This document shows positions 1 to 64,000 of a DNA stretch of 64,000 bases, one piece after another; position 1 is the stretch's first letter, and the number at the start of each line of letters is the position of its first letter. Made by a program: the position numbers and the translations under genes. The DNA comes from Minisyncoccota bacterium (GTDB lineage Bacteria; Patescibacteriota; Minisyncoccia; Phycocordibacterales; UBA918). The stretch spans positions 36,846 to 100,845 of the forward strand of contig JALHRC010000002.1 in assembly GCA_022841645.1 (NCBI GenBank), in the 5' to 3' direction. The notes beneath the pieces were generated by a model. It did no database searches. It saw only the letters and a program-made list of their open reading frames with translations, and had not been told where the DNA came from.

Positions 1-1
1 C

Positions 2-337
2 CGTGGCTTTGATCTGCAGACTGGTAAAGTAGTGGCTCTCGACACGCTTCCGGCAGAGGTACCAAGCGAGTTGCCGGAAAGTGAATCTACAGGTGAGGTG
101 CGAGCTCTTCTACAAAACAAGCCCCACCAAAAAGAGGTTGCTGTTCAGACGGGTGAGGGTGAAAGCGATGGCCCGAACCCACTACCTGAACCCACCGCGA
201 CTTCAACTACTGAACTTACACTAGATTTGCGTAGCCCTACCACAACTAACGATGTGGAACTATTGACACCAACGTCCACAGATCCAACCTTTGATCTGGT
301 TATTGAGCCGGCGTCTAGTACACAGAGTATTCACTGA
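2..337 (+). CDS. 3' end of a hypothetical protein (5'-partial; acidic/Thr-Pro-rich tail)
   Basis: Frame 2 is open from the window edge to the stop at 337 (no stop upstream of the listed Met at 32). Low-complexity Glu/Thr/Pro-rich sequence. No recognisable domain. Confidence 0.35.
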   Translation, partial: RGFDLQTGKVVALDTLPAEVPSELPESESTGEVRALLQNKPHQKEVAVQTGEGESDGPNPLPEPTATSTTELTLDLRSPTTTNDVELLTPTSTDPTFDLVIEPASSTQSIH

Positions 338-377
338 TAGTTGTTCACAACTACGTGTAGAATAGGGGGAACGGAGT

Positions 378-3300
378 ATGAACGTACTGCGCCTGTCTTT
401 CCGTGTACGGAGCCGCCTGGCGGCAGTGCTTTTTGCAGTACTCCTACTTGAAGCTGTCTCAGGAATGTTCACTGCCTTACTCTTTGAACTACCGCGTGCT
501 GCAGCGGCACCAGTAGTTATTGAAGCTTCGCCAAGTACTGACGGTCCATCTCATTCTATCGCTGGCTCGCAAACTGTCTTTGTTAATGATTTAGTTGGGT
601 ACAAATTTTTTCGAGCATCTGGCGGGGCGTGTCAGTACCGTAAGACCACTAATGGTGGTACTAGTTGGGGGAGTCCTACTTCGGTAGACACTCAAACTGA
701 CTGTATTGGTGTGTCAGTGTGGTACGACCAGTGGACGCCAGGTGACACTGGTAGCCTTATTCATATCGTTACGATGGATACTGGTGATGACGATCTCTTC
801 TACAACGCACTCAATACCAGTAATGACACTCTGGCATCAACTACCGCACGTGCAGTAATCACTGTCGGATCGACCAATGCTACTTACGCTTCAAATGCTA
901 ACCGTGCAAACATTACCAAGGGCACAAATGGCATAGTCTACGTAGTGGCTGATGACGCCACTGGTAGTGGCACGATACTGCGGCGGTGTAGTGGAAGCTG
1001 TACGATAACTGCTAATTGGTCAGCCGCCGGCACCCCTCCCCAAGGCAATGCTGATAGTTGGTCAATGCTCCTGCCGCTTTCAGGTGGTAACATTATGCTG
1101 ATTAACCGAAGTACGGGTAACCTTTTACGCTACAGCGTGTGGGACGGATCTGACTGGGATACGTTTCAAAATATTGACGCTTCGGCAGTGCGCGGCACGA
1201 CTTACGACGTCAACATGGCCGCCACCTTAGATCATGAAAGTGGGGACATATTCCTCGCCTATGTTACTGACGCAAACGACTTCGTAACCGCCGATCATGA
1301 CATTCGCACTGCTGTTTATAGCGGTGGCTCATGGACCAACACGGCTGATGTTGTAACAAACTCTGGTCGTGGTATTCACCAGGTGGCGCTCGCCCGTGAT
1401 CAGAATACGGGCAATCTGTATCTTGCCTATACTGCGCGAACCACAATTACACTAGCAAATACCAGTCGTGTCTACTGGCATCTTTCAACCTCATCGATGC
1501 AGAGTTGGGGTGTAGAGCAAGGACCACTCGACTCATCAGCAGGAGACTTTTATGGCATTGACTTAAATATCATGTCGTACGACCGTATCTATGCCAGTTG
1601 GTTTGATAACGTCGCTGCCGTGCGTGATATTTTTGGTGAGACGTTAGCTGATATTGGTCCAGAGGTGCGCGTAAGTGCCACAGGCACTCAGATTGCCACG
1701 GTTCGATCTGAAACTAACAACTTCTATGTCGGCGGTAAATTTATTCTTGATGCTATTGCTACACGAACAGTGAGTAGCATTACGATTGCTGAAAACGGAA
1801 CAGTCGATGGAGAAAGCGAGCTTGATAACATTAAGTTGTTCTATGAATATGACACATCAGCTCCGTATAACTGTGCGAGTGAAAGTTATGATGGCGATGA
1901 AATACAATTCGGCAGCACTGAAACGGATGGATTTTCTGGTGCTGATGGCACAGCCTCTTTTAATGTAACCCCGCTAGCTTTTAGCTCGACCTCTCCATTG
2001 TGCCTCTATACAGTCGTTGATGTCCTCTCAACGGCTGATGATAATGAAACAATTCAAATTCATATTCAAAATCCTGAGGTTGATGTAGTGGTGAGTAGTG
2101 TTGAGGCCTATCCAGCTACTGCTGTAGCTCTCTCTGGCACTACAACAATTGCAGATCCGAATCTGACTCAAAACGCCTATCACTGGCGATTGGATAACGG
2201 CACTGAAGTAACGGCCAGCTCGGCAACTAATGGGGTTGAAAACACTGCCATTTCAGCCCTACAAAAAAACACTCCACGGCGCTTACGCCTAGGGGTAAGT
2301 AACGAAGGTTCTACTTCATCACTTCCAGTATCATTTGTACTTGAATACGGTGTAGCTGCACCAAGTTGCGACACTATTCCAAATTGGACAGTTCTTAACG
2401 ATGCATCTCCATGGGTAATGTACGACTCAAGTAACCTCACAGAGGGAGCTAACACAAACGATATAGCGACTAGTAGTGGCGGTGTAAGTAATGGAAATAG
2501 TAGTTTTATATCCAGTAATGGTGGCGTTCGCGATACTACGGCGACTTCAAGTGCAGTGACGCTTGGCACTACGAACTTCGTTGAGCTCGAATACTCCATC
2601 GTTGCGACGACCACTGCCGTTGAGGGCGAAACCTACTGTTTTCGGGTGAGTCGTTCTGGAACTGCGCTCGGTACGTACACGGCCTATCCCCAAGTCACCA
2701 TCGCAGCAGATGTGACTGTCAGTGCCACCGGTACCCAAGCTACCAGTAGTGATGTTGGTACTCCAAATAATTACTATGGTGGAACCTTTCGAATTGTTGA
2801 AAACTCGGGCAGCCGCAACTTCACTGCCATTACCTTCACGGAGCAGGGTACGGTAAATGCTGCAACTGGTATTTCTAGCGTTTCGCTGCGTTATGAGTTT
2901 GATACTTCAGCACCATACAATTGTGTGTCTGAAAGCTTTGACGGCAGTGAGCTCACTTTTGGCACTACCCAGCCAGCTTTTTCTAGTGCCGATGGTACAG
3001 TGACGTTTAACGACGTAGTGGGTATCGATACTACGAGTGCGCTTTGTCTTTACCTCACATACAGCGTCACCACAGCGGCGGCACATGGCGAAACCGTCAA
3101 TATTGTTATTTCTTCACCCGCCACCGACGTTGCAGTTTCGGGTGGTGGTTCTGTCGGCCCCTCGACGGTGGTGGATATGAGCGGCACTACCACCCTGCGT
3201 AGCGGTATCCTCACCCAAAATCACTTTCATTGGCGGCGTGATAACGGTAGCGAAACAACTGCCAGTTCTGCTACGAACGGCGTAGAGGATACAGGGCTGA

Positions 3301-6300
3301 CAGACTTTGCTCGTTCGTCAGCCATTCGTCTTCGTCTCGGCGTAAGCAACGAGGGTCCCACAACAAGTGTGCCAACACAGCTTTACTTGGAATATGGTCT
3401 TAAAATCACCACCTGCGCCAACGTGAGCACCTGGACAGAGGTGGGCACGACCACTGATGGATGGGACATGTACAACTCTAGCTTTATTACTGACGGCAGT
3501 GATACTACCAACATTGCAACGAGCACGGGCGGTGTGTCCGACGAAAACACTAGTTTTTTAACTGCCAATGGGGGTGTACGAGACCAAACCTCACGGACCG
3601 GTACTACAACGCTCAGCAGTACCGAGTTTACCGAACTCGAGTTTAGTCTCACTTCCACGGAGGATACCGCCTATGAGGCCACCTACTGCTTCCGCTTGAC
3701 AGCTGCCGGCACACCGCTACCCACGTATACCAACTACGCTGAGCTGACCACCGCTCCCAAGCGAGACTTTCGCATTCAGCGAGGTGTGACCACTGTCAGT
3801 GGCACCTCTACCGCCATTGTCGCTGGCGTTGATTACACAGCACCTTCATCTACTAGCCGTGCCTTTATTCGCATTACCAATACCTTTGATACGGGTGCTG
3901 GACGTACCACCGGAGGGGTAACGCAGAATCTCGACGACGTAACCACGTACATTCTAAACCCCTCAAACTTACTTACCAGTATTACGTTCGCGCGGCCCTC
4001 AACAGCAATTAACAACACACGCGTCGCGTGGGAAATCATTGAGTATGTTGGAGAATCAGGAACTGATAATGAAATGGTGGTGCGCGCTGTTGGCACCATC
4101 AACATGGCATCGGCTTCAACCACGGCAACAACGAGTGTTATTAGCGGGATAGGTGATGATGCAGATGTTGTGGTATTTGTAACCGGCTCACAATCACGTG
4201 GTACTACCCAGAATTACTATAGCGGGCAGTTTACCTCAAGCTGGGGCAGTACTACTGACCAGGCATCATTTCAGCGCGGTGCATCGGCCAGTACGCTGGC
4301 TGACCTTTCGTACGCAGTAGTAGAATTTACGGGCTTGAACTGGTCGGTGCAGCGAGTAGAACATACGTACGCTACTTCAAGTGGTGTGGAAACCGAAAAT
4401 ATTACACCGGTAGAGAGCTTGGGCAAGACATTCCTCTACGCGCAAAAACGCACCGGTGCTCAAGCCAACGTAATCAACTTTGGTCATGAAGTTTGGCTTT
4501 CCTCCATTGGTGCTGTTTCGTTTCGCCTCGAGCCACTTGCTTCCGTCGCCATCCCTCAAGTGTCAGTGGCGTGGGTCATTAGCAACTCGCAGCAAGGCAA
4601 TTCTGGTATGAGCGTGCAACGAAACAATGGTAATACGAGCGGTGGTACGGCCCCGCTGGCACTTTCCGTCACCATACCTTCTCCTATTGATGCTACTAAT
4701 AACGCATCGATCTTTGGCAACGGTCGCGGTGGATCTGCTAACACACAGTATCCAAACATTCATACTGGTATGCGCATTACGTCTACTTCAACGTTTGAAC
4801 TCTGGCGTGGCGCAACGGGCGTTGCACTTTCGTATCGCACAGAAATTGTTGAGTGGCCAGTATCAGATATTGGGGTTAGACAAAATGCCTATATGTTTTT
4901 TGTGCACAACAATGCCATTACCCCCACTGACCCTTGGCCGGCTGGTCCTGTAAATATTGGTGAAAGTACACCTATCGGGGTAGGTGATGAGCCGCTCGCT
5001 AATGGCGATGTCATTCGTATCCGTCTTACCGCGCGAGTGTCAAACGCTAATATGCCAGCAGGTTTGCGCGCCTTTAAGCTACAGTACGGTGTGCGTGCTG
5101 GCAGTTGCGCAGCCATAGAAACCTGGACTGACGTTGGGAGTGCTACCAGTTCAGCAATTTGGCGTGGATATGTAGCAACCGGTACTACAGACGGTAGTTC
5201 GCTGGGTAGCGACCCTCCGCAAAGTGGCGAAATTCTAATCCTCTCTACCAGTGATGTACTCGGTCGCCTCGTCCACCAAAACCCGGCAGCCCCCAACCCC
5301 TACACGGTGCTTGAAGGAGAAGATGTCGAGTATGACTGGCAAATTGTCCACAATGGTGCCGTGGCTCGCACAACGTACTGTTTTCGTATGGTTCAGTCTG
5401 ACGGCACACTGCTTGATGGCTACCTGGACTACCCGCAGATCCGTACTGCTGGCTACAACCCAGTCATGCAAAACTGGCGTTGGTATAGTGACTACGAGAA
5501 CATCACTCCCACCACAGCCCTCGCGGCTGAGAATACTGCACCAACGGGAATTGTGTATGACTCTGGGTTGGCTTTGCGTGTAGCGGTCGGAGAGACAAAA
5601 GCTGTTTCGGGTAATGATATCCGTTTCCGACTTCAGTTTTCTGATGACCCTACTTTTCTCTTGCCGCGGGACGTCGCTGCCAGTAGTACTTGCTCTGCCA
5701 GTGACAACTGGTGTTACATAAATGGTGGGGCGACAGATCACTCTGACCTGGCATCCTCTACTCTTTCTGATTCTGACCCTTGTGTGATGGGTGTCGGCAG
5801 TGGGTGTGGTCTGCATGTTTCGTCAGGGGTTTACCAAGCAGGGCATGCTCATGCCGGCGGTACTGTCCAGGAACATTCTTTTACCATTCGACATGCTGGG
5901 GCACGCGCAAAAGCTGTTTACTACTTCCGGTTATACGACACCATTAATGATGTTGTGGTACCACTTGGAAGTGGTGAGAGTTACCCATCACTTCTCACCG
6001 AAGCGCCGGTTTTGCAATTCTCTGTTGCCGATTTGCCTTCAGGCACGTCCACTGCCGGTATCGTGACAGATGCAACGACCACCTCAAGTACCATTAGCTT
6101 TGGCCGCCTGGCTCTTGACACTGACTACGAGGCTGCCCACCGTCTCTCGGTCGGTATTAACGCTACAGAAGGTTACCAACTGTTTTTCTATGCACGTAGT
6201 CAGCTCATCAATAGTAGCGGAGATGTTATACCTCCACTTTCTGCTACCAATGCTGCTCCGGTGGCTTGGGAAATAGGGTGCCCAGTAGCTACCTCTACAG

Positions 6301-6527
6301 GTTGCGTGGGTTATCACACTACTGATGGCACATTGGCCGGTGGCTCTGGGCGCTTCGCTCCAAACAATACCTATGCTGGTTTGGCGACCACACCACAGGA
6401 GATTATGTATAGTTCGCTACCCACCAGTGACACACATGACATCATTTACCGGGTGCGGATTGGTGATCAACAACCCGCCGGTGACTACAGTGCCGAGGTC
6501 GTCTACTTAGCCATTCCGGTATACTAG
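378..6527 (+). CDS. Giant secreted/cell-surface repeat protein (2049 aa), Ser/Thr/Gly-rich, with two ~349-aa tandem internal repeats and a BNR/Asp-box-like motif near the N-terminus
   Basis: Single 6.1 kb ORF. N-terminal basic region plus hydrophobic signal/anchor (LAAVLFAVLLLEAVSG). SD-like AGGGGGA about 10 nt upstream of the ATG. Motif KTTNGGTSWGS resembles a BNR repeat. Internal repeats start at VSATGTQ (nt ~1666 and ~2713) and end in a YCFR motif, with a degenerate third copy near the C-terminus. Confidence 0.85.
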   Translation: MNVLRLSFRVRSRLAAVLFAVLLLEAVSGMFTALLFELPRAAAAPVVIEASPSTDGPSHSIAGSQTVFVNDLVGYKFFRASGGACQYRKTTNGGTSWGSPTSVDTQTDCIGVSVWYDQWTPGDTGSLIHIVTMDTGDDDLFYNALNTSNDTLASTTARAVITVGSTNATYASNANRANITKGTNGIVYVVADDATGSGTILRRCSGSCTITANWSAAGTPPQGNADSWSMLLPLSGGNIMLINRSTGNLLRYSVWDGSDWDTFQNIDASAVRGTTYDVNMAATLDHESGDIFLAYVTDANDFVTADHDIRTAVYSGGSWTNTADVVTNSGRGIHQVALARDQNTGNLYLAYTARTTITLANTSRVYWHLSTSSMQSWGVEQGPLDSSAGDFYGIDLNIMSYDRIYASWFDNVAAVRDIFGETLADIGPEVRVSATGTQIATVRSETNNFYVGGKFILDAIATRTVSSITIAENGTVDGESELDNIKLFYEYDTSAPYNCASESYDGDEIQFGSTETDGFSGADGTASFNVTPLAFSSTSPLCLYTVVDVLSTADDNETIQIHIQNPEVDVVVSSVEAYPATAVALSGTTTIADPNLTQNAYHWRLDNGTEVTASSATNGVENTAISALQKNTPRRLRLGVSNEGSTSSLPVSFVLEYGVAAPSCDTIPNWTVLNDASPWVMYDSSNLTEGANTNDIATSSGGVSNGNSSFISSNGGVRDTTATSSAVTLGTTNFVELEYSIVATTTAVEGETYCFRVSRSGTALGTYTAYPQVTIAADVTVSATGTQATSSDVGTPNNYYGGTFRIVENSGSRNFTAITFTEQGTVNAATGISSVSLRYEFDTSAPYNCVSESFDGSELTFGTTQPAFSSADGTVTFNDVVGIDTTSALCLYLTYSVTTAAAHGETVNIVISSPATDVAVSGGGSVGPSTVVDMSGTTTLRSGILTQNHFHWRRDNGSETTASSATNGVEDTGLTDFARSSAIRLRLGVSNEGPTTSVPTQLYLEYGLKITTCANVSTWTEVGTTTDGWDMYNSSFITDGSDTTNIATSTGGVSDENTSFLTANGGVRDQTSRTGTTTLSSTEFTELEFSLTSTEDTAYEATYCFRLTAAGTPLPTYTNYAELTTAPKRDFRIQRGVTTVSGTSTAIVAGVDYTAPSSTSRAFIRITNTFDTGAGRTTGGVTQNLDDVTTYILNPSNLLTSITFARPSTAINNTRVAWEIIEYVGESGTDNEMVVRAVGTINMASASTTATTSVISGIGDDADVVVFVTGSQSRGTTQNYYSGQFTSSWGSTTDQASFQRGASASTLADLSYAVVEFTGLNWSVQRVEHTYATSSGVETENITPVESLGKTFLYAQKRTGAQANVINFGHEVWLSSIGAVSFRLEPLASVAIPQVSVAWVISNSQQGNSGMSVQRNNGNTSGGTAPLALSVTIPSPIDATNNASIFGNGRGGSANTQYPNIHTGMRITSTSTFELWRGATGVALSYRTEIVEWPVSDIGVRQNAYMFFVHNNAITPTDPWPAGPVNIGESTPIGVGDEPLANGDVIRIRLTARVSNANMPAGLRAFKLQYGVRAGSCAAIETWTDVGSATSSAIWRGYVATGTTDGSSLGSDPPQSGEILILSTSDVLGRLVHQNPAAPNPYTVLEGEDVEYDWQIVHNGAVARTTYCFRMVQSDGTLLDGYLDYPQIRTAGYNPVMQNWRWYSDYENITPTTALAAENTAPTGIVYDSGLALRVAVGETKAVSGNDIRFRLQFSDDPTFLLPRDVAASSTCSASDNWCYINGGATDHSDLASSTLSDSDPCVMGVGSGCGLHVSSGVYQAGHAHAGGTVQEHSFTIRHAGARAKAVYYFRLYDTINDVVVPLGSGESYPSLLTEAPVLQFSVADLPSGTSTAGIVTDATTTSSTISFGRLALDTDYEAAHRLSVGINATEGYQLFFYARSQLINSSGDVIPPLSATNAAPVAWEIGCPVATSTGCVGYHTTDGTLAGGSGRFAPNNTYAGLATTPQEIMYSSLPTSDTHDIIYRVRIGDQQPAGDYSAEVVYLAIPVY

Positions 6528-6539
6528 CTGTAAACTTCT

Positions 6540-7547
6540 ATGCGTCACCTACCTATGCAGATTTTAAGTGGAGTGTTGCTTTTGCTATTTCTGCTACCCA
6601 GTGCGGTCTCAGGAGCAGTAACCGCAAGTCCGCTCATCATTGATCGTACCGTCGATGCGCGTGATATTTTTGATGAGCGTATAGTTATTGTAAATTCGAC
6701 TGATCTACCGACCCGTGTATTTGCCTCTGTTCATGAAATCACTCTTGACGAGGGTGGCTCTATCAAAACCTTTGTTCCTGCGTCAATGAGTGACCGTTCA
6801 CAGAGCGTGACGAGCTGGCTTGCAATTGATCGCCGTCGTCAAGAACTACCACCCGGTGCGTCTACATCGCTCGCTTTGAAGGTTAATATTAACCAGGATG
6901 CCGTGCCTGGTCTGTACCACGCTTTCATTGGTTTCGGTAGCGGCTCGAATCGAGATCAGGCAGAGGCCGCAGTCCTTGCGGGAACAGCTCCAGGGGTAAT
7001 TGTGAGGATTGAAGTTCGTGATAGCCGCGTTTCAGCACTGCGACTCGTTCGTTTTGTGGTCGACCGATTAGTTTTCGGCGCGTCACCGGCTGGCATTACT
7101 TACTCTATTGAGAACCCAGGAGATACCCCCCTTACGCCAACAGGGGAGGTAATTTTGTACAATAGTCATGGTGAAGAAGTGGGCGATATTTCAGTTGACA
7201 GTGTATCGCGTCCTATTGCGCCCGGTGAAACAGCGGAGTTCACATTGCCACTACCGACCGAGCATCTCTTTGGAAAATATAAGGCCTATCTCAGTTTGCG
7301 GTATGGTGCCGATGGTAGGGCTACTGTCCACGACACGGCGTTTTTCTACGCTGCACCCTGGATGTATTTGGCTTTGCTTTTTGCGGGTCTATTTATAATC
7401 GTACTGCTCGTGGTATTCTGGTGGCGTCGCGCTCTTCTTTTGAGCGACGAGACACCTGATGAAACCGTAACTGTGTATGTTCGCTCTGGTAAATCTGCTC
7501 CGGATCAGGACCATGATCTCACTCTCACAAAATCAACTGATACATAA
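6540..7547 (+). CDS. Hypothetical surface-anchored protein (signal peptide, beta-rich ectodomain, C-terminal TM anchor plus short acidic tail)
   Basis: Signal peptide LLLLFLLPSAVSGAV. Single C-terminal TM MYLALLFAGLFIIVLLVVFWWRR. The architecture resembles DUF916-like cell-surface proteins (inference). Confidence 0.65.
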   Translation: MRHLPMQILSGVLLLLFLLPSAVSGAVTASPLIIDRTVDARDIFDERIVIVNSTDLPTRVFASVHEITLDEGGSIKTFVPASMSDRSQSVTSWLAIDRRRQELPPGASTSLALKVNINQDAVPGLYHAFIGFGSGSNRDQAEAAVLAGTAPGVIVRIEVRDSRVSALRLVRFVVDRLVFGASPAGITYSIENPGDTPLTPTGEVILYNSHGEEVGDISVDSVSRPIAPGETAEFTLPLPTEHLFGKYKAYLSLRYGADGRATVHDTAFFYAAPWMYLALLFAGLFIIVLLVVFWWRRALLLSDETPDETVTVYVRSGKSAPDQDHDLTLTKSTDT

Positions 7548-9180
7548 AGTTTTATTACTGCTCACAGTCAGTTTTTTTCCATTAGTTCTGAACGCCCAAG
7601 ACGGGCAAGGTCTCAGTATTTCGCCAGCCCTCTTTGAGATGGCCGCAACCAGAGACCAGGCATGGCAGAGTAGTCTGCGCGTCGTAAATCCCAACCCTTT
7701 TCCGCTAACGGTGTATGCAGACGTAGTAAATTTTGCTCCTCGTGGTGAAGGTGGTGACGGCATGTTCTTGCCACCAGAGTCCTCTGGCGACGGCAGCACG
7801 CTGGCAGAGTGGATTACGCTAGGAGAGACAACTGTAACTATACCCGCCGAGCGAACATTCGATATCCCATTCAGTTTAAATGTTCCGTCCGACGCTGCTC
7901 CTGGTGGGCACTTTGCTGCCTTCACCGTAAGTACTAGGCCACCAGAGAGTGTGGCCGGGGCTACTGCCTTACGCACGGCCCAGGTAGTGTCGTCACTCTT
8001 TTTTGTTCGCGTTGCGGGCGAAGTTCGCGAAGAAGCTGCGGTGCGTGAGTTTCGCAGCGAACAACGCTTTTTGACCCGCCCCGAAGTAACCTTTTCGCTA
8101 CGGGTAGAGAATCTTGGGAATGTTCACGTACGGCCGCAAGGGGACATAACTATTACCAATATGTGGGGTCAAGAGCGCGGCGTCGTTCCTATCAATCGCT
8201 ACAGTCACTTTGGTAACGTCCTTCCAGATAGCATTAGAAAGTTTAGCTTCTCATGGCGGGGAGAATGGTCGCTTTCAGATATTGGACGATACAAAGCCAT
8301 TGTTACACTGGCATATGGCGAATCTGAGCGGCGATTTATTACCAGCACTACGTATTTTTGGGTGGTTCCGGTAGTCCCGGTTACCGTCGCGCTGGCAGTC
8401 ATTATCGGCTTGGTTGCCATACTAGTGTTTTTAATACGGTTGTATGTGCGTCATTTGTTGGCAGCCGCAGGAGTTTCTTCGCGAGTGCGTCAGCCGTATG
8501 TTCGTACCGCCTCAGTAGCGGCCACTACTCGCCGCGACCTAGTTTTGGAACCAGCGGTGACAGATGTCACATCACCAGCATCCACACTAAGCGCTGTACT
8601 TCGTACTAGTCGAAATTTTGTGCAAGAAACACTAATGTGGCTATGGCGTCTTTCTTGCTCAACCTGGTTTTTGCTTCGCACCTCGCCAAAGCGCCGCCGC
8701 CTGTACGTACTTCTCGGTACTGCTGGTGTCCTTAGCCTCATCAGTGGCTTTTTTGTAAAAGGTGCTCTCACGCCGCAGCGATCATACGAAGTTGTCTATG
8801 ATACGAACCATAACGAAAGAGTCGTTTCTTCAGATGCAATAATTTTTGAAACGGAGCGCACCACAGCCGGTGGGTTGCCACGTGACTTGACTACACCGAC
8901 TCTCGCTGTGGTGAACCGGAGTGGTGTTGCTGGACTGGGAGCGACTGTTGCCCTGATGTTAGAGGTGCAAGGATACGTAGTTTCAGAAGTGCGTACAGAG
9001 CTTGGAACAGAGAATGGACGTACGGTTATTGTTTACAGCGAGGAGGATACTGAAACTGCTCTTTCCCTAAGTGCAGAACTTAAAAATGCCTTACTTTCAA
9101 GCACCACCAACACGGCAACGTCAAGCGCAGCCATTACCGTGTATCTCGGAAGTGACATGGCAGACCTAGCCACAGAATAG
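7513..9180 (+). CDS. Hypothetical membrane-anchored secreted protein, architectural paralog of the preceding gene with a long C-terminal cytoplasmic extension
   Basis: ORF track start is 7477. The internal ATG at 7513 gives a cleaner signal peptide (KVLLLLTVSFFPLVLNAQD) and less overlap with the upstream gene. Mid-protein TM VVPVVPVTVALAVIIGLVAILVFLI. Confidence 0.6.
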   Translation: MISLSQNQLIHKVLLLLTVSFFPLVLNAQDGQGLSISPALFEMAATRDQAWQSSLRVVNPNPFPLTVYADVVNFAPRGEGGDGMFLPPESSGDGSTLAEWITLGETTVTIPAERTFDIPFSLNVPSDAAPGGHFAAFTVSTRPPESVAGATALRTAQVVSSLFFVRVAGEVREEAAVREFRSEQRFLTRPEVTFSLRVENLGNVHVRPQGDITITNMWGQERGVVPINRYSHFGNVLPDSIRKFSFSWRGEWSLSDIGRYKAIVTLAYGESERRFITSTTYFWVVPVVPVTVALAVIIGLVAILVFLIRLYVRHLLAAAGVSSRVRQPYVRTASVAATTRRDLVLEPAVTDVTSPASTLSAVLRTSRNFVQETLMWLWRLSCSTWFLLRTSPKRRRLYVLLGTAGVLSLISGFFVKGALTPQRSYEVVYDTNHNERVVSSDAIIFETERTTAGGLPRDLTTPTLAVVNRSGVAGLGATVALMLEVQGYVVSEVRTELGTENGRTVIVYSEEDTETALSLSAELKNALLSSTTNTATSSAAITVYLGSDMADLATE

Positions 9181-9191
9181 TGTATACTTAG

Positions 9192-9698
9192 ATGTCGCTT
9201 ATCCACTCAAACCAGTCTATGCACCATCGTACGATTTGGCTTTTTGTTGTTTTGTTCGCGGCCATTGTCATTGGTATGTTCACCTATGCCTATCTAGAGC
9301 GAAAGGAACGCACAGCGCAGGTGGCACCGGTAATCAACTCTAGCTCCACTCCTTTGAGCACGCCACTTGATCAGCGTGTGAATGCTAAACACTACTACAT
9401 AGATGGCACACACAGCTTTGCCGGCATCGTGTCGCTTCCCACTCCGTGCGATCTGCTTGAGGCCACTGCGCGTGTGGCAGAGTCGTTTCCGGAGCAAATA
9501 ATTATCGACTTTACGACCACCAATAATTCTGAGTCGTGTATCCAGGTTGTAAGCGAACAGCGCTTTCTAGTAAGTGCTCAGGCCTCGTCTGAAGCACGCA
9601 TCAGTGCGACGTGGAATGGTCAGCCAATTGAGCTCAACCTTACTCCGGCCGCACCAGGTGAGAGGCCCGAGGACTTTGAAGTTTTTGTAAAAGGTTAA
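9192..9698 (+). CDS. Hypothetical protein with an N-terminal TM anchor
   Basis: 168-aa ORF, N-terminal TM (IWLFVVLFAAIVIGMFTYAYL), co-directional and tightly spaced with its neighbours. Confidence 0.5.
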   Translation: MSLIHSNQSMHHRTIWLFVVLFAAIVIGMFTYAYLERKERTAQVAPVINSSSTPLSTPLDQRVNAKHYYIDGTHSFAGIVSLPTPCDLLEATARVAESFPEQIIIDFTTTNNSESCIQVVSEQRFLVSAQASSEARISATWNGQPIELNLTPAAPGERPEDFEVFVKG

Positions 9699-9708
9699 TT
9701 TGTAATTT

Positions 9709-10413
9709 ATGCCTGCATTCGTCATCCCGCTTTCCATTGTTCTTGGCAGCTCACTCATCGCTGGAGCAATTTATTTTAGTAACTTTTCTTCTGCGCCCAG
9801 TGCACCAAGTGCTGCTGTGCCCAATAATGCGGCTCCTCAGCGCCCAGTTCTACCAACGGTAGTTGAGGGGGTGAATCTTGCCCGAGCTGAGAATCGTCAC
9901 CTTTACGGTAATCCTGAGGCTCAGATCACTATTATTGAATTTTCGGACTACGAATGCCCGTTTTGTGCTCGACTCCATCCAACGCTGAAGCGGATTGTTG
10001 ATGAATCTGATGGAAGTATAAATTGGGAATACCGGCATCTCCCTCTGCCGATGCACAGCGGCGCTGTCCCAGCTGCGATCGCTAGCGAGTGCGTAGCGCG
10101 TGAGCTCGGGAATGATGCATTCTGGAAGTTCACCGATGTACTTTTTGCTAATATCGGCAAGGCCAACGCCTCATTCTTAAAGGCAGAGGCTGGCAAACTG
10201 GGTGCAACGGCAGCTACGTATGATGCGTGCATTAGCGATAGTTCGGTTAAGGCCTTGGTTGATGCTGACGCGGCAGCGCTCATAGAGGAGTTTGGCCAAC
10301 AGGGGACACCGTTCTCGCTGATTGTTGATAATCGAACTGGCACCGGCCGACCAATTGTGGGTGCGTTGCCGTACGAAAACTGGCAGCAAGCACTCGCTGC
10401 TCTTGGTTCCTAG
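9709..10413 (+). CDS. DsbA-family thiol:disulfide oxidoreductase (membrane-anchored)
   Basis: N-terminal TM. Thioredoxin-fold active site FSDYECPFCARLHP (CPFC), the classic DsbA context. Confidence 0.8.
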   Translation: MPAFVIPLSIVLGSSLIAGAIYFSNFSSAPSAPSAAVPNNAAPQRPVLPTVVEGVNLARAENRHLYGNPEAQITIIEFSDYECPFCARLHPTLKRIVDESDGSINWEYRHLPLPMHSGAVPAAIASECVARELGNDAFWKFTDVLFANIGKANASFLKAEAGKLGATAATYDACISDSSVKALVDADAAALIEEFGQQGTPFSLIVDNRTGTGRPIVGALPYENWQQALAALGS

Positions 10414-10418
10414 CCACT

Positions 10419-10967
10419 ATGCCCCGTGGACATCTAATTACTATTGGAGTACTGCTTAGTATTGTTATCTGTGCGGGCTTTTTGACCTGGTGGTGGTATG
10501 CCGCCGAACAAGCCGCTGAGCGGAGTGTCGTCGATGATGTCTTGTGGGGTGAATCAGTTGCTCATGTCTATACTGATATTGAGGGAAGAGAGGTTGACCT
10601 TCAATTGTATGAAAACCAAATCGTTATCGCTACCGTATGGGCCAGCTGGTGCCCACAGTGCGCTGGTGAGCTTCAATTACTCGATCGAGTCGCAAAAGAG
10701 CAGGGAGATGGCCAGGTGGTCGTCTTGGCCCTTAACCGTCACGAGCCAAAAGAACAGGCGCAGCGTTTCCTTGCTACACTCCCAGCACTTTCGCACACGA
10801 CCCTAATCCTTGATCAGGAGGACCACTACTTTAAGGCTGTACAGGGATACGCTATGCCCGAAACCATTTTTTACAACGCTGCCGGTGAAATTGTCTTTCA
10901 CAAGCGAGGTAACTTAACTGAGGATGAAGCCAAGAATGCTTTGATGAGTGCTCGGAGCGCACCGTAG
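10419..10967 (+). CDS. TlpA/ResA-like thioredoxin-fold thiol-disulfide oxidoreductase (membrane-anchored)
   Basis: N-terminal TM. WASWCPQCAGE (WCxxC) active site in a roughly 140-aa thioredoxin-like domain. Confidence 0.8.
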   Translation: MPRGHLITIGVLLSIVICAGFLTWWWYAAEQAAERSVVDDVLWGESVAHVYTDIEGREVDLQLYENQIVIATVWASWCPQCAGELQLLDRVAKEQGDGQVVVLALNRHEPKEQAQRFLATLPALSHTTLILDQEDHYFKAVQGYAMPETIFYNAAGEIVFHKRGNLTEDEAKNALMSARSAP

Positions 10968-11013
10968 CTCCCGCCCGCCGTGAGGTAGGGAAGGATGGAA
11001 AGCACTTGCAATC

Positions 11014-11033
11014 GTATAGCATATATGCTATAC
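11014..11033. repeat. 20-bp perfect palindrome GTATAGCATATATGCTATAC (CATATATG core), followed by the short tandem repeat tagtagtagtatag
   Basis: Read directly from the sequence. It lies in the 400-nt gap between the TlpA-like gene and the AI-2E transporter. One of three palindromes in the window that share this core. Confidence 0.6.
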
Positions 11034-11369
11034 TAGTAGTAGTATAGTTCGCTCGCAAAGAAGGTGGCGCGACCCGGCATCATTACATGCGCTCATGTCA
11101 TCGTCAGACATGAGTTTCGGATCGCAACCACCACTTCTATGCGCAGCGCAATTGGGTTCTTGATCATTCTATGGGGGCTTGCACACTTTTTTTCAACCGC
11201 ATTCTCGCAGCTTGAGACCACTGCCACGTCAGCGCTGCAAACAATTGCAGTGGCGGCCGAAGTCTCGCGCGAAGCCATGCTTGAAACCAAGTAGCCCTCC
11301 TATCCACCCGACCACTGCATCAGCAGTGGTCTTGTTGCCTATGGAGGTGTTACTATAGGTGAACGTTGT

Positions 11370-12434
11370 ATGCCCAACCTTCGACAGGTCATTGAGTATG
11401 TGTTCTTCTTCGCACTCCTTCTAGCCGCCGGCTACATGGTGTGGCTGATAGTCGCACCATTTTTCTCAGCCTTGGCCCTCGCGCTTATTATAGTGATTAT
11501 TTGCTATCCACTCTACGAGCGTATTTTAAAAGTTACCCCACGCCAAAATCGTACACTGGCTTCACTTCTCACAACTCTGCTAGTGATCGTGGTCGTAGTT
11601 TTGCCGATTACACTTATTTCCTCCACGCTGGTGCGAGAAGCGGTCACCTTTTACCAAAGTATCGGTACGGGTGAAGATCTTGCCATTGAGCAGTACGCTA
11701 GTGACTTTGAGATGATGGTGCAGCGTTACATTCCTGAGTTTGAGCTCAATATTACTGACCAGCTCCGCCAAAGCGCTGCCTGGCTTACCCGCAATCTTGG
11801 TGCTATCTTTGCCGGCACGGTTTCGACACTCTTTGTCTTTTTCATTGCGCTCATAGGCTCTTTCTATTTCTTCCGAGACGGACGGGAGTTTGTAAAACTG
11901 CTCATAAAAATCAGCCCGCTCCCCGAGCAAGAAGACAGTGTTATCATGGCTCGGCTTGTGCAGGCAGTACGCTCGGTGGTGACCGGCACAGTTTTGATTG
12001 CGCTCATCCAGGGCACTTTGGCTGCGATTGGATTTACGATTTTTGGAGTGCCACAGGCAGTCCTGTGGGGTTCGTTGGCTGCCGTTGGTGCCCTCATTCC
12101 TGGCATTGGCACAACCGTGGTTATAGTCCCGGCAATGGTGTACCTTTTTGCAACTGGTGAGCCTGGTAGCGCAATTGGCCTTCTTATCTGGGGTGCAGTG
12201 GTAGTGGGCACCATCGATAATTTTCTCGGCCCTTATCTCATGAGTCGTGGCAACAAACTTCATCCATTCATAACGCTCATATCTGTCCTTGGAGGTATGG
12301 CGCTGTTTGGGCCCATTGGCTTTATCATCGGCCCTGTCATCATGGTGCTGTTTATGGTGCTTCTTGAAATCTATCACCAGTATGTAGTAAGAAGTGAGCG
12401 ACCACTGGTTGGCCTCGATGATATGCCCTCTTAA
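11370..12434 (+). CDS. AI-2E family transporter (PerM/UPF0118-type permease)
   Basis: 354 aa, about 8 predicted TM helices. The N-terminal pattern (VWLIVAPFFSALALALIIVIICYPLY..) and overall topology are typical of AI-2E family proteins. Confidence 0.75.
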   Translation: MPNLRQVIEYVFFFALLLAAGYMVWLIVAPFFSALALALIIVIICYPLYERILKVTPRQNRTLASLLTTLLVIVVVVLPITLISSTLVREAVTFYQSIGTGEDLAIEQYASDFEMMVQRYIPEFELNITDQLRQSAAWLTRNLGAIFAGTVSTLFVFFIALIGSFYFFRDGREFVKLLIKISPLPEQEDSVIMARLVQAVRSVVTGTVLIALIQGTLAAIGFTIFGVPQAVLWGSLAAVGALIPGIGTTVVIVPAMVYLFATGEPGSAIGLLIWGAVVVGTIDNFLGPYLMSRGNKLHPFITLISVLGGMALFGPIGFIIGPVIMVLFMVLLEIYHQYVVRSERPLVGLDDMPS

Positions 12435-12442
12435 GCGCTTTT

Positions 12443-12877
12443 ATGTTTGATCGAAAGCACATCGAACGACTCCTCGCAATCAATGGGGTTTTACCAACTG
12501 CATCCGACGACGAGATCAGAGAGGCTTTATTTGGTGCGCATTACCGTGAAGATGAGGCGACGTTGGCTCTCGCGGTACTTCGTGAGTCAAGCGTAGTATC
12601 ACAAAAAAGTGACGGTGCTGAAAAACTTGTGCACACTGACGGCGTACTTAATCCAAAGGAAATTTCGGCGCTACTTGGGATTGATGTGAGTGTTAAGCCT
12701 CTCAGTCGCCCAGACACACGTCGCGAGCAGGTTAGTCTGAGCAGTGCTCATCACTTGGTGATCTGGCTTTTAGCCATCGCAGCATCCCTTACGGGTGTAG
12801 TGCTTGCTATGTACTTGCTTGAGTTTGGCATTTTTCACCCTACAACAGCTGGGTTTATGTATGAGTGGGGAGACTGA
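12443..12877 (+). CDS. Hypothetical protein with a C-terminal TM helix
   Basis: 144-aa ORF. C-terminal TM LVIWLLAIAASLTGVVLAMYLL. Confidence 0.45.
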   Translation: MFDRKHIERLLAINGVLPTASDDEIREALFGAHYREDEATLALAVLRESSVVSQKSDGAEKLVHTDGVLNPKEISALLGIDVSVKPLSRPDTRREQVSLSSAHHLVIWLLAIAASLTGVVLAMYLLEFGIFHPTTAGFMYEWGD

Positions 12878-13964
12878 GTGCGTGCGGTACCTGCGCCCAC
12901 TTGCACTGTTGTGCGCCTTTCTCTCGGCTGGTGCTCTCTGGTCGTACACGAGCACGGTGTATTCGCCCGTGGCGCCATTATTGCTAGCGCCGTCTGTGAC
13001 AGAGCCACATGCGATGGCTGAAGTTACGGGAACAACTACGCTGTGGTTTTTGGGCGACGTAATGCTCTCACGACAAGTTGGTCGTTTCGCTCGTGAGCGC
13101 TCTCCTGATTATCCATGGCAGCGCATCAATGGAACTTTTGCCGAGGCGTATGTAATTGCTAATTTCGAATCCTGCCTTTCAAAAACGCAAACGTTCTCGA
13201 ACGAAGCACAGCTGCGCTTTCCGGTTGACCCAAGTTTAGTGTCGAGTATACAGCGCGCTGGTGTGACGCACGTCTCGCTCGCCAACAACCACAGTCTCGA
13301 TTGTGGACCGGCTGATTATCAATACACAAAAGCAGCTATGGCCAGTTCTGGAATAGTCGCCTTTGGTCATGGTGTCCGTACCGACAGTGAAAGTGTTACC
13401 TATATTGAAATAGGGACGTCCACCGTTGCCCTTATCGGCATACACACGCTATTTGTCTCTCCTGATCTTTCTAGCTTGCGCACGCTACTTACACAAACAG
13501 ACTTGAAAAGTGACTTTCAGATTGTCTACATACATTGGGGCAATGAGTATGAACTTGTAAGCAGTCGCGCCCAGCAGACGCTGGCTACCGAGCTAGTAGC
13601 TGCCGGCGCCGATCTCATAGTTGGCCACCATCCACACGTCGTACAGGAAATTGGACTGATTAACGGTGTGCCAGTTGTGTACTCACTTGGCAACTTTATT
13701 TTCGACCAATACTTTAGCGTGGAAGTGCAACGCGGACTCATGCTAAAGCTCGAGTGGTTACCCACCCCCACACTATCCCTTCACCCCATCACCAGTGCTG
13801 ACTCGCGCACCCAACCGCGCTCTATGACCGCAGATGAAAGAGTAGAATTTTTGAAGAGTGTAGCATTGCGTAGCGATCCAATGCTACGTAGCTACGTGGC
13901 GGTCGGCGTGCTACCGCTTCATCTACTTGCAACATCCTCAAAAAGCGCTATTATTGTGCAATAA
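12861..13964 (+). CDS. CapA/PgsA-family metallophosphatase (poly-gamma-glutamate biosynthesis CapA-like), stand-alone
   Basis: Motifs LWFLGDVMLSR, IHWGNEY, DLIVGHHPHVVQEI, YSLGNFIFDQ. The start is ambiguous among 12804, ATG 12861 and GTG 12882, which lies just after the upstream stop. N-terminal signal-like segment. Confidence 0.7.
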   Translation: MSGETECVRYLRPLALLCAFLSAGALWSYTSTVYSPVAPLLLAPSVTEPHAMAEVTGTTTLWFLGDVMLSRQVGRFARERSPDYPWQRINGTFAEAYVIANFESCLSKTQTFSNEAQLRFPVDPSLVSSIQRAGVTHVSLANNHSLDCGPADYQYTKAAMASSGIVAFGHGVRTDSESVTYIEIGTSTVALIGIHTLFVSPDLSSLRTLLTQTDLKSDFQIVYIHWGNEYELVSSRAQQTLATELVAAGADLIVGHHPHVVQEIGLINGVPVVYSLGNFIFDQYFSVEVQRGLMLKLEWLPTPTLSLHPITSADSRTQPRSMTADERVEFLKSVALRSDPMLRSYVAVGVLPLHLLATSSKSAIIVQ

Positions 13965-13974
13965 AAATGGTCAT

Positions 13975-14514
13975 ATGGTAAGTAAATTCGAAGCAATCGG
14001 GCTGGGGGCGAGCGTTATCTTAATGGCAGTAGCGCTGTACCTTTTGCGTGTGGAAACGACTATTTTGGGGGTAGCCACTTCAGGTGAGCAAACAGCAGCG
14101 GCACTGAGCACTGTGGTTGTAGAGGGCGATGGTACTACTGGCACAGCGCGTGTTGATGCACTGATGGATGCTGTCGACTCTCAAGGTCGTGTCACTCGCC
14201 TTGTTGTGGAAGACATCACTCCGGGCACTGGTGCTGAGGCAAAAGTAGGCGACACGCTTCTCGTGCACTATATTGGCACTCTTCAAGATGGCACGGAGTT
14301 TGATAATTCGCAGAAGCGGGGCGCTCCCTTTGCCGTCACTCTCGGTGAGGGTCGCGTCATCGCTGGTTGGGAACAGGGTCTTCTTGGTATGAAAGCTGGT
14401 GGACAGCGCATTTTGGTGATTCCAGCGTCGCTTGGCTACGGCGAGCGCGCCATGGGTCCTATCCCACCAAACTCCACGTTGGTCTTCTCCATTGAACTTG
14501 TGAGTATTGAGTGA
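13975..14514 (+). CDS. FKBP-type peptidyl-prolyl cis-trans isomerase with an N-terminal TM anchor
   Basis: C-terminal FKBP domain (GDTLLVHYIGTLQDGTEFDNS...GWEQGLLGMKAGGQRILVIPASLGYG). The ORF track starts at TTG 13927. The first ATG at 13975 follows the upstream stop at 13964. Confidence 0.8.
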   Translation: MVSKFEAIGLGASVILMAVALYLLRVETTILGVATSGEQTAAALSTVVVEGDGTTGTARVDALMDAVDSQGRVTRLVVEDITPGTGAEAKVGDTLLVHYIGTLQDGTEFDNSQKRGAPFAVTLGEGRVIAGWEQGLLGMKAGGQRILVIPASLGYGERAMGPIPPNSTLVFSIELVSIE

Positions 14515-15722
14515 TGACTGATCGACCTGTTACATTTGAAACTATAAAGCAAAAGCCCGGGAGTCTCGCCCGGGCTGGTGTTATTCATACCCCGCATGGC
14601 GACATTGAAACACCGGCTTTTGTGGCTGTGGGCACGCGTGGCACTATCAAGTCTTTAAAGCCATCTGACCTAGAAGAGCACGTGGGCATACAAGCAATTA
14701 TTTCGAACACCTACCATCTTTTTCTCCAGCCTGGTCACGAGTTGATCAAGACCGCTGGTGGGATTCATACATTTGCCAACTGGAAGACACCTACGATGAC
14801 CGACTCGGGCGGTTTCCAAGTATTTTCTCTGGGGGCTGCCTTTGGTAAAGGGGTGACTAAGTTTGCCAAAGGTGATCTCGAGGCGACTGAGCAGTATCAC
14901 GGCCTCAATGTCTACACCAAGGAGCTAGCGAGCGTCCATGGCAAGCTCTGCATTGTTGACGAAGATGGGGTAACCTTCACCTCTCACATCGACGGCAGTA
15001 TGCACCGCTTCACCGCCGAGCGCTCGATTGAAATTCAACACGCCATCGGTGCCGATATTATCGTGGCGTTTGATGAATGCACCAGTCCTACGGCCGACTA
15101 TGCCTACCAAAAGGAAGCGATGGACCGTACGCACCGTTGGGCCAAGCGCAGTATCAGCGCTCACCGTCTCAACTATGAGGCGCAAAAGAAGCAAGGGCTC
15201 TACGGTGTCGTGCAGGGAGGGCGACATTTTGACCTTCGCGCGGAAAGCGCCCGCACCTTAGCCGCTATGGACTTTGACGGTTATGGTATTGGCGGTTGTT
15301 TCAGTAAGGATGATCTTGGTGAGGCACTACGCGTAGTGAATGAAAACTTGCCCGAGGATAAACCCCGTCACCTTTTAGGCATTGGCGAACCGGAAGACAT
15401 TATAGAAGGGGTGGCCATGGGCTGCGATACCTTTGACTGCGTTGCGCCGACGCGCCTGGCGCGCACCGGTACTATTTATATCCACACGAGTGAAGGGCCC
15501 AAGAAAATTAGCCTCAAGGGTGAGAAGTATAAATACGACCTCTCACCACTCGATGAATCGCTCAATTGTGAAATCAGCCGCACCACTACCAAGGCCTATC
15601 TCTCGCACCTCTTCCGCAGCCATGAGATGCTCGCGGCGCACCTGGCGTCCATTCACAACCTTCATTTTATTGTTAACTTTACTAAGCGGTTACGCGAAAA
15701 TTTGCTTTCTGGTACACTTTAA
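14511..15722 (+). CDS. tgt: Queuine tRNA-ribosyltransferase (tRNA-guanine transglycosylase)
   Basis: Motifs DSGGFQVFSLG, HLLGIGEPEDII and the N-terminal GVIHTPHGDIETPAFVAVGT. The usual CxCxxC...H zinc-site residues are only partly retained. Confidence 0.8.
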   Translation: MMTDRPVTFETIKQKPGSLARAGVIHTPHGDIETPAFVAVGTRGTIKSLKPSDLEEHVGIQAIISNTYHLFLQPGHELIKTAGGIHTFANWKTPTMTDSGGFQVFSLGAAFGKGVTKFAKGDLEATEQYHGLNVYTKELASVHGKLCIVDEDGVTFTSHIDGSMHRFTAERSIEIQHAIGADIIVAFDECTSPTADYAYQKEAMDRTHRWAKRSISAHRLNYEAQKKQGLYGVVQGGRHFDLRAESARTLAAMDFDGYGIGGCFSKDDLGEALRVVNENLPEDKPRHLLGIGEPEDIIEGVAMGCDTFDCVAPTRLARTGTIYIHTSEGPKKISLKGEKYKYDLSPLDESLNCEISRTTTKAYLSHLFRSHEMLAAHLASIHNLHFIVNFTKRLRENLLSGTL

Positions 15723-15737
15723 AGATTCGTAATTGCT

Positions 15738-17816
15738 GTGCTGCAGGAATCGCTAGTCATGTTTAAAATCTCCACTGAAAAAACACCGGCTGGTGACCAG
15801 CCAAAGGCGATTGAGGCCCTCATAAAGGGTGTTGAAGCTGGACATGTGCACCAGACGCTTTTAGGTGTGACCGGCTCGGGTAAAACTTTTACCGCGGCTA
15901 ATGTCATTCAGCACGTCCAAAAGCCAACGCTCGTGATTGCCCACAATAAAACGCTAGCTGCTCAACTGGCGCAAGAGTACCGCGACTTCTTTCCTGAAAA
16001 TGCTGTGCACTATTTTGTCTCCTACTACGATTACTACCAGCCGGAGGCCTATATGCCGACTTCGGACACCTACATCGAGAAGGAAGCGATGATCAACGAA
16101 GAAATCGATCGTCTTCGTCACGCCTCTACGCAAGCACTGCTTACGCGGCAAGACGTGATCATTGTGGCCTCGGTCTCGTGTATTTACGGTCTTGGTTCAC
16201 CAAAAGAATACATGAAGGTACACCGCAAGATCGAGCGTGGCTACGAAACTACCCGCACTGACATGCTGCGGGTACTGGTTGATATGTACTTTGAACGTAC
16301 GAACGCCGACCTCACCCCTGGCCACTTCCGGGCGGTGGGTAACACGATTGAGATTATGCCTACCAACGAACGCACTATTTATCGCCTTGGCTTTGTGGGT
16401 AACCAAGTCTCTGAGATCACCCGTATCGACGGCATTACGAGGGCCATTATCGACGAGCCAGATGTCTTTTTTCTGTTTCCGGCCAAGCACTTTGTGACGC
16501 CTGAAGACGAACGTAAAGTAGCGATGGCCGATATAAAGCTCGAGCTCGATGAGCAGCTTAAGAAATTTAAAGCAGAAGGGAAGCTTCTCGAGGCCGAACG
16601 GCTACGCCGCCGTACCGAACACGACCTGGCGCTTATCCGCGAGGTGGGGTATTGCAATGGTATCGAAAATTATTCGCGCCATTTTGATCGCCGTCAGCCA
16701 GGTGAGGCACCGTACACGTTGCTGTCCTACTTTCCACACACCAAGGACGGAAAGCCAGACTTTCTCACCATTATCGACGAGTCACACGTCACTATTCCAC
16801 AGATTGGCGGTATGTACGCTGGTGATCGCTCGCGTAAGGATACGCTTGTAGAGCACGGCTTTCGCCTGCCGAGCGCAATCGACAACCGCCCGCTCAATTT
16901 CGCTGAGTTTGAAGAGCGGGTAGGGCAGCGCATTTATACATCAGCCACTCCGGGAAAATACGAATACGCCCAAGCAGAAAAAACTCAGGTGCCCATGGTC
17001 GAGCAAATCATTCGCCCGACCGGGCTTATCGACCCCGAAATCGATATGCGACCCGTCACTGAAAAGGGCACCTACCCGGGACAGATCAAGGATTTTATTG
17101 AAGAGGCAGTAAAGGTAATCAAAGGTGGTGCTCGAGTACTTACCACCACCCTCACCAAAAAAATGGCCGAGGATTTGGCTGAGTTCCTTTCCGAGCGAAA
17201 TATTAAAACCAAGTACATCCACAGCGATGTTGATACTCTCGAGCGCATTGAAATTCTCACCGACTTCCGCAAGGGGGTGTTCGATTGCTTGGTGGGCGTC
17301 AACCTGTTGCGCGAAGGGCTCGATCTCCCCGAAGTGGAACTGGTCGCTATTCTTGATGCCGACAAGGAAGGTTTTTTGCGTAGCCCGACAGCGCTCATCC
17401 AAACTATCGGTCGGGCAGCCCGTAATGTACGTGGGCGCGTGGTGCTGTACGCCGACGAAATGACAGCCGCCCTCACGTACGCAGTGTCAGAAACCAATCG
17501 TCGCCGCTCGCTCCAGCTGGCGTATAACGAGAAGCACGGCATCACCCCCACAACAATTGCTAAGGAAATTAAATCAATTGCTGACCAATTACGCACAGAG
17601 CACGATGAAACAATCGACACGCTCCTTAAGGTTGATATGGCGCTCTTCGAGGAGAATCCAAAGGCAGTAATGGCTGACAAACGTCGGCAAATGGAGGAGG
17701 CGGTAGCAATTTTAGACTTTGAAACCGCCGCTATCATTCGCGATGAGATAAAAGTCCTCGAAGAATCGCAAAAAGGGAAGAAGGGCAGGGGCAAAGTACC
17801 TCGTCGCAAAAAATAA
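15738..17816 (+). CDS. uvrB: Excinuclease ABC subunit B
   Basis: Walker A TGSGKTFTAANVI. The UvrB beta-hairpin region YFVSYYDYYQPEAYMP. Helicase motifs. C-terminal UvrBC interaction segment (DFETAAIIRDEI). Confidence 0.9.
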   Translation: MLQESLVMFKISTEKTPAGDQPKAIEALIKGVEAGHVHQTLLGVTGSGKTFTAANVIQHVQKPTLVIAHNKTLAAQLAQEYRDFFPENAVHYFVSYYDYYQPEAYMPTSDTYIEKEAMINEEIDRLRHASTQALLTRQDVIIVASVSCIYGLGSPKEYMKVHRKIERGYETTRTDMLRVLVDMYFERTNADLTPGHFRAVGNTIEIMPTNERTIYRLGFVGNQVSEITRIDGITRAIIDEPDVFFLFPAKHFVTPEDERKVAMADIKLELDEQLKKFKAEGKLLEAERLRRRTEHDLALIREVGYCNGIENYSRHFDRRQPGEAPYTLLSYFPHTKDGKPDFLTIIDESHVTIPQIGGMYAGDRSRKDTLVEHGFRLPSAIDNRPLNFAEFEERVGQRIYTSATPGKYEYAQAEKTQVPMVEQIIRPTGLIDPEIDMRPVTEKGTYPGQIKDFIEEAVKVIKGGARVLTTTLTKKMAEDLAEFLSERNIKTKYIHSDVDTLERIEILTDFRKGVFDCLVGVNLLREGLDLPEVELVAILDADKEGFLRSPTALIQTIGRAARNVRGRVVLYADEMTAALTYAVSETNRRRSLQLAYNEKHGITPTTIAKEIKSIADQLRTEHDETIDTLLKVDMALFEENPKAVMADKRRQMEEAVAILDFETAAIIRDEIKVLEESQKGKKGRGKVPRRKK

Positions 17817-17889
17817 GCCGCCACTCTAGGCAAAAGTTATCGACAGCGCGCGACATTTAGGGTCGCGCTTAGAGCTATACTGTACACAA

Positions 17890-20400
17890 ATGGCTGAACG
17901 TCCATCACGCAAATCTGCGCCGCTAGAAACTGTGTCACCCTCACCTTTAGTGACGGGGAAGACTTCCTCACCGGCTCGCAAAAAGGCTGTGCCTCGTTCC
18001 CACAAAGCAGCTCCACCGGCGAAGAAGATTACTCGTGCAAAGCGTCCCGTGAGTAACACGAAGGCTAAGGCACCCAACACTGATGCACAAAAGCGAGCTA
18101 AAATCGCTGAACGAATTGTCGAGCAGATGTTTAGTGGCGGCCCAGTGAATGTTTCCAAGGGCGAAGCCAGAGTAGTACCACCAAAGGAAGAAGCGGCGAT
18201 TGTCACGGTCCCAAGCAACTGGAGTGTTCGTGTACTCGATAAGGCAGCGGCGCTTGAGCAGTGGTACCAGGAACGCTTTCCGCGTTACGCTGCCAAGACG
18301 GCTACCTACGCTGGCCTATTTTTCGTACTAGTAAGCTCGGGCGTCCTAGCTGTCCATGCCGTGCAGGCCTACCCTAGTTGGCAGTCACTGCAATCGGCAG
18401 TTTTGTGTGGCACCCTCAGTTGCGACGAAGTCACTACCGGCAGTCGTGACGGCACTACTACCGCCACCACACCAGTTTCTGCCGATGTAAGCGCTACTAA
18501 GACCGACTCACTACGGAGCCCCGCAGCGAACACCCTCGTGCCACCACCGGTGGTGACATTTCTTACTAATCCCACCTCACCACTCCTTACTGAAACCACG
18601 TTTGTTGTGCGGGCTGAGTATGTCAAGGAATTATCTGTTGTCGCCGAGTCGCGGCGCACCGGCAGTCGCGTTGTTCTACAGCTCGCTGGCGACCCCGCTG
18701 GTTCTGACCACACCTTCATTTTAAATCCCAAGGAACTCTCGCCTGACGAATACGAACTGCGGGCTCGTGGTGTGGCGCAGCGCGACGGGGGGAGACTCCT
18801 AGCTACGGGCGGCCGCTTTGTTATCTCTGCCCGCACCACCGCTGCGTCGGAGAGCGCTACCGAAGCGCCTTCCGACTCTGAGACTGCTGAGGATGAAGAG
18901 GAGAGCGCAGACGAAGAAGAGACAGCAGAAGTTGTCGAAGAAGCGCCCACCTCACCAGCTGCTGAATTTGGCGTACTCTCACTTTCACCGCAGAATGTTG
19001 GTGATGTTGTGACACTTTCACTGCTTTCTCCGAGCACACAGTTTGTTGAGGTCTATGCCCAGCGCCGCAACGCCACCACCCCAACTTTTATTGGTCTGGC
19101 TGAGCGCCGCGAGGACCATCTGTGGCGACTGGCCTTCAAACCCAGCACACAGCCAGCCGGCGAATACGTATTTTTTGCGCGCTACAAGAACACTCGTGGT
19201 CTCCAGGAAAGCAATCGCGTTCCTTACACTGTTCGAGTGAGCGAAGATGCTGCGAGGACTTTAAGTGAGCGTTCCAGTAGTACCGTAGCCACCGTGGCGA
19301 CGAGAGAGGTGATCAACGAGCTGCAGAGGGAAGCCGTACCACTCCCTTCACGGAGCGCCTATTCAGAAGAACTGGAAGTGGCTACTGGCAGCTCAACACC
19401 AACCACTGCTTCCGATGCACCACTGAGTGAACTCTTAAAGGATGATCGGTCAGAACTCGACACACTTTTGCAGCGCTATGCCAGCGCCTTCCAGAGTGGT
19501 GACCCGGTCTTGGGTGAGGTAGCACGCAAGGACTTAGCAACCTTTAAAGAACGAATGGTCCAGCGAGCAGTCGAGAGAAACGACAGCGACGAACACTCAT
19601 CAGCCGACACCGTGGCTGTGGCCATCGAGGGGGAGCTCAAGCGATTGACTGAGAAAGTTGAAACGTTTGAAACACTCTTGCGTGAGCGCAGCAGCGAACA
19701 GGCACGCACCGACACCGATGGTGACGGCATTACCGACTACGATGAAGAAACCCTCTACGGCACCGACCCGCAAAACGCCGACACTGACGGCGACGGCATA
19801 AACGACGGCATTGAAATCATGAGGGGTTATGACCCCCACAGCGCCGCCGCCGAAGCAGTCATGACCTACGAGTCTCCGCGCGATCTTGGCTTTGAGCGTG
19901 CGGACGTTTTGGCTATAGATACTGTTGTTCCCGTGGTTGAAACTGACATTTCTCGTGGTACACCACCAGTGCAAGCAGAGATCCGGGGCCGCGCTCTACC
20001 GAGCAGCTTTGTCACGCTCTTCATCTACAGTACGCCGGTTGTAGTCACCATTCGCACTGAAGCTGACGGAAGCTTCGTCTATCAATTTGATAAGGAACTC
20101 GAAGATGGTTCGCACGAAGTGTATGTCGCAGTCACCGACAACCAAGGTGCCATCATGGCCAAGAGTGCTCCCTTCCGCTTCATAAAGGAGGCCTCAGCCT
20201 TTACCGTAGCCGATGAGGAAGCCAGCGAAGCCCCAGCGGCCACAGCCCCCGCCGGCGAGCCGATCGTTGTCCGCGAAGTCTACAATGTGATTGCCGCCCT
20301 CGGCGTGCTGGCGTTTGGCCTCATCTTACTGATCTTTGGTATGATGCTGCGCCGTACACCACCGACCGTGCCCGAAACTGGTCCCGCCGCTACGCACTAG
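17890..20400 (+). CDS. Hypothetical bitopic membrane protein with a Lys/Ala/Pro-rich basic N-terminus, acidic low-complexity stretches, thrombospondin-type-3-like DxDxDG calcium-binding repeats and a C-terminal TM
   Basis: Basic N-terminus (SPARKKAVPRSHKAAPPAKKITRAKRP...). TM near residue 145. The acidic stretch EDEEESADEEETAEVVEE. TDTDGDGITDYDEETLYGTDPQNADTDGDGINDG. C-terminal TM VIAALGVLAFGLILLIFGMML. Confidence 0.65.
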   Translation: MAERPSRKSAPLETVSPSPLVTGKTSSPARKKAVPRSHKAAPPAKKITRAKRPVSNTKAKAPNTDAQKRAKIAERIVEQMFSGGPVNVSKGEARVVPPKEEAAIVTVPSNWSVRVLDKAAALEQWYQERFPRYAAKTATYAGLFFVLVSSGVLAVHAVQAYPSWQSLQSAVLCGTLSCDEVTTGSRDGTTTATTPVSADVSATKTDSLRSPAANTLVPPPVVTFLTNPTSPLLTETTFVVRAEYVKELSVVAESRRTGSRVVLQLAGDPAGSDHTFILNPKELSPDEYELRARGVAQRDGGRLLATGGRFVISARTTAASESATEAPSDSETAEDEEESADEEETAEVVEEAPTSPAAEFGVLSLSPQNVGDVVTLSLLSPSTQFVEVYAQRRNATTPTFIGLAERREDHLWRLAFKPSTQPAGEYVFFARYKNTRGLQESNRVPYTVRVSEDAARTLSERSSSTVATVATREVINELQREAVPLPSRSAYSEELEVATGSSTPTTASDAPLSELLKDDRSELDTLLQRYASAFQSGDPVLGEVARKDLATFKERMVQRAVERNDSDEHSSADTVAVAIEGELKRLTEKVETFETLLRERSSEQARTDTDGDGITDYDEETLYGTDPQNADTDGDGINDGIEIMRGYDPHSAAAEAVMTYESPRDLGFERADVLAIDTVVPVVETDISRGTPPVQAEIRGRALPSSFVTLFIYSTPVVVTIRTEADGSFVYQFDKELEDGSHEVYVAVTDNQGAIMAKSAPFRFIKEASAFTVADEEASEAPAATAPAGEPIVVREVYNVIAALGVLAFGLILLIFGMMLRRTPPTVPETGPAATH

Positions 20401-20404
20401 CCGT

Positions 20405-21763
20405 ATGCTCTCGCGCCTTTTTTTGTTGCTGCGCCAGGGGCTCGGTGCTATCTACCAGCACGGCGAATTGTGGCTCGTCGTGATTCTCGCCGTTGTAATT
20501 CCTTTTGGTTTACTTTTTGTGGTTTACCGCACCACGACTGTAGCCGACTCAGCCCTCGAGCAGGTCGAAATCGAGCGCCTAGATGCCATCCATGAGGCAA
20601 TTGAAAATCGTCTCCGCACCGGGGTGACGGGTAGTGTGCCACTTTCTGTTGAGTTACATGCCCTCGCTTCCACCTCGCCTGATTTGCGCACCCTCGCCGT
20701 CGCTACCGAGGCCTCGGTCGACACTTTGTTACTCGTCGCTGCCACGGGCCAATTGTCATCTTCAGTAGGGACAGTAGTTACCTCCGTCAGTGAACGCTAC
20801 CGCACCGCGCTCACGCTTCCCGGGGAAATTTTCGTGCACAAACTGAGGGTAGGGGAGGAGCGCGTATGGCTTACCTATAGTGCAGTAACCAGTCCCGCTG
20901 GCACCACGTACTATATTCACTCCGAACTCTCGCGTGCTCGCTTTGACGCTGCCTTAGAGGCCGAGCGGACACCCATCTATGCCCTTTCCGGTGTGCACGC
21001 TGGCTTCATTCTCCTCTGTGCCTACCTGGTGGCAGCTGGGCTTGCCTCACGCGGTCGCCTCAAGGAGGCGACCGCCCGTCTACGCGAGGAGTCGCTTTTA
21101 ACCAGTCTCGTCGTCCATGAACTGCGCGCACCACTTACTGGTATCAGGGGTTACGCGAGTATGATTGAGGAAAACAGTGTGTTGCCCGCTCTCGTACGCA
21201 CGCAGGCGACCAATATAAAACAGTCTTCAGTACGTTTGGTCTCGCTCGTCAGTGATTTCCTCGAGGCCGCCCGACTACGCGCCGAAATTGCTCCTCCCAT
21301 ACTGGCTCCTACCGACCTTCATAGTGTCGTGAAGCGAGTAGTAGCGGAACTAGCACCAGTGGCTGAGGAGAAGCACCTCACTCTTTTTGTGGCCGCCACT
21401 GAGCCCCTTCCTTTAGTGATGGGAAACGAAAAGCACCTCACACAAATCGTCACGAATCTCGTAGGTAACGCTATTAAGTACACCAGAGAGGGGCGCATTG
21501 AGGTTGCCCTCGTAGACGACTCCTTCTCCCTCGAGCTACGCATCAAAGACACGGGGCTTGGTATGTCAGCGGCCGATCAGGCTCGTCTCTTTGCACCGTT
21601 TTCGCGCGTCGGCGATGCCGCTACCCAGAGCATCACCGGCACGGGCCTCGGCATGTGGATTACAAAACTTATGGTGGAGCAGCTCGGTGGCACTATCGGA
21701 GTAGAATCCATTAAGGGTATCGGCACACATGTGGTGGTGCGGTTTAAGAAAGCTCAAAAATAG
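20405..21763 (+). CDS. Sensor histidine kinase (two TM helices flanking an extracytoplasmic sensor domain; HisKA and HATPase_c)
   Basis: H-box HELRAPLTGIRGYASMI. N-box LVGNAIKYT. G-boxes IKDTGLGM and GTGLGMWITKLMVEQLGGTIGVES. No response regulator is adjacent. Confidence 0.85.
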   Translation: MLSRLFLLLRQGLGAIYQHGELWLVVILAVVIPFGLLFVVYRTTTVADSALEQVEIERLDAIHEAIENRLRTGVTGSVPLSVELHALASTSPDLRTLAVATEASVDTLLLVAATGQLSSSVGTVVTSVSERYRTALTLPGEIFVHKLRVGEERVWLTYSAVTSPAGTTYYIHSELSRARFDAALEAERTPIYALSGVHAGFILLCAYLVAAGLASRGRLKEATARLREESLLTSLVVHELRAPLTGIRGYASMIEENSVLPALVRTQATNIKQSSVRLVSLVSDFLEAARLRAEIAPPILAPTDLHSVVKRVVAELAPVAEEKHLTLFVAATEPLPLVMGNEKHLTQIVTNLVGNAIKYTREGRIEVALVDDSFSLELRIKDTGLGMSAADQARLFAPFSRVGDAATQSITGTGLGMWITKLMVEQLGGTIGVESIKGIGTHVVVRFKKAQK

Positions 21764-21790
21764 GCTATACTACGCCGATTTCATCATATT

Positions 21791-24445
21791 ATGGCCAGCG
21801 GACCAGCAAAAAAGCGCTCCACGACCTCGTGGGAGATGAGTGAAAGGCGTGCCAAAGACGCCAAGATTATTGTTCGTGGCGCCCGCACCCACAACCTAAA
21901 GAACATTACCGTCGAGATGCCACGGGGCGCGATGATCGCTGTCACCGGCCCTTCAGGCTCAGGGAAATCATCGCTCGCCTTTGATACCATCTTTGCCGAA
22001 GGGCAGCGTCGCTACGTCGAATCACTTTCGCCCTACGCGCGCCAGTTTCTCAACAAAATGCAAAAGCCCGATGTCGACGAAATCGCCGGCCTCTCACCTG
22101 CCATCTCGATTGATCAAAAGTCAGCTTCACGCAATCCCCGTTCAACCGTCGCAACCATCACTGAAATTTACGACTACTTGCGCATCCTCTACGCGCGCGT
22201 CGGCCAGCCGTACTGTCTCGATGTTGATGTGCCAATCCAAAAGCTTTCCCAAGACGAAATCTTGGGGATGATTTTGAAGTCGATCGAAGAACGTGAGGTC
22301 GAGAACGCCAAGAAGGATGCCCAGAAAGTGATGGGGATCGAACTCTCGAAAGGACGCGTAGCTATCTTTGCGCCCATGGTCGTCGGTCGCAAGGGTGAAT
22401 ACTACCAACTCCTTTACGACCTACTGGGAAAGGGCTATGAGACAGTAAAGATCGACGGGGAAATCAAACGTCTGCGTGAAAAAATTGAGCTCTCCCGCAC
22501 CAAGCGGCATGATATTGATGTGCTCATCGATGATATTTATGTGAGTGAATTTCGGGATGACCCCAAAGGATCGCGCGAACGGCTTTCAGAGGCCATTGAA
22601 CTGGCGTTGCGCGAAGCGAACGGCTTGGTGAAGGTACAAAGTCCCGATGGAAGCGAGCGGACACTTTCAGCCAAGTTTATTTGTCCGGTGGACGGCTCAT
22701 CATTTCCCGAAGTTGAGCCACGGCTTTTTTCATTCAATTCACCCTACGGTGCTTGTCCTGAATGTAACGGCCTTGGCATGATTGGCATCTTTCAAAGTGA
22801 TGTCTGTCCGTCGTGTAAAGGGGCCCGTCTGCGCCCTGAGGCTATGCGCGTCTACCTCGGAGGTGACGGCAAGAGTAATCTTGGCGTCAACATCGTTGGC
22901 TTCACTGCTATGACCGTGAAGGAGGCCACGACGTTTATCGCTGGGCTTAAACTCAGTAAAAAACAGCAGGACATCGCGTGGCCAGCCTTGCGTGAAATTA
23001 TTGAACGCCTCGAGTTTATGAATAATGTGGGCATCGAGTATCTCACCCTCGACCGCCGTGCCAACACCCTTTCGGGTGGTGAAGCACAGCGCATTCGCCT
23101 CGCCTCACAGCTTGGCTCCGGCCTCGTAGGGGCGCTCTATGTGCTCGACGAGCCAACCATCGGCCTCCACCAACGAGACAACGACCGTCTTATCAAGACG
23201 CTCGAGGAGCTGCGTGACCTTGGTAACACCATCATTGTAGTAGAACACGATGAAGACACTATTTTTGCTGCTGATTATCTTATCGACATCGGCCCGGGGG
23301 CTGGAGTTCATGGTGGGGAAGTGGTAGTGGCCGGTTTTTTAAAACCGCTGCTTGACGCTCCCAAGAACACCTCTGGTTCATCAACGTTGGCCTACCTGCG
23401 CGGCGAGAAGCGTATCGAGATCCCTGAACGCCGCACCGCCGAGCGAGGTAGCCTCAAAATCCGTGGTGGCAAAGCCAATAATATTAAAAATCTCAATGTT
23501 GATATTCCGCTCGGGCGCCTCATCTGCGTCACCGGTGTCTCAGGTTCAGGCAAGTCGACCTTCATGTATGACATTGTTGACCGCAATTTAAAGTCTCGCC
23601 TCGAAAAGCGCTACCGTACACCGCATACGTACAATTGCGCGAGCTTCTCGGGTACCGAGTATGTTAACCGTTCAATACTGATTGATCAGTCGCCCATTGG
23701 CCGCACACCACGTAGCAATCCGGCTACCTACACGGGAGCGTTTTCTCACATTCGTGACCTCTTTGCCGCCTCAGGTGAAGCGCGCGCTCGCGGATGGAAG
23801 CCTGGACGCTTTAGCTTCAACGTAAAAGGTGGCCGCTGCGAGGCTTGCCAGGGAAATGGCGAAATTGCCGTCGAAATGCACTTCCTCCCGACCGTGTATG
23901 TCACCTGTGACGTGTGTGACGGCAAGCGCTTTACCAAGGAGACGCTCGAAGTCACCTACAAAAAGAAAAACATCGATCAAATACTCCATATGACCATCGA
24001 GGAGGCGCACCAGTTCTTTGCCGACGTGCCCTCGATCGAAGAACGCCTCAAGACGCTGCTTGATGTAGGCTTGGGCTACCTAGAGCTCGGACAAAGCGCC
24101 ACCACGCTCTCGGGTGGCGAGGCACAACGAGTAAAAATTGCTTCAGAACTCTATAAGCCACACACGCAGAAAACCATTTACCTCCTCGATGAGCCCACCA
24201 TTGGTCTTCACTATGATGACGTAAAAAAGCTGATTGAAATTCTTCAGCAGCTTGTAAGTAAGGGCAACACTGTGATGGTGATCGAGCACAACCTTGATCT
24301 CATTAAGTGTGCTGACTACATTATCGATATCGGGCCCGAAGGTGGCGTGGGTGGCGGAGACGTGGTGGCCAAGGGAACTCCCGAAGAAGTGGCTGAAAGC
24401 AAAAAATCCCACACTGGGAAGTATCTGGCGAAAGTACTTCGCTAA
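21791..24445 (+). CDS. uvrA: Excinuclease ABC subunit A
   Basis: Two ABC ATPase modules ([15 protein letters not shown]; [15 protein letters not shown]). ABC signatures [12 protein letters not shown] and [12 protein letters not shown]. Zinc-finger cysteines CPECNG, CPSCKG, CEACQG. Confidence 0.9.
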
Positions 24446-24563
24446 ATCACCAAGGGCGCGCAAGCCTTCGCCAGCGCGCCCACCCGATTACTTAAACCAC
24501 AGCTGCCACATATATAGGGCAAGGCTCGTAAAGCCAATCACGAGCAAGATAAGAAGTACCATC

Positions 24564-24752
24564 TCACTCCCCATTGTACCCCCCGGTCCGTTGGTGTGGA
24601 CCTGCGCGCAAAAACTCATCGATCTCACTGGACTTCAGTGGGATGATTTGCCCCGGCGCCCACCCAGACCCATCGTCGACATGAGTGTCCAGGACGAAGA
24701 AGAGTACGGGGATGGTTAGTACACCCAGAACATAGCCGATAATAAAACTCAT
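24564..24752 (-). CDS. Small hypothetical membrane protein (62 aa)
   Basis: Internal ATG of the listed 114-aa minus-strand ORF. Strong SD (GGAGGGAG) 5 nt upstream of this ATG on the minus strand. One TM (FIIGYVLGVLTIPVLFFVL). Lies in the uvrA-uvrC gap. Confidence 0.4.
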   Translation of the reverse strand: MSFIIGYVLGVLTIPVLFFVLDTHVDDGSGWAPGQIIPLKSSEIDEFLRAGPHQRTGGYNGE

Positions 24753-24827
24753 CGCTCCCTCCGTTTTGCTTGTGCTTTCTATTGGTACTTGCCATAACCA
24801 CAATACAACGCTAGTATATTTTGTCAA

Positions 24828-26075
24828 ATGACTTTTGCGGAATTCAAAGAACAGTGTAAGGACCTCCCAAACGCCCCCGGGGTGTACTTTTTTTATGGTC
24901 CTCGCCATCGCCTCCTCTACATTGGCAAGGCCACTTCACTTAAGAGCCGTACCCGCAGCTACTTCGCTCCCGACCTAAAAGAAAAGCGTAGCGAGCTAAT
25001 CGAAAACATGGTGGCCGAGGCGGTGTCACTAGAGTGGACAGCCACCGACAGTGTACTCGAGGCGCTCATCCTCGAGACTAACCTCATTCGCAGCCACAAG
25101 CCGCGCTACAATACTCGCAGCAAGGACGACAAAAGCTACAACCACTTGGTTATCACGAAGGAGGAGTGGCCTCGAGTCTTGGTCGTCCGCGGCAAGGACC
25201 TACACGAACGCTTTGCCCCAAATGAGATCAGTTATCACTTCGGTCCGTTCCCCAGCGGCGCCTTGTTTCGTGAGGCGCTCAAGATTGTGCGCAAACTCTT
25301 CCAGTTTTACGACACTGAACGCCCGATCGGCAGCGAGACGAGCAAGCTCGCTCGCGGCAAAATCGATTTCAATCGCCAGATCGGCCTCTACCCGCAAGCC
25401 CACGAACGCCAAGAGTACCTACACACCATTCGCCACATCAAGCTCTTCTTCCAGGGCAAGAAGGGGCAGCTTATTAAAGAGCTCGAGGTCACGATGAAAG
25501 CACTCGCCAAGGCTGAACGCTTTGAAGAGGCCCACATCATCAAAAAGCGCATCTTTGCCCTCCAGCATATCCAGGACGTCTCCCTCATCAAGAATGACAC
25601 TGAGCGCTTTATAAGCCCGCACACGGTGCGTATCGAAGCCTACGACGTTGCCCATTTAGGTGGCAGCAACATGGTGGGAGTGATGACCGTGTTCGAAGAT
25701 GGCCAGCCCAAGAAGTCAGATTACCGTAAGTTCACCATCCGCTCCCTTAAGGATGCCAACGACCCAGCCGCCCTTCATGAAGTCCTCAGTCGCCGCCTTA
25801 CGCACCCCGAGTGGCCGTTTCCAACGCTTATTGTAGTCGACGGTGGAGTCGCACAGCGTAATGTCGCCGAAGCACTTATACGTACCCTGGGATTGTCTAT
25901 TCCTGTAGTAGCAGTAGTGAAAGACGATCGTCACAAACCAAAGGATATTCTTGGCGACAGTGCCTTTGTAAAGACCCACAAACTCGAAATTCTCCACGCC
26001 AATGCCGAAGCACACCGCTTCTCGCTCGCTTTTCACCGCGACCGTCGTACCCAGAACTTGCGTAACGCACGCTAA
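24828..26075 (+). CDS. uvrC: Excinuclease ABC subunit C, short form (GIY-YIG, UvrBC-interaction and RNase H-like endonuclease domains; C-terminal HhH tandem absent)
   Basis: GIY-YIG motifs GVYFFYG...LLYIGKA. UvrB-interaction-like helix KELEVTMKALAKAERFEEAHIIKKRIFALQ. The protein ends at HRFSLAFHRDRRTQNLRNAR with no helix-hairpin-helix segment. 415 aa against the usual ~600. Confidence 0.75.
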   Translation: MTFAEFKEQCKDLPNAPGVYFFYGPRHRLLYIGKATSLKSRTRSYFAPDLKEKRSELIENMVAEAVSLEWTATDSVLEALILETNLIRSHKPRYNTRSKDDKSYNHLVITKEEWPRVLVVRGKDLHERFAPNEISYHFGPFPSGALFREALKIVRKLFQFYDTERPIGSETSKLARGKIDFNRQIGLYPQAHERQEYLHTIRHIKLFFQGKKGQLIKELEVTMKALAKAERFEEAHIIKKRIFALQHIQDVSLIKNDTERFISPHTVRIEAYDVAHLGGSNMVGVMTVFEDGQPKKSDYRKFTIRSLKDANDPAALHEVLSRRLTHPEWPFPTLIVVDGGVAQRNVAEALIRTLGLSIPVVAVVKDDRHKPKDILGDSAFVKTHKLEILHANAEAHRFSLAFHRDRRTQNLRNAR

Positions 26076-26100
26076 GGAGTGAGTGTTATAATGAGGGTAT

Positions 26101-27069
26101 ATGAGTCACAAACGTGTCGCTGTTGTCCGTGGTGGCCCTAGTGCTGAGTACGATGTTTCGCTGCGCACCGGGGCAGGTGTACTCGCCACCCTGCGTAATC
26201 TTGGCTATCCCGCCAAAGACATCATTATCACCAGGGAAGGCGAGTGGCTTGAACAAGGCTTTGTGCGCCGGCCCGAACAAGCGCTCGAAGCGGTGGACGT
26301 AGTATTCATTGCACTGCACGGCGCGTACGGCGAGGATGGCACTATTCAAAAACTGTTTGAGCGTCACCGCATTCCCTTTACCGGCAGTCGCTCGTTTCCC
26401 TCAGCCATTGCCTTCAACAAAATCCTCGCTAAGGAGGCACTCAAAGCCCACGGCATCCGCATGGCCAAACATCGCCATTTGCGCAAAGAAAAATTTTACA
26501 GCGCCGATATGGAAGCCAAGCAGATTATTGACGCCTTTGGCCCCCAGTACATTGTAAAGCCAGTGGCCAGTGGCTCTTCCGTCGGCACCATGTTTGTGCG
26601 CGATACCGCTCTGTTGCCGCAAGCCATTCGTGATGCCTTCACGCAGTCCGATGAAGTGATGGTCGAGGAGTTCATTCGCGGCCGCGAAGCCACCTGCGGT
26701 GTGCTCTCCGACTACCGGGGACAGCCAGTCTACGCGCTGCCGGTGATCGAGATCGTTCCACCTGCTGATGCGGTGTTTTTCCGGGCTGACGTCAAGTACA
26801 ACGGAGCTACCGAGGAGATTTGCCCCGGCCGTTTTAGCTACCACGAAAAGGCGCAGATCGAAGAAATTGCTCGCTTTGTGCACGACGAGCTCGGTCTCGC
26901 CCAGTACTCGCGCAGCGACTTTATTATCCGCGATGGCAAGCCCTATTTCCTTGAGGTAAACACGCTGCCTGGCCTCACTGCCGAATCCCTCTTCCCAAAG
27001 GCCATGCAGGCTGTGGGGGCCAGTTTAGACGAGCTGGTGGTGCACTTGGTGGAGACAGCTACGTGCTAG
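26101..27069 (+). CDS. ddl: D-alanine--D-alanine ligase
   Basis: N-terminal RVAVVRGGPSAEYDVSL and IALHGAYGEDGTIQKLFE. ATP-grasp C-terminal half (EVNTLPGLT). Confidence 0.9.
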   Translation: MSHKRVAVVRGGPSAEYDVSLRTGAGVLATLRNLGYPAKDIIITREGEWLEQGFVRRPEQALEAVDVVFIALHGAYGEDGTIQKLFERHRIPFTGSRSFPSAIAFNKILAKEALKAHGIRMAKHRHLRKEKFYSADMEAKQIIDAFGPQYIVKPVASGSSVGTMFVRDTALLPQAIRDAFTQSDEVMVEEFIRGREATCGVLSDYRGQPVYALPVIEIVPPADAVFFRADVKYNGATEEICPGRFSYHEKAQIEEIARFVHDELGLAQYSRSDFIIRDGKPYFLEVNTLPGLTAESLFPKAMQAVGASLDELVVHLVETATC

Positions 27070-27167
27070 TAGTGGCATTTGAGTTCGAGTCCCAGACGGC
27101 CAGCATTGACACAATGTATATTATATGGTAATTGTACGTTACCTGCAATCAGGAAGAGAGATCTTTC

Positions 27168-27476
27168 ATGTCCGACAGCCACTTCGTCCTCCTCGAGGCT
27201 GACACCATGCTGGAGAGGCTCGCGGGGGTCTATGACACAGATCATCTCCGCACGAATTTCTACCCGGAATTCACCAAGCATGCTGGTACACAAGCAACGC
27301 CGACGTCGGTCGTGCGAATGATCGAGCTTGCGCTCGGGAATTTCCTCAGAGGTCAGACGCCTGGAGAAAAGCTTTTCTGGCACCAATCGAGCTTTGTCAA
27401 TGGTTGGATTGTTGCGCTCGTTCCCGACGAGACGCTCGCTGCTGAGACCAAGAAGCTCTGGGCAGAGACGCCGTAG
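27168..27476 (+). CDS. Hypothetical protein
   Basis: ORF track start is TTG 27132. The first ATG is 27168 (MSDSHFVLL...). No recognisable domain. Confidence 0.35.
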   Translation: MSDSHFVLLEADTMLERLAGVYDTDHLRTNFYPEFTKHAGTQATPTSVVRMIELALGNFLRGQTPGEKLFWHQSSFVNGWIVALVPDETLAAETKKLWAETP

Positions 27477-27493
27477 GCGAACAGATGTTCTCT

Positions 27494-27521
27494 GAGCCCG
27501 ATCGCGCGTGCGGTCGGGCTC
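27494..27521 (+). terminator. Hairpin GAGCCCGA-(12 nt)-TCGGGCTC after the preceding ORF; possible terminator
   Basis: 8-bp perfect stem read from the sequence, followed by the moderately T-rich aaactatttgtat. Confidence 0.3.
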
Positions 27522-27604
27522 AAACTATTTGTATATTCAAAAAAGTTCGAACATCGTCCCATACAGCCAGCGGTTACTAAATTCACTACGCTCATAGGTA
27601 CTGC

Positions 27605-27705
27605 TGGACGCGGCTCGTGGTTACTCGCGCCAGGAACGCGCTCGTAACAACACTCCGCCGGTTCGAATCCTCACGCACAGTGCACTGGCACTGTGCTTCG
27701 GGTCC
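27605..27705 (+). pseudogene. tRNA-like remnant. Its acceptor-like 5' end GGACGCG, the 13-nt T-arm match GGTTCGAATCCTC and TCGGGTCCA are identical to the tRNA-Ala(TGC) 3' end, and a 25-nt hairpin insertion splits them
   Basis: 27657-27669 matches the T-arm of the adjacent tRNA-Ala exactly, and 27697-27705 matches its acceptor 3' end. The D-arm and T-stem cannot pair (2 of 5 bp). The intervening GCACAGTGC-ACTG-GCACTGTGC is a perfect 9-bp hairpin. I judge it non-functional. Confidence 0.3.
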
Positions 27706-27710
27706 ACGAA

Positions 27711-27744
27711 CAAAAAACGCACCCTTGTGGGGTGCTGCTTTTTG
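27711..27744. terminator. Bidirectional rho-independent terminator (AAAAAAC GCACCC ttgt GGGTGC TGCTTTTTGT)
   Basis: GC-rich 6-7 bp stem with an A-run on one side and a T-run on the other. Sits immediately 3' of the minus-strand tRNA-Ala(TGC). Confidence 0.55.
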
Positions 27745-27750
27745 TACTCG

Positions 27751-27823
27751 TGGACCCGAGAGGATTCGAACCCCCCGCCTCCTCAGTGCAAATGAGGCGC
27801 TCTACCAAATGAGCTACGGGCCC
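27751..27823 (-). tRNA. tRNA-Ala (anticodon UGC)
   Basis: The reverse complement folds as a canonical 73-nt cloverleaf: acceptor GGGCCCG/CGGGTCC with the G3:U70 alanine identity pair, D-arm GCTC-ATTTGGTA-GAGC, anticodon loop TTTGCAC, T-loop GGTTCGAATCC, discriminator A. CCA is not encoded. Confidence 0.9.
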
Positions 27824-27974
27824 GATGAGAACCGATGTATCATACCGTACAAGGCGTTGTCGTCAAGTCAACAAAACGAGTTGGCATAGTGGTATACGGC
27901 GCTCCACATGTGTTATATAACTGTTTAAATCCATTCCTTTTAGGCACATGTTCGCTTAACTGAGATCTCCAACT

Positions 27975-28298
27975 TTAGATCACGTCGATTTTTTGATTAG
28001 TACGCCTCGTTCTTATCCATATAACCATCAAAGCTATAATTGGTAGGATGTAAAATACATTTACGACAAACTTTCTATCAACGCTACAATCAGGACCAAT
28101 GATGCCATTATATGGGTAAAAAGTTGTGTACGGTTTCCACCCAGGTTCTGTGGAGAAGTTAAGACTCCACTGGGTGTTAGTGAATGAAGTACTCCAGTCT
28201 ATATCTCCATTTGGTAGACGTGGAGGAGAACAGCTGTACGTGAGGGAAGGGAGAATAAGAGGCAAAAGCATAATAATCGCCAAGAAAAGTTTTCTCAT
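27975..28298 (-). CDS. Hypothetical small exported/membrane protein (107 aa) in the low-G+C islet
   Basis: N-terminal signal (LFLAIIMLLPLILPSLTYSCS). C-terminal TM (VFYILPIIALMVIWI). SD-like GGGG before the ATG. The local sequence is AT-rich. Confidence 0.45.
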   Translation of the reverse strand: MRKLFLAIIMLLPLILPSLTYSCSPPRLPNGDIDWSTSFTNTQWSLNFSTEPGWKPYTTFYPYNGIIGPDCSVDRKFVVNVFYILPIIALMVIWIRTRRTNQKIDVI

Positions 28299-28612
28299 GC
28301 CCCAATCCTATCACGGTACTTCTGTATGAGGTCATTACAAAGAACAAAGGTGGTGCCAGCCAAAAACTGATACCACCTTATCGTCTTTCCGATTGTCACC
28401 CTGGCTTGCGCGGTTAACGTAGGGTTAACGGACAGATGCATGCTTACTCGGGCCGTTTTTACCTCTACAGACAATCCGTAGCTACCGAAGCCTCCTGACA
28501 AGTGTCTTTATAATAGCTGCTTCTTGCAATACTTCAACGCTGCCTAACAGCAAACGAGGTTCCAATGCCACCAATGACAACTGGCTGCGATTTGTTAAGA
28601 TACACATAAGAT

Positions 28613-29092
28613 ATGAGTTTAGAAAATCCAGAACGGTTCACACCTGAAAAACAGGAACTTCTTCGACTAGAGGCAACAGGTGATTATGTATTTCACGGAT
28701 CAGATAGTGATATAGAGGAATTTGAACCGCGACAAGCACATAACTTTATTGATGGTGAAAACCATCCTGACGGTGATCCAGCAGTCTTTGCTTCTTCTGT
28801 TGCAGAGTATGCAATATTCATGGCGTTAATAAATAAAACTAATTGCCCTAAGGGATATCGATCAGGAGCAGAGGCTACCAACGGAAGGAGTACTTACAGA
28901 GCAACACGAGATACACTTGATCAGTTACAAAATGATGCAGCGGGGTGGGTCTATGTGTTTGATAGAGGTCAATTTAACAGCCGAAAAAGCGAAGGAATAG
29001 AATATACAAGCTCTACCAATGTAAAGCCCCTAGAGAAAATTAGGGTTTCCAGAGTAGATCTTCCCCCAAATATAGATATCATTGAGGAATAA
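28613..29092 (+). CDS. Hypothetical protein (159 aa) in the low-G+C islet
   Basis: ORF with the islet's AT-rich codon usage. No recognisable motif. Confidence 0.45.
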   Translation: MSLENPERFTPEKQELLRLEATGDYVFHGSDSDIEEFEPRQAHNFIDGENHPDGDPAVFASSVAEYAIFMALINKTNCPKGYRSGAEATNGRSTYRATRDTLDQLQNDAAGWVYVFDRGQFNSRKSEGIEYTSSTNVKPLEKIRVSRVDLPPNIDIIEE

Positions 29093-29190
29093 TAGTTCCA
29101 CTCGTCATTACCGACTGGAAGGCAAAATAGGGCTTATTCTAATCAAACGGTCCTTGCTCTGGCTGTTTTGCTGCACGAGAAACTTAAGTC

Positions 29191-29220
29191 ACCACTGTTA
29201 TCATATATGATAACAGTGGT
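29191..29220. repeat. 30-bp perfect palindrome ACCACTGTTATCATATATGATAACAGTGGT
   Basis: Perfect inverted repeat centred on CATATATG, about 90 nt upstream of tRNA-Ala(GGC). Followed by a second small palindrome CAAAAAACTTTTTTG-like at 29224-29237. Confidence 0.6.
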
Positions 29221-29307
29221 CTCAAAAAACTTTTTGTTAGCTTTGTGCTGGCTGTTAATGCTTTTCAACTGCTGACTTATTTCGTATACTGCCCGCGCCG
29301 TTAGCAA

Positions 29308-29380
29308 GGGCCCTTAGCTCATCCGGTAGAGCGCTTCCATGGCATGGAAGAGGTGAGCGGTTCAAGTCCGCTAGGGTCCA
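29308..29380 (+). tRNA. tRNA-Ala (anticodon GGC)
   Basis: 73-nt cloverleaf: acceptor GGGCCCT/AGGGTCC with G3:U70, D-arm GCTC-ATCCGGTA-GAGC, anticodon loop ATGGCAT, T-arm AGCGG-TTCAAGT-CCGCT, discriminator A. No encoded CCA. Confidence 0.9.
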
Positions 29381-29414
29381 CGAGTATATTTCACGGAGCA
29401 AATATTTGTACAAA

Positions 29415-29435
29415 ATACCCCCCAGGGGGTATAAT
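29415..29435 (+). promoter_or_regulatory. CsoR-type operator (inverted repeat ATACCCCC-CA-GGGGGTAT) overlapping a TATAAT -10 box; a TTGTAC -35-like element lies 18 nt upstream
   Basis: 8-bp perfect arms at 29415-29432. TATAAT at 29430-29435. The csoR-like ATG at 29443 sits 7 nt downstream of the -10, implying a leaderless transcript. GC-rich TACCC...GGGTA pseudo-palindromes are the known CsoR operator type. Confidence 0.5.
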
Positions 29436-29442
29436 TGTGTGT

Positions 29443-29706
29443 ATGAAAGAGTCACACAAAAAGCTAGTTCGTCGCCTCAAAATTATCGAAGGGCAAGTAC
29501 GTGGACTGCAAGGCATGATTGAGAAAGACACATATTGTATTGATGTCATCACGCAGACCTCAGCCATCAAGCAAGCTCTTTCAAATATTGAAAATGTACT
29601 CTTGGAAGAACATCTTTCTCACTGTGTAGTTAATCAGATAAAGTCGGGTAACGTAACAAAGCCAGTCGGAGAAATACTACAGGTGTATCGGTTAAAGCGT
29701 AAATAG
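29443..29706 (+). CDS. csoR: CsoR/RcnR-family metal-sensing transcriptional repressor
   Basis: 87-aa all-helical protein. Pattern KKLVRRLKIIEGQVRGLQGMIEKDTYCIDVITQ...LEEHLSHCV with the Cys...His...Cys copper-ligand triad typical of CsoR. The ORF track start 29344 overlaps the tRNA and is rejected. Confidence 0.8.
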   Translation: MKESHKKLVRRLKIIEGQVRGLQGMIEKDTYCIDVITQTSAIKQALSNIENVLLEEHLSHCVVNQIKSGNVTKPVGEILQVYRLKRK

Positions 29707-29707
29707 T

Positions 29708-30256
29708 ATGGAACATAATCACTCAACATCAAGTGCAATAAAAATTCATCACGTAGCAAAAGTAAGTGTGTGGTCATACTGGCCGATCACTACCATATAC
29801 TTGGTGGCGGCACTTATTTCGCTTTATTCGGTACAATTTCACGCCTACCCTGACTATATGTCACACCTTATGGGCTGGGTTCTGATATTCTTTGGGGTCA
29901 TCAAGCTATCCGATGTAGTTGGATTTGCAGAGGGATTTGCAATGTACGATCCACTGGCAAAACGAAACATCGTTTATGCTCAGGTATACCCTTTCTTAGA
30001 GATCACTCTCGGTATTCTCTTTATACTTCAAGTTCTGATTCTACCTGCTACTCTCATCACTTTGTTTATCTATAGTGCTAGCCTTATCGGCGCTTTACAG
30101 TCAATGGTTAAAAAAGAAACCCTGCACTGCGTGTGTCTCGGGACCTACTTCAAACTTCCGCTCTCGACCGTCACCATTATTGAGGCAATCTTTATGATAA
30201 TGATGTGTCTTTGGATGTTAGCAATGTTTAACAGTATGACCATGATGGTTATGTAA
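29708..30256 (+). CDS. Hypothetical integral membrane protein (4-5 TM helices), co-transcribed with csoR; possibly a DoxX/MauE-like or metal-handling membrane protein
   Basis: Start is 2 nt after the csoR stop. Multiple TM helices. Conserved Cys pair (HCVCLGTYF). Confidence 0.55.
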   Translation: MEHNHSTSSAIKIHHVAKVSVWSYWPITTIYLVAALISLYSVQFHAYPDYMSHLMGWVLIFFGVIKLSDVVGFAEGFAMYDPLAKRNIVYAQVYPFLEITLGILFILQVLILPATLITLFIYSASLIGALQSMVKKETLHCVCLGTYFKLPLSTVTIIEAIFMIMMCLWMLAMFNSMTMMVM

Positions 30257-30267
30257 TAAAATAATTT

Positions 30268-30927
30268 ATGAAAAATCAATCAATCGCAATAATTATTGGA
30301 CTCGGAATCTTAGTCGTTGGTGCCGTAGCGTATAGTTTTGGTGCAAATAAGGATACTGATACCAAAATGGGTATGAATATGGGTGATGACGTACCAGTAG
30401 GGATGCACCGTATGCCAGATGGTTCACTAATGGGTAACGCCCCTGCAAACAACGACATGGGTATGATGGGTGGTATGGATCACTCAATGATGATGGTAAA
30501 GAGTGAACGAGAGTTTCTTAAGGGTATGATTCCACACCACCAAGAAGCAGTTGATACTGCCAAGCAGGTGATCGCTCGTGGCGGTTCAACTCCCGAAATC
30601 AAGAAACTAGCTGAAGACATCATCGTGGCACAAGAGAAAGAGATCGCTATGATGAAGGAGTGGTATCAGGCGTGGTACGGGGAAGCATATGTAGCTGATC
30701 CTAAAGACTACAAACCTATGATGCGTGACCTCTCAACTCTCAGGGGAGCTGCTCTAGATAAGGTCTTTCTCGAAGATATGGTTATGCACCACATGGGAGC
30801 AATAATGATGGCACAAAGTGTACAACCATACATAGAAAATCAAGAAATCACAGATCTGACCAAGGCAATTATGGAGACGCAGGCAGCGGAGATAGAATTA
30901 ATGCGACAGATGCTTAAAACCTTGTAA
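30268..30927 (+). CDS. DUF305-family protein with a Met/His-rich (MxxM-type) N-terminal copper-binding region, secreted or membrane-anchored
   Basis: N-terminal TM/signal. The Met-rich stretch MGMNMGDDVPVGMHRMPDGSLMGNAPANNDMGMMGGMDHSMMM. Paired DUF305-like motifs MIPHHQEAVDTAK and MVMHHMGAIMMAQ. Confidence 0.7.
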   Translation: MKNQSIAIIIGLGILVVGAVAYSFGANKDTDTKMGMNMGDDVPVGMHRMPDGSLMGNAPANNDMGMMGGMDHSMMMVKSEREFLKGMIPHHQEAVDTAKQVIARGGSTPEIKKLAEDIIVAQEKEIAMMKEWYQAWYGEAYVADPKDYKPMMRDLSTLRGAALDKVFLEDMVMHHMGAIMMAQSVQPYIENQEITDLTKAIMETQAAEIELMRQMLKTL

Positions 30928-31053
30928 TGATATGGAGTGAATATTCTTTTACAAAATCTGTTGCAAGGTAGGGCACGCTTGATATGTCACCCAAAACTTC
31001 ATTAGATACTCCCTAAACTGGTTCGATAAATTTCCCCTATAGTCCACCGAGAC

Positions 31054-31095
31054 AAACTAAAGGCACACCCATAACAATGGGTGTGCCTTTAGTTT
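31054..31095. terminator. 19-bp perfect-stem hairpin (AAACTAAAGGCACACCCAT aaca ATGGGTGTGCCTTTAGTTT); possible bidirectional terminator or recombination site
   Basis: Read directly from the sequence. Lies 127 nt after the DUF305 gene. The flanks are only moderately T-rich. Confidence 0.4.
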
Positions 31096-31190
31096 AGTAA
31101 GTGACCAATGTCACTTATGGGTCTCGGTGGAAGCCACTGCGATGTTTTCTGTTCATCATAGAGCAGAAAACCGCAAGGGGGGGTCGACAG

Positions 31191-31232
31191 CACTTAGTAG
31201 AATCAGCACGAAGTGCTTGATTCTACTAAGTG
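31191..31232. repeat. 15-bp perfect inverted repeat CACTTAGTAGAATCA...TGATTCTACTAAGTG enclosing an inner GCAC-gaa-GTGC hairpin
   Basis: Read directly from the sequence. Lies in a non-coding stretch at the right edge of the low-G+C region. Confidence 0.3.
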
Positions 31233-31720
31233 ACTGGTGACCACAAGGACCTGCTAAATTCTGAGCAAAGCGAAACAATATAGCTTGGTGACCGTCAAGA
31301 TCAACATCTTGACTTTCTATGGCTTTGTGTAAACATGTATTTGCTGTACCCATTGAGCGGAGTAGAATCATGGATCCAGAGCTCTTGAAGGACATTCCCC
31401 AAGGTACGTTCCGCATCATTCACTGCATGGGGGATGGTCCGCTCGACTACAGCGCCTGCTGTGTCGGGAACTATAGTGAGAGGCGAGAAGCGATTCGAAT
31501 CGCAAGCGACCACAATCGAGGTCGGCGGGAGGCTCAGAGCTCCAGCACGTACTTTGTCTTTGATGACAAGGGCGCGTGCATCCACTAGGGGACAGGGCAG
31601 TTGTGGGGCCGCAGCATTCGCTGCGGCCCTTGCTAGCTTATGCTACTACATACTGAGCGGCGCAAGAACTAACAATGACGACAGAACTGACACAAAACAC
31701 AATGCTATACTGCTAGGTAT

Positions 31721-32005
31721 ATGACATGGCAAAGACAAGAGGCAATTCGCAGCAACCCCGAGAAGATTGTGGGAAGGATTGAGATGGAAGGTACTGGCTC
31801 ATGGAAGGAGCGCTATGAAGGTGTCACCATCGGGCAGGTGCGAAAAAAGCTTGAATACTCGCCGGAACTAAGAGAGCAATTAAAGAATATTAATCCTGAT
31901 GACATGGACGCTATTAAAAGTATAGCTAATAAGATTGGTGAAGATGAGGCTATACTGGCAGCCATTGCTTTTGCCATCAGATCTAAGTTAATTGGGACAA
32001 ACTAA
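31721..32005 (+). CDS. Hypothetical small protein (94 aa)
   Basis: ORF upstream of the atp operon on the same strand. No motif. The overlapping alternative ORFs at 31300-31600 are ambiguous. Confidence 0.3.
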   Translation: MTWQRQEAIRSNPEKIVGRIEMEGTGSWKERYEGVTIGQVRKKLEYSPELREQLKNINPDDMDAIKSIANKIGEDEAILAAIAFAIRSKLIGTN

Positions 32006-32072
32006 TCTAGTAAGTGGCTTGTTAATACAGCCATAATCTGCTACCATGCAGCCGCAAAAGCGGGGCTTTTGA

Positions 32073-32852
32073 GTGTCATTTGCCATGTTTGGTCTGATTG
32101 AAACGGCATACGCCGCGGAGGGTATTTCGGTAAAGCTCGCACCATACGTGGTGGGGGAGACCTTTGGAGTACCTATCACTTCCACCATGATCACCACTTG
32201 GCTCACTATGGGACTTCTCCTCGTCCTCGTGCTCGTGGGTACCCGCCGACTCGCCCTTGTCCCCGCCGGACGACTCCAAAATGTTTTTGAGATGGTAGTT
32301 GGTGGCGTCCACGACTACATGGCTGACGTGCTGGAGAGCAAGCAGCTCGCCCGCACCTACTTTCCTATCGTGATGACGATTTTCCTGTTTGTCCTTTCCC
32401 TCAACTGGGTGGGGCTTCTACCGGGCGTAACCGCCTTTGGCACCTACGACCTAGGCCACCTCACTCCGTGGCTCTATCCCGCAGCTACCGATCTCAATAT
32501 CACCCTTGCCTTTGCGCTTATCGCCTTCGTGACCATCGAAATGGCCGGGGTAGTGGCGCTGGGCACCTTCCGCTACCTCGGCAAGTTTTTCAACTTCCAT
32601 TCACCACTTGGGTTTATTATTGGCATCATCGAACTCATTTCGGAAATGGCCCGTCTCATTTCCTTCTCCTTTCGTCTTTTTGGCAATATCTTTGCTGGCA
32701 AAACGCTCCTCGTCGTCATCATGTTCTTTGTGCCGTACGTGGTGCCGGTGCCCCTCATTGCCTTTGAAGTGTTTGTCGGATTCATCCAGGCCTTCATTTT
32801 TTCGGTACTGACATTATTCTTTATTAAACTGGCCGTGACCGAACCGCATTAA
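32073..32852 (+). CDS. atpB: F0F1 ATP synthase subunit a
   Basis: About 6 TM helices. C-terminal conserved region ISFSFRLFGNIFAGKTLLVVI...FIQAFIFSVLTLFFI with the essential Arg in the RLFGN context. Confidence 0.85.
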   Translation: MSFAMFGLIETAYAAEGISVKLAPYVVGETFGVPITSTMITTWLTMGLLLVLVLVGTRRLALVPAGRLQNVFEMVVGGVHDYMADVLESKQLARTYFPIVMTIFLFVLSLNWVGLLPGVTAFGTYDLGHLTPWLYPAATDLNITLAFALIAFVTIEMAGVVALGTFRYLGKFFNFHSPLGFIIGIIELISEMARLISFSFRLFGNIFAGKTLLVVIMFFVPYVVPVPLIAFEVFVGFIQAFIFSVLTLFFIKLAVTEPH

Positions 32853-33008
32853 CCACGTTAGAAAGTATGAAATATTCTATTGGTGAGGTAGTGTGGGTGA
32901 CTAGGACAGAGGCAGTAGTTCTTTCTAACGTGGCTAGCAGATAATCACGAGTCTCGCCCCACCCGTGGGCGCGCGCCTCGTACTTGTCCGGTAGTGATTA
33001 CTCATTAA

Positions 33009-33284
<276 letters not shown>

Positions 33285-33287
33285 TAC

Positions 33288-33614
33288 ATGCAGTTTAAGG
33301 AGTTTGTTCAAAAAGCCGACCTTGTAACAGACTTGTATAAAGATCTGAATAGGGAACAGGGATTCCCACAGTGGTCACTCCAAGACTACGTGCAAGGCTT
33401 TACGGAAGATGTAGGAACACTCTCGCGCCTCACGATGATGAAAGCCGGAGTGCGTAAGCCTGTCGACGACTTGGATGAGAAGCTCAAGCATGAAGTGTGT
33501 GACTGTCTATGGTCAGTTATCAGAGTAGCGCAAGCGCTCAACATTGATCTAGAGACAGAATTCCCCCTGCAAATGGACAAACTTGCTAAACGCATTAAAG
33601 AAGACAAACATTAA
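33288..33614 (+). CDS. MazG-like nucleotide pyrophosphohydrolase domain protein (small all-helical NTP-PPase) inserted in the atp operon
   Basis: 108 aa. The pattern FTEDVGTLSRL...HEVCDCLWSVIRVAQALNIDLETEF resembles MazG/dCTPase-like EExGE and ELADVLxYxxRLAxxLGIDLE motifs. Starts 4 nt after the atpE stop. Confidence 0.55.
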   Translation: MQFKEFVQKADLVTDLYKDLNREQGFPQWSLQDYVQGFTEDVGTLSRLTMMKAGVRKPVDDLDEKLKHEVCDCLWSVIRVAQALNIDLETEFPLQMDKLAKRIKEDKH

Positions 33615-33616
33615 TT

Positions 33617-34063
33617 ATGGATCAAATCATCGAAGCCTTCGGGATTGACTGGCGACTCATCGGCATTCAAATCGTCAACTTTGGCCTACTCCTCGCGGCG
33701 CTGACGTACTTTTTGTACAAGCCTGTGTTGCGGCTCCTTGATGAACGCGCGGCTAAAATCGCGCAGGGCGTGGCTGATGCCGAGGCAGCTGCGCTCGCCA
33801 AGGCTAGTGCGGAGGGTGAGAAGAAAGCTACCCTCGCCACCGCTCAGAGTGAAGCGACCGCGATTGCTGAGCGAGCACGTCTTCACGCCGCCGGCGTAAG
33901 CGAAGAGGCTGCCAAGGCAGCGCAAGTGAAGGCAGCCACTATTGTAGCAGAGGCGGAAGCACGCGCCCTGGAAGCCAGGCGCCGCGCCGAGAAGGAAAGT
34001 GAGGCCGAAATCACCAAGCTCGCTCTTCTGGCGACCGAAAAGCTGCTGCGCGAACGCGCCTAG
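33617..34063 (+). CDS. atpF: F0F1 ATP synthase subunit b
   Basis: Single N-terminal TM followed by a long Ala/Glu/Lys-rich helix (AEAEARALEARRRAEKESEAEITKLA). Confidence 0.8.
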   Translation: MDQIIEAFGIDWRLIGIQIVNFGLLLAALTYFLYKPVLRLLDERAAKIAQGVADAEAAALAKASAEGEKKATLATAQSEATAIAERARLHAAGVSEEAAKAAQVKAATIVAEAEARALEARRRAEKESEAEITKLALLATEKLLRERA

Positions 34064-34090
34064 TCAGCACCCCGAGCGATTCTCACCATT

Positions 34091-34477
34091 ATGCGCGAAC
34101 ACTACATCACCGCCGTTCTACAACTCCTCGCTGAGGGGGCTGCTCCGGCGAAGGTGATTGATGGTCTTAAGCGCACGCTTAAGACCCACGACCATCTTCG
34201 CCTGCTTCCAACTATTTTGCGCGGTGTGCTGCGCCATTTAGAGAACGGAAACACCAAACAGGGTGCGCGTGTGTATGTAGCGCGTGAAGATGATGTCGAG
34301 AAGTTGACGGCCACTATCAAGAAACACCTCGCCACCTTAGGTGCATCAGAGTCGCCGCTCACGGTTGTGAGTCCAGCACTCATCGGGGGTGTCGTGGTCG
34401 AGCATGGCAACCGCCGCGTCGATGCATCGTACAAACGCGCCCTTACAGAACTCTACGACCGAGTGACCAACGCCTAA
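34091..34477 (+). CDS. atpH: F0F1 ATP synthase subunit delta (OSCP), short 128-aa form
   Basis: Its position between atpF and atpA. C-terminal delta-like segment ([32 protein letters not shown]). The N-terminal helical bundle is largely missing compared with a typical ~180 aa. Confidence 0.6.
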
Positions 34478-34508
34478 CCTTTACTTACTTTTATTTTTAG
34501 CCACGTTT

Positions 34509-36074
<1,566 letters not shown>

Positions 36075-36080
36075 ATCACC

Positions 36081-36983
36081 GTGGCTCTCAAACAAATTAA
36101 AAACAAAATAGTCTCGACCAAGAAAACCGGCAAGGTCACCAAGGCCATGGAGTCGGTTTCGGCGGTGAAGATGCGCAAGAGCCAGGAGCGCGCGCTTTCG
36201 TCGCGCCCCTACGTACTCGGTGCTACCGCTATGCTTGAGCGTCTTATAGTAGGAAGCAAAGGGGTTTCCCACCCACTTATGGCAGCACGCACAGGTAGCA
36301 AAGTGCTCGCGGTTATTGTGACGAGCGACAAGGGCCTTGCCGGAAGCGTTAACAGTGCGGTCTTGAAGCAAGCCGAGCGTCTATTTCGTAGCGAGGGCAC
36401 TGTCGATGTGGTGGCCTTTGGTCGCAAAGCAGTGGAGTTTACTCGTCGTGAGGGCAAGAAGCTGATCGCCGAGTTTACCAACGTCGCCGATGGTGTGGGC
36501 CTTTCCGATATCGAAGCTGCTACCGCCATGATTATTGATGCCTACAAAAATGACGATTACCGCAGCGTGGTTGTCATTCACCAAAACTTTCTCTCCACCT
36601 TTGAACAGGCTCCTACCGTACGCAACGTGCTGCCGCTACGGGCCGAAGAAATCCACCGCATTGCCGCCGATATCGCCCCACGGATGGGGAAGTACAGTGG
36701 TGTAAAGCATGAGGTGGGTACCGCCCGTGAGTACACCATTGAACCCTCACCGGAAGTGGTGCTCGAGGCGCTGCTGCCACAGCTCGTGCAGATCATCCTC
36801 TACCACGCGCTCCTCGAGAGCAAAGCGTCCGAGCACTCAGCGCGCATGGTGGCGATGAAGAACGCGACTGACAAGAGTAAGGAGGTAGTAAAGGCACTCA
36901 CCATTAAGTTCAACAAGCAACGCCAGCAAGCCATCACGGCTGAGGTGAGTGAAATCACCGCTGGTGTGGAAGCGATGAAATAG
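36081..36983 (+). CDS. atpG: F0F1 ATP synthase subunit gamma
   Basis: 300 aa. N- and C-terminal coiled-coil helices (MALKQIKNKIVSTKKTGKVTKAME...; ...ITAEVSEITAGVEAMK). Confidence 0.9.
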   Translation: MALKQIKNKIVSTKKTGKVTKAMESVSAVKMRKSQERALSSRPYVLGATAMLERLIVGSKGVSHPLMAARTGSKVLAVIVTSDKGLAGSVNSAVLKQAERLFRSEGTVDVVAFGRKAVEFTRREGKKLIAEFTNVADGVGLSDIEAATAMIIDAYKNDDYRSVVVIHQNFLSTFEQAPTVRNVLPLRAEEIHRIAADIAPRMGKYSGVKHEVGTAREYTIEPSPEVVLEALLPQLVQIILYHALLESKASEHSARMVAMKNATDKSKEVVKALTIKFNKQRQQAITAEVSEITAGVEAMK

Positions 36984-36984
36984 T

Positions 36985-37302
36985 ATGAAAGACTTAATTC
37001 CAAGCATAATTGTCCCTTTGGGATTATGGTACAGCTTCTCTAGTGGTGGCGTAGCTTCAAAGTTACAGCAGGGTGGTGTACCGTTAGATTTTCCAGCTAT
37101 ACTTTATTCTTTGGAAATTATAGAGTGGTCTTTCTTGTTTGTTGTCGTCGCCAACATCATAATGTTAGTTTTAGAATATTTTGCTAAAACTAACCCCCGA
37201 TTACAATCTATTTATCAAATAGTCCAACAGGTTTTAGCATTTACTGTTTTCGTTGTATTTATTGGTGGATTCATATTTCTTGCCTATCTTGGCCTTAAGT
37301 AA
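36985..37302 (+). CDS. Small hypothetical membrane protein (105 aa, about 3 TM), first of three AT-rich cassette-like ORFs between atpG and atpD
   Basis: ATG overlaps the atpG stop. Hydrophobic helices. Codon usage is AT-rich, unlike the flanking atp genes. Confidence 0.5.
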   Translation: MKDLIPSIIVPLGLWYSFSSGGVASKLQQGGVPLDFPAILYSLEIIEWSFLFVVVANIIMLVLEYFAKTNPRLQSIYQIVQQVLAFTVFVVFIGGFIFLAYLGLK

Positions 37303-37307
37303 TACTA

Positions 37308-37353
37308 AGTAGCGAGTGCCTTGTTGGGCTTTCGCTACTCAGTGGTACTGAGT
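37308..37353 (+). repeat. 46-nt structured repeat, copy 1 (AGTAGCGAGTGCCTTGTTGGGCTTTCGCTACTCAGTGGTACTGAGT); two adjacent hairpins
   Basis: Hairpin 1 pairs AGTAGCGA with TCGCTACT (8 bp) around a variable loop. Hairpin 2 is ACTCAGT-GGT-ACTGAGT (7 bp). Located 3' of the first cassette ORF. Three near-identical copies are present. Confidence 0.7.
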
Positions 37354-37362
37354 AAATTACGC

Positions 37363-37695
37363 ATGGAAAAGCATTATCAGTTGCTGAGCACATTATTTCT
37401 ACTAGCACTATTTGTGGTGGCTTCGGAATGGTGGATTATTACATCACTCATATATTTTACTTGCCAAAGCGAAGCAGGGAACGCGTGCACCTTGCTTGAA
37501 ACGTACGCTCCAGTTCGCTATCTTGGCCTTGATTCTTGGTTGTACGTTGTCGCCGGTACGCTACCGATTGCTTGGTTGCTACTCTTGCTATCAAAAAAAC
37601 TTACCCGTATTGATACGCTAATTGGCCTCGTTTCTGTTCAAATACTCTTACTAATCACCGTTGCCCTTGTTGAGTTTGTTCAAAAAGCACTGTAG
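37363..37695 (+). CDS. Small hypothetical membrane protein (110 aa), second cassette-like ORF
   Basis: The ORF track start 37321 is a TTG inside the repeat element. The first ATG, at 37363 (MEKHYQLL...), is preferred. About 3 TM helices. Confidence 0.45.
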   Translation: MEKHYQLLSTLFLLALFVVASEWWIITSLIYFTCQSEAGNACTLLETYAPVRYLGLDSWLYVVAGTLPIAWLLLLLSKKLTRIDTLIGLVSVQILLLITVALVEFVQKAL

Positions 37696-37700
37696 CACCA

Positions 37701-37746
37701 AGTGGCGAGTGCCTTTATGGGCTTTCGCCACTCAGTGGTACTGAGT
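37701..37746 (+). repeat. 46-nt structured repeat, copy 2 (AGTGGCGAGTGCCTTTATGGGCTTTCGCCACTCAGTGGTACTGAGT)
   Basis: It differs from copy 1 by A4>G and a compensatory T29>C that keeps the base pair, plus loop changes. Located 3' of the second cassette ORF. Confidence 0.7.
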
Positions 37747-37779
37747 CACGTCAGACAAGACGTTAAAATCATCTAAGTC

Positions 37780-38214
37780 ATGGATAAGAAATCAACAAAA
37801 AAGTACGACTGGCTAACAAAGTTTCTTATAGATACCGATAGGTTAGATAATCCAAACCTTCCAGTAGCTAAGCAGGAGTACACACCAACACAAAAGTTTT
37901 TTGGGTGGGTACTACTTTTTGTTACTACACATTCATGGTGGATTTCTGCTGCATTTGTATTGTACTTTTGCGAAGGAGCAATAGGTGTTGGATATAGGTG
38001 CACCATTCCAATTGAAGATTGGGCTTTCTTTACCGAATTGTCTACTATCTTCTTTGGTATACCGCTATTATTACCACTATTATTTTACTTTAAATTCTTT
38101 AGTAATTTTTTTAAGAAAATTAATACCCTGACCTTCATTCTTGGCTCGATCTTATTGCTTGTAATTATTTTTAACCTGGTATCAATCTTGTCAAATTACT
38201 TGAACAACCAGTAG
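37780..38214 (+). CDS. Small hypothetical membrane protein (144 aa, about 4 TM), third cassette-like ORF
   Basis: Very AT-rich ORF with hydrophobic helices (FFGWVLLFVTTHSWWISAAFVLYF; IFFGIPLLLPLLFYF; FILGSILLLVIIFNLV). Confidence 0.5.
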   Translation: MDKKSTKKYDWLTKFLIDTDRLDNPNLPVAKQEYTPTQKFFGWVLLFVTTHSWWISAAFVLYFCEGAIGVGYRCTIPIEDWAFFTELSTIFFGIPLLLPLLFYFKFFSNFFKKINTLTFILGSILLLVIIFNLVSILSNYLNNQ

Positions 38215-38219
38215 TGATG

Positions 38220-39676
<1,457 letters not shown>

Positions 39677-39684
39677 CGAAATTT

Positions 39685-40074
39685 ATGAAGAGTGTGACCA
39701 TCTGCGGGAGCATGAAATTTGCCACAGAGATGACTGACTGGGGTGCTTTCTTGCAGATGAATGGAATCACCGCAAATGTTCCTGACCTTGTCGGGAACGA
39801 TGTATGGAATAGTGCGAACAGCAATGAGCGCCGCGCACTCGCTAAACAGCTTGCAGTGAATCACTTTAGAAAAATTGACAACAGCAGCGTTGTCTTCATA
39901 TTCAATAAAGATGGCTACGCCGGTCCATCCGTAACACTAGAAATCGGCTACGCAATTGCGTGCCAACGACCACTGTTTGCACTTTGCGAAGATACTAATG
40001 AAGTTTGTAGAGATGTGTGGTTTGATGGCTACTGCAAGACCAAGGAGTCATTATTAGAAATACTTAAAAAGTAA
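39685..40074 (+). CDS. Hypothetical Rossmann-like protein, possibly nucleoside 2-deoxyribosyltransferase-like, inserted between atpD and atpC
   Basis: 129 aa. The pattern VVFIFNKDGYAGPSVTLEIGYAIACQRPLFAL resembles the xAGP...E.GYA.A.GKP core of nucleoside 2-deoxyribosyltransferase-like folds. The assignment is tentative. Confidence 0.45.
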   Translation: MKSVTICGSMKFATEMTDWGAFLQMNGITANVPDLVGNDVWNSANSNERRALAKQLAVNHFRKIDNSSVVFIFNKDGYAGPSVTLEIGYAIACQRPLFALCEDTNEVCRDVWFDGYCKTKESLLEILKK

Positions 40075-40084
40075 TCTATACGCT

Positions 40085-40333
40085 ATGTCAAGCAAGATTT
40101 TTCAGCTCACCATCTCCCGCATCGACGGTCCGGTATTCTCTGGAGCTGTGCGAAGTATGGTAGTACCTGGTGTCGATGGGGAAATGACCATTCTCCCGGA
40201 GCACACAGCACTTATTTCACCCCTTCGGGTAGGAGAACTCGTCGTGACCGACGAGAGTGGCGCTTTGCAACGCTTTCCCGTCACTACCGGCACCCTTGAA
40301 GTGAGCAACAACCAAGCCACCGTGCTGTTGTAG
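40085..40333 (+). CDS. atpC: F0F1 ATP synthase subunit epsilon, short 82-aa form (beta-sandwich domain only)
   Basis: Last gene of the operon. N-terminal epsilon beta-sandwich (VVPGVDGEMTILPEHTALISPLRVGELVV). No C-terminal two-helix hairpin. Confidence 0.75.
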   Translation: MSSKIFQLTISRIDGPVFSGAVRSMVVPGVDGEMTILPEHTALISPLRVGELVVTDESGALQRFPVTTGTLEVSNNQATVLL

Positions 40334-40371
40334 AGCGAGCGAATCTAAAATCAAAAAAACTACAATAAACA

Positions 40372-40420
40372 GAAACCGCCCGACAGAGCCGAACGGCGTC
40401 TGTGGGCGGGTGGGTTTCTC
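40372..40420. terminator. Large imperfect hairpin (AGAAACCGCCCGACAG...CTGTGGGCGGGTGGGTTTCT) between the convergent atpC and clpP-like genes. On the minus strand it is followed by a T-run
   Basis: Inverted repeat with one mismatch, read from the sequence. ttttttgatttt follows it on the minus strand. Confidence 0.5.
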
Positions 40421-40424
40421 TTGG

Positions 40425-40964
40425 CTAACCTTCAATGCGGTCGATGAGCCCGAACTCCAGTGCTTCCTCCGCAGTCATATCGCGGTTTTTCTTGCAGATC
40501 GCACGCACCTCTGCGATACTCCTGCCAGTACGAGTAACCAGAAGTCTATAAAGAGTGCCCTGGTCTGCCAACATGAGCTGCTTAAGCTTATCCAGGCGCC
40601 GTTTATCGAGCAGGTCGTCCAGTGAAACTTGCTGGACGAGCACGTGGTGAATCAGCACAACTGAGTGAGGGAGGCACACGCGATCATCACAAGCCTGCAA
40701 GATAGTGGCGCCCGCAGAGCGTGCAAAGGCGTATACGACGCCCGTCTTCTTGCCCTGGTAGCTGCGCAGCAGATCGCAGATTTGAAGACTGACCCGCGTC
40801 GCACCCCCATCTGATGTGATGCGGACTTCCACATCAGGTGATCCCGCTGCGAGTAGTAGAATGAGGGACTGGCGGACACTCTCCAACATTTCCAAATTCA
40901 CCTCTCCCTCAATCATGACGACCTTGTGTTTCAGGAGGTCACGATATAGATCATTGAGCCCCAT
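40425..40964 (-). CDS. ClpP-family serine protease (short, 179 aa)
   Basis: ClpP-like core ITSDGGATRV...AFARSAGATIL (Ser), LIHHV (His), NRDMTAEEALEFGLID (Asp region). The assignment rests on these motifs. Confidence 0.65.
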   Translation of the reverse strand: MGLNDLYRDLLKHKVVMIEGEVNLEMLESVRQSLILLLAAGSPDVEVRITSDGGATRVSLQICDLLRSYQGKKTGVVYAFARSAGATILQACDDRVCLPHSVVLIHHVLVQQVSLDDLLDKRRLDKLKQLMLADQGTLYRLLVTRTGRSIAEVRAICKKNRDMTAEEALEFGLIDRIEG

Positions 40965-41055
40965 GTCAGCTCTCCTTGCTGGTTAGAGTGAACCTACGTA
41001 GCGATGTTTTCTCTCGCTATTTATTTATATAACATACTATAATACTTGTCAAAAT

Positions 41056-41754
41056 CTAATTCAGGAGTTTTTGTAGCTTTTGAAAGGTATCAAGATGATC
41101 CTCTACTTGCACCGTCTCAATCACCCCAATCACTGACTCATCGTTTCCACCCGGATAGAGCCCATCACCAAAATAAATGCAGTCGCCGGTATTCCAGCCT
41201 TGGTGCTCGATAAGGCGGGCGACATTGGCTCCCTTATGACGGTCTTTGTGAATATAGTCAAAGCTAGTTGAGCCACCAATCTTTACCACCACTTCATCGG
41301 ACTCTAGTGGCACGCGGGAAAGAAGCTCCAAGCGACGCTTGGCATCAGGGTCATACACGCTCTTAATGTCATGCGGAGCGTGGTTGCCGACTGGGCTAAA
41401 GGTGATTTGCGCACCCCGGTCTTCTATAGGAACGAATTCGTGCCCCAATTCATGATCAAGCGCAGCCACCAAACGCTCGATATGGGACAAGATTTCTGCC
41501 CGATGATGATCTTCTAGCGGCAGGTACCATAGCTCAGTATCAGCAACATCAAAACCATGGTTACCATTTTGCGCCAAGGTATAACGACGAAGTGCGCCCA
41601 TCTGGCTGTTTATACGGCTACGTTCTCCACCAGAGACGATAATTATGTCGTGTGGCAAATCGCCGAGCAGGGAGGCCATCTCCGGCAACAGTGGCTGCCG
41701 AGCCGGCGTCACCGTCTTATCCATGTCAAAGAATAGGTGTCGATAGTCCGCCAT
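41056..41754 (-). CDS. HAD-superfamily hydrolase (subfamily IIB-like, sugar-phosphatase/phosphomannomutase-related fold)
   Basis: Motif I FFDMDKTV (DxDxT). Motif IV IYFGDGLYPGGND. The start is taken at the internal ATG (MADYRHLFFDMDKT), because the longer ORF runs through the divergent neighbour. Confidence 0.65.
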   Translation of the reverse strand: MADYRHLFFDMDKTVTPARQPLLPEMASLLGDLPHDIIIVSGGERSRINSQMGALRRYTLAQNGNHGFDVADTELWYLPLEDHHRAEILSHIERLVAALDHELGHEFVPIEDRGAQITFSPVGNHAPHDIKSVYDPDAKRRLELLSRVPLESDEVVVKIGGSTSFDYIHKDRHKGANVARLIEHQGWNTGDCIYFGDGLYPGGNDESVIGVIETVQVEDHLDTFQKLQKLLN

Positions 41755-41788
41755 GGTCAAATGCGGGCACATGATACCATATGGCCAT

Positions 41789-42295
41789 ATGGAAATACTT
41801 GTAAACGTGGCTGCGGTATTGCAGGGTGTAGCGGTATCACTTGGGGTAGGAACTTCAACCATGGCAATTGTTAATTTCTTTAGTGCCATTGCTGACGGGG
41901 TGATCGACGAAAAGGAGCGGCATATGATGGGACTGGTGTACTACGTACTCCGTATCGCCATGGTCGTAATCCTCCTCACGGTACTGGCGCGCTTTAGCTA
42001 TGAATTCATCGCCACTGGCACTATCGTACTTACCACCATGACTATCGCCACCTTACTACTCGTGTTTGTGCTTTACGCAAACTCCGCCTTGATGACGCTC
42101 CACTATATGCCCAGCAGCATTGGGCCAGCGCTCCAGGCTGCCACCTGGTACAGTCTTGGTGTCATGGCGAGCCTCGACTCCCTTAAGTTGGTGACCTTTA
42201 GCACGCTGCCATTTTTCCTAGGCTACCTCTCAGCCGTGCTGCTCGCTATCGCTATAGTAAACGGCATGATGGCCCACCTCAAATCGCGGAGATAG
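41789..42295 (+). CDS. Hypothetical integral membrane protein (about 5 TM)
   Basis: Hydrophobic ORF. Start chosen at ATG 41789 (MEILVN...). The ORF track start 41753 overlaps the divergent HAD gene. Confidence 0.45.
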   Translation: MEILVNVAAVLQGVAVSLGVGTSTMAIVNFFSAIADGVIDEKERHMMGLVYYVLRIAMVVILLTVLARFSYEFIATGTIVLTTMTIATLLLVFVLYANSALMTLHYMPSSIGPALQAATWYSLGVMASLDSLKLVTFSTLPFFLGYLSAVLLAIAIVNGMMAHLKSRR

Positions 42296-42306
42296 AAGAC
42301 TGCCCC

Positions 42307-42348
42307 GAATTAAAACAGCCCCGCCTTTTAAAGCGGGGCTGTTTTAAT
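42307..42348. terminator. Bidirectional rho-independent terminator (TTAAAACAGCCCCGC-cttttaaa-GCGGGGCTGTTTTAA)
   Basis: Perfect GC-rich stem of 13-17 bp, flanked by A/T runs, between convergent genes. Confidence 0.7.
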
Positions 42349-42358
42349 TGTTGCTGAC

Positions 42359-45300
42359 TTAGAGAAGCACAGGCGTGTGGAGCGAGTCATCTGCCGCTTG
42401 CTTGCGCAAGAGCTTTTTCTGCTCGGCGCGGTAGTAGAGCACGGGCACGAGTACCAAGGTCAGAATCATCGCGAAGGTAAGGCCAAACATAATGGCGAAT
42501 GCCAGCGGGCTCCAGAAATCGGAAATCATTGAGAGCGGAATCATACCCACCACCGTCGTGATGGTGGTGAGCATAATCGGACGGAAGCGCGACACGGCTG
42601 CATCAGCCACTTGGTCAATCAGCAGATTGCTTGTGCCTTCAGAAGCTTTGTGGGTAATCATCGAGTCCATCAGAATAATGGCGTGGTTAATGATCACTCC
42701 GGCGAGCGCGATCACCCCAAGCAGGGACGTGAAGGAGAGCGCAAGCCCCGTCGCCGCGAGGCCAAAGAATACACCAATAAGCGAGTACGGAACAATGACA
42801 AGGAGATAGAGTGAATAGCGAATCGAATTGAATGAGAGCACCAATATGGCGAGCATGAGAAGCAATCCGACCACAAGCGCTATGAACATTTCAGTAAACG
42901 ACTGGTTTACGTTCTCAGCCTCGCCGCCATACGACACCTCGACACCACTCGGTAGCTCGAGCTCAGCATTGCGCGCCCTGAATGCACTTACCACTTCACC
43001 GGCGGCAACGCCAGGAACAGTGTAGGCCGAGACAGTCACTTGTCGTTCCTGGTCTTCACGATTAATCGCCGCACTCGCCGGCGCCAGTGACTCCGAAATG
43101 ACACTACTCAGTGGCACCGTAGAGCCCGTAACGGTGGGCACCGTAAGGCTGCGGAGGGCACTGATCGACACGTTTGGTGTGGCCGTGGTGTCCCCGCTTG
43201 TGCGGTCAATTCCAAGCCGCACGACGACGTCAATGTCTTCGCCATTTTGATTAATGGTGGTTGCTTCAACACCAAACACTGCTGTGCGCAGAATACCTCC
43301 CACCGCCGCTGGGGAAACGCCAAGCGCGCTGGCCTTAGCTTTATCAACGGTCAGTACATACTCAGTCGCGTTACTCTTGCTACTGGCTTCCACGTCACGA
43401 GTTCCTTCGATATCGCGCAAAAGCGCTTCTGATCGGTCTGAGACCAAGAGGAGATCAGACAGGTCGTCGCCACTGAGCTTAATGAAGACTGGTGCACCGG
43501 TAGGTGGACCGTTCTGTTGCTCTGTGATGGTAACGAGACCACCCTTGATGGCCTTGAAGTTCTCGCGGAGAGCGGCCGCCAGATCGATACTCGACTCCTC
43601 ACGATCTTCCTTAAGCGCTACGGTAATGTTGGCAAAGCGGCCGCCAGCATCGGTACTGCCGGTAAAGGCAGAACCTGAACCAGCCGTGGTGGTGAATGAT
43701 TCTATATAGTCCTTCTCGTAGAGCACTTCTTCAACGGCGCGTACGACAAGGTCCGTCTCAGTCACCGGTGTACCCTGCACGGTTTCAATTTCGATGTAGA
43801 TTGAGTCAACGTTCTCAGGTGGGAAGAAAATAACTTGGAGTGTACCGGTGATAGGCAGAGCAAAAGCTAGAATAAGACCAGCAAACATGCTCCACAGAAG
43901 CACCCGCTGCTTACGGCGACTTTCGAGGAAGCGTACGAGTTTCTCCCGGTACCACGCCTGTGCCTTCACGTTGTATTCCTCTTGCATTTTCTCAAAGCGG
44001 TTCGGTGTAGTGTTGCTCGTAAGGTAGATAGCAATCAGTGGCACGAGCCCAAGCGCCACAAAGATAGAGGCAAGGAGCACAAAGATAATCGTGAAGGGGA
44101 TAGACGCGATGAATTCACCCGTCACCCCCGAGAGGAAGAAGAGGGGAGCAAAGACGGCAATGGTGGTCATCGTGCCAGCAATCAGTGGCCACGCATACTC
44201 GCGAATTGATTTCTCAGCAGCGTCCATGGCGTTACCCGTTTTCCGCAGACGGGTGTGAATTGCCTCTGTGACCACGATACCTGAGTCAACCAAGATACCC
44301 ACTGAGAGAATGAGCGCAAAGAGGGAAATGAAGTTGATGGTATTGCCCGAAGCGTAGAGGCCAATAAAAGCAATCACAAACGACAGCGGAATAGAAAGGG
44401 CAGCGACAAGCGACTCGCGCCAACCAATCGTAAGGAGAAGACACAGCACCACGAGTGCTACGGTTTCCAGACCAGCCTTAACAAGACCAGCCAAGTCCTT
44501 GCGCACCTGCTCACCTTGGTCAAATACGACCAGTACCTGTGATTCAGCTAAGAGTCCACCTTCTGCTTGTAACTCAGCGAGCTTTTCGTGTACACGATCA
44601 GTTACCACCGTAACGTCAGTGCCCGCGCGTTTAAAAACGGAGACCGTAAGCGAGGTTTCTGATGGGACACCATCCACTGATACACGAGAAATTGACGACT
44701 CTTTGGTGACCGTATCGTTTACCGTCGCAATGTCGCGCACGTACACGGGCTGTCCCGATGCTGACCGAATGGGTGTATTCTCAATATCTTCGATAGTCGA
44801 TAGTTCACCAGAGAAGCGAACAGCATATTCAATACCATCAGTAGAAATAACGCCTACCGGTACATTCAAGTTTGCTTGGCCAAGAGCAGTAGTTACATCA
44901 GACACACCAAGACCAAAAGCGACTAGCGCTTCCTCGCGGATAAGCACTTGGATTTGTCGCTCACGGGTACCCGAAATCTGCACGTCAGAGACACCCGTGA
45001 CACCGGTAAGCTCATCCTTAATCTGTTCACCGAGCGCAGTGAAGGCGGTAGGCGGGAGATTAGCCGAAATTGAAATAATGTTGATCGGCTGATTGGAAAA
45101 ATCAACTTCCGTTACTATCGGGTCATTGGCATCGGTAGGAAGTTCTCCTTTGGCACTATCAACTGCATCACGTAGTTTTTGAATTGATTCATCAATATCA
45201 GCACTGGCAGCAAATTCAACGCTAATACTCGAAACGTCATCACGTGAGGCCGAAGTGAGTGATTCGATGTCATCAAGATTCGCGATCGCATCTTCGAGCT

Positions 45301-45499
45301 TGATGGTGATAAGCTCTTCAATGTCAGAGGCTGAAGCCCCTGGATACACTGTTGAAACAATTCCCACTGGCACAATCACCTCCGGAAAAGATTCCTTGGG
45401 GATGATGTTTACTGCATAGATGCCCAAGCCCACCAGCGTGAGCATGAGAAGCACACTAAACTGCCGCTTCTCTAAAAAGAATAGCCAAAATGAATGCAT
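42359..45499 (-). CDS. RND-family efflux transporter permease (AcrB/AcrD/AcrF-like, 1046 aa)
   Basis: 12-TM topology with two large periplasmic loops. N-terminal region (FFLEKRQFSVLLMLTLVGLGIYAVNIIPKESFPEV) typical of the ACR_tran family. Confidence 0.9.
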   Translation of the reverse strand: MHSFWLFFLEKRQFSVLLMLTLVGLGIYAVNIIPKESFPEVIVPVGIVSTVYPGASASDIEELITIKLEDAIANLDDIESLTSASRDDVSSISVEFAASADIDESIQKLRDAVDSAKGELPTDANDPIVTEVDFSNQPINIISISANLPPTAFTALGEQIKDELTGVTGVSDVQISGTRERQIQVLIREEALVAFGLGVSDVTTALGQANLNVPVGVISTDGIEYAVRFSGELSTIEDIENTPIRSASGQPVYVRDIATVNDTVTKESSISRVSVDGVPSETSLTVSVFKRAGTDVTVVTDRVHEKLAELQAEGGLLAESQVLVVFDQGEQVRKDLAGLVKAGLETVALVVLCLLLTIGWRESLVAALSIPLSFVIAFIGLYASGNTINFISLFALILSVGILVDSGIVVTEAIHTRLRKTGNAMDAAEKSIREYAWPLIAGTMTTIAVFAPLFFLSGVTGEFIASIPFTIIFVLLASIFVALGLVPLIAIYLTSNTTPNRFEKMQEEYNVKAQAWYREKLVRFLESRRKQRVLLWSMFAGLILAFALPITGTLQVIFFPPENVDSIYIEIETVQGTPVTETDLVVRAVEEVLYEKDYIESFTTTAGSGSAFTGSTDAGGRFANITVALKEDREESSIDLAAALRENFKAIKGGLVTITEQQNGPPTGAPVFIKLSGDDLSDLLLVSDRSEALLRDIEGTRDVEASSKSNATEYVLTVDKAKASALGVSPAAVGGILRTAVFGVEATTINQNGEDIDVVVRLGIDRTSGDTTATPNVSISALRSLTVPTVTGSTVPLSSVISESLAPASAAINREDQERQVTVSAYTVPGVAAGEVVSAFRARNAELELPSGVEVSYGGEAENVNQSFTEMFIALVVGLLLMLAILVLSFNSIRYSLYLLVIVPYSLIGVFFGLAATGLALSFTSLLGVIALAGVIINHAIILMDSMITHKASEGTSNLLIDQVADAAVSRFRPIMLTTITTVVGMIPLSMISDFWSPLAFAIMFGLTFAMILTLVLVPVLYYRAEQKKLLRKQAADDSLHTPVLL

Positions 45500-45510
45500 G
45501 GATGTGAGTG

Positions 45511-47052
45511 TTAGTTGCTCTCGGCGGTTACCGCTTGGCCTTCCTTGAGCCCTCGCGCATCTACCACAATCTGATCTTCAAGGGCAATGCCTTCTTCTAC
45601 AATCACACTTTCACCACTGATGGCTCCTAAGGTAATACTTCGTCCGGAAAGCGTATTCTCATCTGTCACTTTGAAAACCACCGGCCCACTGCCGGTCATC
45701 TTTACTGACGAAAGGGGAATCATGATCTTGGTCTCAGTGCTACTGTTTTCATTTATAAAGAGTACGGTGGCCGTGCTGCCGTTTTGTAGCTCTGAATCAT
45801 CGGCCACACTTACTTTGACGGCAATTTTGCCCGTCGTGGGGTCTACGGCGCCAGCAATCGCCGTTACGGTGCCACTGGCTGTACCATCAATGACAACTTC
45901 ATCGCCAATGGCGAGGTTCGCACTCTCCTCCTGATTGATCGCCGTCGCAATTTCCAGACCATTGTTGTTTGCGACGATGGCCGCCGGCTGCCCAGAGCCC
46001 ACGTATTGTCCGGCCTTAAGATAGAGGGCGTTTACCACGCCACTAATCGGCGAGCGAACGATCGTCTTTTGGTAGGCAGCTTGTGCAGCCTGGAGGCTAC
46101 CAAGCGCAATTTTCACCTGCGCATTAGCGAGCGATACGTCAGCAGAGGTGCCGCCAATGGTTGCTCGCGCTAACGCTTCCTCAGCGTCAGCCAAACCAGT
46201 TTTGGCAGCCTTCAGGGCTTGGAGGGTGGTATTGAGTCGCGCACTCTCCGCTAAGAGACCATTAGTAAGAGAATTTGTAGGTACGCCAAATAGCGTATCA
46301 TTTCTATCTGCATTATTAGTTTGAGCAACAAACAACTCTACGAAGGCAATCGTTCGAGTAACCTGTGTCTCAGCCGTGGCGATTTGGTCGTAAAGATTTT
46401 CGTCTGTCAGGCCATTTATCTGGGTCTGCCATTCAGGAAGTAGTTTTTGATAGGCAACACGTTCAGCATTCAAGACTTGAGCGTTACCATCAATGCGTAA
46501 CCCTGGAACAAAGCTATTTGGGTCGGAGAAAAATGGGTCAATTGATTTCACAATGACTGAACTAACATCAGTTAAGCTGGCCCGAACGGCTGCTTTCGCG
46601 GTATTGCGAGCATTCTCAAGCCCCGTTGACGCACCGCGCACCCCACTATCACTCTGCTTGGCTCCCGCAACCGCAGCTTCGTATGAGCCCTCGGCCTGCA
46701 CCAAGGCAGCCCGCTCTGCACTATTCTCGAGGGTAGCCAACACTTGTCCAGCAGCGACCCGAGCACCGATTTCAGTCGTGACTGACACAACGCGACCACC
46801 GGCCTCCGTCTCGAGACGGGCTTCCGAGATGGCGGTTACCGTGCCTACCGCAGAAAATGAGCTCCCTGAGGCAAGTTCACGAACGCTGGCCACCTCAACG
46901 GTAGTCGCAGCAGGCAAAACCTCGACGACCGGCTCACCACCTGGGCCAAAAAATACTGAGGCAGTAAGCCCAAGTAACAGGATAACAGCAGCAATTCTTA
47001 CCCAAGTTTGTCCCGCGTACTGCTTGTAGAGGGACGTCAACCGTTCACGCAT
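45511..47052 (-). CDS. Efflux RND transporter periplasmic adaptor (membrane fusion protein, HlyD-like), unusually long at 513 aa
   Basis: N-terminal TM. Long Ala/Gln-rich coiled-coil (helical-hairpin) segment. C-terminal beta-barrel region (VVIDGTASGTVTAI...GESVIVEEGIALEDQIVV). Lies immediately upstream of the RND permease. Confidence 0.8.
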   Translation of the reverse strand: MRERLTSLYKQYAGQTWVRIAAVILLLGLTASVFFGPGGEPVVEVLPAATTVEVASVRELASGSSFSAVGTVTAISEARLETEAGGRVVSVTTEIGARVAAGQVLATLENSAERAALVQAEGSYEAAVAGAKQSDSGVRGASTGLENARNTAKAAVRASLTDVSSVIVKSIDPFFSDPNSFVPGLRIDGNAQVLNAERVAYQKLLPEWQTQINGLTDENLYDQIATAETQVTRTIAFVELFVAQTNNADRNDTLFGVPTNSLTNGLLAESARLNTTLQALKAAKTGLADAEEALARATIGGTSADVSLANAQVKIALGSLQAAQAAYQKTIVRSPISGVVNALYLKAGQYVGSGQPAAIVANNNGLEIATAINQEESANLAIGDEVVIDGTASGTVTAIAGAVDPTTGKIAVKVSVADDSELQNGSTATVLFINENSSTETKIMIPLSSVKMTGSGPVVFKVTDENTLSGRSITLGAISGESVIVEEGIALEDQIVVDARGLKEGQAVTAESN

Positions 47053-47224
47053 AAACTTTAAATAGTTATCTTACAACCATCATATAATACTACATTTATT
47101 TGTTTTGTCAAAACCTCCGTAATGGTTCAATAGCTTGTGAACACGCCTCTACATTCACCTCTACTACGCATACACCGCAGATTTCTTTACGCTGCTCCCA
47201 CAAAACTGCTACAATAGCGACACT

Positions 47225-47539
47225 ATGTTTGGAAAATTAAAGCAGTTTGCTCTCAAAAAGGTTGTTCAGTCACAGATGAAGAATGTGCCCGCCGACCAGC
47301 AGGCCATGATCCTTACCATGCTCGAGAAGGACCCGGCGTTATTTGAAAAAATCGCTAAGGAAATGCAGGCAGAATTGAAGGCTAACGGAAATAATCAAAT
47401 GGCCGCTGCGATGAAGGTTCTGCCTAAGTACCAAACCCAAATCATGGGTGCCATGACACCCGAAATGAAAGAGAAGCTCATCGCCATGCAAATGGGCAGC
47501 CAGGGGAAGTTTAACCCAAACGGTTCGATCCGCTCCTAG
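47225..47539 (+). CDS. Hypothetical small Met/Lys-rich helical protein (104 aa)
   Basis: ORF preceded by a TACAAT -10-like box. No recognisable motif. Confidence 0.45.
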   Translation: MFGKLKQFALKKVVQSQMKNVPADQQAMILTMLEKDPALFEKIAKEMQAELKANGNNQMAAAMKVLPKYQTQIMGAMTPEMKEKLIAMQMGSQGKFNPNGSIRS

Positions 47540-47551
47540 CCAGAATGCTGT

Positions 47552-47929
47552 ATGCGCTCACGACGCGAGTTGTATGTTGTTGGAGGTACTGAAGTTAATC
47601 CTAGACTGGCTGCCAATGAGCAGGCACGAATCGAGCGCGACAGCCTAGAGAAGCTCGACGCAGCCCATCTTGCAGCCATTGCCGCACTACAGAAGGGTGG
47701 AACCATTTGTAACGACCGCGAACGAATTGATGAGGCGGTGCGCAGGTTAGAAACCACACATTCAATTAATCTTTCTGAAAAATTGACCGCACTTGCGGCA
47801 CGTTCACGTTACTACAGCGTTTGGCAGGAACCAGATAACATAGCTGCTTTGTACGTTGTTGCTCAGCGCCTCGGAAAGACAGAAGAACTACTCCAGCACC
47901 TGAGTACCACGAGTAACGAGAGCCACTAG
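47552..47929 (+). CDS. Hypothetical protein (125 aa)
   Basis: ORF 12 nt downstream of the previous gene. No motif. Confidence 0.45.
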   Translation: MRSRRELYVVGGTEVNPRLAANEQARIERDSLEKLDAAHLAAIAALQKGGTICNDRERIDEAVRRLETTHSINLSEKLTALAARSRYYSVWQEPDNIAALYVVAQRLGKTEELLQHLSTTSNESH

Positions 47930-48016
47930 CGGAAGGGTGGTCGCTAAGTTTGTACACTAAGTAATCAACAGTAGTCGGTAGAGCAGATAGGTTCTGACAC
48001 GTATACTGGTACACAT

Positions 48017-48601
48017 ATGAGTATCCCCAAGAAGATCGTCGTTCTTTGTGGTCACCCCGACAAAGATTCATTTTCTGGAACGGTGGCCGACCACTACCAG
48101 GCAGGGGCACAGGACGCCGGACACGAAGTGCGCCGCGTCAATATTGGGGAACTACAATTTGACCCCATTCTTCACAAAGGTTACAAGGAAATTCAACCCC
48201 TTGAGCCCGATCTTCATGCTTTGCAGGATTCTTTTCGCTGGGCTGACCATATTGTAATTGTGTACCCCAACTGGTGGTGTACTATGCCCGCAATCTTAAA
48301 AGGGCTATTTGACCGTTTTTGGCTACCGGGTTTTGCGTTTAATTTCAACAAGGAAACAAAGAAAGTTGAGCAGCACCTGAAAGGGAAGACGGGGCGGGTC
48401 ATTATTCTCTCTGGATCGCACTCGCCTTTTAAAATGTGGTGGCTGTTTGGTGATTACACCAACGAAATCCAATACGGCATTATGGAGTTTGCTGGAATCA
48501 AGACCGACGTGAGTTCCTATGGACCGTGTGAGCGGGTTGATGAGAAATGTCGTGATAGTTGGATGAAGGAAGTAGAACGACTAGGGGCAAAAGGAGCCTA
48601 A
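48017..48601 (+). CDS. NAD(P)H dehydrogenase (quinone)-like flavodoxin-fold oxidoreductase
   Basis: N-terminal KIVVLCGHPDKDSFSGTVADHY and IVIVYPNWWCTMPAILKGLFDRF, typical of the Flavodoxin_2/NQO family. Confidence 0.75.
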   Translation: MSIPKKIVVLCGHPDKDSFSGTVADHYQAGAQDAGHEVRRVNIGELQFDPILHKGYKEIQPLEPDLHALQDSFRWADHIVIVYPNWWCTMPAILKGLFDRFWLPGFAFNFNKETKKVEQHLKGKTGRVIILSGSHSPFKMWWLFGDYTNEIQYGIMEFAGIKTDVSSYGPCERVDEKCRDSWMKEVERLGAKGA

Positions 48602-48630
48602 AAATAAGGCTCCTTTTGCTTGCTTTTTTA
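48589..48630 (+). terminator. Rho-independent terminator (AAAAGGAGCC-taaaaataa-GGCTCCTTTT followed by GCTTGCTTTTTT)
   Basis: 10-bp stem overlapping the stop codon, followed by a T-tract. Confidence 0.7.
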
Positions 48631-48683
48631 GCTGCTTTGTGCTATAATAGTAGATAGGTAGTGGGCAATCACGCCCACATGGA

Positions 48684-49040
48684 ATGGAGGCGCCAATGCG
48701 CACCGGTGCTCTTTGTCTTCTACTTCTTCTACTGGGAGCCTGCCAGGGGCTCACCACCCCGGAAATGGCAGCCAGCATGGCCAGCCGTGTACACACCTCC
48801 GTTAGAGTGGCAGCGGGCTGTGACCAGCTGGGAGCCAGCTGCGGCTCCTACCGAGTCGCTCAGGGCGACGTGAACGCCGGGCCTGATGGGCAGGACTGGT
48901 CCCTAAGCATGAGCTCTGGCGCTTCACAGCACTCGGAAAGGGAGTTCCGGCCGGCCCCGGTCGCCGTGCAGCCGTATCCCTTCTATGACCCATTCTATGA
49001 CCCCTACTGGCACCACAGGTCAAGGCGGAGGGGGTACTAA
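48684..49040 (+). CDS. Putative small lipoprotein (118 aa) in a high-G+C segment
   Basis: Signal peptide plus lipobox (LLLLLLGAC). Pro/Tyr-rich C-terminus (YPFYDPFYDPYWHH). The local G+C is visibly higher than its surroundings. The stop overlaps the next start (TAATG). Confidence 0.4.
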   Translation: MEAPMRTGALCLLLLLLGACQGLTTPEMAASMASRVHTSVRVAAGCDQLGASCGSYRVAQGDVNAGPDGQDWSLSMSSGASQHSEREFRPAPVAVQPYPFYDPFYDPYWHHRSRRRGY

Positions 49041-49303
49041 TGAGGAGGGCCATTGCACTGCTGCTGTGCTTACTAATGTTGCCAGGCTGCGGCATCAGCG
49101 TTGGTTGGGTGGAAATAGAGAGTGACCTGCCTGGTGTGGCAGAAGCACTCTTTCGGGCACAACAAGCCAGCGGGCTCATGCCACACTGTCCTGAGGGAGC
49201 AGAAGGGGAGTACCGTACCAGGACGGTAAGGGGCCGTTACGCCGGTAGCCAGCCTGCCACCAGCATCGTCGTGCGGTGCAGCTCAGCGACCGCTTGGTGG
49301 TGA
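49040..49303 (+). CDS. Putative small lipoprotein (87 aa), translationally coupled to the preceding ORF
   Basis: Signal peptide plus lipobox (LLMLPGCG). Same high-G+C segment. Confidence 0.4.
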   Translation: MRRAIALLLCLLMLPGCGISVGWVEIESDLPGVAEALFRAQQASGLMPHCPEGAEGEYRTRTVRGRYAGSQPATSIVVRCSSATAWW

Positions 49304-49311
49304 GCGTTGCG

Positions 49312-49350
49312 GGAGAGGATCGTGAAAACGAATCCTCTCCCCGCGGCGCT
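49312..49350 (+). terminator. Hairpin GAGAGGAT-cgtgaaaacga-ATCCTCTC followed by GCGCTTTTTGTTTAT; probable terminator
   Basis: 8-bp stem and downstream T-run, read from the sequence. Confidence 0.45.
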
Positions 49351-49400
49351 TTTTGTTTATACCCAAGCCGCAGTATGCACTGCTGTGGTACCATAAGCAG

Positions 49401-50237
49401 ATGCCTACTCATTCCTTTTTACGAGAAATCGGCAATGTCCTGTTGCGAATCTTTGCCGTGGTCTTCACCATTGTCCTCCTCGTTGGTCTTAGTACTGCTT
49501 GGGTGGAAGAATCGTCGCTGAGTGACGGCACCTGCAACGTCGCTGTCTTGCCCATTGAAGGCATTATTGCTCCCTTCACGGGTATTGTGGACGGACCAAT
49601 CATAAGTCCCGCTGATATCCGTCGTTTTCTTGCTGTAGCCGAAGATGATCTTTTTATTCAAGCGGTGCTCGTAGAAATCAACTCACCAGGTGGCACGCCA
49701 GTGGCAGCAGAAGCTATCGCTGATATGCTCGACGAGTTGTCGTTACCCACGGTTGGTCTCATTGGTGATATGGGTGCCTCAGGTGCCTACCTCGTGGCCG
49801 CTGCCACCGATCATCTCATCGCTTCACCGATGTCACAGGTGGGCTCACTTGGTGTCACTATGTCGTACGTTGAGGAAAGTGTTCGAAATGAAGAAGAAGG
49901 ACTGACATTTGTAGAGCTTGCCTCGGGTGAATTCAAAGAAGCCGGCAACCCCAATAAACCACTGACAGAGGAAGAGCGGGAGCGTTTTGAGCGCGAATTA
50001 GCCGTTGTGCACGACGCTTTTGTTGACCGCATCGCCGCACTGCGTGAGGTTCCAAGGGAGACTATTGCTTCAATAGCCGATGGTAGCACCTATACAGGGA
50101 AAGATGCTCTGGAAAAGAGTCTTATCGATGAGCTTGGTGGTCGCCGCGCCGCCCGGGCAGAGCTGGCTTCAGAGCTTGAAATTGAGCCTGTTGATGTAGT
50201 GTTCTGTGAGTACGAGCCAGCTTTGTGGTGGTTTTAG
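49401..50237 (+). CDS. sppA: Signal peptide peptidase SppA (S49 family, 36K type)
   Basis: N-terminal TM. S49 core VLVEINSPGGTPVAAEAI...GDMGASGAYLVAAATDHLIASPMSQVGSLGV. The ORF track start 49353 lies inside the upstream terminator T-tract, so ATG 49401 is preferred. Confidence 0.8.
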   Translation: MPTHSFLREIGNVLLRIFAVVFTIVLLVGLSTAWVEESSLSDGTCNVAVLPIEGIIAPFTGIVDGPIISPADIRRFLAVAEDDLFIQAVLVEINSPGGTPVAAEAIADMLDELSLPTVGLIGDMGASGAYLVAAATDHLIASPMSQVGSLGVTMSYVEESVRNEEEGLTFVELASGEFKEAGNPNKPLTEEERERFERELAVVHDAFVDRIAALREVPRETIASIADGSTYTGKDALEKSLIDELGGRRAARAELASELEIEPVDVVFCEYEPALWWF

Positions 50238-50286
50238 GGGTATACATGATTTTCAAACGAGCAGAACTCTGCTAAGGTGGTGAGCT

Positions 50287-51384
50287 ATGTCTCTTTCGGT
50301 TGGTATAGTGGGGTTGCCGAACGTTGGTAAATCAACGCTGTTTACTGCCCTCACCAAAAACGAGGTACTTATCGCTAACTACCCCTTTGCAACCATCGAT
50401 CCATCGGTCGGTGTTGTAGCCGTGCCCGATCACCGACTCTCCACCCTAGCTGCCATTTCAGGGAGCAAAGAGATTATTCCGGCGGTAGTAGAATTTGTCG
50501 ACATTGCCGGTCTCGTGAAAGGGGCCTCGGCGGGTGAGGGCCTTGGCAACAAATTTCTCGCGAACATCCGCGAGACCAACATGATCGCCGAAGTGGTACG
50601 CATTTTTGAAGACGAGGACGTGCATCACGTTGCCGGTGGTATTGATCCCCTCGCTGATATAGAAGTTATCAACCTTGAGCTTATCTTGGCTGACGCCGAG
50701 ACGGTAGCGAAGCGCAAAGCAAATGTCGAGCGTGAGGTAAAGCGCGGAGATAAGGAGGCTGCGATTGAATTTGACGCTCTAACGCGACTACTGCCACACC
50801 TAGAAGGCGGGCAGCTTGCCAACCGCTTTACCTTCACTGAGAAGGAGGAAGCGCTCATGAAGGGCCTGCACCTCCTTACTATGAAGCCGTTTCTTTATAT
50901 CTGTAACAAGAAGCACGGGGGCTTTAATCTTGATGAACAGAACGACGAACGTTGGCAAGAGCTCCTCCATTTTTTTGAGACTACTGGTAGTCACTACGTC
51001 GTTGTCGACGCGGGGATGGAACATGAGTTGCGCGATCTCGGCGACGATGAAAAGCTAGAGTTCCGTCGCGAGTATGGAGCACAGGGAAGTGGCATTGAGG
51101 AGCTCATTCGTGCGTGCTATCGCCTCTTAGGCCTCATTTCCTATTTTACAACTGGCGAGAAAGAGACCCGCGCTTGGACGGTGCCGTTTGGTAGCACGGG
51201 GCCTAAGGCGGCAGCGGCCATTCACACTGATTTTGAGAAGAAGTATATCCGTGCGCAGGTAGTGACTTTTAAAGACCTCGTTGAAGCTGGCTCGATGGCA
51301 AAGGCACGAGACCTGGGAAAACTCCGTACCGAAGGGAAGGACTATGTGGTCGTCGATGGTGACGTGATTGAGTTTATGGTCTAG
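50287..51384 (+). CDS. ychF: Redox-regulated ribosome-binding ATPase YchF (Obg-family)
   Basis: G1 [18 protein letters not shown]. YchF-specific NxxE context. C-terminal TGS domain ([12 protein letters not shown]). Confidence 0.9.
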
Positions 51385-51416
51385 GACGCGTGAAGTACCA
51401 AGATCTCTCGCCACCA

Positions 51417-51445
51417 AAAACGCCACCCTTTTAGGGTGGCGTTTT
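51417..51445. terminator. Bidirectional rho-independent terminator (AAAACGCCACCC-tttta-GGGTGGCGTTTT), nested in a larger palindrome
   Basis: Perfect 12-bp stem flanked by A and T runs, between convergent ychF and the giant minus-strand gene. Confidence 0.7.
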
Positions 51446-51476
51446 GGGTGGCGAGATGCCCAACAATGGTACCTCT

Positions 51477-54400
51477 CTACCAGTCGTAGTTAAGTAGGGC
51501 GCGTGTTTGCGGCCCAACTGAGCCTGTTACAGTGAGGCCACGAGCTGCCTGGTACGCTTCTACAGCTTCTGTAGTAGCGTTATCGAAGTGACCTGTTACC
51601 GCTCCCGTGTAGTGACCGAGATCGGTCAAGAGCCACTGCAACGCCTCTACCTCATCGCCAGTAGCTCCTGCAGACAGTAATTGGGTGAAGTTTACTACCC
51701 GAGCAATACCTTGAACCTGGGCGCGCGGGTCACTTGCAATACCGCCCCAATCCGTTGCTGTAAGGTAGAACCACTGACCAATATTATTTTGGAAGTACGC
51801 CCTACCGTTGTAAATGAGGATAAGAACGCCCTCTCCTGTATAGCGTGAAGTTGAGCCGTTAAGTGCGATACGGTGTCCTAGACTATCGAAGTTCCCAAAC
51901 GACCAGCGGTTACCGGCAGCATCGGTTACAAAGCCACCTTGCTGTGGTTCCAAAGTAAGGCTTGTCCCGCCCGAACCACTAATAGACGGTGTGGGGCTAG
52001 TTGCAACTGGCTGCGGCACGTCCTCATTGAGCGGTTCGTCAGGGTCATTACCAATCACAAACCTAGCATCACCATTACTCCTAAGCGTGCTCGCCATATT
52101 TTGGTCAACGCCATTGAGAGCAACTGACTTAACATACAAGTTGCGGTCGGCGTCAGATGAACCACCCCAGGCATCATTGTAGTAGCGTACTACTAGGGTG
52201 CGTTCAGCACTCGTGAAGTCTCCCTTCACGTCAACATAGGTGATTTGCGAACGACGATTCTCTGCAAACACTGATCCGCCACCTATCTTCCTGCCATCAA
52301 GAAGGAGATCATACTGCGGTGGTGACACCCAAATATCTCCAGAGAGCGCGAGGCGCACCGTGTCGCTACCGGCACCAAACACAAGGACTTCAGAATTTGA
52401 TGATGGTGGTAGTTCCTCCTCATCTACAGGAACTGGTGGGGTACTAGTGGGTCCGCTACTACTATTCCAGCGACTACCACTGTAGGTAAACCATTTACCA
52501 TTAGTGTTTTGTGCGTACACTCGACCGCCGTTAGCAATGAGAAGGAGCACACCCGACGCCCCTCTAGTTAACGTGCCGTTGAGTGCAATGCGATGTCCGC
52601 TCGGACCGCTGCGCTCGCTGAATGTCCAGTTACCATGCTGAGAACGCACACTACCACCACTCAGCGGAGAAATTGAGCTGCCGTCTGGCGAAAGGGTTTC
52701 AGGGTCTCCGATTGATGTTCCTGGTGCGTCCGTAACAGCCACTGTCACTTCCTTAGTTGTTACTCCACTTAGATTTGCGCAGGTGACCTTGTAGGTTGTG
52801 CTCTGCAGTGGCGAGACAGTTGCACTGCCGCTCGTGCCAACCAGGGTAAAGCCCGAGGTAGCACATGTCGCAGCATCAGTACTTACCAGTGTGAGCGTAG
52901 TGCTCTGTCCCTTCTGAATACTGGTAGGGTTTGCTGTCAGCGAAGCAGTCGGAAGGGGTATGTTTGGGGTAGTGGTCTTAGTAAGGTAGGTCTCAACACT
53001 CCAACCATCAACGGTGGAGCTATCAAAATCGATTTTCCACCAGTTCTCGCCGTCAGCGACTTGCGAAGCCTCTAGCACTGCGCCGCGCGCGCCGAGTGGC
53101 TGGGTTCCGAGAAGCGAACCAGTCAAACTAGCAATGCTGCGCACATTAAGAACACTAGTTGTTTCGACACGATCGCCTGACTTAAAGAGGGTGCTTACCA
53201 CAGGAACCGACACGGTGACCGTGGTCTCAGCGCTGACCGTGCCACCACCACCAGTGCAGGTCACTTTGTAGGTGGTGGTTTCTGTCGGCATCACCGGAAG
53301 AAGACCACTTGTGCCCGAGACGGTAACTCCCGTGCCGGTACAACTTGTCACATTTTGGGTTACTAAAGTCAGAATGCTAGTCTGACCCCGTAGGATAGAA
53401 GAGGGAGTGGCAGTGAGACTGACTGTACTCACGGTCTCATTTCTTGAAATCACAAAGCTGGCTTCGCCATTTTGGGTAAGGCGCGCCGAGCGATTGAGAT
53501 CGCTGTCATTGAGTGCTAGTGACTTTACGTACAGGTTACGGTCGGTGTCAGATGAGCCCCCCCACGCATCATTATAGAATTGAATGACGAGGGTGTGCGA
53601 CCGGCCGTCACTGAAGTCGCCGTGGACATTGATGTATTCAATCTGGCCAAGCTTTTCATTGGCTGCTACTCGACCACTGCCGATGTTTTTGCCATCAAGC
53701 AGCACATTGAAGCCCGGCAGATCGCCCCACAGGTCACCTGAGAGACCTACCTTCAAAATATCTGAGCCCTCACCAAACTTAGTGGGGTCAGTTGGAACGG
53801 TAGGGGTAGTGGGGGTAGTCGGGGTAGTAGGCTCGGTTGGTGCGGTAGGGGTAGCGGGGGTGCGGGGGTCACCACCATAGTGGGGACGCCAGTCATTATT
53901 TTCCCAGTAGTACCACCAATCCCTCTTCGTGGCCAAAAAGGCCCTTCCTCCATTGAGGATGTAGATGCCGGTACCGTACCCACCACCAGCTGGGTTTCCG
54001 TTGAGATACGTGCGGGTACCCAGATCATTTGTTTCCGTGCCAAAAGTCCACACGCCTTCCGGAGTAGAAACTGAAGTTCCTCCAGGCACAAGGACTGAAC
54101 CATCAGGTGATACAGGGTTAGCACTGAAGCGGATTCGCTTGAGGTCACCAGCAAAGTCAAGTGGCCCACCGGCTCCGGTGCATATAACCATGTAATCTGA
54201 CTGCTTTTTGGGAGTAACCTTTATACTGCCGCTCGTACTATTTACTACAAAATCAGGATCAAGACTTGTTCCCGTACACCTCCGAGCATTTTGACTCGAC
54301 CATGTAAGTGTAACCTGTTCACCATCTACCACCAGAGAACGATCGCTGGTAAGAGTAACTCTGACCGTGGTGGGTGCCATAGGAGCGATGGGTTGTTTTG

Positions 54401-56477
54401 GCACAATGTTAAAGGTTGGTTCCTTGGACATATTAGCGGCATCAGTATATGAAGGTTGCGCAGTCTTAAGCCACGCATAGGCCTTCTTAGCGTTTTCATC
54501 ACCAAGCGTATCAGCAAGCAGCGCCATGCTCATGATTCCAAGCTGACCAAAGTAACCATTGCTCTGCGTCCAGCCGCTGAAACCATTCGAGTCCCAGGCG
54601 ATTCCATGAGCACCCATATCACGCCAACTGGTAAGTCGCTTATATTCACCAGTTGGTTGCCTGGGATTGTTTGGAATATTGTGATTTACACCATCGCGCG
54701 GATTAAAGCCATTGTCAGCATTCATGAAGCGTCCCACATACCAATTCTTTGACCACTCCAGATACGGCTTCACATTGGTAAAGCCAAAGTTATAGGCTTG
54801 TACCAAAGTCGAAAGAAGAAAATCATTCTGCCATGGTGACATCGCTTGATTGTTCCAATAGGCATAACCTAGATTGTACCCGTGAATGTCTCCCTGTAGC
54901 GTAGTACGTGATGCCATCTGACTCTTTAACCACTCAATGTTGTTGTTCGAAATTTTAGTGAAGTAGGTTTTTTCTGGTGAACCATCAGGGTTAGCCCACG
55001 CTGCTTGAATCACTCCACGAAGACCCCAGGCACCGCCACGTATCTCAAAGGCACTTGATACAATAATGCCCTTTTCGTGAAATCGAGCATTTCCATATTC
55101 CTCTCCCGACGGCCACGATGACATAATGTTCCATGAGGCAGCAGCGTTGAGTTGATCAAGCAGATAGCGCTTGCCAGTGAAGAGGTACGGAACAAAATTG
55201 AGACTCGGCTGGTGTGAGCTGTCGGGACCCCAGCCATGGCCATCAGCAGGAAGTTGGGTAGGGCGGCCACTGTTTCGATCGCCCGGTACACCAGCAGGCT
55301 CACCGCGTCCATCAATCCACAACTTAGGGTAGTGATCAGTGTTCAACCAGGTGTTGTTAGCGGCGTCCCAGTAGTGCCAAGTGATGGCAGCAGCACCATT
55401 GGCTTGACCGAGACCCATCTTCGCTGAAATAGGGTGCTGCGTCATGATCCAAGCGGTGTTCCAGAGAGTGTGAACGCCAATGTCTGGACGGCCGCCAGCC
55501 ATTCCCATTGCCTTCGCGATCCAGTTTGCCTCAAATGGCTTATTCCAGTTAGCACTACTGACCGCTTCGTTCATCCGGTTAATGAGACTTTGATCAACCC
55601 CGTTAGTGAGATCATAGTTCGCTACCGCCCCCGTACTGATGATGTAGGGTACGTCACGCTGTACGTTTATCTCGGCCGACGCCGGCTTGCTCCAGACCTC
55701 TTGGTGCCATTGCTGGTACTGGTAGTGGGTGAGGGTTGGGTGACTTACGACAGTTCTACCATCGTTGCTAATCGTGGCCGCATATCTGAGGGTGCCGCCC
55801 GTTGCCGTCATGGCCCGGTCATTGTTAAACATGATGTCAGCCCAGTAGGTACCGTCACTGTACTTTGCGAGGTCGACGACGAGACGCAGTGAGGAGGTGA
55901 CGTAGATGTCGATGCGGCCTTCGGTCACGATGGGTCCTTGGCGCCAGTAGGTGACTTTGCCAGCTGCAAGTTCCCGGGCAAAGATGCTCGCGAGGTCGTA
56001 GGTGAAGGTCCCACCACCTTGGATGGCGATAGTGACGTCCATATCAAGACCGGAGAGGCTCGAAAGAGAAATCGGGGTGCCGCTCTTAGCGGCACTCATG
56101 AGCATGGAAGGATTTGCGGTGTTGGCAGAAAGGGTGGGGGCGACTGCCGAGACGACGCCAAACTTCACCGAACCGTCAGCATGGCGGGTCTTCACGTCAA
56201 TCTGGGCGGGAATGGTGCTGCCGTTCACCTTGAGAGCAACACCACTGTTGCCCCCGAGGTCACCTTCTTTAAAGACCTGGCCGAACTGGACGGGACCAGA
56301 GGGTATGCTGGTGCTCGTAGGGTTTTGGAGGTTCATCCCGACGATGTCAGTACTCCCTGAGGGTTGGGGGACGGAAGGGGCTTTGACCTGGGCGTGGGTG
56401 GTGATAGGAAGAATGAGCGCGCCAGCTAACAGTAGTAGGAAGGGGAGAATAAAAGAGGGGCGAGAAGAAGTAATCAT
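51477..56477 (-). CDS. Giant secreted multidomain protein (about 1666 aa). It has a large N-terminal uncharacterised domain, two CBM-like ~120-aa repeats, Pro/Thr-rich linkers, an SH3b-like domain and a C-terminal PG_binding_1-like domain
   Basis: Signal peptide MITSSRPSFILPFLLLLAGALILPITTHA. The ORF track start 56531 is 18 codons further upstream. Repeats YNDAWGGSSD(T/A)DRNLYVKS(L/V)ALN occur twice. SH3b-like LNVRSIASLTGSLLGTQPLGARGAVL...WWKIDF. C-terminal LQWLLTDLGHYTGAVTGHFDNATTEAVEAYQAARGLTVTG. Confidence 0.85.
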   Translation of the reverse strand: MITSSRPSFILPFLLLLAGALILPITTHAQVKAPSVPQPSGSTDIVGMNLQNPTSTSIPSGPVQFGQVFKEGDLGGNSGVALKVNGSTIPAQIDVKTRHADGSVKFGVVSAVAPTLSANTANPSMLMSAAKSGTPISLSSLSGLDMDVTIAIQGGGTFTYDLASIFARELAAGKVTYWRQGPIVTEGRIDIYVTSSLRLVVDLAKYSDGTYWADIMFNNDRAMTATGGTLRYAATISNDGRTVVSHPTLTHYQYQQWHQEVWSKPASAEINVQRDVPYIISTGAVANYDLTNGVDQSLINRMNEAVSSANWNKPFEANWIAKAMGMAGGRPDIGVHTLWNTAWIMTQHPISAKMGLGQANGAAAITWHYWDAANNTWLNTDHYPKLWIDGRGEPAGVPGDRNSGRPTQLPADGHGWGPDSSHQPSLNFVPYLFTGKRYLLDQLNAAASWNIMSSWPSGEEYGNARFHEKGIIVSSAFEIRGGAWGLRGVIQAAWANPDGSPEKTYFTKISNNNIEWLKSQMASRTTLQGDIHGYNLGYAYWNNQAMSPWQNDFLLSTLVQAYNFGFTNVKPYLEWSKNWYVGRFMNADNGFNPRDGVNHNIPNNPRQPTGEYKRLTSWRDMGAHGIAWDSNGFSGWTQSNGYFGQLGIMSMALLADTLGDENAKKAYAWLKTAQPSYTDAANMSKEPTFNIVPKQPIAPMAPTTVRVTLTSDRSLVVDGEQVTLTWSSQNARRCTGTSLDPDFVVNSTSGSIKVTPKKQSDYMVICTGAGGPLDFAGDLKRIRFSANPVSPDGSVLVPGGTSVSTPEGVWTFGTETNDLGTRTYLNGNPAGGGYGTGIYILNGGRAFLATKRDWWYYWENNDWRPHYGGDPRTPATPTAPTEPTTPTTPTTPTVPTDPTKFGEGSDILKVGLSGDLWGDLPGFNVLLDGKNIGSGRVAANEKLGQIEYINVHGDFSDGRSHTLVIQFYNDAWGGSSDTDRNLYVKSLALNDSDLNRSARLTQNGEASFVISRNETVSTVSLTATPSSILRGQTSILTLVTQNVTSCTGTGVTVSGTSGLLPVMPTETTTYKVTCTGGGGTVSAETTVTVSVPVVSTLFKSGDRVETTSVLNVRSIASLTGSLLGTQPLGARGAVLEASQVADGENWWKIDFDSSTVDGWSVETYLTKTTTPNIPLPTASLTANPTSIQKGQSTTLTLVSTDAATCATSGFTLVGTSGSATVSPLQSTTYKVTCANLSGVTTKEVTVAVTDAPGTSIGDPETLSPDGSSISPLSGGSVRSQHGNWTFSERSGPSGHRIALNGTLTRGASGVLLLIANGGRVYAQNTNGKWFTYSGSRWNSSSGPTSTPPVPVDEEELPPSSNSEVLVFGAGSDTVRLALSGDIWVSPPQYDLLLDGRKIGGGSVFAENRRSQITYVDVKGDFTSAERTLVVRYYNDAWGGSSDADRNLYVKSVALNGVDQNMASTLRSNGDARFVIGNDPDEPLNEDVPQPVATSPTPSISGSGGTSLTLEPQQGGFVTDAAGNRWSFGNFDSLGHRIALNGSTSRYTGEGVLILIYNGRAYFQNNIGQWFYLTATDWGGIASDPRAQVQGIARVVNFTQLLSAGATGDEVEALQWLLTDLGHYTGAVTGHFDNATTEAVEAYQAARGLTVTGSVGPQTRALLNYDW

Positions 56478-56670
56478 GAATATATTTTTAAAGGTAAACT
56501 TTGTACGACAACTTGCGTCCACCACGCACACAAGCTTTTACAGCACGTCTGATTAAATTTTGTAATGTTTCATCAATAACGAACAAGACCTTCCAGGCCT
56601 ATACCTGAAAGTAAGAGTAGCAGGTGAGAGGCTGCTACACACAGCCTTGTCCCCACGTTATGCACAGTGC

Positions 56671-56964
56671 TTAGCTTTTACCACTAGGTCGATTGAGTCG
56701 TTGCACCGGGCTCACTACATTAGGGTTCCACTGCGCGGTGATTGCTCCATGCTCTTTTTCAAACTCTGCTACTTGATGAGCAAGGTACTGCGCAAACCGC
56801 TTGGCGTGCTGTGGAGTGATGGCGTAGACCACACCCGCCTCACCAGAACTGAGTGCCATAGCAAAATACTCAGGTGTATAAGCAAGTTGAATAGACTCAC
56901 AAAACTCTTTTGGCTCGTTGCGAAAATCTTCAGCTGAAAGTGGCATACCGAGATATTCTATCAT
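56671..56964 (-). CDS. Hypothetical protein (97 aa)
   Basis: ORF divergent from leuS. No SD and no recognisable motif. Confidence 0.4.
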   Translation of the reverse strand: MIEYLGMPLSAEDFRNEPKEFCESIQLAYTPEYFAMALSSGEAGVVYAITPQHAKRFAQYLAHQVAEFEKEHGAITAQWNPNVVSPVQRLNRPSGKS

Positions 56965-57055
56965 GTCATTTTGACAAGAAAACTTTGCTAAAACTTTGGT
57001 ACCAATACTAAATTAAAATTAGCGCTATCTTGCCTATTTTCTGCGCTCAACAGTT

Positions 57056-57095
57056 AGATTCTTCTTACTATCATATATGATAGTAAGAAGAATCT
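57056..57095. repeat. 40-bp perfect palindrome AGATTCTTCTTACTATCATATATGATAGTAAGAAGAATCT in the divergent promoter region upstream of leuS
   Basis: Perfect 19+19 arms around AT, read directly from the sequence. The CATATATG core is shared with the palindromes at 11014 and 29191. Confidence 0.65.
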
Positions 57096-57260
57096 TTGTA
57101 AAAGCATCCGCCCAACTCACCCCGCGACAGAGCAAGGCGTGGCATTACATGGGTGGTTACAGCTATCTGGGAGATAATAGGTGTAAGGGTGTTTTTGCTA
57201 GCATAGGTGCCACCGCAACGATTTACATTTATTGCAATCGTGGCATACTAGCAGTTACGT

Positions 57261-59705
57261 ATGCATAAAAAGTTCGACGCGGGTGCCATTGAAAAAAAGT
57301 GGCAAGAAGAATGGTGTGCGAGTGGCACCTACGACGTCGATGAGCGCCGCGGTGAGAAAGAGAAGGAATATGTCTTAGTCGAGTGGCCCTACCCGTCGGG
57401 CAACCTTCATATCGGTCACTGGTACGCCTTCGCCGTACCGGACATCTATGTGCGCTACCGCCGCATGACCGGTAAGCAGGTGATCTACCCTATGGGATTT
57501 GATGCTTTTGGGCTGCCGGCCGAAAATGCCGCTATCAAGCGCAATATAAATCCTCGTACGTGGACCGAGAGCAACATCGAATTTATGAAGGGCCAGCTCG
57601 AGAGCATGGGTAATGCCTTTACCTGGAACAAAACAGCCAGCTCAACCGACCCTGAATACTATCGCTGGACGCAGTGGATGTTTACGCAATTTTTTGAAAA
57701 GGGGATCGCCTATCGTGGAAAAGGCGTGGTGAATTGGTGTCCCGGATGCAATACCGTTATCGCCAACGAACAGGTGCTCACTGACGGCACCTGTGAACGC
57801 TCTGGAGACCTGATTGAAAAACGAGAGATGCCACAATGGATGCTCCGGATCACCGACTACGCCGACCGTCTCATCGACGATCTCGATGCCCTCGATTGGC
57901 CCGAACATATCAAAGAGGCACAACGACAGTGGATTGGCAGAAGTCGCGGTGCTGAGATCGATTTTAAGTTAAAAATCGGAAAGGAGGAATTAAATAATGA
58001 GGTAGTCACCGTGTTTACCACCCGACCTGACACGCTCTGCGGAGCCACCTTTTTAGTACTGGCTCCCGAGCACCCACTGCTAAATGCAAATCATTTGCAT
58101 ATCGGAAACTGGGCTGAGGTAGAGGCCTACGTTGCTGCCTCTAAACAAAAAGATGAGCAGGATCGCCTCGACGCGACCAAGGAGAAGACAGGCGTAAAAC
58201 TTGAAGGGATTACCGCCATTAATCCTAGTAGTGGCGAGAAGATTCCCGTTTTTATCGCTGACTACGTACTAAGTACCTACGGAACAGGTGCCATTATGGC
58301 TGTTCCGGCACACGATGAGCGTGACTTTGTATTTGCTGGTAAATTTAACCTTCGTGAAATTGAAGTGGTAGAGCCCCAAGAAAAGTTGGGTGACGAATTA
58401 CATATTAGAGAAGGTAGACATAGAAAATGCTGGTCAGGACCAGGAATTTTAAAAAATTCTGGCGAATTTGATGGGATGGATTCTGAAGTCGCCAAGGAAG
58501 CGATCACGAAGAAGGTGGGTGGTCGGATGAGTAACACCTACCGTCTACGTGATTGGTCGATTGGCCGCCAACGCTACTGGGGCGTGCCGATTCCAATTGT
58601 GTATGACCCAGAAGGGAAGGCACATCCCGTACCCAAGGAGCATTTGCCATGGCTCCTTCCTGAAGATGTTGACTTCACTCCTACCGGTGAGGCGCCGCTC
58701 GCTAAAAGCGCGACACTAAGAGAGCGCACTGAAGAGATTTTTGGCGCGGGCTGGACCCCTGAAGTTGAGACCATGGACACGTTTGTTGATTCTTCATGGT
58801 ATTTCCTCCGCTACGTCGACAATCACGACGACACATCGCTTTCTAGTCTCACCGCGCAAAAGGACTGGCTACCAGTCGACATCTACTTTGGCGGTGCCGA
58901 GCACACCACTATGCACCTCCTGTACTCACGCTTTTGGCAGAAGGCACTCTTTGACCTTGGTCTTGCCGCCCACCCCGAACCATACAAGAAGCGCATCAAT
59001 CGCGGCCTCATCCTTGGCCCCGATGGAAATAAGATGAGCAAGAGTAAGGGCAATGTCATCGACCCAGATGAACAAGTAAAGCTCGTGGGTGCTGACACCG
59101 TGAAAATGTACCTGGCCTTTATGGGTCCCTACGAAGGCAACAATTACCCGTGGGATATGGGTGGCATTGCTGGGCTACGTCGCTTTCTTGAGCGCGTCTA
59201 TGGTCTTACTGAGAACATTGTGGGCGTTGAAAGTGAGGGAGTCACGCGGCAGCTCCATAAAACTATCAAAAAAGTTGGAGAGGATGTCGTACAGTTTAAA
59301 TTTAACACCGCAGTATCGGCGATGATGATTTTTGTAAACTATGCCGAAAAAGTGGGTCTCACGACGTCCACCCTCGACCTCTTCCTGCGGACCCTAGCAC
59401 CCTTTGCCCCGCACCTCACCGAAGAGCTGTGGCATGAGCGAGGGCATACAACTTCCATCCATGAGGAGTCATTCCCGGTCTATGACGAAGCGCTCGCCGT
59501 CGATACCGAAATCACGCTCGGAGTGCAGGTAAACGGCAAGCTGCGTGGGACTATTTCCGTCTCCCCTGACGCTAGTGAGGCCGAGGTGCTCAAGGCGGCG
59601 CTTGCTGAGACGTCCATCGCTGGCCGCATCGGAGCAGGGGGGCCGACCAAGGTTATTTACGTGCCCGGGAGGATTTTAAACCTCATCGCCCCTGAGGGGG
59701 GATAA
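57261..59705 (+). CDS. leuS: Leucine--tRNA ligase
   Basis: HIGH (HIGHWYAF) and KMSKS (KMSKSKGN) motifs. Editing-domain insertion. Bacterial LeuS length of 814 aa. Confidence 0.95.
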   Translation: MHKKFDAGAIEKKWQEEWCASGTYDVDERRGEKEKEYVLVEWPYPSGNLHIGHWYAFAVPDIYVRYRRMTGKQVIYPMGFDAFGLPAENAAIKRNINPRTWTESNIEFMKGQLESMGNAFTWNKTASSTDPEYYRWTQWMFTQFFEKGIAYRGKGVVNWCPGCNTVIANEQVLTDGTCERSGDLIEKREMPQWMLRITDYADRLIDDLDALDWPEHIKEAQRQWIGRSRGAEIDFKLKIGKEELNNEVVTVFTTRPDTLCGATFLVLAPEHPLLNANHLHIGNWAEVEAYVAASKQKDEQDRLDATKEKTGVKLEGITAINPSSGEKIPVFIADYVLSTYGTGAIMAVPAHDERDFVFAGKFNLREIEVVEPQEKLGDELHIREGRHRKCWSGPGILKNSGEFDGMDSEVAKEAITKKVGGRMSNTYRLRDWSIGRQRYWGVPIPIVYDPEGKAHPVPKEHLPWLLPEDVDFTPTGEAPLAKSATLRERTEEIFGAGWTPEVETMDTFVDSSWYFLRYVDNHDDTSLSSLTAQKDWLPVDIYFGGAEHTTMHLLYSRFWQKALFDLGLAAHPEPYKKRINRGLILGPDGNKMSKSKGNVIDPDEQVKLVGADTVKMYLAFMGPYEGNNYPWDMGGIAGLRRFLERVYGLTENIVGVESEGVTRQLHKTIKKVGEDVVQFKFNTAVSAMMIFVNYAEKVGLTTSTLDLFLRTLAPFAPHLTEELWHERGHTTSIHEESFPVYDEALAVDTEITLGVQVNGKLRGTISVSPDASEAEVLKAALAETSIAGRIGAGGPTKVIYVPGRILNLIAPEGG

Positions 59706-59782
59706 GGGTGTTGACCGTCGGAGAATGGTATGTTATAAATATTCGCGCATCATTTAAGGAATTAGAGATTATAACCATCAAT

Positions 59783-60808
59783 ATGATCACCTTTAAGCCA
59801 AAACAAGTCACCAAAGCACTGCTCTCAGTGCTGCCGGAACGTGCCCGCGATGTCCTTGAAAAGCGTTACGGCCTACGACCTGACGGCGAGGTGTATACCC
59901 TTGAGGCGATTGGCCAGTCCTACGGCATCACCCGCGAGCGCGTGCGCCAGATCGAGAACTACGGCATTGCGGCCGTGCAAAAGTCTGAGGAATACAAGAA
60001 AAATTATGACCTCTTTATTGAGCTACAAAAGCTCATTGATCAGTTGGGTGGGGGAGTGATCGCCGAGCACGTACTCCTCGATGAACTCTCAAACGACCCA
60101 ATTGTCCGTAACCACCTCTATTTCCTGCTCGTCGTGGGTGATCCGTTTTATCGTGGCAAAGAAACCCCTCACTACACCCACCGCTGGTTTACCGAGAAAA
60201 AGGTGGCTGAGGGCGTAGAGAAGGCGCTTATCGGCGTGCATCAGTCGCTCAAGCGCGATGAACTTGTCTCAGAAGCTGAAATTATTCAGCGCTTCCGCAC
60301 CGAGCTCGCTGGCATTGCCGAGCGCCACAACGAGGAGGTGCTCAAGCGCTGGCTTTCCATGAGCAAGCAAATTGGCCGCAACCCCCTTGGTGATTGGGGT
60401 CCAGCTGATAGCCCCAACATCCGTGTGAAGGGTATTCGTGATTACGCCTATCTTACGGTAAAACGCCACGGCTCTCCCATGCATTTCCGTGAAGTAGCTG
60501 AAGCAATTTCTGAACTGTTTGGTCACCAGGCCCACATCGCTACCACGCACAACGAACTTATCAAGGACTCGCGCTTTGTCCTCGTTGGCCGCGGTCTTTA
60601 TGCACTCACTGAGTGGGGCTACACCGCTGGTGTGGTGAAGGAGGTGCTGCGCGATATTCTGAAAACCGAAGGTCCACTCTCGCGCGAGGAACTCATCGAC
60701 AAGGTGAAAAAAGAGCGTTACGTGAAAGACAACACCATTATCGTAAACTTGCAGGATGTGAATTTGTTTAAGCGGCTGAGTAACGGGACCTACACGCTCG
60801 CTGACTAA
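59783..60808 (+). CDS. Hypothetical protein with an N-terminal sigma-70 region-4-like HTH domain and a ~270-aa uncharacterised C-terminal domain
   Basis: LPERARDVLEKRYGLRPDGEVYTLEAIGQSYGITRERVRQIENYGIAAV matches the sigma-70 region 4.2 pattern. An alternative GTG start at 59708 overlaps the leuS stop. An AT-rich promoter-like stretch precedes ATG 59783. Confidence 0.6.
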   Translation: MITFKPKQVTKALLSVLPERARDVLEKRYGLRPDGEVYTLEAIGQSYGITRERVRQIENYGIAAVQKSEEYKKNYDLFIELQKLIDQLGGGVIAEHVLLDELSNDPIVRNHLYFLLVVGDPFYRGKETPHYTHRWFTEKKVAEGVEKALIGVHQSLKRDELVSEAEIIQRFRTELAGIAERHNEEVLKRWLSMSKQIGRNPLGDWGPADSPNIRVKGIRDYAYLTVKRHGSPMHFREVAEAISELFGHQAHIATTHNELIKDSRFVLVGRGLYALTEWGYTAGVVKEVLRDILKTEGPLSREELIDKVKKERYVKDNTIIVNLQDVNLFKRLSNGTYTLAD

Positions 60809-60902
60809 CGATTTCCGCACAAAGAGCGCCCCATTCTACAGGGACGCGTACTCCCACTACACCCCGCCACACCCTGGCGGGGTGTAGTACAATACCCACA
60901 AC

Positions 60903-62231
60903 ATGAAGGCGTTTTTCGAAGTACTCTTCGACCAAGCAGCCGTTCCGGTGGGCTTAGCCGCCTCGGCGTTTGTGCTGTACTGGTTTTTTACCACCACCAA
61001 CGTTCCGATCGAGGGCGTCGTATCAATCGTTGTAGCCCTCTCACCCCTCTGGCTTCCCTACGTGCTTTTTCATCTAACATTTGAGACGTGGATAGACTAC
61101 GTGCGCCTCAAATGGATAGTGAAGACCGGACGCAGCACGCTGCGCATCAAGCTGCCGCCTGAAGTATTTAAATCACCCGAAGCCATGGAGAGCGTTATCC
61201 AAAACCTCCACAGCGGTGGGGCGGGGGAGAACCTGATGGAAACATTTATCGACGGGGTGCATGCCTACAACATCACCTTTGAGCTGGTTTCAATTGGTGG
61301 TGACGTGCGCTTTTACGTCAATTGCCCTACGAAGAAAGTGAAAAACTCTATCGAGGCGCTCCTCTACGGCCAGTATCCTGGTATCGAGGTAACCGAGGAA
61401 ACAATAGACTACACTGCCGAGATTACTTGGGACCCTGAACGTTATACCTACCTGTCCTTCCACATCAACAAGAAGGAAGATGAGATTTTGCCTATTAAAA
61501 CCTACATCGACTTCGGTCTCGACAAGCTACCAAAAGAAGAAGAGAAGTTTGAACCAATGACCGCCATGATCGAACAGCTGGCGCGTGTAAAACCACACCA
61601 GCGGCTGTGGGTGCAGATCGTCACGCGCGGCCACGGCAAGAAAAATATTCTTACCGGCCATTGGCACGAGTCAGGCACGTGGGTAAAAGCAATTGAAAAG
61701 AAAAAGGCTGAACTGCTCTTGCGTGATAAGCAAAGTAAGGTAGCGGACAGTGAGCTGCAGCCACGTCTTTCAAAGGGTGAGCAGGACACCATTGCCGCCA
61801 TGGAGCGGAATGGCAGCAAGTTCGCCTTCGAGACTGCCATCCGCATGTTTATGGTGGCTCCAAAAGAGCATTTTGATACCGACCTTGTGACGCCCATGCT
61901 GCGCTCTTTTAACCAATACGGCATGTTTGGCCGTAACGATATCGGCGTACGGTGGCGAGCCAACTTTGACTATAACTTTTTCTCTGATCCTTTCGGCAAA
62001 AAGCGAAATGCGTGGAAACGAAAGGAATTGCGCGACTACAAGCTCCGCGAGTACAACGTCCGCAATCACCCCAGTAAGTCTGATGCTCACAAGGTGTTTT
62101 CGGCTGAGGAATTGGCAACGATATTTCACATCCCTGGTACGGCCATTATTAGCCCCGGCATCTCACGAGTACAATCGACCCGCAAGGAGGCGCCGCCTAA
62201 TTTACCGACTGGTCTTGGTGTTCGCGTATGA
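60903..62231 (+). CDS. Hypothetical membrane-anchored protein (442 aa; two N-terminal TM helices plus a large soluble domain)
   Basis: ORF with N-terminal TMs (VPVGLAASAFVLYWFF; VVSIVVALSPLWLPYVLF). Overlaps the mltG start by 4 nt. Confidence 0.55.
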   Translation: MKAFFEVLFDQAAVPVGLAASAFVLYWFFTTTNVPIEGVVSIVVALSPLWLPYVLFHLTFETWIDYVRLKWIVKTGRSTLRIKLPPEVFKSPEAMESVIQNLHSGGAGENLMETFIDGVHAYNITFELVSIGGDVRFYVNCPTKKVKNSIEALLYGQYPGIEVTEETIDYTAEITWDPERYTYLSFHINKKEDEILPIKTYIDFGLDKLPKEEEKFEPMTAMIEQLARVKPHQRLWVQIVTRGHGKKNILTGHWHESGTWVKAIEKKKAELLLRDKQSKVADSELQPRLSKGEQDTIAAMERNGSKFAFETAIRMFMVAPKEHFDTDLVTPMLRSFNQYGMFGRNDIGVRWRANFDYNFFSDPFGKKRNAWKRKELRDYKLREYNVRNHPSKSDAHKVFSAEELATIFHIPGTAIISPGISRVQSTRKEAPPNLPTGLGVRV

Positions 62232-63247
62232 TTCCTGCCCCGGCACTACCAAACTATACTCCGACCGGCGCCCGCACCTCGCCGCTCCGGCGTTTTCTAT
62301 GGCGTAGTCTGTTTATTCTGCTCTTTCTTGGTATCGTGGGGGGTGCGCTTGGCGCCACCTTCTATCACCTCGCAGCGCCCCCAGATACCTTTCCCACGCA
62401 AACCGAACTCATCATTGAGGAGGGTCTCTCCACGACGAAGATCACCGAAAATCTTTATGAGGCTGGTTATATTCGTTCACCGTTTGTCCTCTATCTGATT
62501 TTGAGTTTTTTTCACGATCCACGAGACGTGAAGGCCAGTACCTATATTTTTAGCCAACCACTGTCGGCCTTTGCGCTGGCTGAGCGGCTTATGCTGGGGG
62601 ATTACGGTAACGACCTGGTACGTTTTGTCCACTACGAAGGTGAATCACGCATGAAGCTTGCTGCACGTGCCAGTGCAGTACTCCGCGGTTTTGATGAAGA
62701 GACGTTTCTGCGCCTTACTGAAGGACAGGAAGGAAAGCTGTTTCCTGATACCTACCTCTTGCCTAAAGTCTACTCGGCTGAAGCCTTAGCAGAGCTCCTG
62801 CGCGAAACCTACGAAGTGCGCATTTCACCACTACGCCCGGCTATTATCGACAGCCAACTTAATGAAGACGAGGTGGTTATTCTGGCTTCAATCTTGGAGC
62901 GCGAAGCCAATTCGGCCGAGACCAAGCGAATGGTAGCGGGGATTTTACTAAAGCGACTTGAAATCGGGATGCCCCTTCAGGTTGACGCCTCAATCGAGTA
63001 CGTGCTCGATAAACCACTAAATGAACTGACGGCCGCCGACCTCGATCGTGAGTCCCCTTACAACACGTACTTAAACGACGGACTACCGCCAACTCCGATC
63101 GGCAACCCCGGGCTCACCGCCATCCAAGCCGTACTCGAACCGACTCCTTCGCCGTACATTTTTTATCTCACCGGGAACGATGGTAATTTTTACTACGCTA
63201 CCACCAATCGTGAGCACGAGCGCAACATTGCCCTCTACTTGCGCTAG
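62228..63247 (+). CDS. mltG: Endolytic murein transglycosylase MltG (YceG-like)
   Basis: N-terminal TM. YceG core ASILEREANSAETKRMVAGILLKRLEIGMPLQVDASIEYV and SPYNTYLNDGLPPTPIGNPG. Confidence 0.85.
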   Translation: MIPAPALPNYTPTGARTSPLRRFLWRSLFILLFLGIVGGALGATFYHLAAPPDTFPTQTELIIEEGLSTTKITENLYEAGYIRSPFVLYLILSFFHDPRDVKASTYIFSQPLSAFALAERLMLGDYGNDLVRFVHYEGESRMKLAARASAVLRGFDEETFLRLTEGQEGKLFPDTYLLPKVYSAEALAELLRETYEVRISPLRPAIIDSQLNEDEVVILASILEREANSAETKRMVAGILLKRLEIGMPLQVDASIEYVLDKPLNELTAADLDRESPYNTYLNDGLPPTPIGNPGLTAIQAVLEPTPSPYIFYLTGNDGNFYYATTNREHERNIALYLR

Positions 63248-63296
63248 CTACTACTTTATTGCACAGCCTAGCAAAGCCTGGTAGGCTCATTTCACT

Positions 63297-64000
63297 ATGC
63301 GTATCTTTGTCGGACTATCAGGCGGTGTTGATTCGGCGGTGGCGGCCGCACGCCTTATCGAGGCCAGGCATGAGGTCGTGGGTGTGTTTATTAAGGTCTG
63401 GCATCCGGACTGGTTGGTGTGTAACTGGGAAGCCGAACGCCTCGATGCCATGCGAGTCGCTGCGTACCTACAGATACCGTTTTTGACCTGTAACGCCGAG
63501 GCTGCCTACCGTGACGAGGTGGCCAAATACTTCATCAGCGAATACGAAGCGGGGCGCACCCCCAATCCCGACGTGATGTGTAACCAGCACGTAAAATTTG
63601 GTGCCTTTCTTGATTTCGCCCGCGAACATGGCGCCAAAGCAATCGCCACCGGACACTACGCAAGGCGAGAGGACCAGGGCGGGGAAGTGGCGCTATTGCG
63701 CGGGGTTGACCCGAGCAAGGATCAAAGCTATTTCCTCTGGTCACTTAGTAAAGCGCAGCTTTCACAAGCACTTTTCCCGGTAGGCGATACGACCAAGACA
63801 GAGCTACGTAAGGAAGCTGCTCGCCGCGGCCTCCCCGTTGCCGAAAAACGGGATAGCCAAGGCATTTGCTTTCTTGGACACGTCGACATCAAAGATTTTC
63901 TTAGTCACTACATCACACTCACACCTGGAGACGTTCTGAATGAAGAGGGGAGTGTCATCGGCGTGCATGATGGTGCTGTCATCTACACCCTCGGCCAGCG
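63297..64000 (+). CDS. mnmA: tRNA-specific 2-thiouridylase MnmA (3'-partial; runs off the window end)
   Basis: PP-loop SGGVDS at the N-terminus (MRIFVGLSGGVDSAVAA). MnmA motifs NPDVMCNQHVKFGAFL and IATGHYAR. The frame is open to position 64000. Confidence 0.85.
   Translation, partial: MRIFVGLSGGVDSAVAAARLIEARHEVVGVFIKVWHPDWLVCNWEAERLDAMRVAAYLQIPFLTCNAEAAYRDEVAKYFISEYEAGRTPNPDVMCNQHVKFGAFLDFAREHGAKAIATGHYARREDQGGEVALLRGVDPSKDQSYFLWSLSKAQLSQALFPVGDTTKTELRKEAARRGLPVAEKRDSQGICFLGHVDIKDFLSHYITLTPGDVLNEEGSVIGVHDGAVIYTLGQ

Follow-up and report, generated by a model that had tools for sequence, protein, structure and literature searches.

The gene and its neighbourhood

The window, a stretch of 64,000 nucleotides from a Minisyncoccota bacterium, carries on its reverse strand a long ORF (51477..56531) that, according to the ORF list, encodes 1684 aa when read from a GTG codon and 1666 aa when read from the ATG at 56477. 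In the shorter version, the whole gene occupies 51477..56477 (-) and encodes 1666 aa followed by the stop codon (51477-51479). Independent gene calling on Logan SRR28154519 yields the same 1666-aa protein, which is also present in an NCBI contig (109 kb). The exact protein has been recorded in three contigs, from at least two samples, with its sequence unchanged, and its cluster at 90% identity has a single member. Residues 1-29 (56391..56477, -), read from the sequence as MITSSRPS, FILPFLLLLAGALILPI and TTHA before a cleavage site followed by QV, resemble a Sec-type signal peptide, and both the hydrophobic stretch and the A-x-A site preceding Q align with the N-termini of relatives. The identical public gene call and the signal peptide indicate that the secreted giant protein of 1666 aa proposed in the initial annotation is real, and its sequence supports a product predicted to be both exported and multi-modular. 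Three antisense ORFs within the gene (55434-55892, 55938-56360, and 56002-56556, all +) were discarded as by-products of the long ORF.

The gene is flanked by those for YchF, SppA, LeuRS, and an RND pump, and is not located among XrtA, PrsT, PrsR, PEP_O_lig, GT4 or Wzx genes. The LeuRS of the window is 70-77% identical to proteins from Parcubacteria, Paceibacteria, and Kaiserbacteria. This placement within the Patescibacteria makes the epibiont lifestyle that had been suggested for the organism a reasonable premise. To our knowledge, hosts and attachment mechanisms of Patescibacteria are mostly unknown outside Saccharibacteria. The window also encodes Ddl and YceG/MltG, and therefore the cell makes its own peptidoglycan. 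A further ORF of 2049 aa without any Pfam match is found in the same window.

The N-terminal module

A module of 670 aa (residues 30-700; 54378..56390, -), belonging to an unnamed family and with a PL26-like fold, begins directly behind the signal peptide. This region has no match in Pfam, NCBIfam or PDB sequences; when PDB chains were compared with the module-family profile at E<=10, the RTX tails of some members were matched and the module itself never was. The initial annotation had described a central region of ~500 aa that could not be named. The lack of Pfam, NCBIfam, and PDB-sequence matches agrees with that description, but the region is not central, as it corresponds to the C-terminal two thirds of the module, and the Foldseek search provided what the sequence did not, namely a PL26-like fold and a catalytic-looking module. 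The AlphaFold model (pLDDT 94.2, pTM 0.95) is organized in the order RIFT barrel, β-sandwich, and all-α domain. The RIFT-barrel sub-domain (~residues 44-129, β-strands 15-100 of the model; 56091..56348, -) contains the conserved motifs FGQVF, Q.DVKT, and PDGS; it is followed by the β-sandwich (~residues 146-274, strands 117-245 of the model; 55656..56042, -) and by the all-α sub-domain (~residues 276-689; 54411..55652, -), whose ~12 long helices in the model can be read as an (α/α)6 toroid.

The eight best Foldseek matches to the module in the PDB all correspond to the PL26 enzyme PcRGLX (probability 1.0, E 8e-7 to 8e-6), the first of them being 5xqg (E 8e-7). This exo-rhamnogalacturonan lyase is the sole strong fold match in the PDB, and the next ones are (α/α)6 enzymes, including GH78, GH105, GH88, GH76, PL27, and AGE epimerases. 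Nevertheless, membership of the module in PL26 was rejected because the global TM is only about 0.3 (0.27-0.35 against the PL26 structures, with 8-10% identity) and no PDB sequence is matched. The Pfam domain PF19501 (PcRGLX_1st) is not matched in the window protein at E<=1, while relatives of the module and a phage homolog, gp39, exceed its cut-off; of the three PcRGLX Pfam domains, this first one is the only one detected, and it is in those relatives.

Conservation within the module is of the kind expected from an enzyme. R330, H422, R480, W484, and R487 are invariant over 49 sequences sharing 24-46% identity, phage gp39 included, whereas Y288, D332, Y431, and D552 are retained by 92% or more of the 49. 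All these residues sit in the all-α sub-domain, and the window copy keeps all 12 invariant columns of the family. The model and this conservation lead us to infer a catalytic function for the module. Among the conserved residues, His, Tyr, and Arg would fit a lyase and Asp leaves room for hydrolysis, so that β-elimination is favoured only mildly. The protein might alternatively be a non-catalytic adhesin in which the N-terminal module is a lectin-like head gluing the cell to a polysaccharide-coated partner. Its many binding and spacer modules would suit such a role, the module family is without a known catalytic activity, and Patescibacteria often encode giant surface proteins, the 2049-aa ORF of the window being one example. 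Nonetheless, we regard the adhesin as very improbable: the three Arg, one His, and one Trp have remained invariant in such divergent proteins, that of the phage among them, the (α/α)6 toroid is found overwhelmingly in enzymes, and stand-alone versions of ~700 aa, which occur in exopolysaccharide (EPS) operons, would make little sense as adhesins.

Binding modules, spacers, and linkers

The part of the protein behind the module is built from repeated units. The CBM-like repeats noticed in the initial annotation do correspond to CBM60: Pfam PF16841 matches two stretches (89.4 bits against a gathering cut-off of 28.2, E 2e-25), the first in module a (residues 901-1013, best stretch 908-998; 53439..53777, -) and the second in module b (residues 1367-1478, stretch ~1370-1468; 52044..52379, -). 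These YNDAWGG..DRNLYVKS units share 53% identity, and the NDAWGG...DRNLYV motif is kept in both. Each of them is preceded by an Ig-like unit and an ~80-aa unit, here called X, and the whole Ig-X-linker-CBM60 cassette is duplicated (703-1013 versus 1177-1478, 36% identity, z = 28 against shuffles), in agreement with the earlier claim that both repeats follow a duplicated segment. Besides the duplicated cassette, the protein holds one more unit of each kind, which makes three Ig-like and three X units in all. Ig-like unit 1, which contains Cys (residues 703-771; 54165..54371, -), is related in self-BLAST to units 2 and 3 (E 1e-12 and 1e-7, respectively); unit 2 (residues 1015-1090; 53208..53435, -) is 48% identical to unit 3, which was delimited by self-comparison (residues 1177-1249; 52731..52949, -). 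Ig-like relatives are found in three other proteins or loci of the data set (L005, L006, and P0266), and PHROG 2155, annotated as 'virion structural protein', has three matching stretches in the window protein, the best one being 1014-1098, over Ig-like unit 2 (E 4e-14). The X units are all-β and show 33-44% mutual identity; unit 1 comprises residues 789-868 (53874..54113, -), and units 2 and 3, both recognized by self-comparison, residues 1262-1342 (52452..52694, -) and 1508-1577 (51747..51956, -). The AlphaFold prediction of the X unit from a six-copy alignment reached a pLDDT of only 53, which does not permit a meaningful fold search, and for this reason the unit was left without fold assignment. 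Isolated X and Ig-like units gave no Pfam match at E<=10.

Between X unit 1 and CBM60 module a lies a Pro/Thr linker (residues 871-899; 53781..53867, -). It is indeed encoded by short tandem DNA repeats, as had been pointed out, since TRF detects two arrays, one of 9-bp units (53803-53828; 2.9 copies, 94% matches) and one of 8-bp units (53848-53869; 2.6 copies). The proposal that these repeats could undergo slipped-strand length variation finds little backing, because the arrays are very short (fewer than three copies each), the protein is unchanged in its three contigs, and its 90% cluster has a single member. No linker length variant has been recorded among the three contigs with the exact protein.

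CBM60 modules are reported to bind xylan, galactan, and cellulose (Montanier et al., 2010), and a plant or environmental glycan would thus be compatible as substrate. Acetobacteraceae possess GH5, GH16, and β-helix enzymes that bear related CBM60 and X units. P0243, an Acetobacteraceae GH5+CBM60 protein, has three X units, and L005 has two. The window protein could be a nutritional glycanase, held at the surface and acting on a xylan-, pectin- or β-glucan-like polysaccharide whose sugars feed a fermentative cell, with no specific host target. The xylan-binding annotation of CBM60, the similar units on GH5 and GH16 glucanases, the pectin (rhamnogalacturonan) lyase as nearest fold, and a gene placed among housekeeping genes with no host-interaction genes adjacent are all consistent with this. 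Yet no gene for sugar transport or downstream catabolism is adjacent in the window or in the four Patescibacteria loci, relatives of the module are located in EPS biosynthesis loci and not in polysaccharide-utilisation or pectin-degradation loci, and the phage homolog fits an attack on bacterial surface polymers better than the use of plant biomass. We therefore consider nutrition from environmental glycans an unlikely function.

Wall-binding modules

The protein ends with a PG_binding_1 domain (residues 1606-1662; 51492..51662, -), as initially annotated: Pfam PF01471 is matched over its full length (1-57/57) with 63.6 bits against a gathering cut-off of 23 (E 2e-17). PDB sequence matches comprise 4lpq (ErfK/YbiS/YcfS/YnhG family), SleB, and an endolysin, the relatives in the PDB being 4lpq, 6tci, and 7rum; PHROG endolysin families match the same region. 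A second candidate for wall binding is an SH3b-like unit (residues 1098-1169; 52971..53186, -). Here the previous assignment holds in part, since the unit is conserved across Patescibacteria relatives but the Pfam SH3_3 match (PF08239, 1108-1164) falls below the gathering cut-off (14.7 versus 27 bits, E 0.036). By sequence comparison, it is 41% identical (E 3e-13) to repeats of P0251, a protein with precomputed Pfam assignments to PF08239 and amidase_2. The unit is also 35-61% identical to the equivalently placed one of five Patescibacteria relatives, and an SH3-like unit directly follows the module in all six. PG_binding_1 ends five of the six relatives, and is thus present in 6/7 copies when that of the window is counted.

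These domains could indicate a cell-wall enzyme, either an autolysin or a hydrolase of wall-linked glycopolymers, directed at polymers associated with the peptidoglycan of the producer or of a Gram-positive host, with PG_binding_1 and the SH3b-like unit as targeting modules. Such units are typical of endolysins and autolysins, and their persistence in Patescibacteria copies agrees with the idea. It is improbable, however, given that the proteobacterial members of the family are devoid of PG-binding domains and occur in EPS loci or with RTX/CBM60 tails, and that the module shows no similarity to known muramidase, amidase, glucosaminidase or lytic-transglycosylase families in Pfam, NCBIfam, PDB or Foldseek searches.

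The module family and its genomic contexts

A word-indexed search recovered 130 homologs of the N-terminal module, and the family HMM extended this number to 5,747 representatives (clusters at 50% identity), the window protein scoring 850 bits over profile positions 25-690. In the literature searched on PL26/PcRGLX, YetA/RIFT barrel, Patescibacteria glycanases, and the EBPR siphovirus, no description of the family was found. EPS genes adjoin the module in at least 37 of 71 loci; in two of them (L075/L076) the module gene is found mid-operon among EPS genes, and the Acetobacteraceae copies sit within XrtA/PEP-CTERM exopolysaccharide loci. Neighbours of the module exceed the NCBIfam cut-offs for exosortase A, PrsT, the PEP-CTERM-box regulator, and PEP_O_lig_1. 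Among the 141 top representatives, CBM60 accompanies the module in 23 (1-6 copies) and the combined SH3b-like and PG_binding_1 anchor in eight, and many other members of the family bear RTX tails. Another context is that of bacteriophages. In EBPR siphovirus 1, gp39 is homologous to the module over its full length and adjoins a gene annotated as glycosyl hydrolase, a neighbour in which Pfam found an fn3 domain alone; in BFVD, two phage proteins share the fold of the module.

The Patescibacteria relatives are six proteins from four MAGs; genomes were scanned for the module with a profile built from 10 close sequences. These copies lie among housekeeping genes, with no EPS genes near the module at any of the four loci, and they group with a few Acetobacteraceae copies with 99% bootstrap. 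A recent horizontal transfer into the window genome was rejected because the GC of the gene (0.51-0.535) equals that of the window, and each of the Patescibacteria copies (0.35-0.51) is like its own contig.

Proposed function

The protein is best explained as a wall-anchored exopolysaccharide depolymerase of Patescibacteria, probably aimed at the matrix of another cell, a reading to which we assign a probability of roughly 0.55. The bacterial exopolysaccharide is the most likely substrate, by analogy, because the proteobacterial members are located in XrtA/PEP-CTERM loci or fused to RTX/CBM60. Whereas the initial annotation had proposed the cell wall as target, the relatives in XrtA/PEP-CTERM loci, the CBM60/RTX fusions, and the phage copy make an exopolysaccharide the likelier one. 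Location in EPS loci would fit a role in biosynthesis or chain trimming as well. According to the depolymerase model, the protein would be exported by Sec and tethered at the surface of the Paceibacteria-type cell, where the N-terminal module would act as the catalytic part, both CBM60 modules would hold the polymer, perhaps along with the three X units, and the Ig-like units and Pro/Thr linkers would serve as spacers. PG_binding_1 and the SH3b-like unit would attach the protein to peptidoglycan, more probably that of the producer's own exposed wall, and with such attachment the catalytic head would project outward. A host-directed role may then consist in cutting through, or feeding on, the matrix of a neighbour or host in the way of a phage depolymerase. 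A more far-reaching version, which we find rather doubtful, is that the module founds a new PL/GH family for XrtA/PEP-CTERM EPS and was captured from Acetobacteraceae-like bacteria along with CBM60 and X units, to be welded to the organism's own peptidoglycan anchors as a host-matrix-piercing organelle.

These results give a very large unnamed family (~5,700 clusters at 50% identity) a high-confidence fold and a testable predicted function. The family is also a recurrent and unannotated part of XrtA/PEP-CTERM loci, for which little is known about the polymers and the enzymes that process them. EPS producers, a phage, and ultra-small Patescibacteria all carry the module, which is the pattern expected if attackers borrow the matrix cutter of producers. 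A surface-anchored putative enzyme related to Acetobacteraceae EPS-locus proteins is hence a lead on how Patescibacteria reach their partners and on which partners these are. If the captured module were EPS-specific, the gene would indicate the host range (EPS-producing Alphaproteobacteria) of this Paceibacteria lineage; if it were an ordinary environmental glycanase, the finding would amount to no more than a new CAZyme family in a multimodular arrangement of a common type.

Comparison with known systems

Several systems are close enough to be compared. AlgL, which acts on alginate, PslG, and BcsZ are matrix-cleaving enzymes encoded in or beside exopolysaccharide loci. The same is true for RbmB of Vibrio cholerae (PMC11637428). 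Like the proteobacterial relatives of the module, these four represent secreted proteins of glycan-cleaving type in an EPS biosynthesis operon, although they are unrelated to it in fold and family; the window copy, in turn, differs from them in lying outside EPS loci and in being fused to wall-binding modules. The second example is the PL26 exo-rhamnogalacturonan lyase PcRGLX (PDB 5XQ3, 5XQG, and 5XQO; Kunishige et al., 2018, FEBS Lett 592:1378, as cited in PMC13501991). In our reading of the model, the module would have the same succession of RIFT barrel, β-sandwich, and all-α toroid, an order implied for PcRGLX by the naming of its Pfam domains. PcRGLX is nevertheless a fungal protein of ~880 aa that acts on pectin, while members of the module family come from bacteria or phages and are linked to EPS loci, and the two are separated by the low identity (8-10%) and TM (0.27-0.35) and by the absence of a PDB sequence match. 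Phage tailspike and tail-fibre depolymerases provide a functional parallel, as in both cases an outside agent would cut the capsule or EPS of a host, and the module has a full-length homolog in a siphovirus; however, the classical phage depolymerases are trimeric β-helix proteins and the module has a putative α-toroid. Finally, the anchored glycanases of monoderms (SLH-, LysM- or PG_binding-anchored) share the layout of catalytic head, CBMs, Ig-like spacers, and C-terminal anchor, and the PG_binding_1 domain of the window matches those of an endolysin, SleB, and the ErfK/YbiS family (4lpq). What sets the window protein apart from these known anchored glycanases is its uncharacterised family, predicted to be catalytic, and its ultra-small Patescibacteria producer.

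Architecture of the giant protein

The longest ORF of its neighbourhood in the window ORF list lies on the minus strand (51477..56531) and, when started from the ATG at 56477, encodes a product of 1666 aa that has been called identically in a public assembly. Its N-terminus (MITSSRPS-FILPFLLLLAGALILPI-TTHA|QV), read from sequence as a predicted Sec signal peptide, aligns with the equivalent N-termini of relatives. Residues 30-700 form a single unit, hereafter the module. In Pfam searches, two CBM60 carbohydrate-binding modules (89.4 bits against a cut-off of 28.2) and a PG_binding_1 domain (residues 1606-1662, 63.6 bits against a cut-off of 23) were found, together with a sub-threshold SH3_3 match (residues 1108-1164, 14.7 bits against a cut-off of 27), while NCBIfam, PDB-sequence and PHROG searches matched only the peptidoglycan-binding end and the Ig-like units. 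Fragment self-comparison divides the remainder into the two CBM60 modules, with 53% mutual identity, three Ig-like units that contain Cys, and an all-β unit of about 80 aa (X) that occurs three times; an Ig-X-linker-CBM60 cassette is duplicated (703-1013 versus 1177-1478, 36% identity, z = 28). Thus Pfam, self-comparison and a tandem-repeat search recovered all the wall-binding, CBM-like and linker-repeat features named in the initial annotation.

Two short tandem repeats lie in the DNA of the Pro/Thr linker, one of 9 bp x 2.9 copies and the other of 8 bp x 2.6 copies. The suggestion that this linker varies in length by strand slippage found no support, since the arrays are of fewer than three copies and the exact protein sequence is present on three contigs (one of 109 kb) from at least two samples. 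No variant of at least 90% identity was found in a collection of 15 billion proteins. A 12-bp tandem repeat (TTTAGGGTGGCG x 2) is located just 3' of the stop codon, at window 51430-51453, in the spacer between the giant gene and the convergent ychF.

A large module family with a PL26-like predicted fold

A word-indexed search returned 130 homologs of the module; the best are 44-46% identical, and most stand alone, at about 700 aa and with a signal peptide each. When a clean 48-sequence profile was used for an exhaustive HMM search, the family grew to 5,747 cluster representatives at E<=1e-3 (2,760 at E<=1e-30), many embedded within proteins of 1000-2250 aa. The module as a whole corresponds to no Pfam or NCBIfam model, and its family profile matched no PDB sequence; the sole partial match is that of the first ~80 residues of some members, the phage copy included, above the cut-off of PF19501, the PcRGLX-like RIFT barrel.

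AlphaFold, run with the family alignment, gave a very confident model (pLDDT 94.2, pTM 0.95) in which the first 245 residues are β-rich, interpreted as a RIFT barrel and a β-sandwich, and are followed by about 12 long helices. In Foldseek against the PDB, the top eight matches were the PL26 exo-rhamnogalacturonan lyase PcRGLX (probability 1.0, E 8e-7 to 8e-6), followed by generic (α/α)6 enzymes (GH78, GH105, GH88, GH76, GH116, PL27 and AGE epimerases). With a global TM to PcRGLX of only 0.27-0.35, at 8-10% identity, the module is taken to be a distant structural relative with what is read as the same domain order, and not a member of PL26. The putatively catalytic family is uncharacterised, and its likeness to PL26 is remote.

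Over 49 sequences, the phage copy among them, twelve columns show no variation (Q92, S103, G181, N219, M324, G328, R330, H422, G435, R480, W484 and R487), and Y288, D332, Y431 and D552 are kept in at least 92% of them. All 12 invariant and four near-invariant residues are retained in the window copy. Uronate lyases use a set of Arg, His and Tyr residues borne on an α-toroid. The conserved Asp residues would leave hydrolysis open. Lyase chemistry specifically is given less confidence than the role as a surface-anchored exopolysaccharide depolymerase that is proposed below.

Relatives in exopolysaccharide loci and in phages

When one genome was scanned for each GTDB species, 249 module relatives emerged; the best 79 loci, which were fetched, are overwhelmingly from Acetobacteraceae (Roseomonas, Falsiroseomonas, Roseococcus, Acidiphilium, Humitalea and others); Burkholderiales, among them Massilia and Herbaspirillum, hold more distant members. 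ORF clustering revealed as recurrent neighbours GT4 glycosyltransferases (29 loci), a Wzy_C/DUF5935 protein (14 loci), a Wzx-type flippase, an AsnB-type amidotransferase, an Acetyltransf_6 protein and the exosortase EpsH. Such EPS-type genes accompany the module in at least 37 of 71 loci, and in two (L075 and L076) it lies mid-operon. Four neighbours score above curated NCBIfam equivalog cut-offs: exosortase A (XrtA), PrsT, a PEP-CTERM-box response regulator and an exosortase-A-associated O-ligase. In its main lineage, therefore, the module belongs to XrtA/PEP-CTERM exopolysaccharide loci.

Of the other members, many have type I secretion signals in the form of RTX or serralysin-C tails, and CBM60 is attached in 23 of the 141 best representatives, in up to six copies (local HMM census). 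The CBM60 and X units closest to the window's are borne by GH5, GH16 and β-helix proteins from Acetobacteraceae and other Proteobacteria. For example, a protein of an Acetobacteraceae MAG (P0243, 860 aa) combines a GH5 cellulase-type domain with three X units, one CBM60 and a C-terminal tail; X is thus common to Acetobacteraceae secreted glycanases and the Patescibacteria protein.

Another example of the module is gp39 of EBPR siphovirus 1 (JF412302), from phosphorus-removal sludge, a full-length homolog (26% identity, 82% coverage, E 2e-33) that itself exceeds the PF19501 cut-off. The very next gene encodes gp40, which is annotated 'glycosyl hydrolase' but gave no Pfam domain other than fn3. 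The pair (L081 8914-13344) lies between terminase and head genes. The fold is also common to two phage proteins in BFVD.

The Patescibacteria version and its origin

The window LeuRS shares 70-77% identity with proteins recorded under the names Candidatus Parcubacteria, Paceibacteria and Kaiserbacteria, and the remaining window genes are typical Patescibacteria housekeeping genes (UvrABC, TGT, F-ATPase, Ddl, YceG/MltG). This LeuRS (57261-59705, +) has 814 aa, and many of its closest relatives have about 940 aa with an extra NUDIX domain (PF00293). The window also contains a second giant ORF of 2049 aa (378-6527, +) with no Pfam match at E<=1e-4, and two more genes of the envelope or cell surface, encoding a PGA_cap/CapA-type capsule synthesis protein (12804-13964, +) and an 836-aa protein (17890-20400, +) in which a bacterial TSP3 repeat is combined with a Big_13 Ig-like domain. 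At 27750-32000 the GC content dips to 0.42-0.45, against about 0.51 elsewhere; this region, with two tRNA-Ala genes (27750-27823, -, anticodon TGC; 29308-29381, +, anticodon GGC) and a number of short ORFs, could represent an inserted element. An RND efflux pair (42359-47052, -; membrane-fusion protein 45511-47052, ACR_tran pump 42359-45499) is unexpected on a Patescibacteria contig, because RND pumps are associated with diderm envelopes.

The closest module relatives include four Patescibacteria MAGs (41-45% identity), whose proteins of 841-1629 aa, one tandem pair among them, are encoded among housekeeping genes; no EPS genes were found near the module in these four loci. The tandem paralogs (1256 and 1600 aa; 7920-11690 and 11845-16647 of L006, from Parcubacteria MAG JAKFXN010000002) both terminate in Laminin_G_3 and PG_binding_1, and the second also contains a right-handed β-helix domain. 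An SH3-like unit directly follows the module in all six Patescibacteria relatives (35-61% identity), PG_binding_1 is C-terminal in five, and Ig-like, X, LamG or β-helix units occur in several. Among the top 141 representatives, eight bear a PG_binding_1-type tail, and in one of these eight, P0351, the architecture is nearly that of the window protein.

In a neighbour-joining tree, the Patescibacteria copies form a clade (bootstrap 99/100) with P0004 and with P0001-3, which come from peat Acetobacteraceae MAGs of GC 0.63; this clade nests inside Acetobacteraceae diversity, with Burkholderiales outside, and monophyly of the Patescibacteria copies alone was unsupported (bootstrap 6/100). Transfer from Proteobacteria to Patescibacteria is the more parsimonious direction, and any transfer would be old, since the GC of each Patescibacteria copy matches that of its own contig (0.35 to 0.51).

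Proposed role

We propose, with a probability of roughly 0.55, that the giant protein is a putative surface-anchored depolymerase of a bacterial exopolysaccharide. Exported by Sec, it would be attached to peptidoglycan through PG_binding_1 and the SH3b-like unit. The anchor is likely the producer's own wall, because in Patescibacteria the wall is believed to lie exposed and the window organism makes peptidoglycan; the peptidoglycan of a diderm partner would be screened by that partner's outer membrane. With the modules set apart by Ig-like units and Pro/Thr linkers, the polymer, most likely an exopolysaccharide of the kind made by XrtA/PEP-CTERM loci, would be gripped by CBM60, perhaps also by X, and cut by the putatively catalytic N-terminal module. 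By this means the cell might reach a partner's surface, harvest sugar, or do both. Three rival readings, rated separately and as less likely, are a glycanase for environmental or plant polysaccharide, a hydrolase of wall polymers and a pure adhesin.

Catalytic head, carbohydrate-binding modules, spacers and wall anchor are a layout already known from wall-anchored multimodular enzymes. What is new is the three-way distribution of the module over exopolysaccharide producers, a phage and Patescibacteria, and its fusion to peptidoglycan anchors specifically in the last of these.
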